A DNA stretch of 64,000 nucleotides from Bacteroidales bacterium (lineage in GTDB: Bacteria > Bacteroidota > Bacteroidia > Bacteroidales > UBA1715): contig JADKDL010000027.1 of assembly GCA_016714605.1 (NCBI GenBank), positions 1,527 to 65,526 of the forward strand, given 5' to 3'. The position numbers were made by a program, and so were the translations under genes. The notes beneath the pieces were generated by a model. It was not told the origin of the DNA and searched no databases. It worked only from the letters and a program-made list of their open reading frames with translations. Shown piece after piece: positions 1 through 64,000 of the stretch (position 1 is its first letter; every line of letters begins with the position of its first letter).

Positions 1-1527
1 ACCACCTGAATTAAGATTTGTAAGTGTGGTATCTTTAGAATTAACTCTTACCGTAGCACTGCGATTTTCGCCACTTAGGTATGAAATGGTGAGTGTGTAT
101 TTTCCGGTTGCATTGGCAAAAATATCTCGTTGTTCCAAATAATTATCAGCCCTACCACCTATATAACTCGCTTTAGCGCCACCTGAGCAATTTGCATCTT
201 TCGAAGCTCTTGCCTGATTTGCAACTACTCCTGTATTCACCGTAAGGTTAAAATTGTTTAGCCAAGCATATTCAGCTTCAAATACTTCTTGCAATTTAGC
301 TTTTGTACCACCACTTTGAGCATCACCACGCCATGAGAAGGAACAGAAACGGTGGATGAGGCATCGAACGAACCAAGATTTGTTTTCGACCACAAATCGC
401 GAGCTGTAGCAGCACCTTCGAGGTTTAGGTCTGACCACTTCACTGTCATAGACGCTGTTGCAGCACTTCTATTGAAACGCAACAGCTCTTTCGAGACTTT
501 GTTTTCCATTCAAGTTTTTTGCCCAAACTTGTAAACCAGCACCATTATCTGAAATAAGGTGAGCTTGTAAGCCTGTAGTATCTTGATTAACTGCAATAAC
601 TTCAGTATTGGTAAGTATCGATTTTGTTTGAGCACTCATTTTGGTGAGATCATTACCCAACAATAGTGGCGAAGAGAGAATACACCACATACTAAATGGC
701 TTTTTATCTTCCTCGAAAGGCATACCTCGTCCTACTTCTAGCATATCCATGTCGTTATAATGACCTGGAGAACAGTAAGGAGCAAGAAAAGTGTTAAGGT
801 CTAGAATCTCCATTATGACAGACCATGTTGGCGTAGAACCCGGCACAAAATTAATATCACGAGACATTCTCCACGAATCGCCCACCTCGGTAACCCAAGT
901 ACCCGGAAATTGCCAACGACATACATTTAGGTTTACTTCTCTGCCAGTTTTTATAATAGCTTGTCTTATTGCTGTATATCGAGTTTTTTCATCAAGTTTC
1001 AGAACCAAACCACCACAGTAGTCAACTTTGTAATAATCAAAGCCCCAAGTTTTGAAAATAAGATCGCAGTCCTGCTGATCATGCTCATAAAGACCTACAC
1101 CAGCTCCCATAGTTTGTCCGCTGTATTGGTATCCGCAAGTATTTGCACCTGCATCGGAATAGAATCCTGCTTTAAGACCCTTACTGTGAATATAATCAGC
1201 AACCGGTTTCATACCATTAGGAAACTTGGTTGGATTAATTTTCAACGTACCATCGGTATTTCTTCCATAGAAGAAACCATCGTCAATATTAATGTATTGA
1301 AACCCGGCAGCAGCCAAACCAGACGATGCCATTGCATCAGCTTGACCTTTTATGACGTTTTCGCTAATATTTACACCGAATTGATTCCAGCTAGCCCAAC
1401 CCATAGCAGGGGTTTTACTCCCTGTTTGAGAAAATAAAGCATTTGTTGATATTAGTAAAAAGATTGCAGTAACATAGCACAGGTTTGTTTTAAAATTGAG
1501 TGTTTTCATAGTAATTTTTATTTCCAA
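1..1527 (-). CDS. GH27 alpha-galactosidase (melibiase-like) with a C-terminal CBM6/CBM35-like beta-sandwich module. The 3' end runs off the window start. The reading frame switches twice, near 470-510 and near 255-262.
   Basis: Signal peptide MKTLNFKTNLCYVTAIFLLISTNALFSQ. GH27 core motifs are present (GWASWNQF, YINIDDGF, KAGFYSDAG, DYYKVDYCGG). The GH27 C-terminal segment RDLWSKTNLGSF...SHGVVMLKV lies in a second frame (ORF 258..509). A third frame at 1-257 reads ...KYTLTISYLSGENRSATVRVNSKDTT, which looks like a CBM. Confidence 0.75.
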
Positions 1528-3357
1528 ATCAATTCACAAACAGCATTTACTTTAATAAGGTAGCCTTCTCCCCAATATAATTTTATTAAAGAATTGAGAA
1601 AAGAAGTATTAGATTTTAAATAAAAAGAATCCAAATTTTTAACAGCATCAACCTTTTCCCAAATACTTGAGAGAGCTTGGTCTAAATTGGCATTACCGTC
1701 TAAAGGATAGCCTATAATATTCCAACCTGCTTTTAGAGAAATTGAAGGAACAATAACAGGAACAGCTTCAAACGTCATATAGTTGAGGTTTACATAATCG
1801 GTAGCACCAATCGTGATACGAAGCACTTGAATTCCAGCTTCTAATTGAATGTCATTAACCGTTACATCTTGCCAAATCTGCCAACCGCTAGTGTTTGGAA
1901 TAGCAATATCGGAAGCAATTGGGTTTCCATTTGCTGATAAGGAAATAGTTCGTCCGGCGCCATTGCAAGCAGTTCTTAGTTTAAGGTTGTATTTACCTGC
2001 TGTTGCAATATTTACGGTATATTCCAACCATTCGCCGGCAGTTGCATAGCCTATATTATAGCCAGTACCAGCATCGGTACAATTTTCAATATCAACATCT
2101 TCATCGGTACGGAAGGCTGCACCGCCTGAATTTGTTGTTGCATTGTCGAGGTATGCAGAACCATTTCCGCCCACATCGTAGTGTTCAAATTCAATTTTAC
2201 CGGGTATAGTTTGATTAGTTCCGTTATAAGCAGCTTGAGCTGGATTTACTTTAACTACAACAGGAGCTGTAGTAGATTTGTTAGCTGAATTATCGGTAGC
2301 CACTGCGGTAATAGAATATGTACCTGCAGCAACGTTTGTCCAAGAGTAGGAGTAAGGTGAAGAGGCATCTTCACCAAGTTTGGTTGTGCCATTGTAGAAC
2401 TCTACCTTAGATATAGAACCTGTAGTAACCGTTGCTGTTGCAGAAATTGTAATAGAAGCAGGTGCTGTAAAAGCTGTGGTAGCTGTAGGAGCGGTTAAAG
2501 TAACGGTAGGTCCTGCAACCATTGGTTGTAGAGCCAACATTTTTCTCTGCATAGCGCACACCGAAAGTTCTATTTCCTGCAGAAGTAAAATGATATTGAT
2601 CTTTTCCTGGTAAGCCATTTGCAGAAATTACATAAGAATTAGGCAATACACTTGGTAATTTAGCAATTACAGGATTGTGACCAGAACATGCACCACCCTG
2701 ATTTTGGTATAATAATTCACCCGAAAGTAAAGGTGTTTTTGTAGGATCCAAACCAAGGTCGGCAATGAGGTTATCATAAACCGCTTTTACTTTGGTAGGC
2801 CATGTTTGGTCTCCAGTATTCGACTCGCCTTGATGCAATAAAATACCTTTGATAACTCCTGTTTGTTGAGCTTTCTTTGCCAATTCTAATAGCCATGCAT
2901 AAGCACTGCCGTTATATTTAGTAGGGACATTATTATATGTGTCTAGACCGGCGTATCCGGTTTTTCCGAAGAGTTCAATTTTACAACCCGGAACTGCAAC
3001 TACTACCACACCAATTTTAATGTTTGAAGGACGATTGGCTACCATAGTTCTTCCGAAATAATCGGCAGGGCCAATTCCGCCTGTACAGCCCCAAAGAGGA
3101 GGAACAGCATCATACCAATTTCCTGCTTTTTGAACAGAACAGTCTTGCGGTTTCATAAACTGAAAACGACTATCAACTGTTTTATCTTGATTTTCAATAT
3201 CTCCGGCACCAGCCATATTTGATTGTCCGAAACAAAGATATATGTGATAATTAGGGTCTTGAGCAAAAACATTTATGCTTAATAGAATTAGGCAGATGTT
3301 GAGAATTGCTCTGAAAGAATTTAAATTTTTCATTTGTTTTTTCTTAGTTATAGTCAA
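1518..3357 (-). CDS. Secreted carbohydrate esterase of the DUF303/sialate-O-acetylesterase-like family (GQSNMAG motif), followed by an Ig-like module, a CBM6 and the conserved ~75-aa C-terminal module. A frameshift sits in an A5 homopolymer near 2545-2552.
   Basis: Signal peptide plus LCFGQSNMAGAG, HQGESN and YHFTSAGNRTFGVRYAEK in ORF 2407..3357. Shifting frame at gagaaaaatg gives ...RYAEKMLALQPMVAGPTVTLTAP, continuing into ORF 1518..2618. That ORF carries the Ig-like SISKVEFYNGTTKLGEDASSPYSYSW, the CBM6 GKIEFEHYDVGG...GEWLEYTV, and ends in the KAGWN module. Confidence 0.7.
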
Positions 3358-3514
3358 AATAGAATACTTATTCTAAATATTTCAAAAGTTTAACTTTTAA
3401 AAAAAAAGGTGACGTAAAGTCACCTTTTTATGGAATTGTTTCCCCTAGTTTTCTTGATAGATATTGGGTATGTTAGAGAAACGTGTTAAAGAACATTTTT
3501 TGAAGCAAGACAAA

Positions 3515-5877
3515 TTATCTTACAATCCAGTCGAGTTCGCAAGGCACAGATACTTTTACATAATAACCTTTGCTATACTCAACATTTAAAAGAGAGTTAA
3601 GTGCTCCGGCAGATTTATCGTAAAATCCGTCGAAGTTTTTAACTACCAATACATTTTGCCAAATACTAGAAAGCGCTTTTGCAATTTCAGTACTTCCACT
3701 TATCGGACAACCAATCATATTCCAACCAGCTTTAAGTTTAATTGTTTTAGGAGCAGCATTTACTTTTATAGATACAGCAGTGCTTGTAGCAGTTTCGCCA
3801 TTATTGTCAGTAGCCACAGCGGTTAAACTATAAGTACCTGCAGCCATACCCGACCATTCGTAAGAATAGAACATATAGCATCGGTATTGAGTAGGGTAGT
3901 ACCAGCGTAGAATTTCACACTTGCAATAGTTCCGGTAGCACTTGCAGCAGTAGCTGTAATAGTAATTTTTTGGTTTGCAGTAAATTCAGCATTTGCAGCC
4001 GGAGCAGTAATACTTACTGTAGGAGGTGTAGAAGAAGATGCAAATGTCATGTAGTTTAGGTTCACATAATCTGTAGCACCAATAATAACTCTAATAACTT
4101 GAGGACCTGCTGATAGTGTAACGTCTTTAACGGTTACATCTTGCCAAATTTGCCAACCTGTAGTATTAGGAATAGCCACATTAGGAGCAACAGTAACGCC
4201 ATTTGCTTGAATATCTACAGTTCTACCATCGCCATTACAAGCAGCACGTATTACGAGGTTATATTTTCCTGCATTGGCAACATTTACAGTATATTCCAAC
4301 CATTCTCCAGCAGTAGTCCATCCAAGATTATATCCAGCTCCAGCATCGGTACAGGTTTCTAAATCAACATCTTCATCGGTACGGAAGGTTGCACCACCAG
4401 TGTTGGTAGCTTCACTATCCATGTATGCTGAACCATTACCACCAACATCGTAGTGTTCAAATTCAATTTTACCCGGTATAGCATGAACAGTACCGTTATA
4501 AGCACCTTGAGCTACGTTTACTTTTACAGCAACAGCAGCAGATGTTGTTTTATTTGCAGCGTTGTCTGTAGCAACCGCTGTTAAAGTATAAGATCCAAGA
4601 GCAACATTTGTCCAAGTATATGAATACGGAGAAGAAGCATCTTCGCCAAGTTTTGTAGTACCATTGTAGAATTCTACTTTAGAAATAGTTCCATCGGCAT
4701 CGGTAGCTGTTGCATTTATAGTAATAGAAGCAGGAGCTATGAAGGCAGCATTCGCAGTAGGAGCAGTTATTGAAACCACAGGCAATGAACCATTTGCACA
4801 ATCAGCAAAAGGACCGGGAGCTGGACAACATGCAAGACTAGGTTTGCCTGCAAAATATGACCTTAACCAAGTCATTGCTGGTCTATCACCTCCACTGGCA
4901 TACATGATTCCTGAATCTGTACCACCTGCTCCAGTTACTTTGTTGCCACCAATCCATGTAGAACCTTGAATATAACCCCATAAGGTAATACCAGCCACAT
5001 GTGGATGTTCCCAAGCAACAGGTATTAATGTAGAATAAACCTGTTGTTGTTTTGCTTCGTTCGGATCTGCAGTTGCATCAAATTCGGTAATGTGAATCGG
5101 CAAACCAGTCTGATTCCAAATCTGGTCAATACATGCTTTGAAATTAGCTGCTGTTAAATTTTCAATGCCATGTGCTTGCAAACCAACACCATCAATCAGG
5201 TTTTTCTTACCATCGGTTAGGTTCGGTGCATTTTTAATTGCATTGGCCATTGCAATATATGGAGTACGGCAATTATTCCAATTCATTTCAATATTATACT
5301 CGTTTATCAACAAAGTAGCAGTTGGAAAATATTTTCTTGCTATCTGGAAACACACTATCGCCCAACCATATTGGTTATTTTGGTCGCCTGAATTTGCAGG
5401 CTGAGCTTTATAAAGAGCTGTTAGAGCACTTTTTAAATTTGTAGCTACAGCAGTATTGATTGGTTCGTTCAATACGTCAATCATTTTCAAGCCTCCCATT
5501 GGATTGTAATGGTCTGCAACTGCTTTGAAATAAGGCTCTATAGCTGCTTGAATAGTTGCTGATGTAGCACTCGCTACCCATCCTGGTGTTTGAGCTCCCC
5601 ACATAAGGGTGTGGTATTTAAATATTCCATTATTATTTTTCGCCCAGTTAAACCCTCTATCAGACCCTGTAAAGTTATAAGACCCTCTGGTTCCCTCAAC
5701 CGATTGCCATTTAGACTCGTTTTCCATTGTCATCTGGTTCCAATTGGCAGTATAATTACTCCATACTGTACCAGCAGTAATATTGCCTAGATACTTACCT
5801 TTGCACTTCCCTATTTGTGCATTTGATGATAATCCGATAACGAATAACATCAAAAATAATATGTATAACTTCTTCAT
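3515..5877 (-). CDS. GH10 endo-1,4-beta-xylanase followed by Ig-like, CBM6 and a second Ig-like module, then the conserved C-terminal module. A frameshift lies near 3876-3890.
   Basis: Signal peptide MKKLYILFLMLFVIGLSSNAQ. GH10 motifs HTLMWGAQTPGWV, VLNEP, LLINEYNIE, GVGLQAHG, IHITEFD. CBM6 GKIEFEHYDVGG...AGEWLEYTVNV. ORF 3515..3874 continues ...YSYEWSGMAAGTYS...IKLKAGWNMIGCPI... in a different frame. Confidence 0.8.
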
Positions 5878-5941
5878 ATTTATTGTGTTTTATTATTTTT
5901 TATTGATTTTTTATTGTTTTATATAATTAGTATTACGTTTA

Positions 5942-8514
5942 TTATTTCCAAGTTAATTCACATGCAGCATTTACTTTTACAAGATATCCTTTGCCCCAAT
6001 CAAGTTTTAATAATGTATTAAACATTGTAGCTTGAGATTTATCATAGAAAGCTTCCATATTTTTTACAACCAACACATTAGACCAAATACTTGCAAGAGC
6101 AGTTTCAATATTTGTACTGCCATCAATAGGGCAACCAATTAAGTTCCAACCAGCTTTAAGTTTAATTGATAATGGTGCAGCATTTACTTTTACTGCAACA
6201 GCTGTACTTGTTGTAGTTGCGCCGCTATTATCTGTAGCTACTGCAGTAATACTGTAGCTACCAACTGCCATACCCGACCATTCATAAGAATATGGAGCAG
6301 ATTCGTCGGTGTTGAGAAGTGTTGTGCCAGCGTAGAATTTTACACTTGCAATAGTTCCGGTAGCACTTGCAGCTGTAGCCGTTATAGTAATTTTTTGATT
6401 TGTAGTAAATTCAGCATTTGCAACAGGTGCAGATATACTTACCGTAGGAGGGGTAGAGGCTGGCGCAAATGTCATGTAGTTTAGATTTACATAATCGGTA
6501 GCACCAATAGTAACTCTAATTACCTGAATTCCTGCTGTTAAAGTAACATCTTTAACGGTTACATCTTGCCATATTTGCCAACCTGTAGTATTAGGAATAG
6601 CCACATTAGGAGCAACTGTAACGCCATTAGCTTGAATATCAACCGTTCTTGCATCTCCGTTACAAGCAGCACGAAGTACGAGATTATATTTTCCGGCTGT
6701 AGTAACATTTACGGTATATTCCAACCATTCACCTGCTGTAGCATAGCCCAAATTATATCCGGTACCTACATCGGTACAGTTTTCCAAGTCAACATCTTCA
6801 TCGGTACGGAAAGCTGCACCACCCGAGTTTGTTGTTGCATTGTCGAGGTAAGCAGAGCCATTACCACCAACATCGTAGTGTTCAAATTCAATTTTACCCG
6901 GTATTGCCCATGGTGTACCGTTGTATGCGGCTTGTGCTGACTTACTTTAAAAGCGACACAAGATTGTCCAGTTTTTCCACCACTACTAGTTGCCACAGCA
7001 CAAATTGAATACGAGCCAGCGGCAACATTCGTCCAAGTATATGAATAAGGAGAAGTTAAATCTTCTCCCAAAAGCATTGTGCCATTATAAAATTCAACCT
7101 TAGTTATTGTTCCTGTTCCAACAGTTGCAGTAGCATTTATAGTAATTGAAGCAGGAGCTGTATAAGAAGCATTATTAGCAGGAGCTGTGATTGTAACTAC
7201 AGGAGCATCGGTAGTAGCTTTTCCTACAAATGTGGTAACGCTAGCAGCATCAAGAGTAACAGAAAGTGAAGTACTCGCATTTATATTTGTACCTTTTGCA
7301 ATGTTTTTTGAACCTGATGTTGTATAGTTTTCCCATGTAGTAACTTGTGTACCTGGTATAGAAATAGTTAATGTTTGTGCTGTTGTATTTTTATTAACAA
7401 CTACAATAACTACATCATTATCTTTTTTATATGCTGATACGAATACATTAGTTTTAGGATTTTTAGTAGCATCAACTCTTACGTAACCCGGACGAACCCA
7501 TTTAGAAAACTGAGCCATGCAATAGCCTCTTTTGGTAGCTGTGCCAGGAGTAGTAGAAATAGTATTTCCAGCTTTATCTTTTCCGTCATGTATCATTGCA
7601 TAGTATCTTCGTAATGGCCAGAAAACGTAGGTTTGAAAATTACCATCAACCATTGCATAGTGTATATGTTCAGCTACTTTAAGAGCATGACGAGCATCAT
7701 TTATATAATTGTCAGTCCAAATGTTTGCATCGTAATCGCTATCAGTATAAACCTCTGTCATCCAAAGTTCTTTACCTGCTCCCTTTTGCTCAAAAAGCGC
7801 GTAAGGAAAGTCTTTATATTGTGTACCATATAAATGCGTACCAAAAATCGATACTTTTGAAAGAGCTGTTGCATCGTTTAAAATTGGATCATAAACTGTT
7901 TTTCTATACTGAAAAGATTCAGGTGTCATAAGTTTACATTTTATTCTATCTGCATAGCCTTTAATGAAATCAACAGATTCTTGCGGACTCCATTCAGTCC
8001 AGTCGTGAGCATAATCAGGCTCATTCTGGGTAGAAATTGCATATAATTCAACGCCTTGACCTTTCATATAGGTAACATAGCTGTTCAAGTGGTCTGCATA
8101 TTGACCATATGTAGCCGGATTAATTCTTTTCACTCCATTTACGGTGATAAACTGACCAGCTGGTGGATTCCAAGGCGAAGCAAATACATATGCACCTTGA
8201 CCATAGGCATATTTTGCAGTTTCAATACCTTGTCCCCAATTGTTCTTATTATCAGAAACAAATGTACGAAGTACTGTAAAACCTAATTGTCCGGTTCCAT
8301 TACCAAATGCAAGTTGTCTTTCAGCAGCATTCAAATCAGAATACCACTCCGGATGGTTAATACCTCCAAAACCTCGAATCACCTGTTTTGTAGATGTTAG
8401 TGTTACCGTAGCTTGACCAAACACAAGTATGCTAGAGAGCATCGTTATAAATAGTAAAAGTCTCCTTTTCATAATTTTATTTTTAAAATTTAAATTTCTC
8501 ATTTTATTAAACAC
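5942..8514 (-). CDS. GH30 (subfamily-8-like) glucuronoxylanase/endo-xylanase followed by Ig-like, CBM6 and Ig-like modules and the conserved C-terminal module. A 1-bp frame break lies near 6935-6945.
   Basis: Signal peptide, GH30 motifs VIRGFGG and ISTQNEPD, and a beta-sandwich C-terminal domain. An Ig-like segment ITKVEFYNGTMLLGEDLTSPYSYTW follows. Past the break (agtcagcacaagcc should read AQAAYNGTPWAIPGKIEFEHYDVGG) the CBM6 and KAGWNLIGCPI tail continue in ORF 5942..6787. Confidence 0.8.
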
Positions 8515-8998
8515 GTTTATTTATTTCCCTATAAAATCTTTAGTTTTTTCTTCTTTATCAAAGTTAGTTTCGATTATATAAAAACACTTGTAGTATTTGT
8601 TTCTATTATGTACCATTTTTGTTTCGCATATATATAAGGTTTTAATAATGAGGTTTATATATATATTTTATCTGCTGAGTTTTGATGAAAATACTAAGTA
8701 AAGTAGATTTGATTTATGTATTTTTCTACTTTATTATTTTATTCAAGTAGTTTCCTTAAGCTAAATGAAATTGCCAGTCTATTGTGAAACGTAAAATTCA
8801 GTGAACAATATGGTAATTGGGTTTGTACCCAAAAATCAATAGAAATGCTAAGTTGATTCATAAGGGCTTATAAATCTTTTGAACCATTACTTTATTTAAT
8901 TTACAATTAAACCAATCTTTTTTGAGTAATGGTTTTACAGAATCTAATTTGTTACTAACGGTCTCTAATAAGTAGGATGCTAATATTTATTGAAAGAA

Positions 8999-11900
8999 CT
9001 AATTTTTCCTGAATTTTTCAGCATATTCAGTTGGTGTAATGCCATATTCTTTAATGAATATTCTAGAGAAATAGCGTGGGTCTGAGAAGCCTACATAGTC
9101 TGATACTTCAGAGATTCTGTATTTTCCGGTCATAAGCATGGTAGCTGCTTTTTGCATTTTTATATCTTTGATATAATCTTTGAGCGATTTTCCGGTTTTG
9201 GTTTTAAAAAGCCTCCATAATTGCGTACGACTCATACCTATTTGGTCTGCAACCATGTTGGTATTCAATAGTTCGTTAGAAATATTGTAATTAACAAATT
9301 CAAATATTCGCTTTATCATCTTATTATCGAAATCTTCCGGCAAATTAGAAAGACTATTTGTTTGAATATTTTCAATAATACTCTTTTTATATTCCAAAAT
9401 GGCATCAACCTTTTTCTTTAAAAAATAAGGGTCAAAAGGTTTTTCAATAATATCGCTGGCTCCATTTAAGTAAGCGTTGTCTTGTATGCTTTTTTCTTTA
9501 TGAGAAGTTATGAGAAGTATTGGAATATGTGAAGTTAAAGGATCATTTTTAATAATAGAGCAAATTTCTATGCCACTTATTTCAGGTAAATTAATATCGC
9601 TTATTATAATGTCGGGAATGATTTGTTGCGCAATATTTAATCCGTTTTTACCATCGGCAGCTTTAAATAATTTATAATTATGGTCAAAAATATTTTCAAT
9701 TGTATCTAAAACCTCTGCATTATCATCGATAATTAATATGGTAGCAATTTCTTTTTTAACATCTTCATCAGTAGCTGACGAAGATGGCAGGCTATCGTTT
9801 TTGGCAGCAATTACAACTTTCGTTTTGCCTTTGGGCAGAGAGGCGGTGAATACAGAGCCATTACCTTCGTTACTAGTAATTGTGAGCGTTCCTTGAATTT
9901 TTTTCTAAAAAACTTTTACAAATTCTTAGTCCTAGTCCGGTACCTTTCTCGTTTTCGGTTCCATAAGAAGAAAATACCGCTTCATTCCTAGAAAGAATTG
10001 TGTTAATAAGTTCATTACTCATGCCTATGCCGGAGTCTATAAATGTAGTATCAATAGTATTTTCTAGCTCTTGAATAAATACTATAATGGTTCCGTTTTG
10101 TTCTGTAAATTTAATTGCATTTGACAGAATATTTCTAAATACCATACTTGCCATTCTTGGGTCAACGAGTGCATTAGAAGAATAGTCGGTATGGGTAGTG
10201 ATTGTAATTTTTTTACGAGTAGCGTTGCTTGTCTCTAGAGAAATGGCATCGTCAAGGAGAACTTCTAGGTTTATTTCTACCGGAGAAGCTTGTAGTTTCG
10301 CATCTTCGCTTTGTACCCAATCAAGAACGGTCATCATTTGAGTGATGAGGGCGTTTACTGAATTAAGAAGGGTGGAGGTGTATTTTCTAAATTTTTCATA
10401 TTTTGAGTTATCGCTTTCTTTGTGTAGCAAAGTTGAAATACCAAGAATTCCGTTGAGTGGATTTTTAAAATCGTGTGCCAAAACACTAATTAATTGGTCT
10501 TTTGAATTTAATACCTCCTTAAGTTGTTGGTTCTTCATTTCAATAACCAATTGTTTTTCATTCAATATTTCATTTTTGTGAAACAGAGATTCTGTTCTAA
10601 TTTGCACTTGTTGTTCAAGCATTTTATTTACTTTTCTTAAAGAAGAAAAACGGTAGAATACAAAACCGGTAATAGCTAACGCAACAAAAAGTGATAAACC
10701 AAAACGAAACCAAATAGTTCGCCACCAAGGCGGCACTACAGTTATGAGTACCGAATTTATCTGACTCCAATTTCCTTTTTCTGTACAAGCTTTTACCTGA
10801 AAAGTATAAGTACCCGGTTGCAAAGCTGAGTAGTTTGCATGTCTGCTGTTTGCATCTGCTTGAATCCAGGCATCTTCCAAACCATCAAGTTTGTATGCAT
10901 ACATTATATTCCTATTATTTAGAGGATCTATGCTTGCAAAATTTATAGTAAAAGAACTTAAGTAGTGAGGTAAGGTAATCTCATTGGCGTATCCAATTGC
11001 TACAGGAAAGGGAATATCTTTACCATACAATTCACGAGGGTTTATCGGCATTCCAAATATTTTCACATCGGTGAGTACCGGAGTTTTTGCTTTATTCTTT
11101 TTCGCTATTTCTCTAGGGTTAAAGGAGAATATGCCGCCATCATCGCCAAAGTAAAGATTACCGTCGGTATCTCTGAAGAGGAGTTTGTGAAATATTTGCT
11201 GGTAACCCCGTCGGAGGCATCGAAATGAGTGAAGGTATTTTGTCTGATATCATATTTGGTTAAGACCGATGAAGTGAACCAAATATTACCATCTAAATCT
11301 GATTGTACCGATTCTATGACATTAGATTTTAAGCCGTCTTCGACTTTGAAAGCAGTGAAAATTCCGGTTTTCTTTTCAAAGCAATTAAGTCCGCCGCCGT
11401 TTGTACCTATCCAAATATTGCCGTTGCCATCATCATGCATAGATAATATAACGTTGTGGGTTATTGAATTTTTATCGTTGTTTGTTGTGTACTTTATTAT
11501 TGTTGGTTTAGGAGCCGTAGGATTTTTCACCTGAACCAAACCATTTCCAAATGTACCGAGCCACAAGGAGCCGTCTGAGTCTTCATAGAGGGTATAAATG
11601 ATGTTTTTATTTACATCGGTAGAATCTAAACTAATTATATAACGTTTGTTGTTTATATAGTCAAAACCTTCCATACCGTTGCCCCAGTGTGTTACCCAAC
11701 AAATGCCCCGCGAGTCGGAATAAATGTTTTGATGTATGGCTGCCGAGAACAATTTCTTTTTTTGTTTTGTATTGAGGTTATATTTGTAAACATCAACAGC
11801 CGAAGACAATAGTAATTCGGTTGTTGAAAAGGAATTTATAGCAAATACAGGAGTGTTTGCTATAATTGTTTGTTCTTTTGTTTTTGTATCGAAAGAGAAA

Positions 11901-13021
11901 GCTCCATAGAGGTTTGAGGCTATGATATTATTTCCAATAGCACAAATACTTTTAGCATGCAGTCCGTTAAAATTCTTTATAGAAAGGGTGTAATGAGAAA
12001 AAATATTCTTTTTATTATTGAGCACAAATATACCATCATCCATGGTTCCTACCCAAATATTCCCCTCGCGGTCGCGGAAAATAGTATTGCAGATAACCTT
12101 ATCAAAATCAAAAGTAATCTTACCTGAACGATTAAATCTAGTTAATATACCATCTTCGGATAAGGTAAATAAGCCTGGGAAGCCTCCAATTATAAGCGTT
12201 CCATCGTTTGTATAGGCAACATCAGAAATGAATAAGATTTTGAAATTTTCATTATCAAGGTTTTCTTTAGGAAAGAATTTAAATTTGAGGGTTTGTGTAT
12301 TTAGCGTATAAATTCCAGCTTCGCCGGCAACAATCATTATTTCATCTTTTTTGCCCCTTTTTATACCTCTTACAAAACTCAAATTTGTGTTTTCAGGAAA
12401 TACATTTTTTATTTTCATTTGTTTGTAATCGAAACGAAACACGCCATTGGTTCCGTTTATCCATAGGTAACCGTCTAGACACTGAATAGTAAGATAGTTG
12501 TTTATTGATTTTGCAATGCTTAGAGAATCAATATTGATAATTTGGGTAGCAGTTTTAGTGTCGGCTTCGAATTTCACCAGATAATTTTCGCGTATCAGTC
12601 CCCAAATATTTCCATCATCGTCGGCACAGAGTTTTTTAGAACCTGTTTTTTTGTCAAATGCATTACCGAATAGGTGAATTTTATGAAACGATTCAAATTG
12701 TGGATTGAAATAAAAAAAGCCTATATCGGTAGAAATCCATAGAATGCCGTTTTTGTCAACAACAAGATCGTTTATGAGAGCAGCTTTAAGGGAGAGGCTG
12801 TCTTTGCTGTTAGAAAGGAAAGATTTGAAGCTATAACCATCAAATCTGTTTAAGCCGTTTGTAGTACCAATCCAGATAAAGCCTTTGTTGTCTTGAGTAA
12901 AGCAGGTAATTGTTTTGTGAGAAATACCGTCGGCAGTGGAGAAGTTTTTAAAAGAATAGTCATTCCCCACAGAATAGAAGTAGTGTAATAGTAAAAAGAG
13001 TATTAAAGTAAAATACTTCAT
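8999..13021 (-). pseudogene. Hybrid two-component system (HTCS) sensor/regulator with two beta-propellers, a Y_Y_Y domain, HisKA, HATPase, a receiver and an AraC-type HTH. It is split into four pieces by a 10-bp tandem duplication (9501-9520) and single-base indels near 9893 and 11170.
   Basis: ORF 11105..13021 carries the propeller repeats (NGLNRFDG, IWIGT, LWLGT). ORF 9873..11066 has PGTYTFQVKA (Y_Y_Y), a TM segment, the H-box LISVLAHDFKNPLNGILG and GTGLGLRICK. Correcting the frame at 9893 gives ...GTLTITSNEGNGSVF, then the receiver ATILIIDDNAEVLDT...ISDINLPEISGIE...PILLITSH. The receiver stops at the duplicated ttatgagaag ttatgagaag. Removing one copy reads straight into KEKSIQDNAYLNGASDIIEKPFD...EYKKSIIEN and the AraC HTH of ORF 8999..9397. 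Confidence 0.8.
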
Positions 13022-13189
13022 AAGATAAGGCTATGTTTATGAAAAGGAGTTTTCTTAAACTACTTAAACACATAAAAATATAAAAAGTTTATAATTGATA
13101 AAAATTTATTTTTTATTGGTGCAGAAGCGATATTCTATTTTGCAGGAGCGATAACCTTTCCAATTTTTCATTACCCTTCCCCTTTTTTA

Positions 13190-13440
13190 GCCGAAACTTC
13201 CATTTAAAAAACGAAAGCTTCCATCTATTTTACCAAAGCTTCGGTCTTTTTCATGAAAGCTTTCGCTATTTAAACCGAAGCTTTGGTTCTAATCATGGAA
13301 GCTTCCGCATAAACAACCGAAGCTTCCGTTATTTTTGCGGAAGCTTCGGTATAAAAGATGAAAGCTTCGGTCAAAATAACCGAAGCTTTCGTTGTTTTCA
13401 TGAACATTTCGGTCAAAATGACCGAAATGTTGCTTTTTAT
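13190..13440. repeat. Array of 12 units at an exact 21-bp period, each centred on AAGCTT (core CCGAAGCTTCGG). Units alternate in orientation, giving about 42-bp palindromic super-units. The array lies 170-420 bp upstream of the HTCS start.
   Basis: AAGCTT hexamers at 13215, 13236, 13257, 13278, 13299, 13320, 13341, 13362 and 13383, exactly 21 bp apart, with degenerate end units at 13194, 13404 and 13425. Flanks alternate between atGAAAGCTTCGGTCaa and aCCGAAGCTTTCGTTgt, which are reverse complements. Confidence 0.85.
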
Positions 13441-13614
13441 AATTCAAATTAGAATTTTATCTATCTAATATTTGACCAATCCAAAAATAGCTTGATAGAA
13501 TTAAACAATAGATTGCACTATTTGAAGAGAAAGAATAATTTTCTTTTCAAATAGTGCAATTGTAGAGATTTTACTTTGATGTTTTAGACTTGACCTAAGC
13601 TATCAAAAAAATAG

Positions 13615-14643
13615 TTAAAACCTAAAACCTAATTGTACTGCGATATTAAAAGAATGAACGAATTCATATTCAATAACAAAAAATTCATCGGAAGTTCTGT
13701 CTATTTCATATTCTCCTACATAACGAAGATTATATTTTATATCTAAACCAATACCAAAATATTTTTTGCGTAACCTGAAAAGAGTGGTTATATTAAGAAC
13801 TTCACTATCCTTTAAATATGTTTGATGAATTGTTAAGCCGTTTACCAAGCCAAATTCCAATGCCGCTTTATCATTTTTACTTATAGTAAAATATGGTCCA
13901 AATTGCAATATGTCAAAATTAAGTTTTTCATAAAAAACAAAAAGTTGAATATTGGATCTTGTAATAATACCAAATCTATTTCTATCAGTAAAATTTTTAA
14001 AAATGAAATATAACCTAATGTATAACCTAAAATTTGATCATTTTCATCGTTAGATGTAATACTAAGCCCATTGCATGCTTCAAAATAAAATCCTGATTTA
14101 TTTACAATATATGTATTAATTGTTCGATAAGGAGCTACGTTACTTTGCAATGAATCATCTGCCTCATATCTAAATTTATAAGATTTACTACTTGAATCAT
14201 CAATTACTACTTTTTTTTCTGAATTTAAAGTTGCATCAGTGGAATATAAATTAATAATTTGCAATTTTAAAGATTCTGCTTGAGCATACTCATTTTCCTT
14301 TACTAATTTTCTTATTTGCAAACGCAATTCCTTCTCTTTTAAAAAATCTATTTTTTAAAGAAGAGTCTTCAGGTCGTGAAGCATGTCTTATCTCTTTTTT
14401 TAACTCTTTTATTCTTTTTTCATTTATAGTTTGTGCTGATGCACTGAAAAGAGCTAACGTACATAGTACTATTAGTAAAAACTTTTTCATTTGTTTTTTT
14501 TTATAGATGAATATTTTTTTGTGTTGAACTGTTATATTTTCTTTTGGAATAGTATGAGTCTGTTTTTTGATAAAAATACTATTTAGTATTTCTAGGATTA
14601 AAACCCATACTTGCCAATGCTGTGGATTAAAACTTAGCTCCAA
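13615..14643 (-). pseudogene. Decayed copy of the cassette A-type gene (paralog of 15549..16427), split into three ORF fragments by frame changes.
   Basis: ORF 14290..14643 has the signal peptide MKKFLLIVLCTLALFSASAQ plus INEKRIKELKKEIRHASRPEDSSLKNRF. ORF 13881..14327 has LKLQIINLYSTDATLNSEKKVVIDDSSSKS. ORF 13615..13908 ends IAVQLGFRF. All are collinear with A2. Confidence 0.7.
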
Positions 14644-15439
14644 CTCTTACTTCTAGAGATTTGGATGAAAGAGGTGTCTCTTCTCTTAGAGAGCCCATAT
14701 TATTTGAAAAATTAAAACATATACTTACTCCAAATCTACCATTTCTAATTCCTACATAAGGAATAAAACTATATAAATCAATTTTACCTGGTTCATTAGT
14801 ATAATATAATCCATTAAAAAACATATCTTTCCCAAGTAAAATTCCCATTTCTATGGCACGTTTATCTTTTATGGGAAATACAAACTGAGGTCCAACTTGA
14901 AATACATTCCAAATACGACCATTTCTACGAGACATTGTACAAATTGAGGTTCTTACGTTTATACCAAATTTAGCACCTCTATTAAATTTTGCTAAATAAC
15001 CCATATAACCCATACCGATACCCATACCTAAATCACCAATATCTTCAAATATTAAAGCATTATTGAAAAAATCGGCGTAAAATGCAGATTTTGTCATTTT
15101 GTGAATTTTTTCGACATCTAATTTTTCTACAGTTGAAATATTATAATATTGGTTATCATATACATTCACTATATTTGATTGAATTTTAGAGGATTCTAAC
15201 TTAGTAATAGCAGCTTCTAACTGTTTAATGTTTACAGAATCATTCTTTTTATATGCTTCTTTCAATTGAACACGTAAATTCTTTTCAGGTTTAAGTTGTT
15301 CTGCTTTTGCAAATTCGTCATTAATAAGGGCATTCTGAATTTGTAATTCGATTTTCCTTAATCGTTTTTTATTTTCACTCTGAGCGTACAGACCGAGTGA
15401 AATTATTAATACCAAAACTACCAAACTAATTCTTTTCAT
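14627..15439 (-). CDS. Cassette B-type protein, copy 1: small secreted protein with an N-terminal Lys/Glu-rich coiled-coil-like segment and a beta-rich C-terminal domain ending in Phe (looks like an outer-membrane beta-barrel). Function unknown.
   Basis: Signal peptide MKRISLVVLVLIISLGLYAQ, KKRLRKIELQIQNALINDEF, glycine/aromatic-rich alternating segments, C-terminus EVRVGAKF. Paralogous to 16493..17308 and 18753..19577. Confidence 0.65.
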   Translation of the reverse strand: MKRISLVVLVLIISLGLYAQSENKKRLRKIELQIQNALINDEFAKAEQLKPEKNLRVQLKEAYKKNDSVNIKQLEAAITKLESSKIQSNIVNVYDNQYYNISTVEKLDVEKIHKMTKSAFYADFFNNALIFEDIGDLGMGIGMGYMGYLAKFNRGAKFGINVRTSICTMSRRNGRIWNVFQVGPQFVFPIKDKRAIEMGILLGKDMFFNGLYYTNEPGKIDLYSFIPYVGIRNGRFGVSICFNFSNNMGSLREETPLSSKSLEVRVGAKF

Positions 15440-15548
15440 CTGTTTTATAAAATTTAAATTTAATTTGAGAACTATCTTCCTATACTACTTGACAGAATTT
15501 AACAGTAAATTCTGATTTTTTTTAATTTTTAAGCTTTCAAGAAATAGT

Positions 15549-16427
15549 TTAAAACCTAAAACCTAAATGAATTCCGAAATTAAAATATCTAACAAATTTA
15601 CTTCCTAGAATATAATTATTAGTAATAGTCTCTATTTCATACACATCCATTTTATGAAGATTATATTCAAGATCTAAACCAATACCAAAATATTTTTTGC
15701 GAAACCTGAAAAGTGATGTTAGATTAAGAACTTCAAAATCCTTTAATTCAGTATAAGGTTTTAGTGTCAATCCTGTTACTAAACCAAATTCAAAAGCTGA
15801 TTTGTCATTGTTACTAATAGTCAAATATGGTCCTAATTGCAATATGTCAATATTTAATTCTTCATTAGGTACACGAATTTGAATATTGGATCTGGTAATG
15901 AATCCTAATCTATTTCTGGAAGTAAGATTTTTAAAATAAGAAATACGACCAAATGAATAACCCCAGATATGATTCACTTCACTCTCATATGATGCAATAC
16001 TAAGTCCACTAAACCCTTCGAAAAAAAATCCCGATCTATTTACATTATATGTTTTAATAGTTCGATAAGGAGCTACGTTATTTTGCAATGAATCACCTGT
16101 TTCATATCTAAAATTTGAAGATTTACTACTTGAATCATCAATTGCAACTTTTTTTTCTGAATTTGTAGTTGCGTCAGTGTAATATAAATCAATAATTTGC
16201 AATTTTAAAGATTCTGCTTGAGCATATTCTTTTTCCTTTACTAATTTTTTGATTTGCAAACGCAATTCCTTCTCTTTTAAAAATCTATTTTTTAGGGAAG
16301 AGTCTTCAGTACGTGAAACATGTCTTATTTCTTTTTTTAACTCTTTTAATCTTTTATCGTTTAGAGATTGTGCTGAGGCACTGAAAAGTGTTAACGTACA
16401 TAGTACTATTATTAAAAACTTTTTCAT
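15549..16427 (-). CDS. Cassette A-type protein, copy 2: secreted coiled-coil plus beta-rich protein ending ...HLGFRF. Function unknown.
   Basis: Signal peptide MKKFLIIVLCTLTLFSASAQ, NDKRLKELKKEIRHVSRTEDSSLKNRF, alternating hydrophobic beta-strand-like segments, terminal Phe. Paralogous to 17414..18658 and the decayed 13615..14643. Confidence 0.65.
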   Translation of the reverse strand: MKKFLIIVLCTLTLFSASAQSLNDKRLKELKKEIRHVSRTEDSSLKNRFLKEKELRLQIKKLVKEKEYAQAESLKLQIIDLYYTDATTNSEKKVAIDDSSSKSSNFRYETGDSLQNNVAPYRTIKTYNVNRSGFFFEGFSGLSIASYESEVNHIWGYSFGRISYFKNLTSRNRLGFITRSNIQIRVPNEELNIDILQLGPYLTISNNDKSAFEFGLVTGLTLKPYTELKDFEVLNLTSLFRFRKKYFGIGLDLEYNLHKMDVYEIETITNNYILGSKFVRYFNFGIHLGFRF

Positions 16428-16492
16428 CTGAATTTATTTTTGAAATATGAATATTTTTGAAATTATTGAATCTATATTTTTATCCTTTTAAA

Positions 16493-17308
16493 TTAAAATT
16501 TACCACCAACTCTTATTTCAATAGATTTTGATGAAATATGCTGTTCGTATTTTTTTACTTCATTCCAAATATCTGAAAAATTAATGCAGAGTGAGACACC
16601 AAATTTTTTATATCGAATACCAACATAAGGAACAATACTGGTTTCATTCACTTTTTCAAAAAAATACGAATCTTTTCCTATTAAAATTCCTGTTTCTATG
16701 GCACGTTTATCTTTTATGAGATATAATAACTGGGGACCGGCTTGAAATACATTCCAAATATAATCATTTTCAAAGAGTAGTTTGCTTACAGAAGATCTTG
16801 CATTAATACCTATTTTCGTTTTATTATTAAGCTTTGCTACATAACCTACATAACCTAAACTAACTCCTATACCTAAATCAGCTTTGTAGTATTTGTGGTT
16901 ATTTATATATTGATTAAACGTTATACAATAATTGTAAAATTCTACGTAAAATGCAGATTTTGTCATTTTGTGAATTTTTTTGACATCTAATTTTTTATTG
17001 TCAACAGATGTAATACTATTATATCTTTTATTATTATCATTTTCAATATTTGATTGAGAAGCATATAATTTAGTAATAGATGCTTCTAGCTGATCTATGC
17101 TCACAGAATCATTCTTTTGATATGCTTTTTTCAATTGAACACGTAAACTTTTTTCAGTTTTAAGCTGGTCTGCATAAGCATATTCATCATTTATGAGGGC
17201 ATTCTGAATTTGCGTATCGATTTTCCTTAATCGTTTTTTATTTCCTCTTTGAGCGTACAGCCCGAGTGAAATTATTAATACCAATACAATCAAACTAATT
17301 CTTTTCAT
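16493..17308 (-). CDS. Cassette B-type protein, copy 2.
   Basis: About 80% identical to 18753..19577 by eye (MKRISLIVLVLIISLGLYAQRGNKKRLRKIDTQIQNALINDEY...IEIRVGGKF). Confidence 0.65.
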   Translation of the reverse strand: MKRISLIVLVLIISLGLYAQRGNKKRLRKIDTQIQNALINDEYAYADQLKTEKSLRVQLKKAYQKNDSVSIDQLEASITKLYASQSNIENDNNKRYNSITSVDNKKLDVKKIHKMTKSAFYVEFYNYCITFNQYINNHKYYKADLGIGVSLGYVGYVAKLNNKTKIGINARSSVSKLLFENDYIWNVFQAGPQLLYLIKDKRAIETGILIGKDSYFFEKVNETSIVPYVGIRYKKFGVSLCINFSDIWNEVKKYEQHISSKSIEIRVGGKF

Positions 17309-17413
17309 CTGTTTATTTTTTTAATTATGTTCTATTTTTGAACTATCATATAATACTTGTCAGAATTTAACAATATGTTATTTTTTTTTATTATTCTTAA
17401 TCTATCAAAAAGT

Positions 17414-18658
17414 TTAAAACAACCTTGCACCAACTTGCAGTCCGATATTTAATTTTTGAAGATTGCAATCAATATCAAAACCAATAGCAAAATTTGAAAT
17501 ACGAATCCTAAAAAGAGCGGTTAGATTTAAAATATCAATAGGAATATCGTCCTCATACCTAGGCGAGATTGCTAATCCGTTTACAAAGCCAAACTCAAAT
17601 GCAATTTTATCATTTTTACTAAATGAAAAATATGGTCCAAATTGAAATATATCTATATTAACCTCATCAAATCTAAATTCACTTATATCTGAAATAAAAT
17701 ATTGAACATTTGATCTGGCAATAAAACCATACCTATTTCTAGAGGATAAGTTTTTTAAATATGAAATACAACCAAATGAAAATCCTAAACCGACAGTTGC
17801 AACATTGTAACTACCTATTCCAAGCCCATTATATCCTTCGAGATAAAATCCGGATCTATTTATAATATCACTAGGATTAATTCTTTTATAAAGAACTGCT
17901 TTTTTTGGATATAAATAATTTTCCTTATGGGTAGATTTTAAAGTATTACTTATTGAATCTTGAATAATAACATTTTTTTCAGAAATTACCGATGAATCAT
18001 TAGAATTTAATTGAATAATAAATAATCTTAATGTTTCTGCGGTTGTCTTAATTTCTTGGTTTATATGTATTCTATTTTGAATGCATATTTGCTGCTCTTT
18101 TGTATATTTATTAATTAGAATAGAATCGTTTATATTTGAAGCAAGAGTTATTTGATTATTCAAGTCTCTTATTCTTTTTTCATTATTAGTCTCAGAAAAC
18201 TCAGCAGAAAGAAATTCTCCTTTTTTTGATTTTAAATAATAAGCTTGAGTAAATTTTTTTTCCTTCCTCAATTTAATACTTAGAATATTCAATTCGTGCC
18301 TAAGATTAAGTTTGTTCTTTTTGGTAGTTTCTATAGGACTTGAAACTTGAGGTGTATCTTTATTTAAGGCTTCAAGTTTTTTTTCAGATATGGTTTCTTT
18401 ATATGCAGATAGATATAAATCAATAATTTGCAATTTTAAAGAATCTACTTGAGCTTTCTTTTTTTCTTGTTTAAATTTTCTAATTTGTAAGCGCCAATCT
18501 AGTTCTTTTACATATCTATTTTTTATTGTAGAATCTTCAAGATTTGAAGCAAGATTTATTTCATTTATTAGCCTGATTATTCTTTTTTCGTTTACAGATT
18601 GTGCTGAGGCACTGAAAAGAGCTAACGTACATAGAAAAATTAATAAAAATCTTTTCAT
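17414..18658 (-). CDS. Cassette A-type protein, copy 3, carrying an internal duplication of the N-terminal coiled-coil segment. C-terminus ...LQVGARLF.
   Basis: Signal peptide MKRFLLIFLCTLALFSASAQ. Two successive NEKRI(R/I)xLNxxI(N/T)LASN(L/I)(E/N)DS... segments. Beta-rich tail collinear with A2. Confidence 0.65.
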   Translation of the reverse strand: MKRFLLIFLCTLALFSASAQSVNEKRIIRLINEINLASNLEDSTIKNRYVKELDWRLQIRKFKQEKKKAQVDSLKLQIIDLYLSAYKETISEKKLEALNKDTPQVSSPIETTKKNKLNLRHELNILSIKLRKEKKFTQAYYLKSKKGEFLSAEFSETNNEKRIRDLNNQITLASNINDSILINKYTKEQQICIQNRIHINQEIKTTAETLRLFIIQLNSNDSSVISEKNVIIQDSISNTLKSTHKENYLYPKKAVLYKRINPSDIINRSGFYLEGYNGLGIGSYNVATVGLGFSFGCISYLKNLSSRNRYGFIARSNVQYFISDISEFRFDEVNIDIFQFGPYFSFSKNDKIAFEFGFVNGLAISPRYEDDIPIDILNLTALFRIRISNFAIGFDIDCNLQKLNIGLQVGARLF

Positions 18659-18697
18659 AAATAATAAATTAGTAAGTATAAATATTTTTAAAATTTT

Positions 18698-18740
18698 TAA
18701 ATTGGGGGCGCGACTCTAAGTCGCACTCCTAGTTTGAAAA
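18698..18740. repeat. Nested palindromic element of about 42 bp (core GCGCGACTCTAAGTCGCACTCC), copy 1. It is GC-rich in an AT-rich intergenic region between cassette genes.
   Basis: aaattgggggcgcgactctaagtcgcactcctagtttgaaaa. The inner perfect stem is gcgact/agtcgc. The near-identical copy is at 23169-23210. Confidence 0.7.
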
Positions 18741-18752
18741 TTGCTGATGAAT

Positions 18753-19577
18753 TTAAAATTTACCACCAACTCTTATTTCAAAAGATTTTGAAGAAATATG
18801 CGTCTCATTTTTTGATGCGCCCCAAGAATCAGAAAAATTAAGACAGAATGAGACACCAAATTTATTATATCGAATACCAACATAAGGAGCTATACTGGTT
18901 TCTTTCACTTTTTCAAAAAAATACGAATCTTTTCCTATTAAAATGCCTGTTTCTATGGCACGTTTATCTTTTATGAGATATAATAACTGAGGACCTACTT
19001 GAAATACATTCCAAATATAATCATTTGTAAAAAGCAATGTGCAAAAAGACGATCTTACGTTAATACCTAATTTTGTTTTACTATTAAGCTTTGCTACATA
19101 ACCTATAAAACCTAAACTGGCACCTATACCTAAATCAGCTTCGGTAATAGGGTAGTTGTAGGATTCGATCTTTTTATATGTATCATATATTATTATATTA
19201 TTGTAAAAATCTATATAAAATGCAGATTTTGACATTTTATGAATTTTTTTTACATCTAATTTCTTATTATCTAAAGATGTAATACTATTATAGCTGTTAT
19301 TAATATCTTTTTCAATATTTGATTGAGAAGCATTTAACTTAGTAATAGTATCTTCTAACTGAATTATGCCCACAGAATCATTCTTTTTATATGCTTTTTT
19401 TAATTCTACTCGTAAACTTTTTTCAGTTTTAAGCTGCTCTGCATAGGTAAATTCATCATTTATGAGAGCATTCTGAATTTGTAAATCGATTTTTCTTAAT
19501 CGTTTTTTATTTTCACGCTGAGCGTACAGCCCGAGTGAAATTATTAATACCAATACAAGTAAACTAATTTTTTTCAT
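18753..19577 (-). CDS. Cassette B-type protein, copy 3.
   Basis: MKKISLLVLVLIISLGLYAQRENKKRLRKIDLQIQNALINDEF...FEIRVGGKF. Confidence 0.65.
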   Translation of the reverse strand: MKKISLLVLVLIISLGLYAQRENKKRLRKIDLQIQNALINDEFTYAEQLKTEKSLRVELKKAYKKNDSVGIIQLEDTITKLNASQSNIEKDINNSYNSITSLDNKKLDVKKIHKMSKSAFYIDFYNNIIIYDTYKKIESYNYPITEADLGIGASLGFIGYVAKLNSKTKLGINVRSSFCTLLFTNDYIWNVFQVGPQLLYLIKDKRAIETGILIGKDSYFFEKVKETSIAPYVGIRYNKFGVSFCLNFSDSWGASKNETHISSKSFEIRVGGKF

Positions 19578-20204
19578 CTGTTTTTTTTAAAAATTTAATG
19601 CTTGTTTCATTTACGTTTATTATTTTATTAAACATATTAAAATTTTGCTAATTCTATCACTAAAACACATTTTATGTATCTAATTCCGTAGTATCTCTCA
19701 AAATTTTATTTGTTTTTTCTTTTAAGCCTTATAGTATCTTAATATAATATTTTAATTGTAAGGCAATTGCATTATAAGTATCTAAATACAAAAGACCAAT
19801 TAAAAATAGATGTAACTTTTTTCTTAACTGGTTTATTTAGATTTATACATTATTAAATAATTAAAACTATTATATATTTGTATTTTGTATGTAGATAATA
19901 AGACATCATTTTCGTTTCCATTTTTATTTTAGAAGTTGTTAAATTTTGATTGAAATATAATTTAAACAACTTAATATCATTGATTTAGTTATGGTTTTTT
20001 TTATGCAATAATTGTTGACTTAGCTAGATTTTGGGCAAAGCAATAGCTCGTGGTAGCCTTTGCTAACCATTGTCATATTCTTTATAAATTTTTTTTCTAT
20101 TCATCGTATTTTAAATACGATTCATCTACCACATTCTACAGCTCAACTATTTATATTTTTTATGGAGTGATTCAGTGTGCATATTTGCTTAAAAATAAGT
20201 AGAT

Positions 20205-22342
20205 ATGAAAACATTACAAATATTACTTTGCTTTTTGAGTACGTACAGCGTAATAGGTCAAACAACCATACAAGGAAGCATTACCGATAATATGAAAGAT
20301 GTGATGATTGGAGCTAATGTTTTTATTAAAGATTGCTTTGATGGAACTACTACAGATACTTTGGGAAACTATTCATTTACCACCACGAAACAAGGGCTTC
20401 AAACTATAGTAGTTAGTTATTTGGGCTATGAAACCTATATGCAAAACATTGAGCTAGGAGGTGAAAAATCAATTCTACTCAATATTGTAATGCAACAGAG
20501 CAATGCACAATTAGATGCCGTAATTGTGAGTGCGGGAACATTTGAAGCGTCGGACTCCAAGAAATCGGTTTCGCTCAAACCTATTGATGTGGTTACGGTT
20601 GCCAGTTCGGTAGGCGATTTGGTTGGTGCCTTGGCTACACTGCCCGGTACGCAGCGCACCGGCAGCGATGGCTATCTGATAGTACGGGGTGGCGATAATA
20701 CCGAAACCCGAACATTTATTGATGGTTCGTGTGTAGAAAAAGCCATACACTTCGCATACGCCCGATTTGCCATCAAGAGGACGATTTTCGCCAATGATTT
20801 TTAAGGGTACAATGTTTTCTACCGGTGGTTTCTCAGCTCAGTACGGACAGGCTTTATCTTCAATTTTGGAACTAGAAACGCTTGGTTTGGCAGAGAAGAA
20901 TCAAGCATCGTTATCGGTTATGAGTGTTGGTGTAGGCGCTTCGCTAAGTCTGAAAACCGATAGATTCTCTATAACTTCGGAAGGCACATATACCAATATG
21001 TCGCCATACTATTCTCTTTCAGGCTCTGACGTTGCTTGGACTGAAATGCCCTCTACTTTGAGCAATCTTACCACAGCAAGAATTAAAACAGGTAAACATG
21101 GAATGTTGAAAACGATGATTCAAATATCGAAAAATGGTAGTGGTATGTTGTATCCTAATCTTGATACGAGCAATAATGATTCGCTCTCGCTAGAAAATGC
21201 GAATATATATGTGAATAATTCTTATCAAACATCTGCCGGACAAAATACGATTGTAGGTATAAGTACTGGTTTTATGTATGATGTTGATGAATTACAAATA
21301 GGTTCTATTGCCTTGCAAACCAACATAACAGCTTTTTCTGCTAGACTTTGGGCTAAGTCGGTTGTAAATAAAACAAACATTCGCTATGGTATTGAGACCA
21401 CGCAAAAAGCATATACACAAAACTATGAAAATACACAAGATACTCTAAAAGCTACGATGCAGTTTTCTCAACCAATATATGCTACTTATTTGGAATTTGA
21501 GAACACCCTAGCCAAGCGAATCATGGTGAGACATGGTTATAGGTATGAATATTCAAAAATAAATAATGAGAACACAATTTCACCACGCATTAGTGTGGCT
21601 TATAAGATAAACGCACTCAGTCAGCTATCGTTTGCATGGGGCATTTTCAGACAGTTGCAAGCAGATGATTATATGAAATTCAATAATTCGTTGCCCTCAT
21701 CGCAAGCATTGCAATATATTGTCAATTATCAAATAAAGAAAAATGATAGACTGTTGCGAACCGAGGTGTATTACAAATCGTACGCTAAACTTATACAATA
21801 CACACAGCTCAACAATCCCAACCCAAATCTATATTCAAGCACCGGCAGTGGAGATGCTTACGGAATAGATGTTTTTTACAAAGACGCAAAAACGATTAAG
21901 AATGCCGATTTTTGGATATCATATTCATATATAAAAACCCAGCGGAAATATAAAGACTATACGAAGTTTGTGCAGCCCGATTATGTATCGCCACATTCGG
22001 TAAATGTTGTTTACAAACACTTTGTTCCGAAGCTTAAAACACAATTTGGCTTGTCATATACTTATGCATCAGGAAAAATGTACAACAATCCGAATCAGAA
22101 CGAATATATGTCGTCGAAACTGGAATAGCACGAACGATTTATGTCTCAGTCTGAGTTATTTAACAACCATATTTAAAAAGGCTGTAATAGTTCATGCATC
22201 GGTTTCTAACATATTTGGTATTGACAATGTTTATGGCTACCGATATGCTACCGAGCCAAATAAAGAAGGGGTATATGCATCGAAGCCGATAACACCTGTA
22301 GCAAAGCGGATGTTTTTCATTGGAATATTTATCACGTTATAA
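20205..22342 (+). CDS. TonB-dependent outer-membrane receptor with a carboxypeptidase-regulatory-like N-domain, plug and barrel. It is not SusC-type. Two frame changes split it, near 20740-20800 and 22000-22130.
   Basis: Signal peptide; TIQGSITDNMKDVMIGANVFIKD...LGNYSF; plug DAVIVSAGTFE...GDLVGALATLPG...GYLIVRGG. Barrel-like alternating segments follow. The third fragment ends with a typical receptor C-terminal region (GIDNVYGYRY...FFIGIFITL). Confidence 0.7.
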
Positions 22343-22373
22343 TTTTAATGTTATTCAATTAACTAAAAAACAA

Positions 22374-22462
22374 CTCTGAGGTTCTCTGTGTCTTCTCTGT
22401 GCCTCCGTGTAATAAAATCTATTTCACAGAGATTCACAGAGTAGCCACAGAGTTTCACAGAG
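22374..22462. promoter_or_regulatory. Dyad array of heptamers: four copies of CTCTG(A/T)G/CTCCGTG followed by four copies of CACAGAG, each at 10-11 bp spacing. It lies about 60-150 bp upstream of the 22523 gene.
   Basis: CTCTGAG 22374, CTCTGTG 22384, CTCTGTG 22395, CTCCGTG 22403. After a 15-bp spacer: CACAGAG at 22425, 22435, 22446 and 22456. Confidence 0.6.
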
Positions 22463-22522
22463 AAAAAAATAATTTTCACATTTTCAAATCATTTTATTTT
22501 CAAATTAACAAATTCTATTATT

Positions 22523-23161
22523 ATGAAAAAAGTAAATTTAGTATTCGTAATGCTGACATTCGTACTGTTAAGCTTTGGTCAATCTCAGTTTGAAGTTGCA
22601 ATGTTACAAAACATTGATAGTCTGTACCAATCAAAAAACACTGAGGCTCTGCAAAAGACAATCAACGCATTTGAACGCATTGCCCAAGCCGACACTACCC
22701 GCTGGGAACCGCTCTACTACGCCACGTATGGCTATTGCCAAATGAGTTTGCGAGAACAAAACAACGACAAAAAAGATGCACTCTGCGACAAAGGAGAAAT
22801 ATTCCTAAACAAAGCTTTAGCAAAATTTCCAAATGAGTCGGAATTGTATGTGCTTAAAGGTTTTTTACTTAATATGCGGTTGGTTGTAAATACCTCAGCA
22901 CGAGCAAGTATTTATATAGGGCCAATTTTAACAGCGTATGCCATTGCTGAAAAAATGAACCCCGAAAATCCACGTATTTATTATATGAAAGGAAATTTGA
23001 CAATGAACCTGCCAGATTTTATGGGAGGTGGTAAAGAGGCAGCTTTACCAATTTTTAAACTAGGAAAAGAAAAATTTGATACATTTACTTCATCAAATTT
23101 ACTTATGCCTCGTTGGGGTAGAGATGATTGTATTAATAAAATTAAAGAATGTAGTATGTAA
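22523..23161 (+). CDS. Secreted hypothetical protein (212 aa).
   Basis: Signal peptide MKKVNLVFVMLTFVLLSFGQ. Plain ORF with no recognisable motif. Confidence 0.5.
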   Translation: MKKVNLVFVMLTFVLLSFGQSQFEVAMLQNIDSLYQSKNTEALQKTINAFERIAQADTTRWEPLYYATYGYCQMSLREQNNDKKDALCDKGEIFLNKALAKFPNESELYVLKGFLLNMRLVVNTSARASIYIGPILTAYAIAEKMNPENPRIYYMKGNLTMNLPDFMGGGKEAALPIFKLGKEKFDTFTSSNLLMPRWGRDDCINKIKECSM

Positions 23162-23168
23162 TGTATTT

Positions 23169-23210
23169 CAAACTGGGTGCGCGACTTAAAGTCGCACTCC
23201 CAGTTTGAAA
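23169..23210 (+). repeat. Copy 2 of the nested palindromic element. It sits immediately after the 22523..23161 stop and may act as a terminator.
   Basis: caaactgggtgcgcgacttaaagtcgcactcccagtttgaaa. Outer 9-bp stem caaactggg/cccagtttg, inner gcgact/agtcgc. Confidence 0.6.
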
Positions 23211-23250
23211 TAATTCATTTTCAAATTTTCTCATTTTCAAATTAGTTCAC

Positions 23251-25032
23251 ATGAAAAAAATACTAAAATATTCAGCATTATCATTCATTTTGACCCAGTT
23301 CATAATCCTCTATATCAATGTTCAAATATTTCATTCATTCTCCTCTTGGTTGTTTGGTACGGTGTTCGGACTTACAATTGGAATATCAATGGTTGGGGGA
23401 CAATATTTTATAAAAAAACACATAAAAAAACGATTTCCGTTACTACAAAATCCTATTAAAAATATACTATTGCACTTTACAATAGGAACAATCTATACTA
23501 TAATTGTGATTTTACTATTAAATTACATAGCTTGGGTATTGATATTTAATGTGCCGTATGAGCAGTTTATACAGTCAAATTGGGTTTCTATAAAAATTGC
23601 AATAATCATGTATTTTGGTATTTCACTTTTCGTTTATTCATTCATTTTCTATAAAAATTGGAGAGATTTGGCAATGGAACAAGAAAAGCAACGAACCGAG
23701 AGTCTGCGTTTACGTTTCGAAGCATTACGCAACCATGTAAATCCGCATTTTTTATTCAATAGTTTAAGTTCGCTCACGCACTTGATAGAAATAGACAAAG
23801 ACAAGGCAATTTCGTTTACCAATCACCTTGCCGAGACATACAGATACATAATAGAACACAAAGATACAGATCTGGTTACATTAGACGAAGAGATGAATTT
23901 TGTGCAGTCGTATCTGCGTTTGCAGGGAATACGCTATGGCGAATTGATTCAAATAAATAATAGGGTAGTAGATAACCAAAACACCTATTTTGTGATTCCA
24001 GTATCGGTTCAAATGCTTATTGAAAATATATTTAAACACAACGAAATTTCAAGAAGTTCAAAAATTGTGATTGAAATATGGATTGAAAACGATTATTTGT
24101 ATATAAAAAACAATATAAATACGAAGAGCGAAGATTTAGACCGAACACCAACCGGACTCGCAAATATTCGTAGCCGTTATGAATATCTATCAAACCGAAT
24201 ATGTATCTTTGGAGCGCAAGAAAATAATTTTATAGTAGCTTTACCATTATTAACAAGTGTAGAAAAAAAGACAATGCGAGCTGTAGTTATTGAAGACGAA
24301 CCCCTTGTGAGCGATTATTTAGTAGCACTTATCAAAAAAATAGATCCAACTATAGAAATAATAGCAACACTAGATACGGTAAAACAATCTATACCGTGGT
24401 TTGCTGCAAACCCAGCGGTAGATATAGCATTTATGGATATTCGCTTGGCAGATGGAATAAGTTTCGATATTTTTGAACACTGCACGGTGCCCTGTCCGGT
24501 TATTTTTACAACCGCTTACGACGAATATGCAATCCGTGCATTTAAAGTAAACAGCATCGATTATCTGCTGAAACCAATAAAACAGAATGACCTAGAAAAT
24601 GCGCTGATAAAATTTCGCAATCAGAGCAACGTTCAAAGTCAATTCAAAAACGAACAAATAATTCCAGTTTTAAAGAATGAAATAAAAACAGGTTATAAAA
24701 CCAGATTTGTGGTGAAAGTTGGAGAACGCCTAATAATGATTCCCCTCGAAGAAATAGTATACTTTTGCAGCAAAGACAAATCTACATGGATCTGCACCAC
24801 TGCTGGGAAAGAATACCCAATAGAACAATATATTGACTCACTTGCAGAATGTATTTCACCAACAACATTTTTCCGCATCAATAGAAAATATTTCGTATCC
24901 ATACATGCAATAAAAGACATTATAGTCTATTCCGGTAGTAGACTTCTGGTAAAAATGCCACACTGCAACAACGAAGATACTATTGTAAGTCGCGAAAAAG
25001 TATTAGATTTCAGAAAGTGGATTGAGGGATGA
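23251..25032 (+). CDS. Single-polypeptide fusion of a LytS/YehU-type membrane sensor histidine kinase with a receiver and a LytTR DNA-binding domain.
   Basis: Five or six N-terminal TM helices. The LytS-type H-box NPHFLFNSLSSL. An ATPase region (MLIENIFKHN...GLANIRSRYEYL). Then MRAVVIEDEPLVSDYL...DIAFMDIRLADGISFDIF (receiver) and FVVKVGERLIMIPLEEIVYF...TFFRINRKYFVSIHAI (LytTR). Confidence 0.75.
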   Translation: MKKILKYSALSFILTQFIILYINVQIFHSFSSWLFGTVFGLTIGISMVGGQYFIKKHIKKRFPLLQNPIKNILLHFTIGTIYTIIVILLLNYIAWVLIFNVPYEQFIQSNWVSIKIAIIMYFGISLFVYSFIFYKNWRDLAMEQEKQRTESLRLRFEALRNHVNPHFLFNSLSSLTHLIEIDKDKAISFTNHLAETYRYIIEHKDTDLVTLDEEMNFVQSYLRLQGIRYGELIQINNRVVDNQNTYFVIPVSVQMLIENIFKHNEISRSSKIVIEIWIENDYLYIKNNINTKSEDLDRTPTGLANIRSRYEYLSNRICIFGAQENNFIVALPLLTSVEKKTMRAVVIEDEPLVSDYLVALIKKIDPTIEIIATLDTVKQSIPWFAANPAVDIAFMDIRLADGISFDIFEHCTVPCPVIFTTAYDEYAIRAFKVNSIDYLLKPIKQNDLENALIKFRNQSNVQSQFKNEQIIPVLKNEIKTGYKTRFVVKVGERLIMIPLEEIVYFCSKDKSTWICTTAGKEYPIEQYIDSLAECISPTTFFRINRKYFVSIHAIKDIIVYSGSRLLVKMPHCNNEDTIVSREKVLDFRKWIEG

Positions 25033-25156
25033 AACAGTTTTTACTGTTTTTTTCTATTTTTGATATTACAATAAGAAAAATATGTGTATCTTTTTCCCTT
25101 AATACCTGTAATACTAACCATTTTTAGGTAATTATTCTCATTCATAATTTACAAAT

Positions 25157-26584
25157 ATGAATATACTTGAAACCGAGAACACTCAAAGTTTAAGAGAGTT
25201 AAATATTATATTGTCTATAAGTCAGAGTATTATAAGCACTCTTGACTATCAGACAATATTACAGTGGATAAGTAATGGAATGTCTGAATTGCTCGAAATT
25301 GAATCGGCTGCTATTTATACTATTGAAAGCGAGAATGAAATAGTATTAGGAGCTACAACGCCTAGTTTAGATCCAAATTTTCCCGATGAACTACGTAAAG
25401 CAATTATTTCAGATCATCCTATAATTCTCAAAACGATTGAGACCGGAAAGCATATTCATGTGAGCGACACGAGAACTGCATCACTATCGCCATCTGAAAA
25501 AAATATTATTGAAATGCGTAATTTGCGGAGTTTGTTGTATTTACCTTTTATTCAAGAAACAAAAGTAATAGGAGTACTCATTTTAGGAACATGCAATAAA
25601 TCGAGGTCATTTACCGAGCATGAAATAAATATGGTGCAAATGGTTGCAAACCAGTTGTCTGTTGCAATTCAAAACTCCCGACTTCATGTAGATTTAAACA
25701 ATTATAAAGATAATCTAGAGTTATTGGTAAATGAACGAACCGAAGAATTAGAAGCTGCAAACGATGAATTACAAACGCTAAACGAAGAACTACAAACACT
25801 AAATGAAGAGTTGAGCGAGCGAAATAATTTAGTAGTTAAACAAAAAGATAAACTAGAGACTACGCTGCATAATCTGAAAGCAGTTCAAACACAATTAATT
25901 CAAGCCGAAAAAATGGCTTCACTGGGAATTTTAACATCAGGTGTTGCTCATGAAATAAACAATCCGCTTAATTTTATCATGGGGTCGTATTATGGGCTTA
26001 TTAATTTTTTCGAAACTACAGCCCCGGAATATTTGAATGATATAACATTTTATTTAGACAGCTTAAAAACAGGGGTAGATAGAGCTACAGCCATAGTCCA
26101 TGGTCTAAACCAATTTAGCAGAGATAACAAGAACAATGATGAAGATTGCGATATACATACAATTATTGATAATTGTCTTGTAATGCTTAAGAGTCAATAT
26201 AAAGACAAAATGAGCATTGATAAATTATATGAAATTGATAATGTAATAGTAAAAGGAAACGTAGGTAAACTCCATCAGGTTTTTGTTAATTTGCTTTCAA
26301 ATTCTATACAAGCAATTGATGTAAATGGTAACATTACTATTGCTACAAAAAGAGGTGAAAATTCAATAATAGTAACTATAACAGATAATGGTTGTGGAAT
26401 TGATAAAGAAAATCTTAACAAAATATTTGATCCGTTTTTCACAACCAAAGATCCCGGAAAAGGTACCGGCTTAGGTCTTTCTATAAGCTACAATATAATT
26501 AAAGAGCTCAATGGAATAATAGCGTTTGAGTCTGAATTACATGAGGGTACAAAAGTTACCCTTACCATTCCTAAAGGTCGATAA
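25157..26584 (+). CDS. Cytoplasmic GAF-domain sensor histidine kinase (GAF, coiled-coil, HisKA, HATPase).
   Basis: No TM segment. The GAF-like N-half is followed by heptad repeats ([23 protein letters not shown]). The H-box is [12 protein letters not shown], with HATPase-region motifs ([24 protein letters not shown]) after it. Confidence 0.75.
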
Positions 26585-26678
26585 AATACCTGTTTTGTAA
26601 ATTTGGTTTAAATAGTAAAAAAAAATAAGTTAATTGTTGTTTAATGGGTATATTTAGACAATAATTCTGTTTATCTAT

Positions 26679-27206
26679 ATGAATACAAAAACTGTTGCTA
26701 AAATAGCCTTACTATTTCTATTCTTTCTTTTGAATACTAAAGAAAATACCGTTGTAGGTCAAAACCAAAATACAGGATCTAATCAAGAAAACCCACACAA
26801 TAATTTATTTACAATAAGGTATGATCAAACCGATTCAGTTTATACAATAACGGTACCTCAAGAATTGAGTTCTCAATTTATGTGCGAAACTGAAAATCTG
26901 CGCCTTGACCAAACCGGAGATTTCAATGCCGATGGCAAAGATGATATTGTTTTCTTTATGGGAGCTTGTGGCACAGGTGGTTGTGTATATGGTGTGTTTT
27001 TACATGAATACGATATATATTATCGATTGGCTTTTAATGAATACTTGAAGTGTCCGGCTTTTGAAACTGATAAAAAAGGTTTCTATATCATAAAATCATT
27101 TGAAGAGTATGAAGCATATAATCCGGAGAAAATTATTGAATCAATTTATAGATTTAATAAAAAGAAACAAGTTTTTGAATTCTATAAGTCGGTTATAAAT
27201 GAATAA
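26679..27206 (+). CDS. Secreted hypothetical protein with an FG-GAP/VCBS-like motif DFNADGKDDIVFF.
   Basis: N-terminal hydrophobic signal-like segment; plain ORF. Confidence 0.45.
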   Translation: MNTKTVAKIALLFLFFLLNTKENTVVGQNQNTGSNQENPHNNLFTIRYDQTDSVYTITVPQELSSQFMCETENLRLDQTGDFNADGKDDIVFFMGACGTGGCVYGVFLHEYDIYYRLAFNEYLKCPAFETDKKGFYIIKSFEEYEAYNPEKIIESIYRFNKKKQVFEFYKSVINE

Positions 27207-27247
27207 TAATCAGACTATTTATATACTTAAATAAGGATGAATTTTAT

Positions 27248-29914
27248 TTATTCTTGCATTTTTACAAAATAAGCTTTCCCTGGTTCTAAATAGTTGATAC
27301 TGTTATTCATATTGCCAAATTGCCAAAAGCCGTTGAAGTTTTTTATTGTTTTAATTTTTTTTGCATATTCTCCCATACCTGTTTCAATATTTGTGCTATT
27401 GAGCTGCGTAAAACCCATGAGTTGCCAGTTCGTTTCCATATCTGATATATCCAAAGACTTGTTATTGAGTTCATAACCTTTAAATTGAATGGTTTCATTT
27501 ACAGTATTAAAAACCAAATATCCTTTACCTGATTCAATTGAACGAAGGGTATTGAATATCTCGGGTTGACCGGCTTTGTAATAAGAAGATTGATTTTTCA
27601 CCAAGGTAGCATTAGGAAAAACTTTTGGAACGGACATATCGACAAACGCAATAGGCAGCGACACTAAATTCCAACCTGCTGAAAGTGATATTGAGACGGT
27701 CTTTTCTTGTTTCACTTCATACATTTCCCAATTGTCAATATAGCCCTTGTCGCTTTTGAAATAAATTTTAGGATTGCTACCAATAGTAGTGCCTGTAGTA
27801 AAGGTAAAATCTATTGTTTCCCATATTTTTGATAATACAACCTCGTGATAGATGTCAGCAACTGCGAGGTTGTGACCAGCAACACCAATACCTGTTGAAG
27901 TATTATTGGTTGCGTATTTACAATCATCAACCAACATTGCTTTTATGAGTTTCACCACATTTATTAATTCGGCGTGTTGCACTGCTTGAGAACCTAAATT
28001 TGTAATTTCCGTTTTATAGTTTATACCCAAAGGCCAATAATGTTGCGTATCGCCTTTAAGTACTTCACCGTTTAGGTTCTTCATAAAATTAGTTCCAGCT
28101 TGTCCAGCCCACACCTTACTCGACATGAGCGATTGCCACAATGAAGATGTACCCGAACCAAAATAATGTGCCATCTCATGTATTGCTGTTCCCACCCACA
28201 TATAGGTAGTATTTGAACCAAAACCTATGCTACCCATGTGACTAGCTTGTGCTGTAGGTATTCCACTATCATAATACACATAAATATCCTTTACAAAAGG
28301 GGTATATTTATTGAAATATGAACAGGCACTGTCCATTGCAATTTTTATGAGTCGGTATTGGTTCGGATATGCATTGCTATCTAAAGCTAAGGTATATGTT
28401 ACCGCTCCCATATTACCGGGTTTTATTAATGGATGATTCTTAAATACTCTTGCACGTACCCGATATTGTGTATTGGGTTTTAGAATACCAGTCAGGTTAC
28501 GTTCTATAAACCCATTTCCAGAGACTTCGCCACTACTACTGCCACAAAATACAAAATCGGGAATGGTGTTTATGCTGCGGATTTCAACTCCGCTAACATC
28601 ATAATTAAGGGTTGGATCGTTTATAATGTTTTCTGGATATAAAGGGCTGAAACATTCGCTGTTGGGTTGGGCTACTATATCAATTTCTGTTTTTGCAGAA
28701 CCACTCGTAAGCACAAGTTTTCCAGAAGAATTTTGTATTCCATTGTATGTTACGGTAACGTCAACATTAACAGAATTTGGAGGTAACCTATGGAGCGAGA
28801 GGTTTATTCCGGCAGGGGCTGTGAGTATAATATCCGAAGGGAGATTATTACCAAAAACAGTAACCGTTGCGGTGTTATTAAATTCATCGAGAAGGACACG
28901 TTTTTTGGAAACAACAATGGAAGGATTTATAGAACCTTTAACGAAAATACTATCTTTAACATTACCACTGGTCAAATACACATATCCACTGGCATTTTGT
29001 GTGCCGATGAAAGTTATTGCCAAAGAATCACCGTTCACATTATTTACAAGGCTTGATGTAGAAAGAGAAAAATTATTTGGGGCTGTGATAGAAATATTCT
29101 GTCCAAGATTTCTTGCCTAAACAGCGACTTTCTGGGTACTTGGCTTATTGAAGGTTAATGAGGGCGAAGAACTTATAATTACCGGAATGTTTTCTGCTCC
29201 CGTTTTATACAAAAACGATACCTCTCTCTGTGTTAAAGATTGGTTGTAGATACTGTATTTGGAAATAGACCCAATCCAAGTAGGGTCGGCAGTATAGCCA
29301 CTTTTCCCCAGATATGCCAACGAGGTGCTTATGCTCGAAAGCGGAACGGTATTTTTAACTTTATCTACCAGTAAGCCATCAATGTAAAAGAACAATGAAT
29401 CGTAACGCACTACCGAAATAAATTGGTGCAATTTGCCATCGTCATATTCAGGACCACGAACTAATACTTGCCTATTTAGTTCACCGTCGGAAATTGCTAC
29501 ACGACTCTCATTATCATTTCGAGCAGGCATCATAAAGAGAAAATTACTACCATTGTTGTTTACCGTTCTACCGAAATATGCTATATGAGCAAAACTGCCA
29601 TTTGCAGCTGCTTTAGGAGTAAACCAAATTTCTTGAGAAATAACCTGATAGGTGTTCAACGCCAATGCCGTTCCCGAGAAAGAAAGATACTGCCCTTGAG
29701 CATTTAACACTAAGGCTTTGTTCGTAATATATGCACCACCCACTAGAGTGCCGTTTACTGGATTAGTCGTGATCGCATCATTAGCTGTACCATTGTCGAA
29801 TGTCCATTGGTGCATCAAATGGGCAGTTCCAGGGTTCGATTGTGCAAAAGAAAATATATTGCATAATAGAAACAAAGCAATTACGGTGGTAGTTTTTAGC
29901 GTATGTAAGTTCAT
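27248..29914 (-). CDS. Large secreted protein: signal peptide, LamG/concanavalin-like domain, two Ig-like segments, a domain with a zinc-binding-like HEMAHYFG motif, and two tandem copies of the conserved C-terminal module. One in-frame TAG at 29117-29119 splits it into ORFs 29117..29914 and 27248..29038.
   Basis: Both ORFs share one frame (the 2667-bp span is divisible by 3). Translation across the stop reads ...STQKVAV*ARNLGQNISITAPNN...NGDSLAITFIGTQ. Motifs: TAIHEMAHYFGSG. C-terminal modules SISLSAGWNLVSLPI...GKGYLVF and NWQLMGF...KNFNGFW...GKAYFVKM. Confidence 0.65.
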
Positions 29915-30065
29915 AGACTTAGGGTATTTAACAATTTCCTAAAATGGTCTTTCTATGCAATATACGATAAAAAATGTAAAATTTAAACAAGAATGAATTA
30001 TTAAATTGTTGAAGTTTAAAATATTATGGGAGGGTTGATAACTTGTAAAAAATTTTTGCATAATG

Positions 30066-30101
30066 AACACAGTTGCACTCCAAATAATGCAACTGTGTTT
30101 T
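30066..30101. terminator. Hairpin with a perfect 12-bp stem (AACACAGTTGCA/TGCAACTGTGTT), T-rich flanks on both strands. Candidate bidirectional terminator.
   Basis: aacacagttgcactccaaataatgcaactgtgtttttcaatatt. Confidence 0.5.
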
Positions 30102-30150
30102 TCAATATTCGAACTGACCATATTTTATTGAACAGTCCAAATAATTAATA

Positions 30151-30369
30151 CTACATTTTTCTAAACATTTTAATTATTTCTATTTTGTGTAGCTGGATTA
30201 TCAGATTATCTATTTCAAATTTGATTATTTTATAATCAAATTTGGAAATAGGCTGAGAACACGTATTCACACATAAGAAATGTTCGCTATCAGAAAAATA
30301 ATGTAAACTATAATTTAAATGTTCCATTCGACCTTCATACAGATGTGGAGATTTAATAATTTTTTGCAT
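30151..30369 (-). CDS. Small hypothetical ORF (72 aa) in an AT-rich intergenic stretch. Coding status uncertain.
   Basis: ORF only; the hairpin 50 bp downstream could terminate it. Confidence 0.25.
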   Translation of the reverse strand: MQKIIKSPHLYEGRMEHLNYSLHYFSDSEHFLCVNTCSQPISKFDYKIIKFEIDNLIIQLHKIEIIKMFRKM

Positions 30370-30656
30370 TATATCTATTATTTTTTTTATTATTTAAAAC
30401 GAAATTAATTAGCAAAATAGTAAAAGTAATTCATGTTTTTTCACTTTTCGGCTTTGATAATAAACCAATTACCTACTTTGATAATAATTTTCTTAAACCC
30501 AGATATTGCTAAAATTATTATAAGAATAATAACTAACATTAATAAATTAAACATCTTAAATAGATTTCCATCCTATTAAATGAAAGCAACATTTCTTTCA
30601 GAAAATAGAATTGTTTACAACGAAATTAAATTAGGGATAGATGAATAACGAAATCA

Positions 30657-30685
30657 AATAAAGAGAAAGAGCTTCTCTTTATTTA
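30657..30685 (-). terminator. Hairpin with an 11-bp stem (AAATAAAGAGA/TCTCTTTATTT) about 50 bp downstream of the 30731 gene stop.
   Basis: aaataaagagaaagagcttctctttattt. Confidence 0.45.
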
Positions 30686-30730
30686 ACAAAGATATAACTT
30701 TTTTTTAAAATAATTTAATTTATAGTTATT

Positions 30731-31168
30731 TTATTTGTTTGATTCACTTTTACAATGCACCGAATCAAACTTCGGTGAACAAACATCTTTTTTGAAAATC
30801 CATTTTATCGTATCGTTTACTTGCAATTGATTTCTGAATGCAAGTTTGTCGGGAGATTTTCTGTTTACCGTGTAATACCATGCAGTAATACCTCGTTGTG
30901 TTTGTTTTCCGTTTATAGAGGTAACAAATATGTGTTTTTCAACCGGATGTGTTTCTACTATTGCAGCGTTTTGTAAGGCTGTAAGTGCGGTTATTCCTTC
31001 GTACCATGTTACTGTAGAGGTTTCAATTGTTGTACTGTCGCCCCATTGTACCGTAATGTACTGTTGAGTAGCATCTGTATCAGCTAATACGGTTTCTTTT
31101 GCTGCTTTCTCTGTGCAACTTATGAGCAATGCGATTGATAGTATTGAGATTATTTTAAAATGTTTCAT
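30731..31168 (-). CDS. Small lipoprotein of unknown function at the edge of the cobalamin locus.
   Basis: Lipobox MKHFKIISILSIALLISC. Confidence 0.6.
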   Translation of the reverse strand: MKHFKIISILSIALLISCTEKAAKETVLADTDATQQYITVQWGDSTTIETSTVTWYEGITALTALQNAAIVETHPVEKHIFVTSINGKQTQRGITAWYYTVNRKSPDKLAFRNQLQVNDTIKWIFKKDVCSPKFDSVHCKSESNK

Positions 31169-31169
31169 A

Positions 31170-32295
31170 TCAAGCTATTATTAATTTGTTAATTGATTTT
31201 AATTTCGATTCTAATAGTTCTAGTGCATCAATTTGGTTTTCATTCTGTACAGCAACCCATTGTCTAAGCTTGTTTATGGCTGCTCCGCTTGATATTGCTT
31301 CTTGTGCCATTGCAACACCTGCTTGTATGCTTAGGGTCTTTTCTGTTGTATAGAGCAATGCTCCTGCGTTGAGGCAGGTAAAGTCTATACATGCCTTATG
31401 ACCCAAACCTGAAAGTACTGAAAGAAATCGTTCTGTCTCTGTTTGTAAATTTCCTGTTGTGGCTATTTCTGCAAATGGGTGTGTTTGCAATCCAACAGCT
31501 TCTGGGCGCAATGTATAACTTTCTTTTATGGCATTTTCACCAAATTCCTGAATCTGTGTTTCTCCACAAACCGATAATTCATCCATACCACCTTGTAAAT
31601 TGTCTGCTGTGCCATGAACTACCATGCCTCGCTTATAGCCTATGGACAACATAATTTTGCTTACTGGATGCAAAAGTGCTGGTGTGTAAACACCTCGTAA
31701 TCCGTATGTTGGTTTTGCCGGATTTGCCAGTGATGCTGCAATATTCAGAGTGCTACCAAAGCGAATCTGACTCAATATCCGACCCAGTCCGGCCGGATGC
31801 ACCTTCGGACTCATACCGTTAAACAAGCCAATACCTGCCGATGTTATGCTTTTTACAACGGTATGTACATCGCAATTTACATCAATGCCTACAGCTTCCA
31901 AGATATCTACCGTACCGCAAGCCGAGGTAAGTGCTCTAGCTCCATGTCGAGCCATTCGTACACCAAGCTGCTGCTACAATTGCTGCGGCACTGCTTACAT
32001 TAAATGTTTTGAGCGAATCCATGCCTGTGCCCGAATTTTCTGCAAGTTCAAGTGCCGGGTCTAATTGGGCCGGGGTGGTATCATAATCGCTTATAGCCAA
32101 CCATGCTCCAATTATTTCATCAATGGTTTCGCCTTTGCTTACCAATGCTGCAAGAAACGCCCCTTGCTGTAGGTCTGGTTGCTGATTGAGCAATATTTCT
32201 GCGAACATTGCATACGTTTCGTTCTGACTTAAATTTTGTTTGTTGATGAGGCGTTGAATTCCTGCGCCAAAATATTTGATTTTTTCTTCGTTCAT
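31170..32295 (-). CDS. TrpD-family glycosyl transferase family 3 protein (anthranilate phosphoribosyltransferase-like paralog). A frameshift lies near 31936-31955.
   Basis: N-terminal fragment has the TrpD-family Gly-rich loop ENSGTGMDSLKTFNVSSAAAIVAAA. C-terminal fragment starts MARHGARALTSACGTVDILEAVGI (compare VAKHGNR..S..GSADVLEALG in TrpD). Confidence 0.65.
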
Positions 32296-32305
32296 GTTAT
32301 AAAAA

Positions 32306-33274
32306 TTAAGGGTGTAATATTATTTTCATTCCTGATTTGTACTTTACCAAATCGAGTGCAATTGCCAAATCTGACAGTGGTAATCGGTGTGATATAAGCG
32401 ATTGCACTTCAACTTGTTTGGTATGTATCATAGTAATTGCATCAACACTATGGCGGTAACTGCAACCATAAGCGCCAACTAGAGTGCATTCGCGGTAGTG
32501 TAACTGATTGAGATCTATATTTTGCATACTGGTTTCTTTTGACAAACCAGAAAAAACAACCAGTCGTCCGCGTGGATTGAGGTGCGCTATGGCTTCTTGG
32601 TATGCATGAGCTGAACCAACGGCTACAATTGCCACATCGAAGTATTCATCGGGCACTGTAGCAAAAACTTTACTGTGGTAACTGTGTCGTTGCAGATGAG
32701 GTTCTATAACGGTAACATCTGCACCAAGTGCTTTTGCAGCTCTTGCCAGTAATGCTCCGGCAGGTCCGCCTCCCCAAATACCAATTGTTTCTTTTGGTTT
32801 CAAACCAGAAAGTTCTAGAGCATTCAAACAGCAGGAGAGGGGTTCTGCAAAAACTGCTTGTTCAAACGGGCATTCGTCTGGTATTGGAATAATGCTTTGC
32901 ACAGGTGCAATTACATATTCAGCAAATCCACCATCGCGATGAAATCCCATTATCTGCATATCTTTACAGAGATTACCGGCTCCCTGTAAACATGGCTTAC
33001 AGGTGCCACAACTTGTTCCGGGATAGACATATACTCTAGTCCCGACAAGTGTTTTTGGTAATTTGGGACCAACTTCACTTATCGTTCCTACAACCTCTTC
33101 GCCCGGAATGCGAGGTAGTTCTAGGTCGCGGTGACCTACCTCTATTATTTTCAGATCGGTACGGCACAGTCCAGTTATAGCCATTTTTATTAAAACTTCA
33201 TTTTCTTTGGGTTGCGGAATAGGTATGTTTTCAATGGAAAAGTTTCCTATTTCTTTAACGATTATTGCTTGCAT
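32306..33274 (-). CDS. Zinc-dependent medium-chain dehydrogenase, threonine/sorbitol dehydrogenase-like.
   Basis: GLCRTDLKI, GHRDLELPRIPGEEVVG, CGTCKPCLQGAGNLC, and the Rossmann loop GIWGGGPAG. Confidence 0.7.
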   Translation of the reverse strand: MQAIIVKEIGNFSIENIPIPQPKENEVLIKMAITGLCRTDLKIIEVGHRDLELPRIPGEEVVGTISEVGPKLPKTLVGTRVYVYPGTSCGTCKPCLQGAGNLCKDMQIMGFHRDGGFAEYVIAPVQSIIPIPDECPFEQAVFAEPLSCCLNALELSGLKPKETIGIWGGGPAGALLARAAKALGADVTVIEPHLQRHSYHSKVFATVPDEYFDVAIVAVGSAHAYQEAIAHLNPRGRLVVFSGLSKETSMQNIDLNQLHYRECTLVGAYGCSYRHSVDAITMIHTKQVEVQSLISHRLPLSDLAIALDLVKYKSGMKIILHP

Positions 33275-33483
33275 GGGTATTTTAAAAATGTTTGTTTACT
33301 TGAAATAATTACAATGTTTACATAGCACAAAGATGTCAGAGCTAACGCTCCTAGTTTTTAATAAAAAACTTTTACTACGAAGATTTCAGAGCTAACGCTC
33401 CTGATTAAATACCTATTAATAAATTCATAAGGATCATAGCTCTGACATATAAAAAAGATATATAATTTTAACAATTTCTAATT

Positions 33484-35597
33484 CTAAAAATTATACATCA
33501 AACTACCCGACAACGCTCTGCCTTGCAGGTTGTAACCGTCTTTTTCTGTATAGTTTTCGTCAAAAAGATTGGAAACGGTAATGCCGAATTTTACTTTATT
33601 CAGTTTGTAATAAACAGAGAGGTCAAATAAAATATGGTCGGGCTGTTGCAGTATTTTATTTTTTGGAGTATATCCTCCTTCGTCATAATAATCATCGGCA
33701 GTGATGTTTGGGCGGAGTTTGGTAAACGAGTCTTTCTCCAATCTGGAACCTATATAACGACCATGAAGTCGGCACGAGAGCCCTTTGAACGAATCGAAGT
33801 AGATACCGAAATTGCCGTTTGCTTTTCGGCTATAGAGCATATCTCGGGTTACTAGACTATCTTCTCCTACTGAATTTTTCAGGGTTTCATCGACCGTATT
33901 TTTGAGCAGATAGGTGAAATTTGCATACAATTCCAATTTCCATTTATTGCTTACCAAAGCACCAAAATCGGTTGAAAAGAGTATTTCCAAACCTCGCATT
34001 GCTGAATTATTTGCATTTTTGAAGGTAGTGGTGTCATTTTCAGTTACATTAATTATTTTATCTTTATGATTAGTTATAAAGTAGGTAATATCTGTTGAAA
34101 ATAAGCCTTTAGGAAGATTCAGAGCTAATCCGAAATCTACGGTCGACGAACTTTCGGGTTTCAAATCTGGATTGCCTACATAGTAATCTGAGCTTGAATA
34201 ATTTCCTGCCATTTTAAACGCATCGGGTACAGAAAAACCTTTACCATAACTGGCATGAGCTTTCATATACTTTGCAAATTTGTATTGCAATCCTGCCGAT
34301 GGAGTAAATACATTGTAAGATTCCTTCCCTCCACTGGCATTGAGTAGCGAATCGGCATCTATTTCATAATTTATATTTGAAAAACGACCACCAAGGTTTG
34401 CACTTAAATGCTCTCCAGTATATGCAAGTTGAGCAAAACACCTAGTTTAGAATTTCTATTGTCGGGTTTGTATGGGTTGATGTTCAATGTTTTAGACGAG
34501 TATCTATCTGAATTATAGTCATACATATCCCAATCGCCACCGAGCATACATTTTAGTTTACCAAATGAATAACTGTCGTTCAATTTCAAACCATATTCGC
34601 TCACTTTGGTGTCTAGAGAAACATATCCGGTGTCGGAATTATCGGAATAGTTCGCCGTATTTTCAAGCGTAAAGTACGGACTTATTTCAAACGAATTGCG
34701 TTCACTTTTTTGCGTTATTGGCAAATAAAAGTTAAAACGTTCTATGTCTTTTTTGCTTTGTCCGGCACTTCCCCAGTAGTTGCCCGGAGTTTCAATATCG
34801 TTGGCTATGAAATAGATAGCCTCGGCCGAAACAGTCCATGATTTAGCTATAGACTGAATATAGCTTCCATTTATCTGGTTTGTGCTGAATGTGGAATTTT
34901 TCATCACATCATTGAAAGAAGCTTCATCGAGAATTGCCAACTGTTTTTTATTCATTTCCAGTAGGTTATTGCCCCCGATGCGATAGTCCTTCATTTGTTG
35001 ACGATGAGAGAATCCGAGAATCAGTTTCGACTTGTCTGTCAACTTACCAAAGACACGAGCACTTGTATTAAACTTTCCATTGCTACCAACCGAAATACTT
35101 GCTGAACCGGAAGTCTGTGAAAAATCTTTTTTTGTAATAATATTGATAATTCCACCCATAGCATCAGTGCCGTAGAGCATTGAGTACGGGCCTTTTACCA
35201 CCTCAATAGATTCAATCATTTCGGGGTCTATAGCTGCTATATTGCAAGTACCCATTGGTTTGCCATTGAGCAAAATGAGCGTATAAGATCGAGAATGAGC
35301 ACTTGGCGAAAAGCCTCGCATCCCAACCGAAGCCGAAACTCCGGGATACTGAATAATATCAATATTCGCAACACGTTTCAAGGCTTCTGCAAGATTCTCA
35401 TTTGGAACAGCAGCAATAGCAGTTTTACTGATAATTTCTACCTTTTGCGGAATATCATCGAGCGAGAGTCCTTGACGACTGGCGTTGATAATAACTTCCT
35501 CTACTTCAAGAGATTTAATACTGTCTGTAGTTTCTGTCTGAGCAAAAACCGAGGCAAAAAACAGGCATAGCAATCCTGTTGACATAAATTTGTACAT
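33484..35597 (-). CDS. btuB: TonB-dependent receptor, BtuB-like, controlled by a B12 riboswitch. At least one frame break near 34290-34440.
   Basis: Signal peptide, plug motifs (EEVIINASR, GPYSMLYGTDAMGGIINIITK), barrel with terminal ...SLMYNF. A cobalamin riboswitch lies immediately upstream. Confidence 0.7.
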
Positions 35598-35699
35598 TAG
35601 TCAAAAATTTATAGTTAAACATTAAAAAAATGTAACCATAAACTTTCGGTTGTTCCGGATTACATCCCGGGCAGCAACGTGGAACCAGTAAAATATATA

Positions 35700-35890
35700 G
35701 TGATAAAAACCATCACTATGCTTTTTCTCCCGAAAGCAATGATTTTACTTGTGGCAGGTCTTCTGGCTCGTCCTTATTTCTGAAACCTTCCCATTTCGTT
35801 TGGCGAAACAGTGGCATATTATCAGAACCATATTACAGGACATACAGCTGCGGGTACAGCTCAGGATTTTCTGCTTTCGCAAATTACCTG
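35700..35890 (-). ncRNA. Cobalamin (B12) riboswitch, copy 1, leader of the BtuB-like receptor. Coordinates approximate.
   Basis: Minus-strand reading: GGGAATCAGGTAA...CCTGAGCTGTACCCGCAGCTGTA...GCCACTG...GGGAAGG...AGCCAGAAGACCTGCCAC (B12 box). Confidence 0.8.
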
Positions 35891-36415
35891 ATTCCCTTTT
35901 ATTTGCACCATAAATTTTACTTTACAGAGCAAATACCATAAGTTGAGCAAATGTAAGAGAATATTTTAGAATAAGGAAATGGATTGAGGAAAAAAAAAGA
36001 ATTTTCCTTGAATCTGAAAAACCTATTATTGTAAATAATGGACGCTGATTTTTATTTTCTATTAAAAAAGTAGAGTGTTTCAATGAATCAATATTTCAAT
36101 TATATTTTTCTTTCCAAATATTTAATGAAATTATTTATTGATTGTTTATATTGACAATATAAGCTAGTTTATACTGTCAATATAAACTTCAAACACCATA
36201 TTATTAAAATCTGAAATAGAAAAGGCATATACTATTTAAAATGAATTTATTAGAAGCGAAATAAATTATACTTACTATGACTTTCTTCAATAAAACAGAA
36301 GGGATTATTGAAACTAATAATCAGAAAGATATAATACAAGTAGATAATAGAAAGATAGAACTTATACCAGCTTTTGAATTTGTTGGATAAAAATATGATA
36401 TAAAAATATGTCTTT

Positions 36416-36465
36416 AAAAGAAAAGGGAATGTTATAATTTAAATTATGACATTCCCTTTTCTTTT
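36416..36465 (-). terminator. Hairpin with a perfect 17-bp stem overlapping the helicase stop codon. Its A/T-rich flanks suggest a bidirectional intrinsic terminator.
   Basis: aaaagaaaagggaatgt tataatttaaattatg acattcccttttctttt. Confidence 0.6.
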
Positions 36466-37734
36466 AAATTGCATTTGGAGATTTTGGTTTCGGTTTTCTG
36501 TAAAAAGGTTTTTTACCGGTTTTATTTTCTGATGAAACAGGCTTCTTCTTTTTGTTTATATTGCCTTTATATTCAGTTCGTTCCTTCCATGCAGGTGCTT
36601 CACCCAATTCTTCGGGAATAGGTACTTTTTCAATAGTATTTTCAATGAGTTTTTCAATACTGTGAAATTTATTAATATCCGATTCGTTGATAAGGGTAAT
36701 TGCTTCTCCTTTTGAATCTGCTCGTGCAGTTCTTCCTATTCGGTGTACATAATCAACCGCATCAGATGGTACATCGAAATTGATTACTAAATTTATACCT
36801 TTTATATCTATTCCTCTGCTCAATACATCGGTAGCAACAAGTATTTTGGTCTCTTTAGATCTAAACTTCATCAGCACCTGTTCTCGTTCGTGCTGTTCTA
36901 GGTCTGAGGAGATACCTTGAATTTTTGTTCCGTAATTCTTTTTTGATAAGTTTCTAACTATCTGACTTATATTCTTTTTGGTAGAAGTAAATATAATGAT
37001 GCTATCATAATCAGGATTGTTGTCGAGTATGTGATTTACAACGCCAATTTTTTGATTATTATAAGCTAAATATGCAGTTTGTTTAACCTTTTCTGTAGGT
37101 TTAGATACTGAAAGAGTTATGATTTCCGGATTTTTTAAAATAGTTTGTGCCAGTTTGCCTATTTTGGGAGGCATGGTAGCACTAAACATAAGTGTTTGAC
37201 GATTTTCAGGAATATATTTTATTATTTGTTTGATATCTTCATAGAAACCCATATCAAGCATTCTGTCGGCCTCATCTAAAATCAGATGTCTGATTTTGTC
37301 AAATTTAGCATAGCCTAAAGTAAGATGCTGCAAAAGTCTTCCCGGAGTAGCAATTATGATATTTGTCCCTTCCATAACAGCTTTTTCTGAGATTCCCAAT
37401 CCATACCCTTGTCGCCACCAAAAATATCTTTGCTCGACGTATCGGTAAAATACGAAAAACCTTGAATTTCATGATTTATCTGTATTGCCAATTCTCTTGT
37501 TGGAACTATTATGAGAGAGGTTGTTCCATTGAATCCGTTTTCAATTAAATCGTTTAATATTGGAATTACAAACGTTGCCGTTTTTCCAGTTCCTGTTTGT
37601 GCACATGCAAGTATGTCTTTTCCTTTTAGTGCTAATGGGATTGCTTGTTCTTGAATAGGTGAGGCTTTTTCAAAATTCATATATGAAATAGCTTCAAGTA
37701 ACTTTTCATTAATTTTTAATTCTTCAAATGTCAT
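36464..37734 (-). CDS. DEAD-box ATP-dependent RNA helicase with a basic C-terminal tail. A frameshift lies near 37354-37399.
   Basis: Q-motif region, AQTGTGKT, PTRELA. After the shift: ATPGRL, DEAD (LILDEADRMLDMGF), SAT, ARGID, HRIGRTAR. Confidence 0.8.
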
Positions 37735-38056
37735 TGGTAAAATTTAATATAGTATAATGTTAAATTGTTGAATATTAGAATTCTATTTTCTTTAAATCTT
37801 CAATAAGCTTTCCGTATTTCAAAAAGTCATGGCTTTACACGAATTATGTTTGTAAAAATAAACCACTTAATTTCAATGAGTCAAGCCTAAAATTATGTAA
37901 TTAAAGTAATTTTTAATATTGGTAAATACCTCAAATATAGGAATAATAACTATTAAATAATTGGAAAATCGAATTTAATAGTTTTTTTCATTGCAAATTT
38001 ACGTTATAAGACACTCCGTCACTTTAAGGATATTTACAAATATATTGATGGGGCCA

Positions 38057-38863
38057 CTATTTATCAATCTGCCGCTTCATTTTCTCAGAAACCAAAAACA
38101 CAGCCGGTTTTTTCGATAATGGGTTGGGTTCTACCACTACAAGGGTTTTGTAAACAGTTTCAATATTCTTATAGTTGAGAACTTCTTCGGGAGAGCCTTT
38201 TACAAAAACACATCCTTCGTTCATCATCACCAGAAAGTCGCAGTATTCCGATGCTAGATTTAAGTCATGAATAATGAGCAGAACTGCAATATTTAATTTG
38301 TTGCTTAGGTGTTGAACCAAATCAAGTATCTGTACTTGGTGTGAAATGTCGAGATGGGCAGTTGGTTCGTCTAGTAGGAGTAACTGCGGTTCTTGGGCTA
38401 GGGCTCTTGCTATACTTGCCAATTGCTGTTCGCCTCCACTCAGTTGCAGCATTTGTTTGTGCCGTAAACGAAATACATCGGTCAATTTCATGTAATGCTC
38501 TACTATGTGGCGGTCTGTTGCGGTTTCAAACATCTGGAAAGGCTTACGGTATGGGGTTCTGCCAAGCATTACGTATTCTTCTACACTAATAGCATATTTG
38601 TCGGTAAATTGCGTTACAACAGCCATTTTTTGTGCTTTTTCGAGTAATGAGAGCTTTTCTAAGTGCTTGTTATCAAGCAGAATTGCACCTTGCTGCAAAG
38701 GTAAATCGGCACAGATTCCCTTGAATAAGGTACTTTTTCCCGAACCATTGGGACCAATAATTCCGGTTATGGTTCCAAACTTTGCCCCAAATGATATTCC
38801 CGACACGGTAAAACCATTGGTATAACCAACTTGTGCATTTTCAAGTTCCAAACAAATACTCAT
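38057..38863 (-). CDS. btuD: ABC transporter ATP-binding protein of a BtuD/FecE-type import system.
   Basis: GPNGSGKSTL, LSGGEQQ, LLLDEPTAHLD. Confidence 0.75.
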   Translation of the reverse strand: MSICLELENAQVGYTNGFTVSGISFGAKFGTITGIIGPNGSGKSTLFKGICADLPLQQGAILLDNKHLEKLSLLEKAQKMAVVTQFTDKYAISVEEYVMLGRTPYRKPFQMFETATDRHIVEHYMKLTDVFRLRHKQMLQLSGGEQQLASIARALAQEPQLLLLDEPTAHLDISHQVQILDLVQHLSNKLNIAVLLIIHDLNLASEYCDFLVMMNEGCVFVKGSPEEVLNYKNIETVYKTLVVVEPNPLSKKPAVFLVSEKMKRQIDK

Positions 38864-39867
38864 GATTTTTCTAAAGTTTTAGAACGGTGCAAAATAATGA
38901 TAAAAAATATACCGCCTAATATTCCGGTTATCACCCCGATAGGCAGTTCGTTGGGGGAGATTATGGTACGTGCAATAATATCGCAGACAATCAAAAATAT
39001 ACCACCGCCCAAAAACGAACAAGGCAGTAAAATTCTAAAATCGGTACCCACAAACAAACGCACCACATGAGGAATGATAAGCCCTACGAACCCAATGATA
39101 CCTACTACAGAAACACAAATGCCGGTAAGCAAAGAAAGTATTACAAACAGAATCCTGATAACAACTCCGGTATTTATACCCAAATGTCGAGCTTGATCTT
39201 CTCCAATTCTTATGGCATTGAGTTCGCGAACAAATAACGAAACGAGGAGTAAACCTGCAAATGCACCAATCAATAGGGCGTAAATAAGCATGGTGTTTGA
39301 CTCTTCGAGCGAGCCCATTATCCAAAATACTATGCTGTGCACATCTTCAACCGTTGAAACCGATAGCAAAAACATCATAGCCGATGATGCTATAAAGCTT
39401 ATCATCACGCCAATAAGTAGCATTTTATTGACCGAGAGACTGCCTTTTTTCATACTCAGAAAATAGACAAGAAAAATAGCTACAAAAGCTCCTGCAAAGC
39501 CCGACAATGATAACATAAATGCCCCAATAATTATATGCAGTTGAAATACAATACTCAATGAAACACCCAAAGCTGCACCTCCCGAAATGCCTAAGGTATA
39601 GGGTTCTACTAACGGATTGCGATATATACCTTGCAAAACAACTCCTGCCATACTCAAAATACCTCCGACTGCTATGCCTAGCAAAATTCTAGGCAGTCGG
39701 ATATTCATCAATACAGAATATTCCATGCTGCTTGGGTCGAGGAGAAAGGGGAGCAACTGCCCGAGAGAAATTTCAAATTCGCCACTGGTAAGCGATAGTA
39801 GCGAAACGAGTATCAGCACCAAAAATAAGGCTGCTGTTATTAATATCCATTTTATTTTATTGTTCAC
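38860..39867 (-). CDS. btuC: FecCD-family ABC permease (BtuC-like).
   Basis: About 9 TM helices with the family-typical Gly-rich TM segments. Overlaps the ATPase gene by 4 bp. Confidence 0.7.
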   Translation of the reverse strand: MNNKIKWILITAALFLVLILVSLLSLTSGEFEISLGQLLPFLLDPSSMEYSVLMNIRLPRILLGIAVGGILSMAGVVLQGIYRNPLVEPYTLGISGGAALGVSLSIVFQLHIIIGAFMLSLSGFAGAFVAIFLVYFLSMKKGSLSVNKMLLIGVMISFIASSAMMFLLSVSTVEDVHSIVFWIMGSLEESNTMLIYALLIGAFAGLLLVSLFVRELNAIRIGEDQARHLGINTGVVIRILFVILSLLTGICVSVVGIIGFVGLIIPHVVRLFVGTDFRILLPCSFLGGGIFLIVCDIIARTIISPNELPIGVITGILGGIFFIIILHRSKTLEKS

Positions 39868-39896
39868 AATGTGTTTATATTAAATTACAAAAAGAA

Positions 39897-39952
39897 AAAG
39901 TTAACATATGATGGGGTGACTCAAGGACAACCCATCATATGTTAACTTTGAT
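39897..39952 (-). terminator. Hairpin with a 19-bp perfect stem (aaagttaacatatgatggg), followed on the minus strand by CTTTTTCTTTTT. Candidate terminator after cobO.
   Basis: aaagttaacatatgatggggtgactcaaggacaacccatcatatgttaacttt. Confidence 0.55.
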
Positions 39953-39991
39953 TAAATTAAATATTTTTTTTTATACAAGTTTTTTAAATTT

Positions 39992-40117
39992 AATAAATAA
40001 GGTAATAAGGTTATTTATTATCGTCAGCATATTTTTCTACTAAGGTTAAAAACCTTATATTAAATATTTTAACCTTAGTAGAAATAATTAATACGTGTAT
40101 ATTTTAACCTTATTACC
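39992..40117. repeat. Nested inverted repeats: an outer 18-bp pair (aataaggtaataaggtta / taaccttattaccttatt) around an inner 17-bp pair (ttctactaaggttaaaa / ttttaaccttagtagaa).
   Basis: Both pairs read directly and are perfect reverse complements. Confidence 0.7.
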
Positions 40118-40206
40118 TTATTAAAATAGTTGCATTGTTTTATGAAAAATAATGAAAAAAAAGAAATAGAAAAAACAGATAATATAACTCCTCATTCAAT
40201 AGAAAT

Positions 40207-40737
40207 CTAAAACTCAATGCCTTTTCTACTAGCAATGCCTTCTGTATAGGGATGTTTAATCATATTCACCTCGCTTACGTAGTTGGCAATAGCAATTAGA
40301 TTTGGTGTAGCACCTCGTCCGGTAAGTACGAGTTCGGTTGTTTTGGGTTTATTGTTTACGAAGTCGAGCAAATCGATTTCTGCCAAATAATTATCTCTTA
40401 CAGCAATTAGAATTTCGTCCATCACCAACATATCGGGAGGGTTAGTACGCAGAACTTGTTTCAAAGCTTCAATACCTTCATAGACTTCGGTTTTTACGGT
40501 TTCGTCTTTTATGCTTTTATCAAGGTGCGGATGTCCTTTGGCAAAGATAAGAACCGTAGCTCCCATTTGCTTGAGCATTTCAACCTCGTGGTAGCCATAT
40601 TTCTCAACATTCTTATGAAATGAAGTGTAGCAAACCTTTAAACCTGCACCTAAAGCTCTGGTAGCTAGACCAACTGCTGCGGTGGTTTTTCCTTTTCCCG
40701 TTCCGGTATATATGTGTATCAAACCAGTTTGTGACAT
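40207..40737 (-). CDS. cobO: ATP:cob(I)alamin adenosyltransferase (CobA/CobO/BtuR family).
   Basis: IHIYTGTGKGKTTAAVGLATRALGAGLKVCYTSFHK (P-loop of the CobA family). About 176 aa. Confidence 0.8.
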   Translation of the reverse strand: MSQTGLIHIYTGTGKGKTTAAVGLATRALGAGLKVCYTSFHKNVEKYGYHEVEMLKQMGATVLIFAKGHPHLDKSIKDETVKTEVYEGIEALKQVLRTNPPDMLVMDEILIAVRDNYLAEIDLLDFVNNKPKTTELVLTGRGATPNLIAIANYVSEVNMIKHPYTEGIASRKGIEF

Positions 40738-40744
40738 ATTTATA

Positions 40745-41587
40745 TTATTTGATGAATGAATAGAGTAATTGCAATGTTTCTAAGAATGATTTGGGCGTAG
40801 GAGTGCACGCCATATTTGAGTCTATGACAAAGATTTTATTGCTTTTCACTGCCGATATGTTGGGGAATTTCTTCCATTGGGCTATTTCATCCTTGCCTAC
40901 AATTCCCATGGTTACAATTATTATAATGTCGGGATTTCTTTGCAAAACACTTTCGCGTGAAATATTTCCTATACTCAAATCGGCTGCTATATTGGTGGTG
41001 TTCAGGAATTTTAAATAATCGTCCATAAAGGTATTGGGTATTACAGCATAGAGCGGATTTGCTCCAATCTGAAAAAATACTTTGTGTTTTTTGTGGCTAT
41101 TAGTTGCTGTTTCAATTGTTTTTATTGCCGATTTTGTTTCTTTTATTATCTTCTCTGCCAAGGATTTGGTATTTGTAATTTCACCAATTTTAATAAACTG
41201 ACTGCACAAAATATCGAACGATTGTGGGGTAGGGAACACTTCGACTCTTAGCCCAAGTTTTCGGAGTTTTGCTATGGTTTCCGGACTGGTAATAGACGAT
41301 ACAAGTACCAAATCAGGTTTCAAGCTGAAAACCTTTTCTATATTCACCAGTTTTGCCGAACCTACAATTTGCTTATAATCGTTTTTTGCAATATGACAAT
41401 AACTGGTACAACCTACCAACTTATCTTGCAACCCAAGATAGTAGATATTCATGGTGAGCGATGGGGTGAGTGAAACAATTCGCTCTATAGCATTAGTATT
41501 AAACCCAAAAGTTAATAAAATTATACAAAAGAAAAAATGCTTCATATTTCTGAATAGTAAATAGTTGTAAATAAAATTTAAAGCCAA
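40745..41587 (-). CDS. btuF: Periplasmic substrate-binding protein of the cobalamin/siderophore ABC importer (BtuF-like), with a riboswitch upstream.
   Basis: Signal peptide, RIVSLTPSLTMNIYYLGLQDKLVG, and the typical binding-protein fold pattern. Confidence 0.7.
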   Translation of the reverse strand: MALNFIYNYLLFRNMKHFFFCIILLTFGFNTNAIERIVSLTPSLTMNIYYLGLQDKLVGCTSYCHIAKNDYKQIVGSAKLVNIEKVFSLKPDLVLVSSITSPETIAKLRKLGLRVEVFPTPQSFDILCSQFIKIGEITNTKSLAEKIIKETKSAIKTIETATNSHKKHKVFFQIGANPLYAVIPNTFMDDYLKFLNTTNIAADLSIGNISRESVLQRNPDIIIIVTMGIVGKDEIAQWKKFPNISAVKSNKIFVIDSNMACTPTPKSFLETLQLLYSFIK

Positions 41588-41624
41588 TATTCAGAAAAAA
41601 ATGCAGGAATGCCAAATGAAGCAA

Positions 41625-41830
41625 ATACCTACTGCCTTTATCCCGAAAGCTTCGTACTGGTTTTACTTGTGGCAGGTCTTCTGGCTCGTCCTTGTTTCTG
41701 AAACCTTCCCATTTCGTTTGGCGAAACAGTGGCATATATTCAGAAACATAATACCGGACATACAGCTGCGGGTACAGCTCAGGATTTTTTGCTTTCGCAA
41801 ATCACCTGATTCCCTTTTATTTACCAATCA
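41625..41830 (-). ncRNA. Cobalamin riboswitch, copy 2, leader of the btuF-cobO-btuCD operon. Near-identical to copy 1 over about 190 bp. Coordinates approximate.
   Basis: Same core: ttttacttgtggcaggtcttctggctcgtcc...gaaaccttcccatttcgtttggcgaaacagtggcatat...acagctgcgggtacagctcagg. Confidence 0.8.
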
Positions 41831-42069
41831 AGCCCTGAGTCTTAATAGGTAAATACCATAAGTACGGCAAATATAGAAGGTTTATTTTTATTTTAAAAAG
41901 AATTTTATAGGAATATAATACCTGATATTTTAAGTTTTAAAATACTTCAAATAATAAATTAAATGTATTGTATTCCAATCACTCACTCAATTACAATTAA
42001 ATAAAAAAGCCAATAAAATCTTTTTTATTGGCTTTTTTTAGGGAAATTATTAATAGTATCTTACTGTAT

Positions 42070-43476
42070 CTATTTTGTAGTTCCTAATTCTCCGCTTAAA
42101 ATTTTTGAACCAATTATAGATTCCAGTAAACCAGCCTGACTGCTTCCTGTGGCTCCATTAAATAAGGTTGTAGGAAGTTGAATTCCGTTAGGACCTGCTA
42201 AAGCTTTGGTTCTTTCTACACTAGCATCAAGTTCCATTTGTAGCCTTTTTTCAGGGGTGATACCTGCAGATACTTTTTTGGAAATTTCGTACGCTTCTGC
42301 ATCGGCAATTACTCGTATTTTTTCTGCCGATTTTTTTGCTGCTGCCAATAAATTTGTTTCTTCTTGCTCTTTGTATGAAGCTGTTTTTGCAGCAGTTTCG
42401 GCTGTTATTGTTTGTTCCAATTGTGCTTTTTCAAGTTGCACTCGTGTTTCTGCTTTTTCGCGTTCTCCTTTTGCAATAGCTTTTTGAGTAGCATAATATT
42501 CTTTCTCAGCTTCTTGTTTTTCTAGTTGTGTTTGGGCAACTTGTTCTTTCTGGTCTTTCAATCTATTGTCGAAACTAGCTTCCCAGTCTATGTTTGTAAC
42601 TGCTACTTGTTGCACTGTAAGTCCATATCGTTTAAGCGAGTTCGACGCGTCTCTTATTGGTTCCCCGTTTGCATCTTTACGAATTCTATATTTTTTCTCG
42701 CGTTTTTCATTATTTGTAATACGCCCTTTGGCCACGGTTCTACTTGAGTCAGTAATTGGCGATTCGTCAATATCTTCATATACTTCTTCGGTCAAATACA
42801 TTCCATTCTCCATCTGATCTTTAAGGTAATAGTCAAACTGCGAAGAAGCTCCCGATATATAATCTTGTGCATCCATCAGTTTGCATGTATTTTTCAATGC
42901 TTGATCGTAAACCGGATATATTCTTGCATATACCAATTTGCTTTCCGATCTGTTTTTATCTGCCATTTCTAGAAATAATTCTTCATTTGCATAATTGATA
43001 GAAACTATAAGAGCAGCTGCAATGTTGGCTTTTATTGCATCAGCAAATTCTCTTGTTTGAGCATTTCTATGATAAATACCTTCTTCCGAACGTTGTTCGA
43101 TACTAAGTGAGTTTGCATTGGAATCATCATTAATTATTTGATCCTGTAATGCAATTTCAAAAGATATTGGAATAGTTTTTCCCCATAATTTCAATTTAAC
43201 ACCTTGTGTTGTTTCAGCAGCATCGCCACCCCATAAATACTGTACAGCTGTGGCAGTACCTGCAGGATTGTAAAAAAACAATCCGCTTGTTGTAGCTAAT
43301 ACCAAACCAATAAAACTCAACATTATGGATTTCTTAAACGACCACAGATTAATTAGTTTTTGTATCCAACCTAATTTAGATTTTTCTTGCGAAGAATCTG
43401 TTTTAGAAGGAAATGCTAATACCAAAATAGCCATTATTATGGCTATAATAATCAGTAAAATTCCTAAATAAGTCAT
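42070..43476 (-). CDS. Flotillin-like SPFH/band-7 protein with a long Glu/Ala/Lys-rich coiled-coil.
   Basis: N-terminal TM, SPFH region, then QKEQVAQTQLEKQEAEKEYYATQKAIAKGEREKAETRVQLEKAQLEQ. Confidence 0.65.
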   Translation of the reverse strand: MTYLGILLIIIAIIMAILVLAFPSKTDSSQEKSKLGWIQKLINLWSFKKSIMLSFIGLVLATTSGLFFYNPAGTATAVQYLWGGDAAETTQGVKLKLWGKTIPISFEIALQDQIINDDSNANSLSIEQRSEEGIYHRNAQTREFADAIKANIAAALIVSINYANEELFLEMADKNRSESKLVYARIYPVYDQALKNTCKLMDAQDYISGASSQFDYYLKDQMENGMYLTEEVYEDIDESPITDSSRTVAKGRITNNEKREKKYRIRKDANGEPIRDASNSLKRYGLTVQQVAVTNIDWEASFDNRLKDQKEQVAQTQLEKQEAEKEYYATQKAIAKGEREKAETRVQLEKAQLEQTITAETAAKTASYKEQEETNLLAAAKKSAEKIRVIADAEAYEISKKVSAGITPEKRLQMELDASVERTKALAGPNGIQLPTTLFNGATGSSQAGLLESIIGSKILSGELGTTK

Positions 43477-43647
43477 ACGTTATAGTGTTTTAGTTAACAA
43501 AATTTTGTCTCAAATATAAATAATTTATTTAATTTCAAGAAAGTTGATAAATAAAATGATATTCGAAATTAACAAAAAGTATGTATTAGTTTGATTTATT
43601 GGGGTTTTATTACCTCAGAAATGACAAAACTTTTTAATTTTTCAAAA

Positions 43648-44451
43648 CTATTGTGTATAGGTATGTACACTTGTTTGGGCAGTTGCCAAATAGTTAATAC
43701 CAAACCAACAGATAAGCAAAACTATGAATGCTATTGCCAAGAGCCAAAGTTGCGTTTTTGTTTTTTGCGGATAGTAATATGTTGCATGTAAATAGAGCAT
43801 ATATGCCAACCAAGTAAGTAGCGCCCATACTTCCTTCGGATCCCAAGTCCAGTAGTGCCCCCATGCTTCTTTGGCCCAAAGTGCTCCGAAAAGTAATCCG
43901 AGGGTTAGAAATGCAAATCCGGCTCGCACAAGCGAACGGGCAACGACAATTATCTCAGGATTAAACTTTTTAAATTGTAATAAAACCAAGCCTTTTATTG
44001 CTATAATGCACGAAACGGCCAAAAGTGCGTAGGCAAACATATAAACTATTACATGCGGCACAAACCAGATACTCTGCAGTGCGGGCATAAGTGTTTTGTC
44101 GTGTATTTCGGGGTTGAAAATATTTATGAGCATAAAAACCACTGAAAGCATTATACTGTAAGCCATAACCCAGTTGTAACGCCAACGCACATAATATAAA
44201 TATCCAACTATAGGAATCAAAAGGGAATACCATAATCGGGTTTCGCCTAGTGTTCGCATGGGTGGACGATCTATGTATGTCCAAAATAGTACTATAAACA
44301 CTAAATGTGCTGCAATACCGCTTGTAATACTGATATGAACAATTGCTTTCTTAAAGGTATCGGTAAAAGGCAGGTACATAGCTGCAATTCCTACCAACCA
44401 TACAATGATAGAAGCAAATGCGAAATATGGAAATTCGTGCCAGGTTATCAT
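43648..44451 (-). CDS. ccsA: Cytochrome c biogenesis (system II) heme-handling protein CcsA/ResC.
   Basis: Trp-rich WWD-type motif WGHYWTWDPKEVWALLTWLAY in a multi-pass membrane protein. Confidence 0.75.
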   Translation of the reverse strand: MITWHEFPYFAFASIIVWLVGIAAMYLPFTDTFKKAIVHISITSGIAAHLVFIVLFWTYIDRPPMRTLGETRLWYSLLIPIVGYLYYVRWRYNWVMAYSIMLSVVFMLINIFNPEIHDKTLMPALQSIWFVPHVIVYMFAYALLAVSCIIAIKGLVLLQFKKFNPEIIVVARSLVRAGFAFLTLGLLFGALWAKEAWGHYWTWDPKEVWALLTWLAYMLYLHATYYYPQKTKTQLWLLAIAFIVLLICWFGINYLATAQTSVHTYTQ

Positions 44452-45683
44452 TGTTCGCTTTGTTTAGAGTTGTCGTTACTGCTACCTCTTGTAAAGAGTA
44501 AATATATGCTTCCCAAAATTACCATTGCCAAACCGATATAAACAAGTATAAGCCATGGGTCGTGAACTATTTGTAGTACACTTACATCAGACCAACGCCC
44601 TTTTTGTGTATCGTAGTCGTACTGGTATATACTCCAAAGTCCCATATTATAAGGTTTGTTTACTTCTATCGTTACCGTGTCTATTTCTTTATTTATGTTG
44701 GTAATTACAACATTTGAACTAAATTTTTTTGCTTCGGCAGTAGATAAAGCAATCGTTCTATTGTTGCTTACTGTAAGCATATTTGGTTGTTCGTTATTGC
44801 TTCCGTTACTTATCCAGCCTGTATAGTTGGTGTCTTGTTGTGTGTCATAGACTGAAACCAGGAATGCTTGGCATGAGCCTATTGTGTCAAATTCCACGAA
44901 GGTGTTTTTGCGAAATACTGCGGTCATCAATCTCTTTTGTACTTTAATTTGCAATCCTTCTAGTGCAAACAAACTATCGTTTTTGGCATTGGGTATAAAA
45001 GCTTGTATAGTTGTTTCGGTTTTGCTGTTGGAAGGCTTTATAAGTAGGGGCTTGGCTGCATATTCTTCCATTGAGAAATCTAAAAGCTTTAGGGTAAAGG
45101 GTAACTGAATAGGGGTTTTCTTTTTGTCGAAAGCTATCCACGATGTGCGATTTTCTTGTAACGATATTGAAACATCAGTTATATCGGCATTGCCAATGAT
45201 ACCTGCAAATACAGCCAACCATAAGCCAAAGTGATTCAATATGAAACCAATGTTCTTCCACTTAAATGGAACGAGCCGTTTGAGCGATACAAACCCCAAG
45301 GTGATAAGAAAAAAAACAATTGCGAAAATAAAATACCAAGTATTCAGTAAATTATGTATGCCCAATAAATTGTTTGAGGCATCGTTGGTTTGCGGTATAA
45401 AACCCATAGCCAATGTAAGAATGCCAAGCAACGATATAGAGCTTATAGCTGCCGGTACCGATGCCAACCACTGTATAAGTCTTGCGTGTTTTAATCCGAA
45501 ATATGAAAGTACAATTGCATTTACAAAAATAAGTGCAATTGCCAACGAAAATGGAAATTTTAACTTCTCAATTTCGATTGTTGGAATAGCAAACTGGAGC
45601 AGAACACCTATAAGAAATAGAGCAACTGTAATAACGGTACTTTCTCTATAGCCCCATTTTTCGCTTTTAAATATTTCTTCCAT
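44448..45683 (-). CDS. ccsB: Cytochrome c biogenesis protein CcsB/ResB-like.
   Basis: Membrane protein with a large periplasmic insert. It sits directly upstream of ccsA with a 4-bp overlap. Confidence 0.6.
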   Translation of the reverse strand: MEEIFKSEKWGYRESTVITVALFLIGVLLQFAIPTIEIEKLKFPFSLAIALIFVNAIVLSYFGLKHARLIQWLASVPAAISSISLLGILTLAMGFIPQTNDASNNLLGIHNLLNTWYFIFAIVFFLITLGFVSLKRLVPFKWKNIGFILNHFGLWLAVFAGIIGNADITDVSISLQENRTSWIAFDKKKTPIQLPFTLKLLDFSMEEYAAKPLLIKPSNSKTETTIQAFIPNAKNDSLFALEGLQIKVQKRLMTAVFRKNTFVEFDTIGSCQAFLVSVYDTQQDTNYTGWISNGSNNEQPNMLTVSNNRTIALSTAEAKKFSSNVVITNINKEIDTVTIEVNKPYNMGLWSIYQYDYDTQKGRWSDVSVLQIVHDPWLILVYIGLAMVILGSIYLLFTRGSSNDNSKQSEQ

Positions 45684-45697
45684 TTACTATATTCTTA

Positions 45698-46891
45698 TCA
45701 GCAACCACCTTTTGCTTTTTTTACGTTTTTCGGTTTTACTACATTATTTTTATTTTTCTCAATAAGTACTTTTAGTTCTTCACTTGCTTTGGTTACAAAT
45801 GCTTTGTCGTCGGGCGAATAGGAGTTAAGCACATCGCTCGATACCGAAAGTATTCCATTCTCGAATGTTTGATATCCGCCTTTTAGAATAAAGAAGTTTT
45901 GAAAACCGAGCGTTTGAAGAATCTTTAGTACTCTTATTTCGTCGAGTTCAGAATCTGCAATAATAATTTTTTTCTTGTCGGGATTGTCGAATATGTCTGT
46001 CCAACCTTTGTTTGCCAAATCGGTGTATGCAATATTTATAGAACCGGGAAGTCCGTTTTTTGCATAGAGCTTTTCGTCTCGTGTGTCGATGAGTAGTATT
46101 TCTTTGTCTTTATCTAAAATACGAAATGCAAGTTCGCGAGAGTCTATATATCTAACATCTATTGTACTTAAATCAATAATTTCTGCTTTGCGGTACAGAC
46201 TGGTGTTGAAATCGGTTACAAACAGCATTATAATACCAATGAGCATTGTACCACCAATAGCAGCTGTGTGGTATGGTTTGTCTTTTATAAGTTGCAGTGA
46301 AAGTTTCACAGGTGTTTTATTCACTTTTTGCTCTATGATATAGGTTGCTACAAATGCTGCTAATGCTACAAAAATCAATAGAAATACAAATACACCTCGC
46401 GGCATTTCTAGGGAGTCGAAAACCAGTAAATCGCCAAGGTACGAACTTGTGTAAAATTCGTCGTATAGCGGAAACCCTTCAACAAATAGGAATGCTCCAA
46501 CCAGAAGTCCGGCTACAAATACCATTGCATCAATCTTCCCGATGGAAAGTGCTGCAATACTAGTCCCCGGACAAAATCCGCCCATTATGAAACCTAGTCC
46601 CATTATACAACCGCCAACAATAGCAGGCCACACATAAGTTGGATTTATGTATATTGCCGACAAATCGAGCAATCCAAATCGGTTAAGTAAAATAATACCT
46701 ACAACGGCAGTAACTGCTGCGGTAAAAAACACTCGGAGTACAACAAAATCGTACCCGTAAAATACTCCGGCAAGTTTGCGTGTCGATGAAAATCCGGCTT
46801 GCTCCAGTACATAGCCAAAGCCTATACCAATAAGCAATGCAAGTAAATAGTCGAAGTCGGCATCTATAATATTTCCTACAAGTGGTCCCAT
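45698..46891 (-). CDS. YeeE/YedE-family sulfur-compound transport protein fused to a C-terminal rhodanese-like domain.
   Basis: Gly-rich TM repeats (GGCIMGLGFIMGGFCPGTS) with the conserved Cys. C-terminal KNGLPGSINIAY...ILKGGYQTFENG is rhodanese-like. Confidence 0.65.
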   Translation of the reverse strand: MGPLVGNIIDADFDYLLALLIGIGFGYVLEQAGFSSTRKLAGVFYGYDFVVLRVFFTAAVTAVVGIILLNRFGLLDLSAIYINPTYVWPAIVGGCIMGLGFIMGGFCPGTSIAALSIGKIDAMVFVAGLLVGAFLFVEGFPLYDEFYTSSYLGDLLVFDSLEMPRGVFVFLLIFVALAAFVATYIIEQKVNKTPVKLSLQLIKDKPYHTAAIGGTMLIGIIMLFVTDFNTSLYRKAEIIDLSTIDVRYIDSRELAFRILDKDKEILLIDTRDEKLYAKNGLPGSINIAYTDLANKGWTDIFDNPDKKKIIIADSELDEIRVLKILQTLGFQNFFILKGGYQTFENGILSVSSDVLNSYSPDDKAFVTKASEELKVLIEKNKNNVVKPKNVKKAKGGC

Positions 46892-46910
46892 ACAATTTTT
46901 TGTTTACTAT

Positions 46911-47426
46911 TTAAATCCAAAGTTTTCTGAAGAAGTATGCAAATAGGTAACCGCTGCCAAATATTGCAAGCATGGTTATAAACCCTCCGGTAGAAAGAAC
47001 TCCCATGCCACTGAGTGCTGCACCGCTGGTACAACCTCTGCCAAACTGCGCTCCGAAAGAAAAGAGAATACCTCCTGCAAAAGCAAAAATAAGTCGGGTG
47101 TTTGAACTAATTCGTGGTCCTTTATCTATTCGGAGTGTAAGCCTGTTTGAAAGCATTCCTGATAAGAAACCGCCAATTATAACTCCTAACACTTCGAAAA
47201 CTAGCCACGATTTCAGTGGATTAGGTGCATTGTTTACATGTTGTTCATAGTATAAGCTTTCGTTTGTATGTTCGGGAGCAACAGTACTTACCACCGAAAC
47301 AACACAGCTTTTTACTGCGCCACTGGCACCAAGTCCTCTGCCCGAAATAAGTACCGACGCAATAAGTACCAACCCAAGTAAGACTCCGGCTATATATGGG
47401 TTCATATGATTTTTTAGTGTTTCCAT
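46911..47426 (-). CDS. YeeE/YedE-family membrane protein (second half-transporter).
   Basis: GRGLGASGA...FGRGCTSGAALSGMG. Confidence 0.6.
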   Translation of the reverse strand: METLKNHMNPYIAGVLLGLVLIASVLISGRGLGASGAVKSCVVSVVSTVAPEHTNESLYYEQHVNNAPNPLKSWLVFEVLGVIIGGFLSGMLSNRLTLRIDKGPRISSNTRLIFAFAGGILFSFGAQFGRGCTSGAALSGMGVLSTGGFITMLAIFGSGYLFAYFFRKLWI

Positions 47427-47467
47427 CTTATATCTGTTTCAAGTATTTCTTGACTATTGCTGTTCTA

Positions 47468-48142
47468 TTATTCGTTTACTGTTTCTGCTTCTTCTTCGGC
47501 CGATTGAGATGCAGTAAGTTTCTTCTCCACTTCATTATCATCTTCAAACTCTTCGTATCCGGTAAGCATTGCTTTTAGGTTTGATAGTACGGTGTGTCCG
47601 GTGGTTATTAGATATACATGTGCTATGATAAATGCAATAATAAGGAATGCTCCAAGTGTATGAAGTGTGGCTACTGTTTCTAAGCCGTCTATATTCAGAC
47701 TTTCTATAGCTCCTTGGTGTTCGTATCGGTAAAACATATACAATAGTCCGGTAAAAATAAGAAGCGGAATAAGTACCACTTTCAACCCAAAATATACCAG
47801 TCGTTGAAGCGGATTGAGTTTGCTCAGTTGTGTTTTACGAACCGGATGTGGTGCGTTTTTGAATATGCCAAACAGATAATAATTTGCCTGATCTTTCATG
47901 TTTTTTACTGTGGGGATATACTGTTTCCACTCGTCGGTAGCAAAATGCCAGAATATGGTAAATACTACGAGTACCAAAAACGTTATAGCTGCAAATTCAT
48001 GATAACGAACAGCCTCTTCATATCCGAAAAACTGGTATGAACCATGAATTTCAAAACCGGTAAAGAGTAATAAAAATACAATAAACATTTGTGTCCAATG
48101 CCAAAAGCGTTCGTAGGCTTTGTATATGTAAACTTTATTCAT
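47468..48142 (-). CDS. Membrane b-type cytochrome subunit (PhsC/FdnI/hydrogenase cytochrome-b-like). Likely the quinol-oxidising partner of the adjacent multiheme cytochrome.
   Basis: ERFWHWTQMFIVFLLLFTGFEIHG, four TM helices with conserved His (HEFAAITF, HTLGAFLIIAFIIAHVY). Confidence 0.6.
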   Translation of the reverse strand: MNKVYIYKAYERFWHWTQMFIVFLLLFTGFEIHGSYQFFGYEEAVRYHEFAAITFLVLVVFTIFWHFATDEWKQYIPTVKNMKDQANYYLFGIFKNAPHPVRKTQLSKLNPLQRLVYFGLKVVLIPLLIFTGLLYMFYRYEHQGAIESLNIDGLETVATLHTLGAFLIIAFIIAHVYLITTGHTVLSNLKAMLTGYEEFEDDNEVEKKLTASQSAEEEAETVNE

Positions 48143-48174
48143 TTATGATATGGATATAAAATTATGTATCGTTT

Positions 48175-49737
48175 TTATTTCTTTCTTTTATGTGCTGATA
48201 AAATTCGAAGTAAGCCATGCCCTAATACTCCTGCAAGGGTAAGTATGATTATTATAAGTCCGAATTTATCAACAAAGGTATTGAAATCGCGCCCTGGCAT
48301 ATAAAATCCCGACACGTTTTTTAATCTTCCATCGCGGCTGTGGCATTCTATACAACTCACTGCCGATTCTTTTTTCGACACCATATAGTTTATAGGCCAG
48401 TACATCTCGGTGTGCACAAAACCATAATCGCCACTATATTTCTGGTCTATATATTCCATACCTTTTTGAGAGGCTTTTTGCCAGTTAAAATCTGTCCAGA
48501 ATGCACCATTGCCTTCAACAGAGTCGGAGAGATTGGGCTGAATAAGTACTTTATTCTTTTTGTCGTATACTTGTTTACCTCTATGTATTTTTACCGGAAT
48601 TATTTGCGCATCTCTATCTTCATAGCTTCCATAGAGCTGATTCATTTTTACCACTTGAGTAGTATCAGAAATTGTATCGCCTACTAAATAATGGTTTGCT
48701 GTACCGTTGAACCATACATACTCGGGTTCAACATTTTTTCCCCACACAAAATCGCCCTTTATAGAAAGGTAGGAGTGGTTGCCCATGCTGTCTTCTTCGT
48801 GATACGGTTTGCCGTCTTTTAGCTTTCCGGCAGTAGACCAGTCCCAATACATTTTAGTAGCATTAACTTTTGCATATGTAGGAATATGGCAAGTCTGACA
48901 AGCTACTTTGAGCGAATGCTCGTTTATTATAGTTTCTTTATGAGGCATACTGGTGTGGCAGTCGGTACATAATGCACGGTTGCGGTTCATCGACGATACT
49001 GCATATAATTTACCCTTCATTACATGTTTTTCAGCCGGATGGCAGTCTATACATTCCATGTTCAGACCATCATAGCCCATGTGTACATCTACATCGGTAC
49101 CAGAGGTGAGAAGAGCGTCTTCCAAATCGCCATGTTTTACATTGTTGCCACCGCCACCGTAAAAGTGACAAGATCCGCAGTTGGTTTTCATTGGTTTGCC
49201 AACATTTTGTGCAACCTTATTTAGGTCAACCGAATCGTCGGGCATACCTGCGCCACCATTTTTCTTGGTGTATTTGCCCGAATTGTCGTGGCACACGAGG
49301 CAGTCTATATTTTTCTGATCGGTAAAGTCGTACGATTTATGATTCCAACCATATCCGGCATGACAGCGGTTGCACGAAGCTTCGTTGGTGCCTATGCCAA
49401 TACAAAAATTATTGAGCAAGTTCTTTTTTCCTACATTGGTAATACCTCTACCTTCAACATATTCCTCGCGCGACCATAAAAAATGAGCACTTTTGAGCAT
49501 CTCCTCACCACGTCCGGTATGGCAGGTAAGACAAGCAGCCGTAGCATCTTGCGGATTGGCAAACGGTTTTTGCAGAATTTCAAATTTACTATGATCGACC
49601 GATGATGTTTCGCGCACACTGTATTCTTTTTGCAGACCTTGCAAAACAGTTTCGCGGGTTTGGTTTTTTGTAAGAATTACAACCAATGCAATTATAATGA
49701 TATTTATGACCAGCAGGTAGATGAATATTTTCTTCAT
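48175..49737 (-). CDS. Membrane-anchored octaheme c-type cytochrome. Candidate tetrathionate/nitrite/hydroxylamine-reductase-family (OTR/ONR/HAO-like) respiratory reductase.
   Basis: Eight CxxCH motifs: CLTCH, CNRCH, CLVCH, CGSCH, CIDCH, CTDCH, CQTCH, CIECH. Single N-terminal TM anchor. Confidence 0.65.
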   Translation of the reverse strand: MKKIFIYLLVINIIIIALVVILTKNQTRETVLQGLQKEYSVRETSSVDHSKFEILQKPFANPQDATAACLTCHTGRGEEMLKSAHFLWSREEYVEGRGITNVGKKNLLNNFCIGIGTNEASCNRCHAGYGWNHKSYDFTDQKNIDCLVCHDNSGKYTKKNGGAGMPDDSVDLNKVAQNVGKPMKTNCGSCHFYGGGGNNVKHGDLEDALLTSGTDVDVHMGYDGLNMECIDCHPAEKHVMKGKLYAVSSMNRNRALCTDCHTSMPHKETIINEHSLKVACQTCHIPTYAKVNATKMYWDWSTAGKLKDGKPYHEEDSMGNHSYLSIKGDFVWGKNVEPEYVWFNGTANHYLVGDTISDTTQVVKMNQLYGSYEDRDAQIIPVKIHRGKQVYDKKNKVLIQPNLSDSVEGNGAFWTDFNWQKASQKGMEYIDQKYSGDYGFVHTEMYWPINYMVSKKESAVSCIECHSRDGRLKNVSGFYMPGRDFNTFVDKFGLIIIILTLAGVLGHGLLRILSAHKRKK

Positions 49738-49970
49738 AAAACGGTGCGTATGGTTTGAAAGTTAGTTGATACGAGTATCTATAAACAAAGATATTATTTG
49801 TTGAACAATATAATGTGACCAAAGTCACACAAGTCCAAAAAATCAACGACGTTTGAACTTTTAGAAACGAACATAATTTTATAATGTATTAATAATGAGA
49901 CTTATAAAATTTTGTATTTTTGAGATGGGAGTGATAAATATCATTGAGGAGAGAAAGTATTTTCACTATT

Positions 49971-51320
49971 TTATAGAGCCAATTTTAATAACTGAAATAA
50001 CTTCACACTAAAATCCTTATTACTCATAAAATGTATATGTGCATAGCCGGCAAGTACATTTTTGTATGAGAGTCCGCAGGTCCAAGAAATGTTTGTTTCG
50101 GGTTTTCTAAGAGAGAATTTTTTACTGTAGTTTTTATTATCGGGTTCTACTAGGGTAGAGCTGTGAAATTCATGGCAACGAGAAGTAGTCTCATCAAAAC
50201 CAATTTCAGCATAACCAAATCGTTGTAGTTTAGTGGTCATTTGAGTTCTACAGTTAAACACACCACACATTTCAAATTGTTCATTCTCCAAAGTCTCAAT
50301 AGCTTGAGTTAAGTACATCAGTCCGCCACATTCGGCATAGATAGGAGTGCCACATTCGGCTTTGTCTCTTATACTTTTCAGCATAGATTTATTGCTACTC
50401 AATGTTTCTGCAAACACCTCAGGGTAACCGCCACCAATATATACAGCATGGCAGTGAGCAGGCACTTCTTTATCTCTCAGCGGACTAAAATAGTGCAATG
50501 TAGCACCGCAGTGCTGCAATAATTCTAAATTATCGGCATAGTAAAAAAGAAAAGCCTCATCGTGAGCTACCGCAAGATTCAAACCTTTAAGTTCATGCCC
50601 GACCCAGGTTTCCAATATTGTATTTTCATTAATAGAAGGGGAGTACAGAGTACTCTTTAAAAGCGTTTCAACATCTATGGTTTGATGCAAGGTACTTGTA
50701 AGTAATGTAATTTTAGAAAGTAAATCTTTAGTCTCCGCAGCCTGAACCAAGCCGAGATGTCTGCTTTCGAGTGAAATTTCTTTCAGAGGAGGCAGGTAGC
50801 CAATACACTTCACCTTGCATTCTTTCTCAATAAGAAGCTTTAGAAATTCATATTGCTGTTTGTTTGCAACCTGATTGAGAATAACACCAACAATAAGATT
50901 ATCTGGCTGCATAGAGCAATAGCCCTTTACAATAGCCACTACCGACTGGTACAGACCCATACAATTTATGGTAAGAATAATAGGAATTCTGAGCGTTTTA
51001 GCCAATTCATACGAACTTCCGGTAGCTTCTTCGCCCATGCCGTCATACAATCCCATGACGCCCTCAACAACTGCCACATCGCAATCTTTTGAGTGAGCAT
51101 GAAAAAGAGCATGTATTACAGCCGGCGACATTAAATAGCTATCTAAATTATAAGACGAAACACCCGAAACAAACTCATGAAAACGAGGGTCTATATAGTC
51201 GGGACCAGTTTTAAACGGAGCAACATTTAGTTTCAAGTCTTTAAGCAAAGCCATGAGTCCAATGGTAATTGTAGTTTTCCCACAACCGCTATTAGTGCCG
51301 GCTATCATGAAGGCATTCAT
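49971..51320 (-). CDS. cbiA: Cobyrinic acid a,c-diamide synthase (CbiA/CobB).
   Basis: MIAGTNSGCGKTTITIGLMALL...APFKTGPDYIDP. C-terminal glutamine-amidotransferase part with IYAECGGLMYL. Confidence 0.8.
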   Translation of the reverse strand: MNAFMIAGTNSGCGKTTITIGLMALLKDLKLNVAPFKTGPDYIDPRFHEFVSGVSSYNLDSYLMSPAVIHALFHAHSKDCDVAVVEGVMGLYDGMGEEATGSSYELAKTLRIPIILTINCMGLYQSVVAIVKGYCSMQPDNLIVGVILNQVANKQQYEFLKLLIEKECKVKCIGYLPPLKEISLESRHLGLVQAAETKDLLSKITLLTSTLHQTIDVETLLKSTLYSPSINENTILETWVGHELKGLNLAVAHDEAFLFYYADNLELLQHCGATLHYFSPLRDKEVPAHCHAVYIGGGYPEVFAETLSSNKSMLKSIRDKAECGTPIYAECGGLMYLTQAIETLENEQFEMCGVFNCRTQMTTKLQRFGYAEIGFDETTSRCHEFHSSTLVEPDNKNYSKKFSLRKPETNISWTCGLSYKNVLAGYAHIHFMSNKDFSVKLFQLLKLAL

Positions 51321-51662
51321 TTGTAAGTTCTTTATAGAGGTTTAAAATATTGCCAAATATAAAGAAATGAATTTATTTCTGAATCAATTGGTATGAGTTC
51401 AATTATGGCAAAATGGAATGAGCACAGAGGGAGTATAAAATTGATTGAGTAAACTCAAAGACCGAAGCCCAAAATAAAATCTCTTTGCTTTGGAAATACT
51501 AAAGAATAAAACTACTTTAGAAGTCGAAAAATAAACAGATATATACGGAATAGAATAGCTGAGTTACGTATATAGGGATGTTACCCAACATAATAACGAA
51601 ATTCGCAACAACTTGAGACAGAAAAATAAAAAATGAATATTAACAATAAAAATTAGATTAAA

Positions 51663-52802
51663 ATGAATAACAAAAAAAAAGGAATTCAATTTTACATATT
51701 AATAGCGATAGGTATGATGATGTTTTTTGCAAGTAGTTGCAAGAAAGATGAAGCAACAGTAAAAAAAGACCCAATAATCACATGGTCAAATCCTACTGAT
51801 ATTACCGTTGGCACATTGCTAAGTGCCACACAGCTAAATGCCACAGCCGATGTTGCAGGTACATTTGTTTACACACCACCAATTGGAACAACTCTTTCTG
51901 TAGGTGCTAATCAGGATTTAAAAGTTGATTTTACACCCTCCGATTTGTCAGCATACAATGTAGCAAGTAAAACAGTTAAAATAAATATTGTTGCTAATTC
52001 TACACCAACTAATATTCAAACAGTAAACATCCCAGCCGGCACCTTTATCATGGGCAGCCCTTCTACAGAAGTAAACAGAATGACAAACGAAACCCAATAC
52101 TCGGTAACGCTTAGCGCTTTTCGCATAAGCAAGTACGAAGTAACCAATGCCCAATATGCAGCATTTCTCAATGCCAAAGGCATAGGCAGCAATGGTTTGT
52201 ATGCAGCAGGTGCATATCCAACACAAGCCTTAATTTATTCCAGTAGTGGCAGTTACGACTGGGGTTTGCATTACAACACCAATAAATGGGAGCCGGTTGC
52301 AGGTTACGAAAACAACCCTGTAATAGAAGTAACATGGTACGGAGCAACAGAGTTTGCTACGTATGCAGGTGGTACTTTGCCCACCGAGGCACAATGGGAA
52401 TATGCTTGCCGCGCAGGCACTAGCACTCCTTTTAATACAGGTAATTTTTTAACCAACCTGCAAGCAAATTATGATTGGGCATGGCCATATCCATATAATA
52501 GTGGTACCAATACTGTAACTACCTGCCCTGGCAAAACCCAAGCCGTAGGTACTTATGCAGCTAATGCTTGGGGCTTGCACGATATGCACGGCAATGTATG
52601 GGAATGGTGCAGCGACTGGTACGGCACTTATCCCACCACAGCACAGACCAATCCTACAGGTGCTGCAACGGGCTCGTACCGCGTGTATCGTGGCGGCAGT
52701 TGGGGCGACAACGCTATGTTTTGCCGCTCGGCTCTTCGTAACGACTTCATCCCGAACAACAGCCGTAACTATTTAGGGTTTCGTGTTGTGTTCGTCCCTT
52801 AG
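51663..52802 (+). CDS. Lipoprotein with an N-terminal Ig-like segment and a formylglycine-generating-enzyme (SUMF1/FGE-sulfatase) family domain.
   Basis: Lipobox FFASSC. HGNVWEWCSDWY and YRVYRGGSWGDNAMFCRSALRN...GFRVV. Confidence 0.75.
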   Translation: MNNKKKGIQFYILIAIGMMMFFASSCKKDEATVKKDPIITWSNPTDITVGTLLSATQLNATADVAGTFVYTPPIGTTLSVGANQDLKVDFTPSDLSAYNVASKTVKINIVANSTPTNIQTVNIPAGTFIMGSPSTEVNRMTNETQYSVTLSAFRISKYEVTNAQYAAFLNAKGIGSNGLYAAGAYPTQALIYSSSGSYDWGLHYNTNKWEPVAGYENNPVIEVTWYGATEFATYAGGTLPTEAQWEYACRAGTSTPFNTGNFLTNLQANYDWAWPYPYNSGTNTVTTCPGKTQAVGTYAANAWGLHDMHGNVWEWCSDWYGTYPTTAQTNPTGAATGSYRVYRGGSWGDNAMFCRSALRNDFIPNNSRNYLGFRVVFVP

Positions 52803-52919
52803 TTCAGTGTTTAGGGTTTTGAGCTAAAAAAGAGAGCAATTTCTTTAACGGAGTGAAGCAAAGGAGGGAGGGACGACCGACTAAGTGAACGAAGTAAAAG
52901 GAATTGCTTTAAATGAATA

Positions 52920-53215
52920 CCGCCCCTCGTTCGGCTCCGGCTGTGCCTGAGCTGGTCATATTTCAATAGGCTATTTCCTATAAATTAGAAAATAAGCATT
53001 ATATGCAGATTGAGCTAGTATATTTGAAATTTTGAAAGGTTTAAATTTTATGGAAAATAATTTTAAAGAAAGGCAAAGCCTTGTACACTATAAACGATAT
53101 AGGCACAGCCTAAGCCCAACGGGGTTTATAGTACGATAATTCGAGTTTGTAACTTGGACTTTACGAAGTAAGGGTGTATAAATTTTAAAAGGCACGAGCT
53201 ACAAGTTCGTGCCAT
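52920..53215. repeat. Copy A of a ~290-bp intergenic repeat family. Its core is flanked by ~21-bp inverted repeats, it contains a conserved small ORF, and it ends in a 3' hairpin module (ggcacgagctacaagttcgtgcc).
   Basis: About 190 bp near-identical to 53930-54120 (ggctgtgcctgagc.ggtcatatttcaataggctat...aaagaaaggcaaagccttgtaca). The 3' module recurs at 63835-63945. Confidence 0.75.
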
Positions 53216-53286
53216 ACAATGATTTAGGAATGTTAGTGGCAAGGAAAAGAAAAAAGAAAAACATGTTTTGAGAAATTGAATTATCT

Positions 53287-53775
53287 TTGTATGATAAGTA
53301 TACAATCATGAAAGTTAGATATTATATAGACACATCTGTTTTTGGAGGAATTTTTGACGAAGAGTTTCAAGAATTTTCCAATCTGCTTTTTGAAAAAATA
53401 GACAAAGAAGATATTGTGATATTCTATTCGGAATTGACTGAAAAGGAGTTGAAAAAAGCACCTCAAAGAATTAAAGATTTTATCATTCAATTACCATCTG
53501 ACAGAATAGAGTATTTGGAAATTTCAAAAGAGGCTTTTGATTTGGCATTACAATATATATCTGAAAAAGTTGTTGGAGAGACAAGTTACGATGATTGTGT
53601 GCATATCGCTTTAGCGACAATTAATAGGGCTGACGTTTTGATTAGTTGGAATTTTAAACATATTGTAAATTTAAAGAGAATACATGGATACAATGCTGTT
53701 AATATGAAGCTTGGCTATCCAATTTTAGAGATTCGCTCACCAAAAGAAATGATTGATTATGAAGACAAAAATTGA
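53287..53775 (+). CDS. PIN-domain (VapC-like) protein.
   Basis: MKVRYYIDTSVFGG (first acidic residue), then DDCVHIALATINRADVLISWN. Confidence 0.55.
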   Translation: MYDKYTIMKVRYYIDTSVFGGIFDEEFQEFSNLLFEKIDKEDIVIFYSELTEKELKKAPQRIKDFIIQLPSDRIEYLEISKEAFDLALQYISEKVVGETSYDDCVHIALATINRADVLISWNFKHIVNLKRIHGYNAVNMKLGYPILEIRSPKEMIDYEDKN

Positions 53776-53914
53776 AAAAACATTTGATGCTGTAGAATTC
53801 ATGCGTCAACAAAGAGATGCAATAAGTAAAGATATTGCTAATATGACATATGAGCAATTAAAGCAATATTTTGCAAAAAGTAAGACTGATGAAAGAATCA
53901 TTCCAAGCCGCTAA
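53759..53914 (+). CDS. Small ORF (51 aa) overlapping the 3' end of the PIN gene. Possible cognate partner.
   Basis: atgaagacaaaaattgaa...; MKTKIEKTFDAVEFMRQQRDAISKDIANMTYEQLKQYFAK. Confidence 0.3.
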   Translation: MKTKIEKTFDAVEFMRQQRDAISKDIANMTYEQLKQYFAKSKTDERIIPSR

Positions 53915-53929
53915 CATGCAGTCAGCGAA

Positions 53930-54230
53930 GCTGAACTAAACCCCGTTCTGCTCAGGCTGTGCCTGAGCCGGTCATATTTCAATAGGCTATTGCCTAAAAA
54001 TTAGAAAATAAACATATATGCAGATTGAGCTAGAATATTTGAAATTTTGAAAGGTTTAAATTTTATGAAAAATAATTTTAAAGAAAGGCAAAGCCTTGTA
54101 CAATATAAACGACTTAGAAACAGCCTAAGCAGAACGGGGTTTGTATCTCGGACTATACAAGGTAATTGTAGTAAATGATTTTTTAAGGCACAAGCTACAA
54201 ACTAGCGTCATCTGATTGAGTTTTAAATGC
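53930..54230. repeat. Copy B of the ~290-bp repeat family. Terminal inverted repeats aaccccgttctgctcaggctg / cagcctaagcagaacggggtt.
   Basis: Direct repeat of copy A in the same orientation; the PIN cassette lies between them. Confidence 0.75.
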
Positions 54231-54292
54231 GCAAAAAAATAAAAAAAAAAGCCTCAATAAAATTGAGGCCTTCTAAGAAACAGGGAATGAAA

Positions 54293-57200
54293 CTAAAAAG
54301 TAACATTGGTAACTCTTCCCGAAACGGTGAATGACTTCTTCATAGAACCGCCCGAATAGGTGCCACCCGAGTAAATGCCATTGGTAATGGTACCACCTGA
54401 ATATGAACCTCCGGTATACAGATTATATGTAGTTCCGTTTGTTAATTGATTTGAAGAGAATAAAAATTTATAGCCACCATACGGTAGTTTTACTGTAATA
54501 ATATCTTTTCCATTAGAATCTTGTATTCTGAAAAATGAATTTGCAGTAACTAAAGTTGTTGTTGTTAAAAATAAGTTATTTTGAGTAGAATTAGGACTCA
54601 TTGCTTGAATCATAAATGAATTTCCACCTGCTCCAAAGCTATAACCACCATTCATTAAATAACTTCCATTAAAATCAAATGCTTCTTCCGGACCAGTGAG
54701 TCCTTCTAATTGATGTGTTATTATAGTCCCACCGGTTTGTTCTATGCTACCATTACTATCTACAGCATCTAGACCATCTGCAATTACTACACCACCGGTT
54801 ACTTTCAACAAACTGCCGTCATTACCATTGTCTCCACCGCTTACGAGTCCGGCTGTAGCATTTATACCATCGTTGCTTGAGGTTACAGAAGTAAAACCTC
54901 CATTTACTGTTATGAATTTAGCTTCCAGACCTTCAACAGAATTTTCAATTGTTAGTGTTCCGTTATTAATGGTTATTGAATTGTCTGATTTTATACCGTC
55001 ATCGGTAGATTTAATGGTTATAGTACCGTTGTTTACAACCACTGCAGTTGCTCCTTTTATTGCTTTGGGTAAATAATAATCGGTAGATGAGCCAAAGCCT
55101 GAACCTGTAGTTGAAACCGTTATTTTGGCTCCGGTTGTGGTTACATTAAGTGTAGGACTTTCATTTCCTTGTCCTATGGTAATAGTTCCGTCGCTTGAAA
55201 TACCTTTGCCACCCGAGCCCGAACTTGATAGGGTTACAGAACCATTAGAAATGGTAATATTGCCATCAGCATTAATACAAATTGCTCCATACGCATCTTT
55301 TGCATTTGCTGAATTAGTGAATGTACCTCCATTTCCGGTAGTGGTAATTTTAACGGTACCACCCGAAATAAGAATAGTAGCATCGGTAGAAATTCCTCTT
55401 CCTCCCATACCTGAGTGCGTAATTGTAATATCCGAGCCACTTACAATGATATCGGCATCGCTTTTTATTGCAGTACAATATGAAGGCTCAGAACCAGAAC
55501 CTGTTGATACTAAGGTTGCATTTCCTGAAGCTTTTACGGTAATTACACCTCCACTCAAAGTCATAGTTCCGCTACTTTTTATTGCCTTAGAATCATCCTT
55601 GGTAATGGTAATATTTACCGTTCCATCGCTTATATTTAGAATACCGGCTGTTGTAGCATTTCCTGAGCTTACACTATTGTTGGCGGTAACTTTTCCACCC
55701 GAAATACTAATATTCACAGACGATGCAATGGCATCATCTACAGAGTTTATTGTTAATTCACCAGCTGTAATAGCAACCAAATCGTTACCATTTACGCCTT
55801 CATCTCCGGCACAAATATCAAAAGTACCACCGTTTATAAGAACGTCGTCTTTCGAATTTATGCCATCGCCAGCAACACTAATTGTGTAAACTCCTGCACT
55901 GATTACTATATTATTATTACTCTCAATACCATGTCTTGCTAGGGTATCATTATAAATCTCAGAACATCCGCCACCTACAGTAAGCTTGTAAGTTCCATTT
56001 AAAAGTGAAATTTTATCGCCTGCTTTTATCGCAACAAAATCAGAAACAATAGTTATATCGCCATTAGCAACCAGAATGGTAGAATCGGCATTCATGCCTT
56101 CATCTTGAGTTGTCAGATTTAGTGTTCCGTCATAAATTGCTATGAGTCCGGCAGTATTTAATACGTCTTTTTGAGAAGTAACCGTAAGTTTACCTCCGGT
56201 AATTGCAATTTGTGTATCAGAATACAATGAATTATTGTCGGAAATAATGGTAGTATTTCCGTTATTTATAGTAATATCTGCATTAGCACTAATACCTTCT
56301 GCACCCGTGGTAAGTTTAATAGTACCACCGTTTATTAGAACTACACTATCAGAATTTATGGCATCGCCGGCAGCGTTTATATTCAAAGTACCACTTTCTA
56401 TTGTAATGCTACTATTAGCTTTTATACCTTTGTGAGATAGCGTATCTGTTATTGTTGCATTGCTTCCGCCTCCGGTTGTAATATCTATTGATGCATTAGA
56501 AATAAAAACAGAAGTTTCTGCATCAATTCCATCGCCATCGGCTTCTATAGAAATAGTACCTCCGGTAATTGACACATAACCAAGCGTTGCGTCTGCTTTT
56601 TTGCTAGACTTTATTCCGTCGCCATTGGCTTTAACAGTAATATCGCCACCAGAAATTTCAACATTATCTTTGCCTATTAAAGCATCGTCGGTTGCTGTAA
56701 TTTCAATTGTTCCACTGGTTATGCTCAACTTATCGTTACTTACAATACCGTTTTTGTAGTTTGCATCTATTATAAGTTTTCCGGTACCCGAAATTTCCAA
56801 ATCATCTTTGCTGAAAATTGCAGCATTTGGTTCTGTTTGGTCGGGAGTAGTATAAATGTAATTTTCACCATCGGTAATATAATTGGTTGTTCCCTCGCCA
56901 AGTACTATATTCGTTTTTATTGCACTGCTTATATAAATACCCGAACTAGTGGAATTGTTTATGTCTACCTCATTGAGGGTAAGTGTTACATGGGTAGTGT
57001 CAATAGAATTTACAATTATCTGTCCATCGGTTAACGATCCGGTAACTGCGTAATTTCCACCCGAAGTAACAATTATAGTAGAACCATCTATAATTGCAGT
57101 TGTTGAGTTGGTAGATATAGATGAACCATCAAGTTCTATATATAAATCTTTAATAGAAACCTGAGTGGTGAACGTTTGTGCCGAACTAAGAATCGTACCT

Positions 57201-60200
57201 TCACTGTATTGTGCGAAAGCCACCACATAATAGGTAGTAGCTGGTAGCAAACCATTTAATACAAAGCTGTAAACACCTGCACCATTTCCTACCGTAATTA
57301 TATTATCGGTCGCGGTTGGGTTGCTATTTGTCTGACTCCAATAAAATCCCCGTGAAATTACCTCAGTTTGGTCAGATGTGATCTCAGCATTGAGTTTAGC
57401 CGAAGTTTCAGAGATATTGGTAATAAGCAAAGTGTTTATTACCGGAGGAATAACAGGAGCTGCTTCGGTAGTAAACGATAAAACATTGCCTAAAATAATT
57501 CCCTCAGTATAGATTACATAGCTACGGAAATAGTATGTAGTTTCGGGACTTAAGCCGTTAATTGTTTTTGTAAATGAGTTATTTGCATAAGTAAGCGAAA
57601 TGGTATTATCAGAACCAGTCGGATTTGTGTTTGTAGCACTCCAGTAGAATCCGTAACCAAGTATATCAGAATTGCCTAAGTCGGTAATAGAACCGTTTAA
57701 GTCGGCCGAATTTTGAGTAAGTGCAGTAGCCGCTTCGGTTATAATAGTAGGAGCAATAATAGGTTCCTGTTCAGTAGTAAAGACAACTACATTTCCGGTA
57801 ATTGTACCTTCAGAGGTTTCAACAAAAGCCTTAAAATAATATGTTGTTTCGGCAGATAGATCTGCTAGGTTTGCTGTTAATTGGTTGGCGGTAATGGTTT
57901 GGTAAATAATACTATCATGCTCAGTTGGGTCGGCATTGGAGTAGCTCCAATAAAACCCTGATGATAGAATAGGTAGATTACCTGCAATAGTTAGCACGCC
58001 GTTCAAAGTAGCACTGTTGGTTGTAATATCTGTAGCAGCAAGGGTAACTATTTTAGGAAGCACAACAGGAGCAGCAGAAGTTGTAAACGAAACAACGTTA
58101 CCTGTTACCGTACCTTCAGAGTAACGTATGAATGCTTTAATGTAATAGCTTGTAAGCGGTATCAAATTCTGCAAAGCATATTCTATTGTTGATGTGGTAT
58201 ATTTTAAAGAAATGATACTGTCTGAACTGCTTGGGTTGCTGTTAGATGTACTGAGGTAGAAACCTACAGAATCAATAGAGATATTTTCTAAATTGTTAAC
58301 CAGAGCATTTACTATTGCAGCATTATGAGTTATTCCTTCAACATCGAGCGTAGTAACAGTAGGAGGGGTAGTAGTCTTTTCTTTTGTCGTAAAGCTTACT
58401 GTTTCACCTAGAACCGTTTTACCTGAATATGTAGCAAATGCTCTGAAATAGTATGTTGTAGAAGGATTTAAGTTTTGGAGCAATTGAGCTATATCTCCTG
58501 TTTTACCTGCAATAGAAATATTACTATCGTTTACAGTCGGGTCGTTATTCGATACACTCCAATAAAAACCGCACAATTCAATCTGTGCTTCAACTGAGAC
58601 AATATTCGCGTTTATTGTAGCTGAATAAGTATTTACTTCGGTAGCAGTAAGCGTAGTAACAACCGGAGTAGGTATAATATGTTCAGCGGTTTTAAATTGA
58701 ACTATTTCTCCGGTAACTTCACCTCCTTGATAGAGAGAAAATGCTTTAACATAGTAAACCGTATTTGGTAGTAAGTCTGATAATTGTGTCTTAATATCTC
58801 CAGTAGCAGCAGATAGGTTTATTACTCTATCGTTTTCATTTGGATTTGAATTTTCTGCAGATATATAAAATCCGTTTGTTGCTATGGTAATATTTTCACC
58901 CGGTAATACTGTTGCATTAAGCGTTGTCGAATTTTCAGTAATATTTGTAGGCAAAAGCGTTTCTACAGTAGGAGGGATGGTTGTTTTGTTTAAGGTAGTA
59001 AATGACAAAACACTTCCGGTTACCGTTTCATTATCGTAAATAGCAAAGGCTTTGAAATAATATTGAGTGCCCGTTTCAAGCAGACTTAATACACTAGAAA
59101 AACTACCGGTGCCAGTACCAGATAATACAATATTATCATTAACATCAGGATTCTGATTCGTCTTGCTCCAATAGAAACCACGAGAAGCTATAGTTACATT
59201 GCCTGAAACATAGACATTACCTATTAATTCGGCCGAATTTTCTGTTACATTTTCAACAGCAACTGTGTTTATTGTAGGGATTTCAGAAATTACTTCAGCG
59301 GTTTTGAACGTAAATACATTTCCCGTTACAGTACCATTACTATATGTAGCATAAGCTTTAAAGTAATATCTTGTGTTTGGAGTAAGCGAACTGATGATTT
59401 TTGAGAAATTGCCTGTTTCGCCTTCAAGAATAATGTAATTATCATTTTTTGTCGGATTTTCATTTGTTGAACTCCAATAAAAACCTCTCACCAAGATGAT
59501 TGTTTTACCATCGGTAGAAATGTTTCCGTTAAGTGTTGCAGTTGTTTGGTCTATTCCTGTTGCAGCAATAGTAGATACCAAAGGAGCTTGCTCAACCTCT
59601 TTGGTAGTGGTAAAAGAAAGCACATCGCCCAGTACGGTACCATTTTTATATGAAGCATAAGCTCTGAAATAGTAGGTAGTTGCAGGCGATAGCGACCTTA
59701 GTATTTTAGAAAACGCACCAGTTCCCGAACCCATTACTAGGTTATTATCAGAATAGTTGGGCGTAGAATTACTCGCACTCCAATAGAAGCCATAGGCTTG
59801 TACTTCTGCCGTTTCATCAGCCGATACGTTACCTTTGATTGTTACTGTATTTGTAGAAATATCTACAGCATCAACGGTAGTTACAATTGGCGGATTAACA
59901 ACAGTTTTTGTAGTAAATGAAAGTATGCTTCCAAGTACCTCGCCACCCTGATAATATGCAAAAGCTCTGTAATATACGGTTGTACCTTGAGGCAAACTGG
60001 TTATTTGAGTTGAAAAATCGCCATTTCCTTCTCCAGCATTTATAGTATATTCTCTATCGCCCGGATCATTGCTATTGGTTGTCCAGTAGAAACCTTTACT
60101 ATTAATTATTGTATTCTGAGTTACGGTGAGCAACGATGCCGAAATTGTTGCCGTTGTTTCAGTTATTTCGCTTGCTTTGTTGGTAGTAATTATTGGAGCA

Positions 60201-60814
60201 GCAATAAATTCGGTGGGAGTTGTAAATGAAATAACATTTCCATATACAGTAATATTATTTTCTAAGGCAAATGCTCTTAAGTAATATTTAGTTTCGGGAG
60301 TTAAGTTTGTGTATGTCTTAGAAAAAGAGCCAATTCCAGAACCGGAGATGATAACCATATCTTTACTGTCGGGCAAGGTATTGGTGGTACTTAAAAAGAA
60401 ACCTCTTGCTATTATATTTATTTCACTATCGGTATTAGTAATAGAACCTGCAAATGTAGCTGTATTCTCGGTTAAATTAGTTACCTCTAAGGTAGTTACA
60501 ACCGAAGGAATTGTTTTTATTTGAGCAATTTCCGAATATGCCGGAACACAATATGAATATGAAATTTTTGCTCTGTAATATCCTTCATTTCCCTTTGCAT
60601 TTATTTTATAAATAGCACTATTAGCACCCGTAATGTCTGTCCAGAGAACAGCATCGGTACTATATTGCCATTGTGCCGAACCTTTAAAGGAAGAAACGTT
60701 AAATACTACTGTATCATTTTCAATAGTCAACGTGTCGTTATTTGTAATTACTATCTGTCCAAATACTTGGATAGAAGCTATTACGAATAGTATGTATGTT
60801 AGAAAATATTTCAT
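54293..60814 (-). CDS. Giant (2173 aa) secreted surface protein: signal peptide, about 13 repeats of a ~95-aa FN3-like module, a long parallel beta-helix-like Gly/Thr/Asn/Asp-rich region, and a Gly/Tyr-rich C-terminus ending in Phe.
   Basis: Repeats of the type ...GFYWS..N.NP...D..I....G.F...L..L.P.T.YYF(R/K)AFA...G.V.G.V.SFTT. Later GDGIDAETSVFISNASIDITTGGG...-type beta-helix repeats. Intact over 6.5 kb. Confidence 0.75.
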   Translation of the reverse strand: MKYFLTYILFVIASIQVFGQIVITNNDTLTIENDTVVFNVSSFKGSAQWQYSTDAVLWTDITGANSAIYKINAKGNEGYYRAKISYSYCVPAYSEIAQIKTIPSVVTTLEVTNLTENTATFAGSITNTDSEINIIARGFFLSTTNTLPDSKDMVIISGSGIGSFSKTYTNLTPETKYYLRAFALENNITVYGNVISFTTPTEFIAAPIITTNKASEITETTATISASLLTVTQNTIINSKGFYWTTNSNDPGDREYTINAGEGNGDFSTQITSLPQGTTVYYRAFAYYQGGEVLGSILSFTTKTVVNPPIVTTVDAVDISTNTVTIKGNVSADETAEVQAYGFYWSASNSTPNYSDNNLVMGSGTGAFSKILRSLSPATTYYFRAYASYKNGTVLGDVLSFTTTKEVEQAPLVSTIAATGIDQTTATLNGNISTDGKTIILVRGFYWSSTNENPTKNDNYIILEGETGNFSKIISSLTPNTRYYFKAYATYSNGTVTGNVFTFKTAEVISEIPTINTVAVENVTENSAELIGNVYVSGNVTIASRGFYWSKTNQNPDVNDNIVLSGTGTGSFSSVLSLLETGTQYYFKAFAIYDNETVTGSVLSFTTLNKTTIPPTVETLLPTNITENSTTLNATVLPGENITIATNGFYISAENSNPNENDRVINLSAATGDIKTQLSDLLPNTVYYVKAFSLYQGGEVTGEIVQFKTAEHIIPTPVVTTLTATEVNTYSATINANIVSVEAQIELCGFYWSVSNNDPTVNDSNISIAGKTGDIAQLLQNLNPSTTYYFRAFATYSGKTVLGETVSFTTKEKTTTPPTVTTLDVEGITHNAAIVNALVNNLENISIDSVGFYLSTSNSNPSSSDSIISLKYTTSTIEYALQNLIPLTSYYIKAFIRYSEGTVTGNVVSFTTSAAPVVLPKIVTLAATDITTNSATLNGVLTIAGNLPILSSGFYWSYSNADPTEHDSIIYQTITANQLTANLADLSAETTYYFKAFVETSEGTITGNVVVFTTEQEPIIAPTIITEAATALTQNSADLNGSITDLGNSDILGYGFYWSATNTNPTGSDNTISLTYANNSFTKTINGLSPETTYYFRSYVIYTEGIILGNVLSFTTEAAPVIPPVINTLLITNISETSAKLNAEITSDQTEVISRGFYWSQTNSNPTATDNIITVGNGAGVYSFVLNGLLPATTYYVVAFAQYSEGTILSSAQTFTTQVSIKDLYIELDGSSISTNSTTAIIDGSTIIVTSGGNYAVTGSLTDGQIIVNSIDTTHVTLTLNEVDINNSTSSGIYISSAIKTNIVLGEGTTNYITDGENYIYTTPDQTEPNAAIFSKDDLEISGTGKLIIDANYKNGIVSNDKLSITSGTIEITATDDALIGKDNVEISGGDITVKANGDGIKSSKKADATLGYVSITGGTISIEADGDGIDAETSVFISNASIDITTGGGSNATITDTLSHKGIKANSSITIESGTLNINAAGDAINSDSVVLINGGTIKLTTGAEGISANADITINNGNTTIISDNNSLYSDTQIAITGGKLTVTSQKDVLNTAGLIAIYDGTLNLTTQDEGMNADSTILVANGDITIVSDFVAIKAGDKISLLNGTYKLTVGGGCSEIYNDTLARHGIESNNNIVISAGVYTISVAGDGINSKDDVLINGGTFDICAGDEGVNGNDLVAITAGELTINSVDDAIASSVNISISGGKVTANNSVSSGNATTAGILNISDGTVNITITKDDSKAIKSSGTMTLSGGVITVKASGNATLVSTGSGSEPSYCTAIKSDADIIVSGSDITITHSGMGGRGISTDATILISGGTVKITTTGNGGTFTNSANAKDAYGAICINADGNITISNGSVTLSSSGSGGKGISSDGTITIGQGNESPTLNVTTTGAKITVSTTGSGFGSSTDYYLPKAIKGATAVVVNNGTITIKSTDDGIKSDNSITINNGTLTIENSVEGLEAKFITVNGGFTSVTSSNDGINATAGLVSGGDNGNDGSLLKVTGGVVIADGLDAVDSNGSIEQTGGTIITHQLEGLTGPEEAFDFNGSYLMNGGYSFGAGGNSFMIQAMSPNSTQNNLFLTTTTLVTANSFFRIQDSNGKDIITVKLPYGGYKFLFSSNQLTNGTTYNLYTGGSYSGGTITNGIYSGGTYSGGSMKKSFTVSGRVTNVTF

Positions 60815-60944
60815 TTTTATATAATTTTTTATGTTTATCTAAATCTGTTTTAAATGTGTTTCGGCTTTGTTTCCGGACTTTTTAAGCTTCTATAATGCTC
60901 TATAATTCAAAGAGACAAACCCAGACTGCTATATTCTTGTTTTT

Positions 60945-61577
60945 TTACTCAACAAATAATTGCTCTGTAATTTTCATAGTAGAGCCTTGAGCAGTAACCA
61001 GATATACACCTTGAGATATATCTAGTGAAAAAGGAATTTTTTCAGAACCTGAAAATGAATTAATAGATTTTAGATAAACTATTTTTCCGGTGTTATCGGA
61101 AATTGAAATATAGATAGGAGCGTTTGTTGGTTCACCTTTTAGGGTAACAGTAACCTTTTCCTGAGCAGGATTTGGTGAAAGAGAAAGATTTATTGTTTCT
61201 TTTCTTAGTTCGGGTATAGATGTACCATTTCCATCATCTTTTACAATTACATTGTATGTTAAATACAGACGACAGTCATTACCATCGGTAATTGTTTGAT
61301 AGTAACTCGTTGTTTTGTCGGGTTTTGTTGTTGGTTTTTCTAGAGTTGCATTATCTACCATATTGGTAGGAAACCAATAATACTCATAAGTACCCGTTCC
61401 ACCATTTATTTTTAAATCAGAGGCAAGTACTACCGATTCACCTTTTGCAATAGTTACCTCACTGTTTTTCAAGGAATAACTTAAATCGTCTAGTTGTTTT
61501 ACAGCCAGATTTACTTGTGTCTGTGAAAATGCCGCGGATACGAGCACCCAAAGAAAAAATACAATTTTTGTTCTCAT
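60945..61577 (-). CDS. Secreted protein carrying a canonical type-A T9SS C-terminal sorting domain.
   Basis: Signal peptide, then C-terminal LSLSPNPAQEKVTVTL...DNTGKIVYL...GVYLVTAQGSTMKITEQLFVE. Confidence 0.7.
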   Translation of the reverse strand: MRTKIVFFLWVLVSAAFSQTQVNLAVKQLDDLSYSLKNSEVTIAKGESVVLASDLKINGGTGTYEYYWFPTNMVDNATLEKPTTKPDKTTSYYQTITDGNDCRLYLTYNVIVKDDGNGTSIPELRKETINLSLSPNPAQEKVTVTLKGEPTNAPIYISISDNTGKIVYLKSINSFSGSEKIPFSLDISQGVYLVTAQGSTMKITEQLFVE

Positions 61578-62409
61578 GTTTATTATATTTATTATTTATT
61601 TCTTCAATTTATTTTTCAGTATATTATTTTTATTAACCACATTATTAATGAATTACTTCTTAATCTGATTATGAAAGTTTACATTATATTAACTAAAAAT
61701 TAACATAAAGTTTACATTGTAGCTTTTAGACAGTTTTGTATTCTGAAAGTACGTATGACATCAGTATTTAAATTGATATTTTTTATCATACTGAATAAGA
61801 AACATCATCTATATAGAAAAGGAAAGTACTGAAAAACGGAAAATACAATAGGAGGGAAGACATGAAATCAATCAGGCGATGATTTTAACTCTCGTACAGC
61901 GAGCGGAACATAATTGCTTTTAGAAAGTAATGGAAGCCCATTACTATATTACCATGAGTTCAATGTAATAATTAATAATAAAATGATCCACAATGCTGTA
62001 ATTTTCCGGTTTTGGTAATCCGCCTATTGAAAAATGCGTAAAAAAATTGGGAGAGAGAGCGTTAAAAACAAGGACATGTCTGAGCGCAACGTAGTGGAGC
62101 GAGTTTGTCCTTGTTTAGCTCAAACGAACCAATTTTTAGCATTTTTCAATCAGCGGCGGCTTTTTTGGTTACTTTTTCAGCTGATGGAAAAAGTAACAGA
62201 AATTCTCGTACAGCGAAGCGTCCTCGCTTCGTAGGAGCATTCTAGGCCTCCAGCCAAAAGTCATTACGCTAAGCCTTTCCATATGGTATAAACCAGAAAT
62301 ACATGAATTTTAATAGCCCCCAGTTTTAACTGGGGGTGCTTAAAGGGTTGAAAATGAATAGTCATGGATGCAATCCATAGAATGAGAAGATAATAATGTT
62401 GAACCAGAT

Positions 62410-62810
62410 TGCTATGTTTACCTCTCACATGACTATGTTTGCCTCTCACATGCTTATGTTTGCTTATCACATGCTTATGTTTGCCTCACACATGCTTATG
62501 TTTGCCTCACACATGCTTATGTTTGCCTCTCACATGACTATGTTTGCTTATCACATGACTATGTTTACCTCTCACATGCTTATGTTTGCTTATCACATGC
62601 TTATGTTTGCCTCTCACATGACTATGTTTACCTCTCACATGCTTATGTTTACCTCTCACATGGCTATGTTTGCTTCTCACACGCTTATGTTTGCCTCTCA
62701 CATGCTTATGTTTGCTTATCACACGCTTATGTTTACCTCTCACATGACTATGTTTGCCTCTCACATGCTTATGTTTGCCTCTCACATGCTTATGTTTGCT
62801 TATCAGATGG
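62410..62810. repeat. Tandem 21-bp minisatellite (about 19 units of catgNttatgtttgcNtNtca). It is open on the plus strand as Met/His/Phe heptads (HMLMFAS). On the minus strand it reads as His/Lys heptads (HVRGKHK), interrupted by TGA in two variant units.
   Basis: ORFs 62396..62833 (+), 62507..62830 (-) and 62264..62470 (-) all derive from the repeat. Variant units cctcaca near 62486-62527 create the minus-strand stop. Confidence 0.85.
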
Positions 62811-63153
62811 TAGTATTCGGAAGTGTCCAATAAACTGTGTCAGATTAATTTTTTATCTTTGCCGGTCAGTAAAAACGAACCAAAGCCCAACCACCACTAA
62901 ATATCTAATAGCAAGAACTACCAGCAAAAACCTATTTTACAAACAGCAACAGAAAAAAAGCCCCACTGTAATTTGCTTTTACATATATTATGTTTACTTT
63001 TAAAACACAATAAAGCATTTCAAAACCATAATGAAAGACTGCCATTTATCTTTAAAGAGATATTATTTTCAGTGGAAAAATGAGGTAATGGGAATATATC
63101 AACTATTGGTGATATTGGGATGTTGGCAAACATAGTAAAAAGACACACTAACA

Positions 63154-63716
63154 ATGAATTGGACTGACAAATTTGGTAAGATTAATAAATACGATTCTAA
63201 ACGAGTTGATAAATTTGGATTTAATGAATCGACTTCCATGTTTTTGAAAACAATCGGATTACCTGAAGAAGCTGCACCATTTCTATGTTTTGCCAAAGAC
63301 AATGATGAGCAATACGAAGGACTGTTAAAGCTTACAGACTATTTTGACTTTTTGGAATCCGAATTTGTTATATATACATTGTGATTGGCTCAACAGGGAA
63401 TGGAGATGAAATTGTTATTGATTTAAATGACAATTGTAAAATTAAAGTGCTTGACCATGAAGACAATTTCTCAGAAGAATTTGCAAATAGTTCAATTGTA
63501 AAATTTGCAAAAGGATTGATTCTATATCAAGATTTTATCGACTTGATTTTAATTGAAAACGGAGAAGATGCACTTATTGATTCCAAGTTCAGTGACAACC
63601 AGATTAATTATTTAAAACAAAAAATGATTGATAATGACCAAGATTCAATGAATTCTGATTGCTTTTGGAGTCAGGAAATTGAGATATTGATTTTAAATAG
63701 AGACGAAAATAAATAA
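63154..63716 (+). CDS. SUKH-superfamily (SMI1/KNR4-like; looks SUKH-4-like) immunity-protein candidate, split by a 1-bp frame change at about 63378-63384.
   Basis: ...ESEFVIYTL* then (V)IGSTGNGDEIVIDLNDNCKIKVLDHED. This matches the SUKH pattern vIGsdggGd.i.ld...g.v...dhe. Confidence 0.5.
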
Positions 63717-63834
63717 CTACGTTTGCCAATAAACATGAATCTCATCGGTCTGCAAGACCCAGCGATGATTCTGTGTAGAACAACATCCCATCTTCTCTAG
63801 ATAGTCTGAGCTTATTTTTTAGTACAAGTTCAAG

Positions 63835-63945
63835 TTTATAGTAGGCTAGGCACGAGTTTGTAACTCGGACTTTACGAAGTAAGGTATATAAATTTTAAAA
63901 GGCACGAACTACAAGTTTGCGCCATCTGGGGAATAAATTAAAAGG
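63835..63945. repeat. Third (partial) copy of the 3' module of the ~290-bp repeat family.
   Basis: gagtttgtaactcggactttacgaagtaaggtatataaattttaaaaggcacgaactacaagtttgcgccat compared with 53140-53215. Confidence 0.7.
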
Positions 63946-64000
63946 GCGTATGCAATACGCCCATACGGGTAAATCATTGCGTATAATGGTTATGATGATT

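Follow-up and report, generated by a model that had tools for sequence, protein, structure and literature searches.

It is still being established how HTCS regulators select and occupy their promoters; the first footprints became available in 2026. Comparative genomics of Bacteroides predicted HTCS operators that were all direct repeats, with two conserved sites averaging 21 bp apart; in one example, two 14-bp sites are separated by a 6-bp spacer, so that the monomers occupy the same face of the DNA with two helical turns between them (PMC3878776). Footprinting of BT4124 located the half-sites 21-22 bp apart, and the BT4124 promoter carries two sites, i.e., four half-sites, at -126 to -88 and -75 to -34 (PMC13292587). 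Here we describe an array of 21-bp units upstream of an HTCS gene in a 64-kb stretch of Bacteroidales DNA (64,000 nucleotides, hereafter the window). In geometry, its unit is exactly an HTCS half-site plus spacer.

The array is known from a single locus in one MAG, where it lies inside a 593-bp spacer between two minus-strand transcription units (Table 1). As the earlier note on this DNA had placed it, it is located upstream of the HTCS start, at 169-419 bp from the ATG (13021, minus strand), and downstream of the stop codon of the last cassette gene (13615). The HTCS gene had been described as disrupted. Its reading frame is indeed split, but only by two single-base frameshifts, of which one falls in a run of seven A (A7); REC and AraC remain intact and in frame with each other. 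Several other genes in the window are split likewise. Because only single-base frameshifts are involved, in a MAG with many split genes, the disruption is most likely an assembly artefact and the gene is probably intact. Downstream of the HTCS gene are GH30, GH10, CBM6 and esterase genes. On the other side, no Pfam or NCBIfam family was found for the cassette proteins, and a search of 5.8 billion proteins found homologues of the cassette B paralogue only on its own contig. The array is situated immediately outside the duplicated cassette unit, to its left; we rejected it as a marker of the edge of this low-GC block, because it is outside the duplicated unit and nothing similar occurs at the other edge.

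Table 1. Position of the array and of neighbouring features (numbering of the window)
Feature	Position	Strand	Description
HTCS gene	8999..13021	minus	Reg_prop, Y_Y_Y, HisKA, HATPase_c, REC, AraC HTH; split by two frameshifts
Direct repeat TGCAGRAGCGATA x2	13120..13153		13-mers at 13120 and 13141, starts 21 bp apart
Array, 12 units of 21 bp	13190..13440		9 central units with perfect AAGCTT, 3 terminal degenerate units
Nine central units, AAGCTT invariant	13211..13392		14-mers starting 13211, 13232, ... 13379
Hairpin domain H1	13212..13307		13212/13296 and 13233/13275 nested around self-complementary 13254; minus-strand T6 after (13211-13206)
Hairpin domain H2	13316..13350		13317/13338 exact reverse complements; 13-nt arms, 100 % complementary
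Hairpin domain H3	13357..13393		13359/13380, 14-15 bp stem; terminator-like, both strands; T-rich tail
Hairpin domain H4	13403..13431		13401/13422; 13-nt arms, 100 % complementary
Putative Bacteroidetes-type -7 box TATTTTTG	13482..13489	minus	Exact consensus match; TTG 19 nt upstream
Hairpin, 21-bp stem, 95 % complementary	13512..13560		Between cassette stop and array
Three tandem pairs of paralogous signal-peptide (OMP-like) orphan genes (cassette)	13615..19577	minus	GC ~0.27

The remainder of the window is ordinary chromosome, encoding functions in cobalamin uptake and cytochrome c biogenesis as well as TonB receptors; it also has two cobalamin riboswitches (Rfam, gathering score). Pfam annotation of the window revealed no replication, partition, integrase, phage, RAYT, transposase or cas genes. 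A LytTR hybrid kinase/regulator is encoded 10 kb from the array (23251-25032). A methylation or restriction reading of AAGCTT was rejected because the window has no methyltransferase gene. A D12-class methyltransferase was seen near one external locus only (L034, described below), which we took as coincidence.

The hexamer AAGCTT starts at 13215, 13236, 13257, 13278, 13299, 13320, 13341, 13362 and 13383, a step of exactly 21 bp throughout, as had been noticed from the sequence. When the window was block-shuffled 20 times, exact-period runs of a 6-mer reached 3 copies at most. Degenerate units at 13194 (AAACTT), 13404 (ACATTT) and 13425 (AAATGT) are in the same register, which agrees with the twelve units that had been counted. 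A column-by-column profile revealed a conserved block of 14 bp, A[CT][CG][GA]AAGCTT[CT][CG][GA]T, and the unit can be described as a 14-bp quasi-palindrome with the consensus ACCGAAGCTTCGGT plus a 7-bp A/T-rich spacer. The flank-extended unit CCGAAGCTTCGG given by the earlier note is right as a consensus; however, each unit carries at least one mismatch to it, none matches it perfectly, and the block that is really conserved is the 14-bp one. The immediate flanks of AAGCTT vary in two flavours, and the central units score 17.7-24.4 bits with the position weight matrix (PWM) of the array. Since conservation is confined to part of each unit, Tandem Repeats Finder picked up the region only weakly, as repeats of 21, 42 and 63 bp with 75-77 % matches. 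In 10 of the 12 spacers, runs of three or more A or T can be read from the sequence, phased at two turns.

The core and the spacers have had different fates. Among the nine central units, pairwise identity of the core is 0.75, with AAGCTT invariant, whereas spacer identity (0.36-0.39) is at the random level expected from spacer composition (0.38). The 14 core columns hold fewer mismatches to the consensus than expected (39 observed versus 52.7, P ~0.001). The 21-bp register runs across all 12 units without any indel, A/T homopolymers in most spacers notwithstanding. A kept core, drifted spacers and an intact register together point to constraint on core sequence and helical phase, and the array is real, non-coding and under constraint. 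The combination of invariant core, drifted spacers and unbroken two-turn register is the best discriminator among the explanations, and it is what phased symmetric binding sites need. We therefore ranked first, as a tentative choice held with less than even confidence, the reading that the array is a DNA-level platform for a symmetric binding protein. Neither a hairpin function nor neutral decay explains the combination.

The units are also related to each other as inverted copies. When spacers were compared allowing either orientation, their identity rose to 0.565 against a null of 0.475, a value reached by 0 of 3000 shuffles, which fits a history of duplication with inversion. Consecutive units had been described as reverse complements of each other. 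This holds for 13317/13338 (12/12), 13359/13380 (11/12) and 13401/13422 (10/12), but 13233 and 13212 pair with 13275 and 13296, respectively, nested around 13254; 13233 and 13275 are exact reverse complements (12/12). In H2, neither unit is perfectly palindromic alone. In a column-shuffle test, the summed best-partner complementarity was 152 versus a null of 142.9 (p = 0.003), whereas the self-palindromicity of the units was 114 versus 115.6 (p = 0.68), i.e., without excess over column frequencies. This difference implies that pairing between units has been favoured, whether through selection for a hairpin or cruciform or through a mechanism. The cores of H4 changed from AAGCTT to ACATTT and AAATGT, a fully compensatory triple change. 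That H4 kept its complementarity while losing AAGCTT favours selection or a mechanism acting on pairing and not on a recognition sequence, and it counts against a DNA-level platform, as do self-palindromicity at the column-frequency level and the occurrence of similar external arrays without a common gene context.

Folding of 281 nt covering the array gave a minimum free energy of -116 kcal/mol for the minus strand and -106 kcal/mol for the plus strand (z ~-12.5), with four strong hairpin domains on both strands; with DNA parameters, z was -11. The earlier note had expected an extensive hairpin RNA if the array is transcribed, an alternative that these folds leave equally alive. Strong folding is partly automatic for palindromes, but the pairing between units goes beyond that. 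Three terminator-like hairpins were found in the array where 0.5 were expected, and most of the stacked hairpins lack a proper T-tail. The hairpin at 13512..13560 is probably the terminator of the cassette operon. The window contains 123 copies of TANNTTTG, against about 100 expected by chance, and between the array and the ATG only one-mismatch -7 boxes were found. If the exact -7 box upstream of the array is active, transcription from it would make the array a ~450-nt leader of the HTCS mRNA. Five metagenomic loci were detected with a family-specific probe (AAGCTTCGGT-N7-ACCGAAGCTT). Three of them (L144-L146) are single terminator hairpins that share the stem sequence and have T-tails; in viral contigs the probe had zero matches.

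These observations bear on an explanation at the transcript level, which we regard as a serious rival, though doubtful in itself. Minus-strand RNA of the array, produced by read-through of the cassette operon or by initiation at the -7 box, would fold into the four hairpins. These could be stacked intrinsic terminators or an insulator before the HTCS promoter, or else give the HTCS mRNA a structured 5' leader with a possible attenuating function. The low z values of the folds, the excess of terminator-like hairpins, the T6 that follows H1 on the minus strand, the exact -7 box, the reverse-complement partners with their triple compensatory change, and the use of the same stem in ordinary terminators elsewhere all agree with it. 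However, any palindrome array folds strongly, and the uniform 7-nt loops and linkers and the invariant AAGCTT remain unexplained at the RNA level. Identical 7-nt loops and linkers would not be needed by RNA hairpins, which we infer to count for a DNA-level platform. Wobble and mismatch positions show no preference for a strand, H3 having two G.U pairs when read on the plus strand and H1 having one on the minus strand, and so give no sign of strand-specific RNA selection. The cassette already has its own putative terminator hairpin, and the promoter match is to the consensus only. No Rfam family was found over the array at the gathering score, and a permissive scan gave generic hairpin matches far below threshold.

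Pairing between units can also arise without a function. When a polymerase switches templates between the arms of imperfect inverted repeats, the arms become homogenised, spacers are inverted and multinucleotide "compensatory" changes arise (PMC5941160, PMC8604942, PMC13100816). The array might accordingly be a functionless quasi-palindromic minisatellite in a tolerant intergenic spacer, expanded by slippage and by duplication and inversion of a 21- or 42-bp hairpin-prone unit, with template switching inside the array correcting stems and not loops; we consider this, too, doubtful in itself but a close rival, on a par with the transcript-level explanation. The inversion-tolerant likeness of the spacers is what template switching predicts (PMC8604942), and the edges of the array are degenerate. 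On the other hand, the spacers are nearly saturated with changes, yet there are zero indels over the 12 units, where neutrality would be expected to leave several. Spacer length is not protected by template switching, and nine units keep AAGCTT unchanged beside variable flanks.

Searches for the motif within the window revealed the array only. Scanned across the 64 kb, the PWM gave a best outside score of 14.1 bits, compared with shuffle maxima of up to 17.5; there were no motif pairs at 20-22 bp outside the array, and the 12-mer at up to three mismatches had chance-level matches only. Before the adjacent xylanase genes (8515-8998), the PWM scan gave no site above chance. A second 21-bp array, unrelated to the palindrome array, is present in the window. 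The best HTCS relative in the databases is 48 % identical; neither it nor the next one (38 %) has a counterpart of the array, both being too distant for orthologous strains. The uniqueness of the array in the window, its lack at the HTCS relatives and the presence of the second array agree with the minisatellite explanation.

Outside this genome, 21-bp minisatellites are very common. A search of 185,579 species genomes for three RAAGCTTY spaced 21 bp apart found at least 120 loci in many phyla. Among the matches listed, the majority are ordinary minisatellites, conserved over the full 21-mer, and many fall within long ORFs. We compared AAGCTT with the composition-matched control cores AACGTT and TTCGAA. 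In viral contigs, the same 21-bp geometry had 21 matches for AAGCTT, 13 for AACGTT and 11 for TTCGAA, and AAGCTT itself had 18 matches at a period of 18 bp, 21 at 21 bp, 23 at 24 bp and 2 at 20 bp. At the collected loci, a local period control overlapped the selected arrays and was used for independent arrays only. Because the control cores and the periods of 18 and 24 bp give similar counts, we rejected a cross-phylum system of AAGCTT at 21 bp; the excess at 18, 21 and 24 but not 20 bp indicates a multiple-of-3 effect of coding repeats and not a shared system. These frequencies favour a minisatellite origin of the array. Core-only non-coding arrays were few among the matches listed (L003, L028, L034, L085 and L098), and their gene context is not shared. 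Two of them, L034 and L085, are copies of a dispersed 470-bp array element in one Bacteroidia MAG, 81 % identical and located between different, unrelated genes, which also counts for a minisatellite. The earlier note had named a generic minisatellite scattered over many loci as the finding that would speak against its reading; this describes AAGCTT arrays in general, but not this 14-mer family.

As 21 bp correspond to seven codons, the array could be coding sequence for a heptad-repeat peptide, either a remnant or one that has gone unrecognised. The plus strand has an open frame of 116 codons (13102-13452) encoding xRSFGxx heptads, ORFs are called across related arrays (see below), and the excess of periods 18, 21 and 24 over 20 shows most such minisatellites to be coding. 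However, this frame contains no ATG, GTG or TTG, and the other five frames across the array have 1-9 stops each. Moreover, the palindromic core is stop-free in every frame, which makes openness partly automatic, and 32 % of spacer-shuffled arrays still leave a frame open. We rejected a coding heptad-repeat minisatellite on the lack of a start codon and the openness of shuffled spacers, and consider a coding origin very unlikely.

One external array shares more than the period. At L148, a ~16-unit 21-bp array with the same core (cACCGAAGCTTCGGTg) lies directly upstream of an orphan 376-aa gene. At five relatives of this gene (44-100 % identity), an array of 300-450 bp with a 21-bp period in every case ends ~80-90 bp before the start codon. 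The unit sequence differs among these arrays; at L221-L223, it is cCTGTtACAGg plus an A/T spacer in 15 repeats. Gene callers annotate ORFs across the arrays of L216-L223. However, the ORF called at L148 carries the same DNA motif in all three frames after register slips, and L222 and L223, which are identical DNA, have ORFs called on opposite strands; both observations stand against a coding explanation. The arrays before this gene family suggest a recurrent promoter-upstream architecture in Bacteroidota, and the persistence of same-core and other 21-bp arrays upstream of an unrelated gene family counts for a DNA-level platform. One could go further and propose a Bacteroidota class of promoter-upstream "phased palindrome arrays" with 10-20 palindromic cores, a strict 21-bp period and free A/T spacers, which would serve as landing pads or decoys for HTCS/AraC- or LytTR-type regulators, the core turning over while the period is kept. 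The array described here, L148/L219, the arrays of L216-L223 and the L034/L085 element would be its putative members. We regard such a class as improbable.

Between the array and the HTCS gene, a 13-bp motif is repeated at 13120 and 13141. The two copies are 12/13 identical (p = 0.0006 at offset 21 and 0.007 over offsets 13-40), lie 99-132 bp upstream of the HTCS ATG and are 6 bp out of register with the array; no further copy of the motif was found in the 64-kb window. Because its geometry and position are as for site Ia/Ib of BT4124, this repeat is, by analogy, a better candidate than the array for a canonical HTCS-type operator. Alternatively, it may be a diverged, out-of-register end of the array.

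On the preferred reading, the array would be an old, non-coding, 21-bp-phased row of twelve 14-bp quasi-palindromic sites working at the DNA level. A symmetric (dimeric) DNA-binding protein may occupy successive sites on one helix face, and the array would form an upstream operator or "landing-pad" between the cassette terminator and the HTCS promoter/operator region. Its most plausible effect would be to modulate or insulate HTCS transcription. Protein binding, its cooperativity and DNA bending by the phased A/T tracts are what we infer from the arrangement of the sites. The hairpin potential and the reverse-complement covariation may then be a by-product of quasi-palindromic DNA, maintained by template switching between arms. 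That two-turn phasing is typical of a dimeric binder on one helix face had already been proposed; the palindromic core, the two-turn phase, the fixed spacer length and the constraint pattern support this proposal, whereas the absence of the motif elsewhere in the window and the array-free nearest HTCS relatives do not. The adjacent HTCS is an obvious candidate for the binder, because the family of its AraC-type domain uses half-sites 21 bp apart; we nevertheless consider it unlikely to be the protein that binds the array.

A 12-site phased array beside an HTCS gene would offer a ready substrate for asking whether membrane-tethered dimers, or another factor, oligomerise along DNA. It could also serve as a test case for the tuning of regulator dosage by site number and for the insulation of neighbouring operons by phased arrays. 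Should the array be a self-maintaining minisatellite, it would be a clean natural case of template switching in which stems stay alike while loops drift.

Similarities and differences were found with each of the known systems that resemble the array. Like the array, HTCS operators have a distance of 21 bp from centre to centre, with sites of ~14-16 bp and non-conserved spacers of ~5-7 bp; they too lie upstream of a gene of a glycan-utilisation cluster, and more than one pair per promoter is possible. The array thus has what HTCS operators have in the form of at least two conserved sites ~21 bp apart with a non-conserved spacer. It has neither their asymmetric direct repeats nor, in the 64 kb searched, their recurrence across a regulon. 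HTCS operators consist of 2-4 asymmetric direct-repeat half-sites and recur before susC-like or enzyme genes, whereas the array consists of 12 palindromic units partnering as inverted repeats and lies before the regulator gene only. A simple "HTCS operator" reading is opposed by three tests, namely the twelve palindromic units, the uniqueness of the motif in the window and the array-free relatives. Operators of the LytTR family are 9-bp direct repeats with A/T-rich 12-bp spacers, which also gives a 21-bp period. However, their consensus is a non-palindromic 9-mer in pairs; the array motif is unlike it and has no positional link.

Iterons and partition centromeres consist of about 10-12 phased short sites with a period of about two turns, on which cooperative binding builds a large nucleoprotein complex. 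Iteron arrays have a period of ~22 bp, and F sopC has 12 units of 43 bp that each contain a palindromic SopB site. Such likeness in geometry is what would speak for iterons or a partition centromere, belonging to a replicon that is either integrated or extrachromosomal; iterons are among the functions that had been suggested. However, iterons and centromeres (F sopC, R1 parC, pSK41) are mostly direct repeats beside rep or par on replicons, with the whole unit conserved, whereas the array has a chromosomal housekeeping context, and the window lacks genes of the rep, par, integrase and phage kinds. In a blastn search, it had no match among 72,556 plasmids and 50,697 phages, and it has no plasmid or phage similarity or family-probe match in viral contigs. 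A replicon origin or centromere is therefore rejected, and this reading is largely refuted and extremely unlikely. CRISPR arrays have repeats of ~23-50 bp, unique spacers of similar length and cas genes; we rejected this possibility because of the 14-bp repeats, the 7-bp spacers and a window without cas genes.

REP/BIME elements alternate in orientation between genes that run in the same direction, and they function in termination, in mRNA stability and in protein binding. They are clustered extragenic imperfect palindromes with GTAG or CGTC heads, associated with RAYT transposases (PMC3733652). The array, too, is a cluster of extragenic imperfect palindromes between co-directional genes. However, REPs are high-copy, dispersed and irregularly spaced, whereas the array is found at one locus in 64 kb with an exact period; its unit has no GTAG or CGTC head, and there is no RAYT in the window. 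With Rho-independent terminators, the array shares G+C-richer stems, A/T loops and T-runs after some stems. It differs from them in having at least four stacked hairpins in exact register with an invariant 6-bp core, mostly without a proper T-tail. No defined family fits the array, which is a novel form of phased operator or repeat arrays.

A 21-bp-period array of 300-450 bp was found upstream of the gene in every case of an orphan 376-aa gene family (loci L148/L218, L216, L217, L219 and L221-L223), which has a Bacteroidota context with T9SS-tail neighbours. These arrays end about 80-90 bp ahead of the start, and their unit sequence varies among the relatives. Gene callers annotated the arrays as ORFs; for L222 and L223, which have identical array DNA, the ORF was called on opposite strands.

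The AAGCTT-core arrays of L034 and L085 represent a dispersed 470-bp element, the two copies of which share 81% identity and have different flanking genes. The GTGCGC-core array directly adjoins the L085 copy. The unit of the Tannerella minisatellite is similar to the edge unit CCGAAACTTCC in the window, and cores like CCGAAGCTT recur in several Bacteroidota minisatellites.

Features of the window and of loci in other genomes (L034, L085, L065)
Feature	Location	Strand	Details
Split genes	window 8999-13021 (HTCS), 5942-8514, 33484-35597, 36464-37734		broken by single-base frameshifts
Direct repeat	window 13120-13153		TGCAGRAGCGATA x2; exact 21-bp offset; 12/13 identical; p = 0.0006
Gene cassette	window 13615-19577	minus	three tandem copies of a paralogous signal-peptide, OMP-like gene pair; GC 0.27 block
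Cobalamin riboswitches (2)	window 35736-35955 and 41654-41875	minus	97 and 93 bits
Secreted protein	window 54293-60814	minus	2173 aa
Minisatellite	window 62413-62799		21-bp period; 18.4 copies of TATGTTTGCCTCTCACATGCT; 86% matches
AAGCTT-core array	L034:979-1448 and L085:2101-2570		18 units plus short flanks; one Bacteroidia MAG
Second array	L085:2684-2948		42-bp unit; GTGCGC core; 91% matches
Minisatellite	L065:4475-4807		21-bp; unit gctCCGAAACTTCCGGAGcgt; well conserved; Tannerella MAG

The minisatellite at 62413-62799, the second of 21-bp period in the window, is unrelated to the main array. The exact Bacteroidetes -7 promoter consensus (TAnnTTTG) occurs within 14 of its units, and open frames with MFASHML-type heptads cross it on both strands.

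The cassette proteins are about 270 aa (A) and about 290-414 aa (B), and a search of 5.8 billion proteins revealed no homologues of the B family beyond its own contig. The cassette copy closest to the main array carries a frameshift. Elsewhere in the window, the cobalamin riboswitches lie upstream of TonB-receptor and corrinoid-uptake genes, and the N-terminal half of the secreted protein contains many ~95-aa repeats.

The HTCS gene (hybrid two-component system) has only two frameshifts, one of them inside an A7 run. The single-base frameshift pattern, seen in many of the window genes, is typical of indel errors in long-read MAG assembly, not of pseudogenes. The direct repeat lies ahead of the HTCS gene, at a distance of 99-132 bp from its start. 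Its geometry and position match those of the footprinted half-sites of the Bacteroides HTCS BT4124 (21-22 bp apart; PMC13292587), which makes the repeat a candidate operator for autoregulation of the HTCS.
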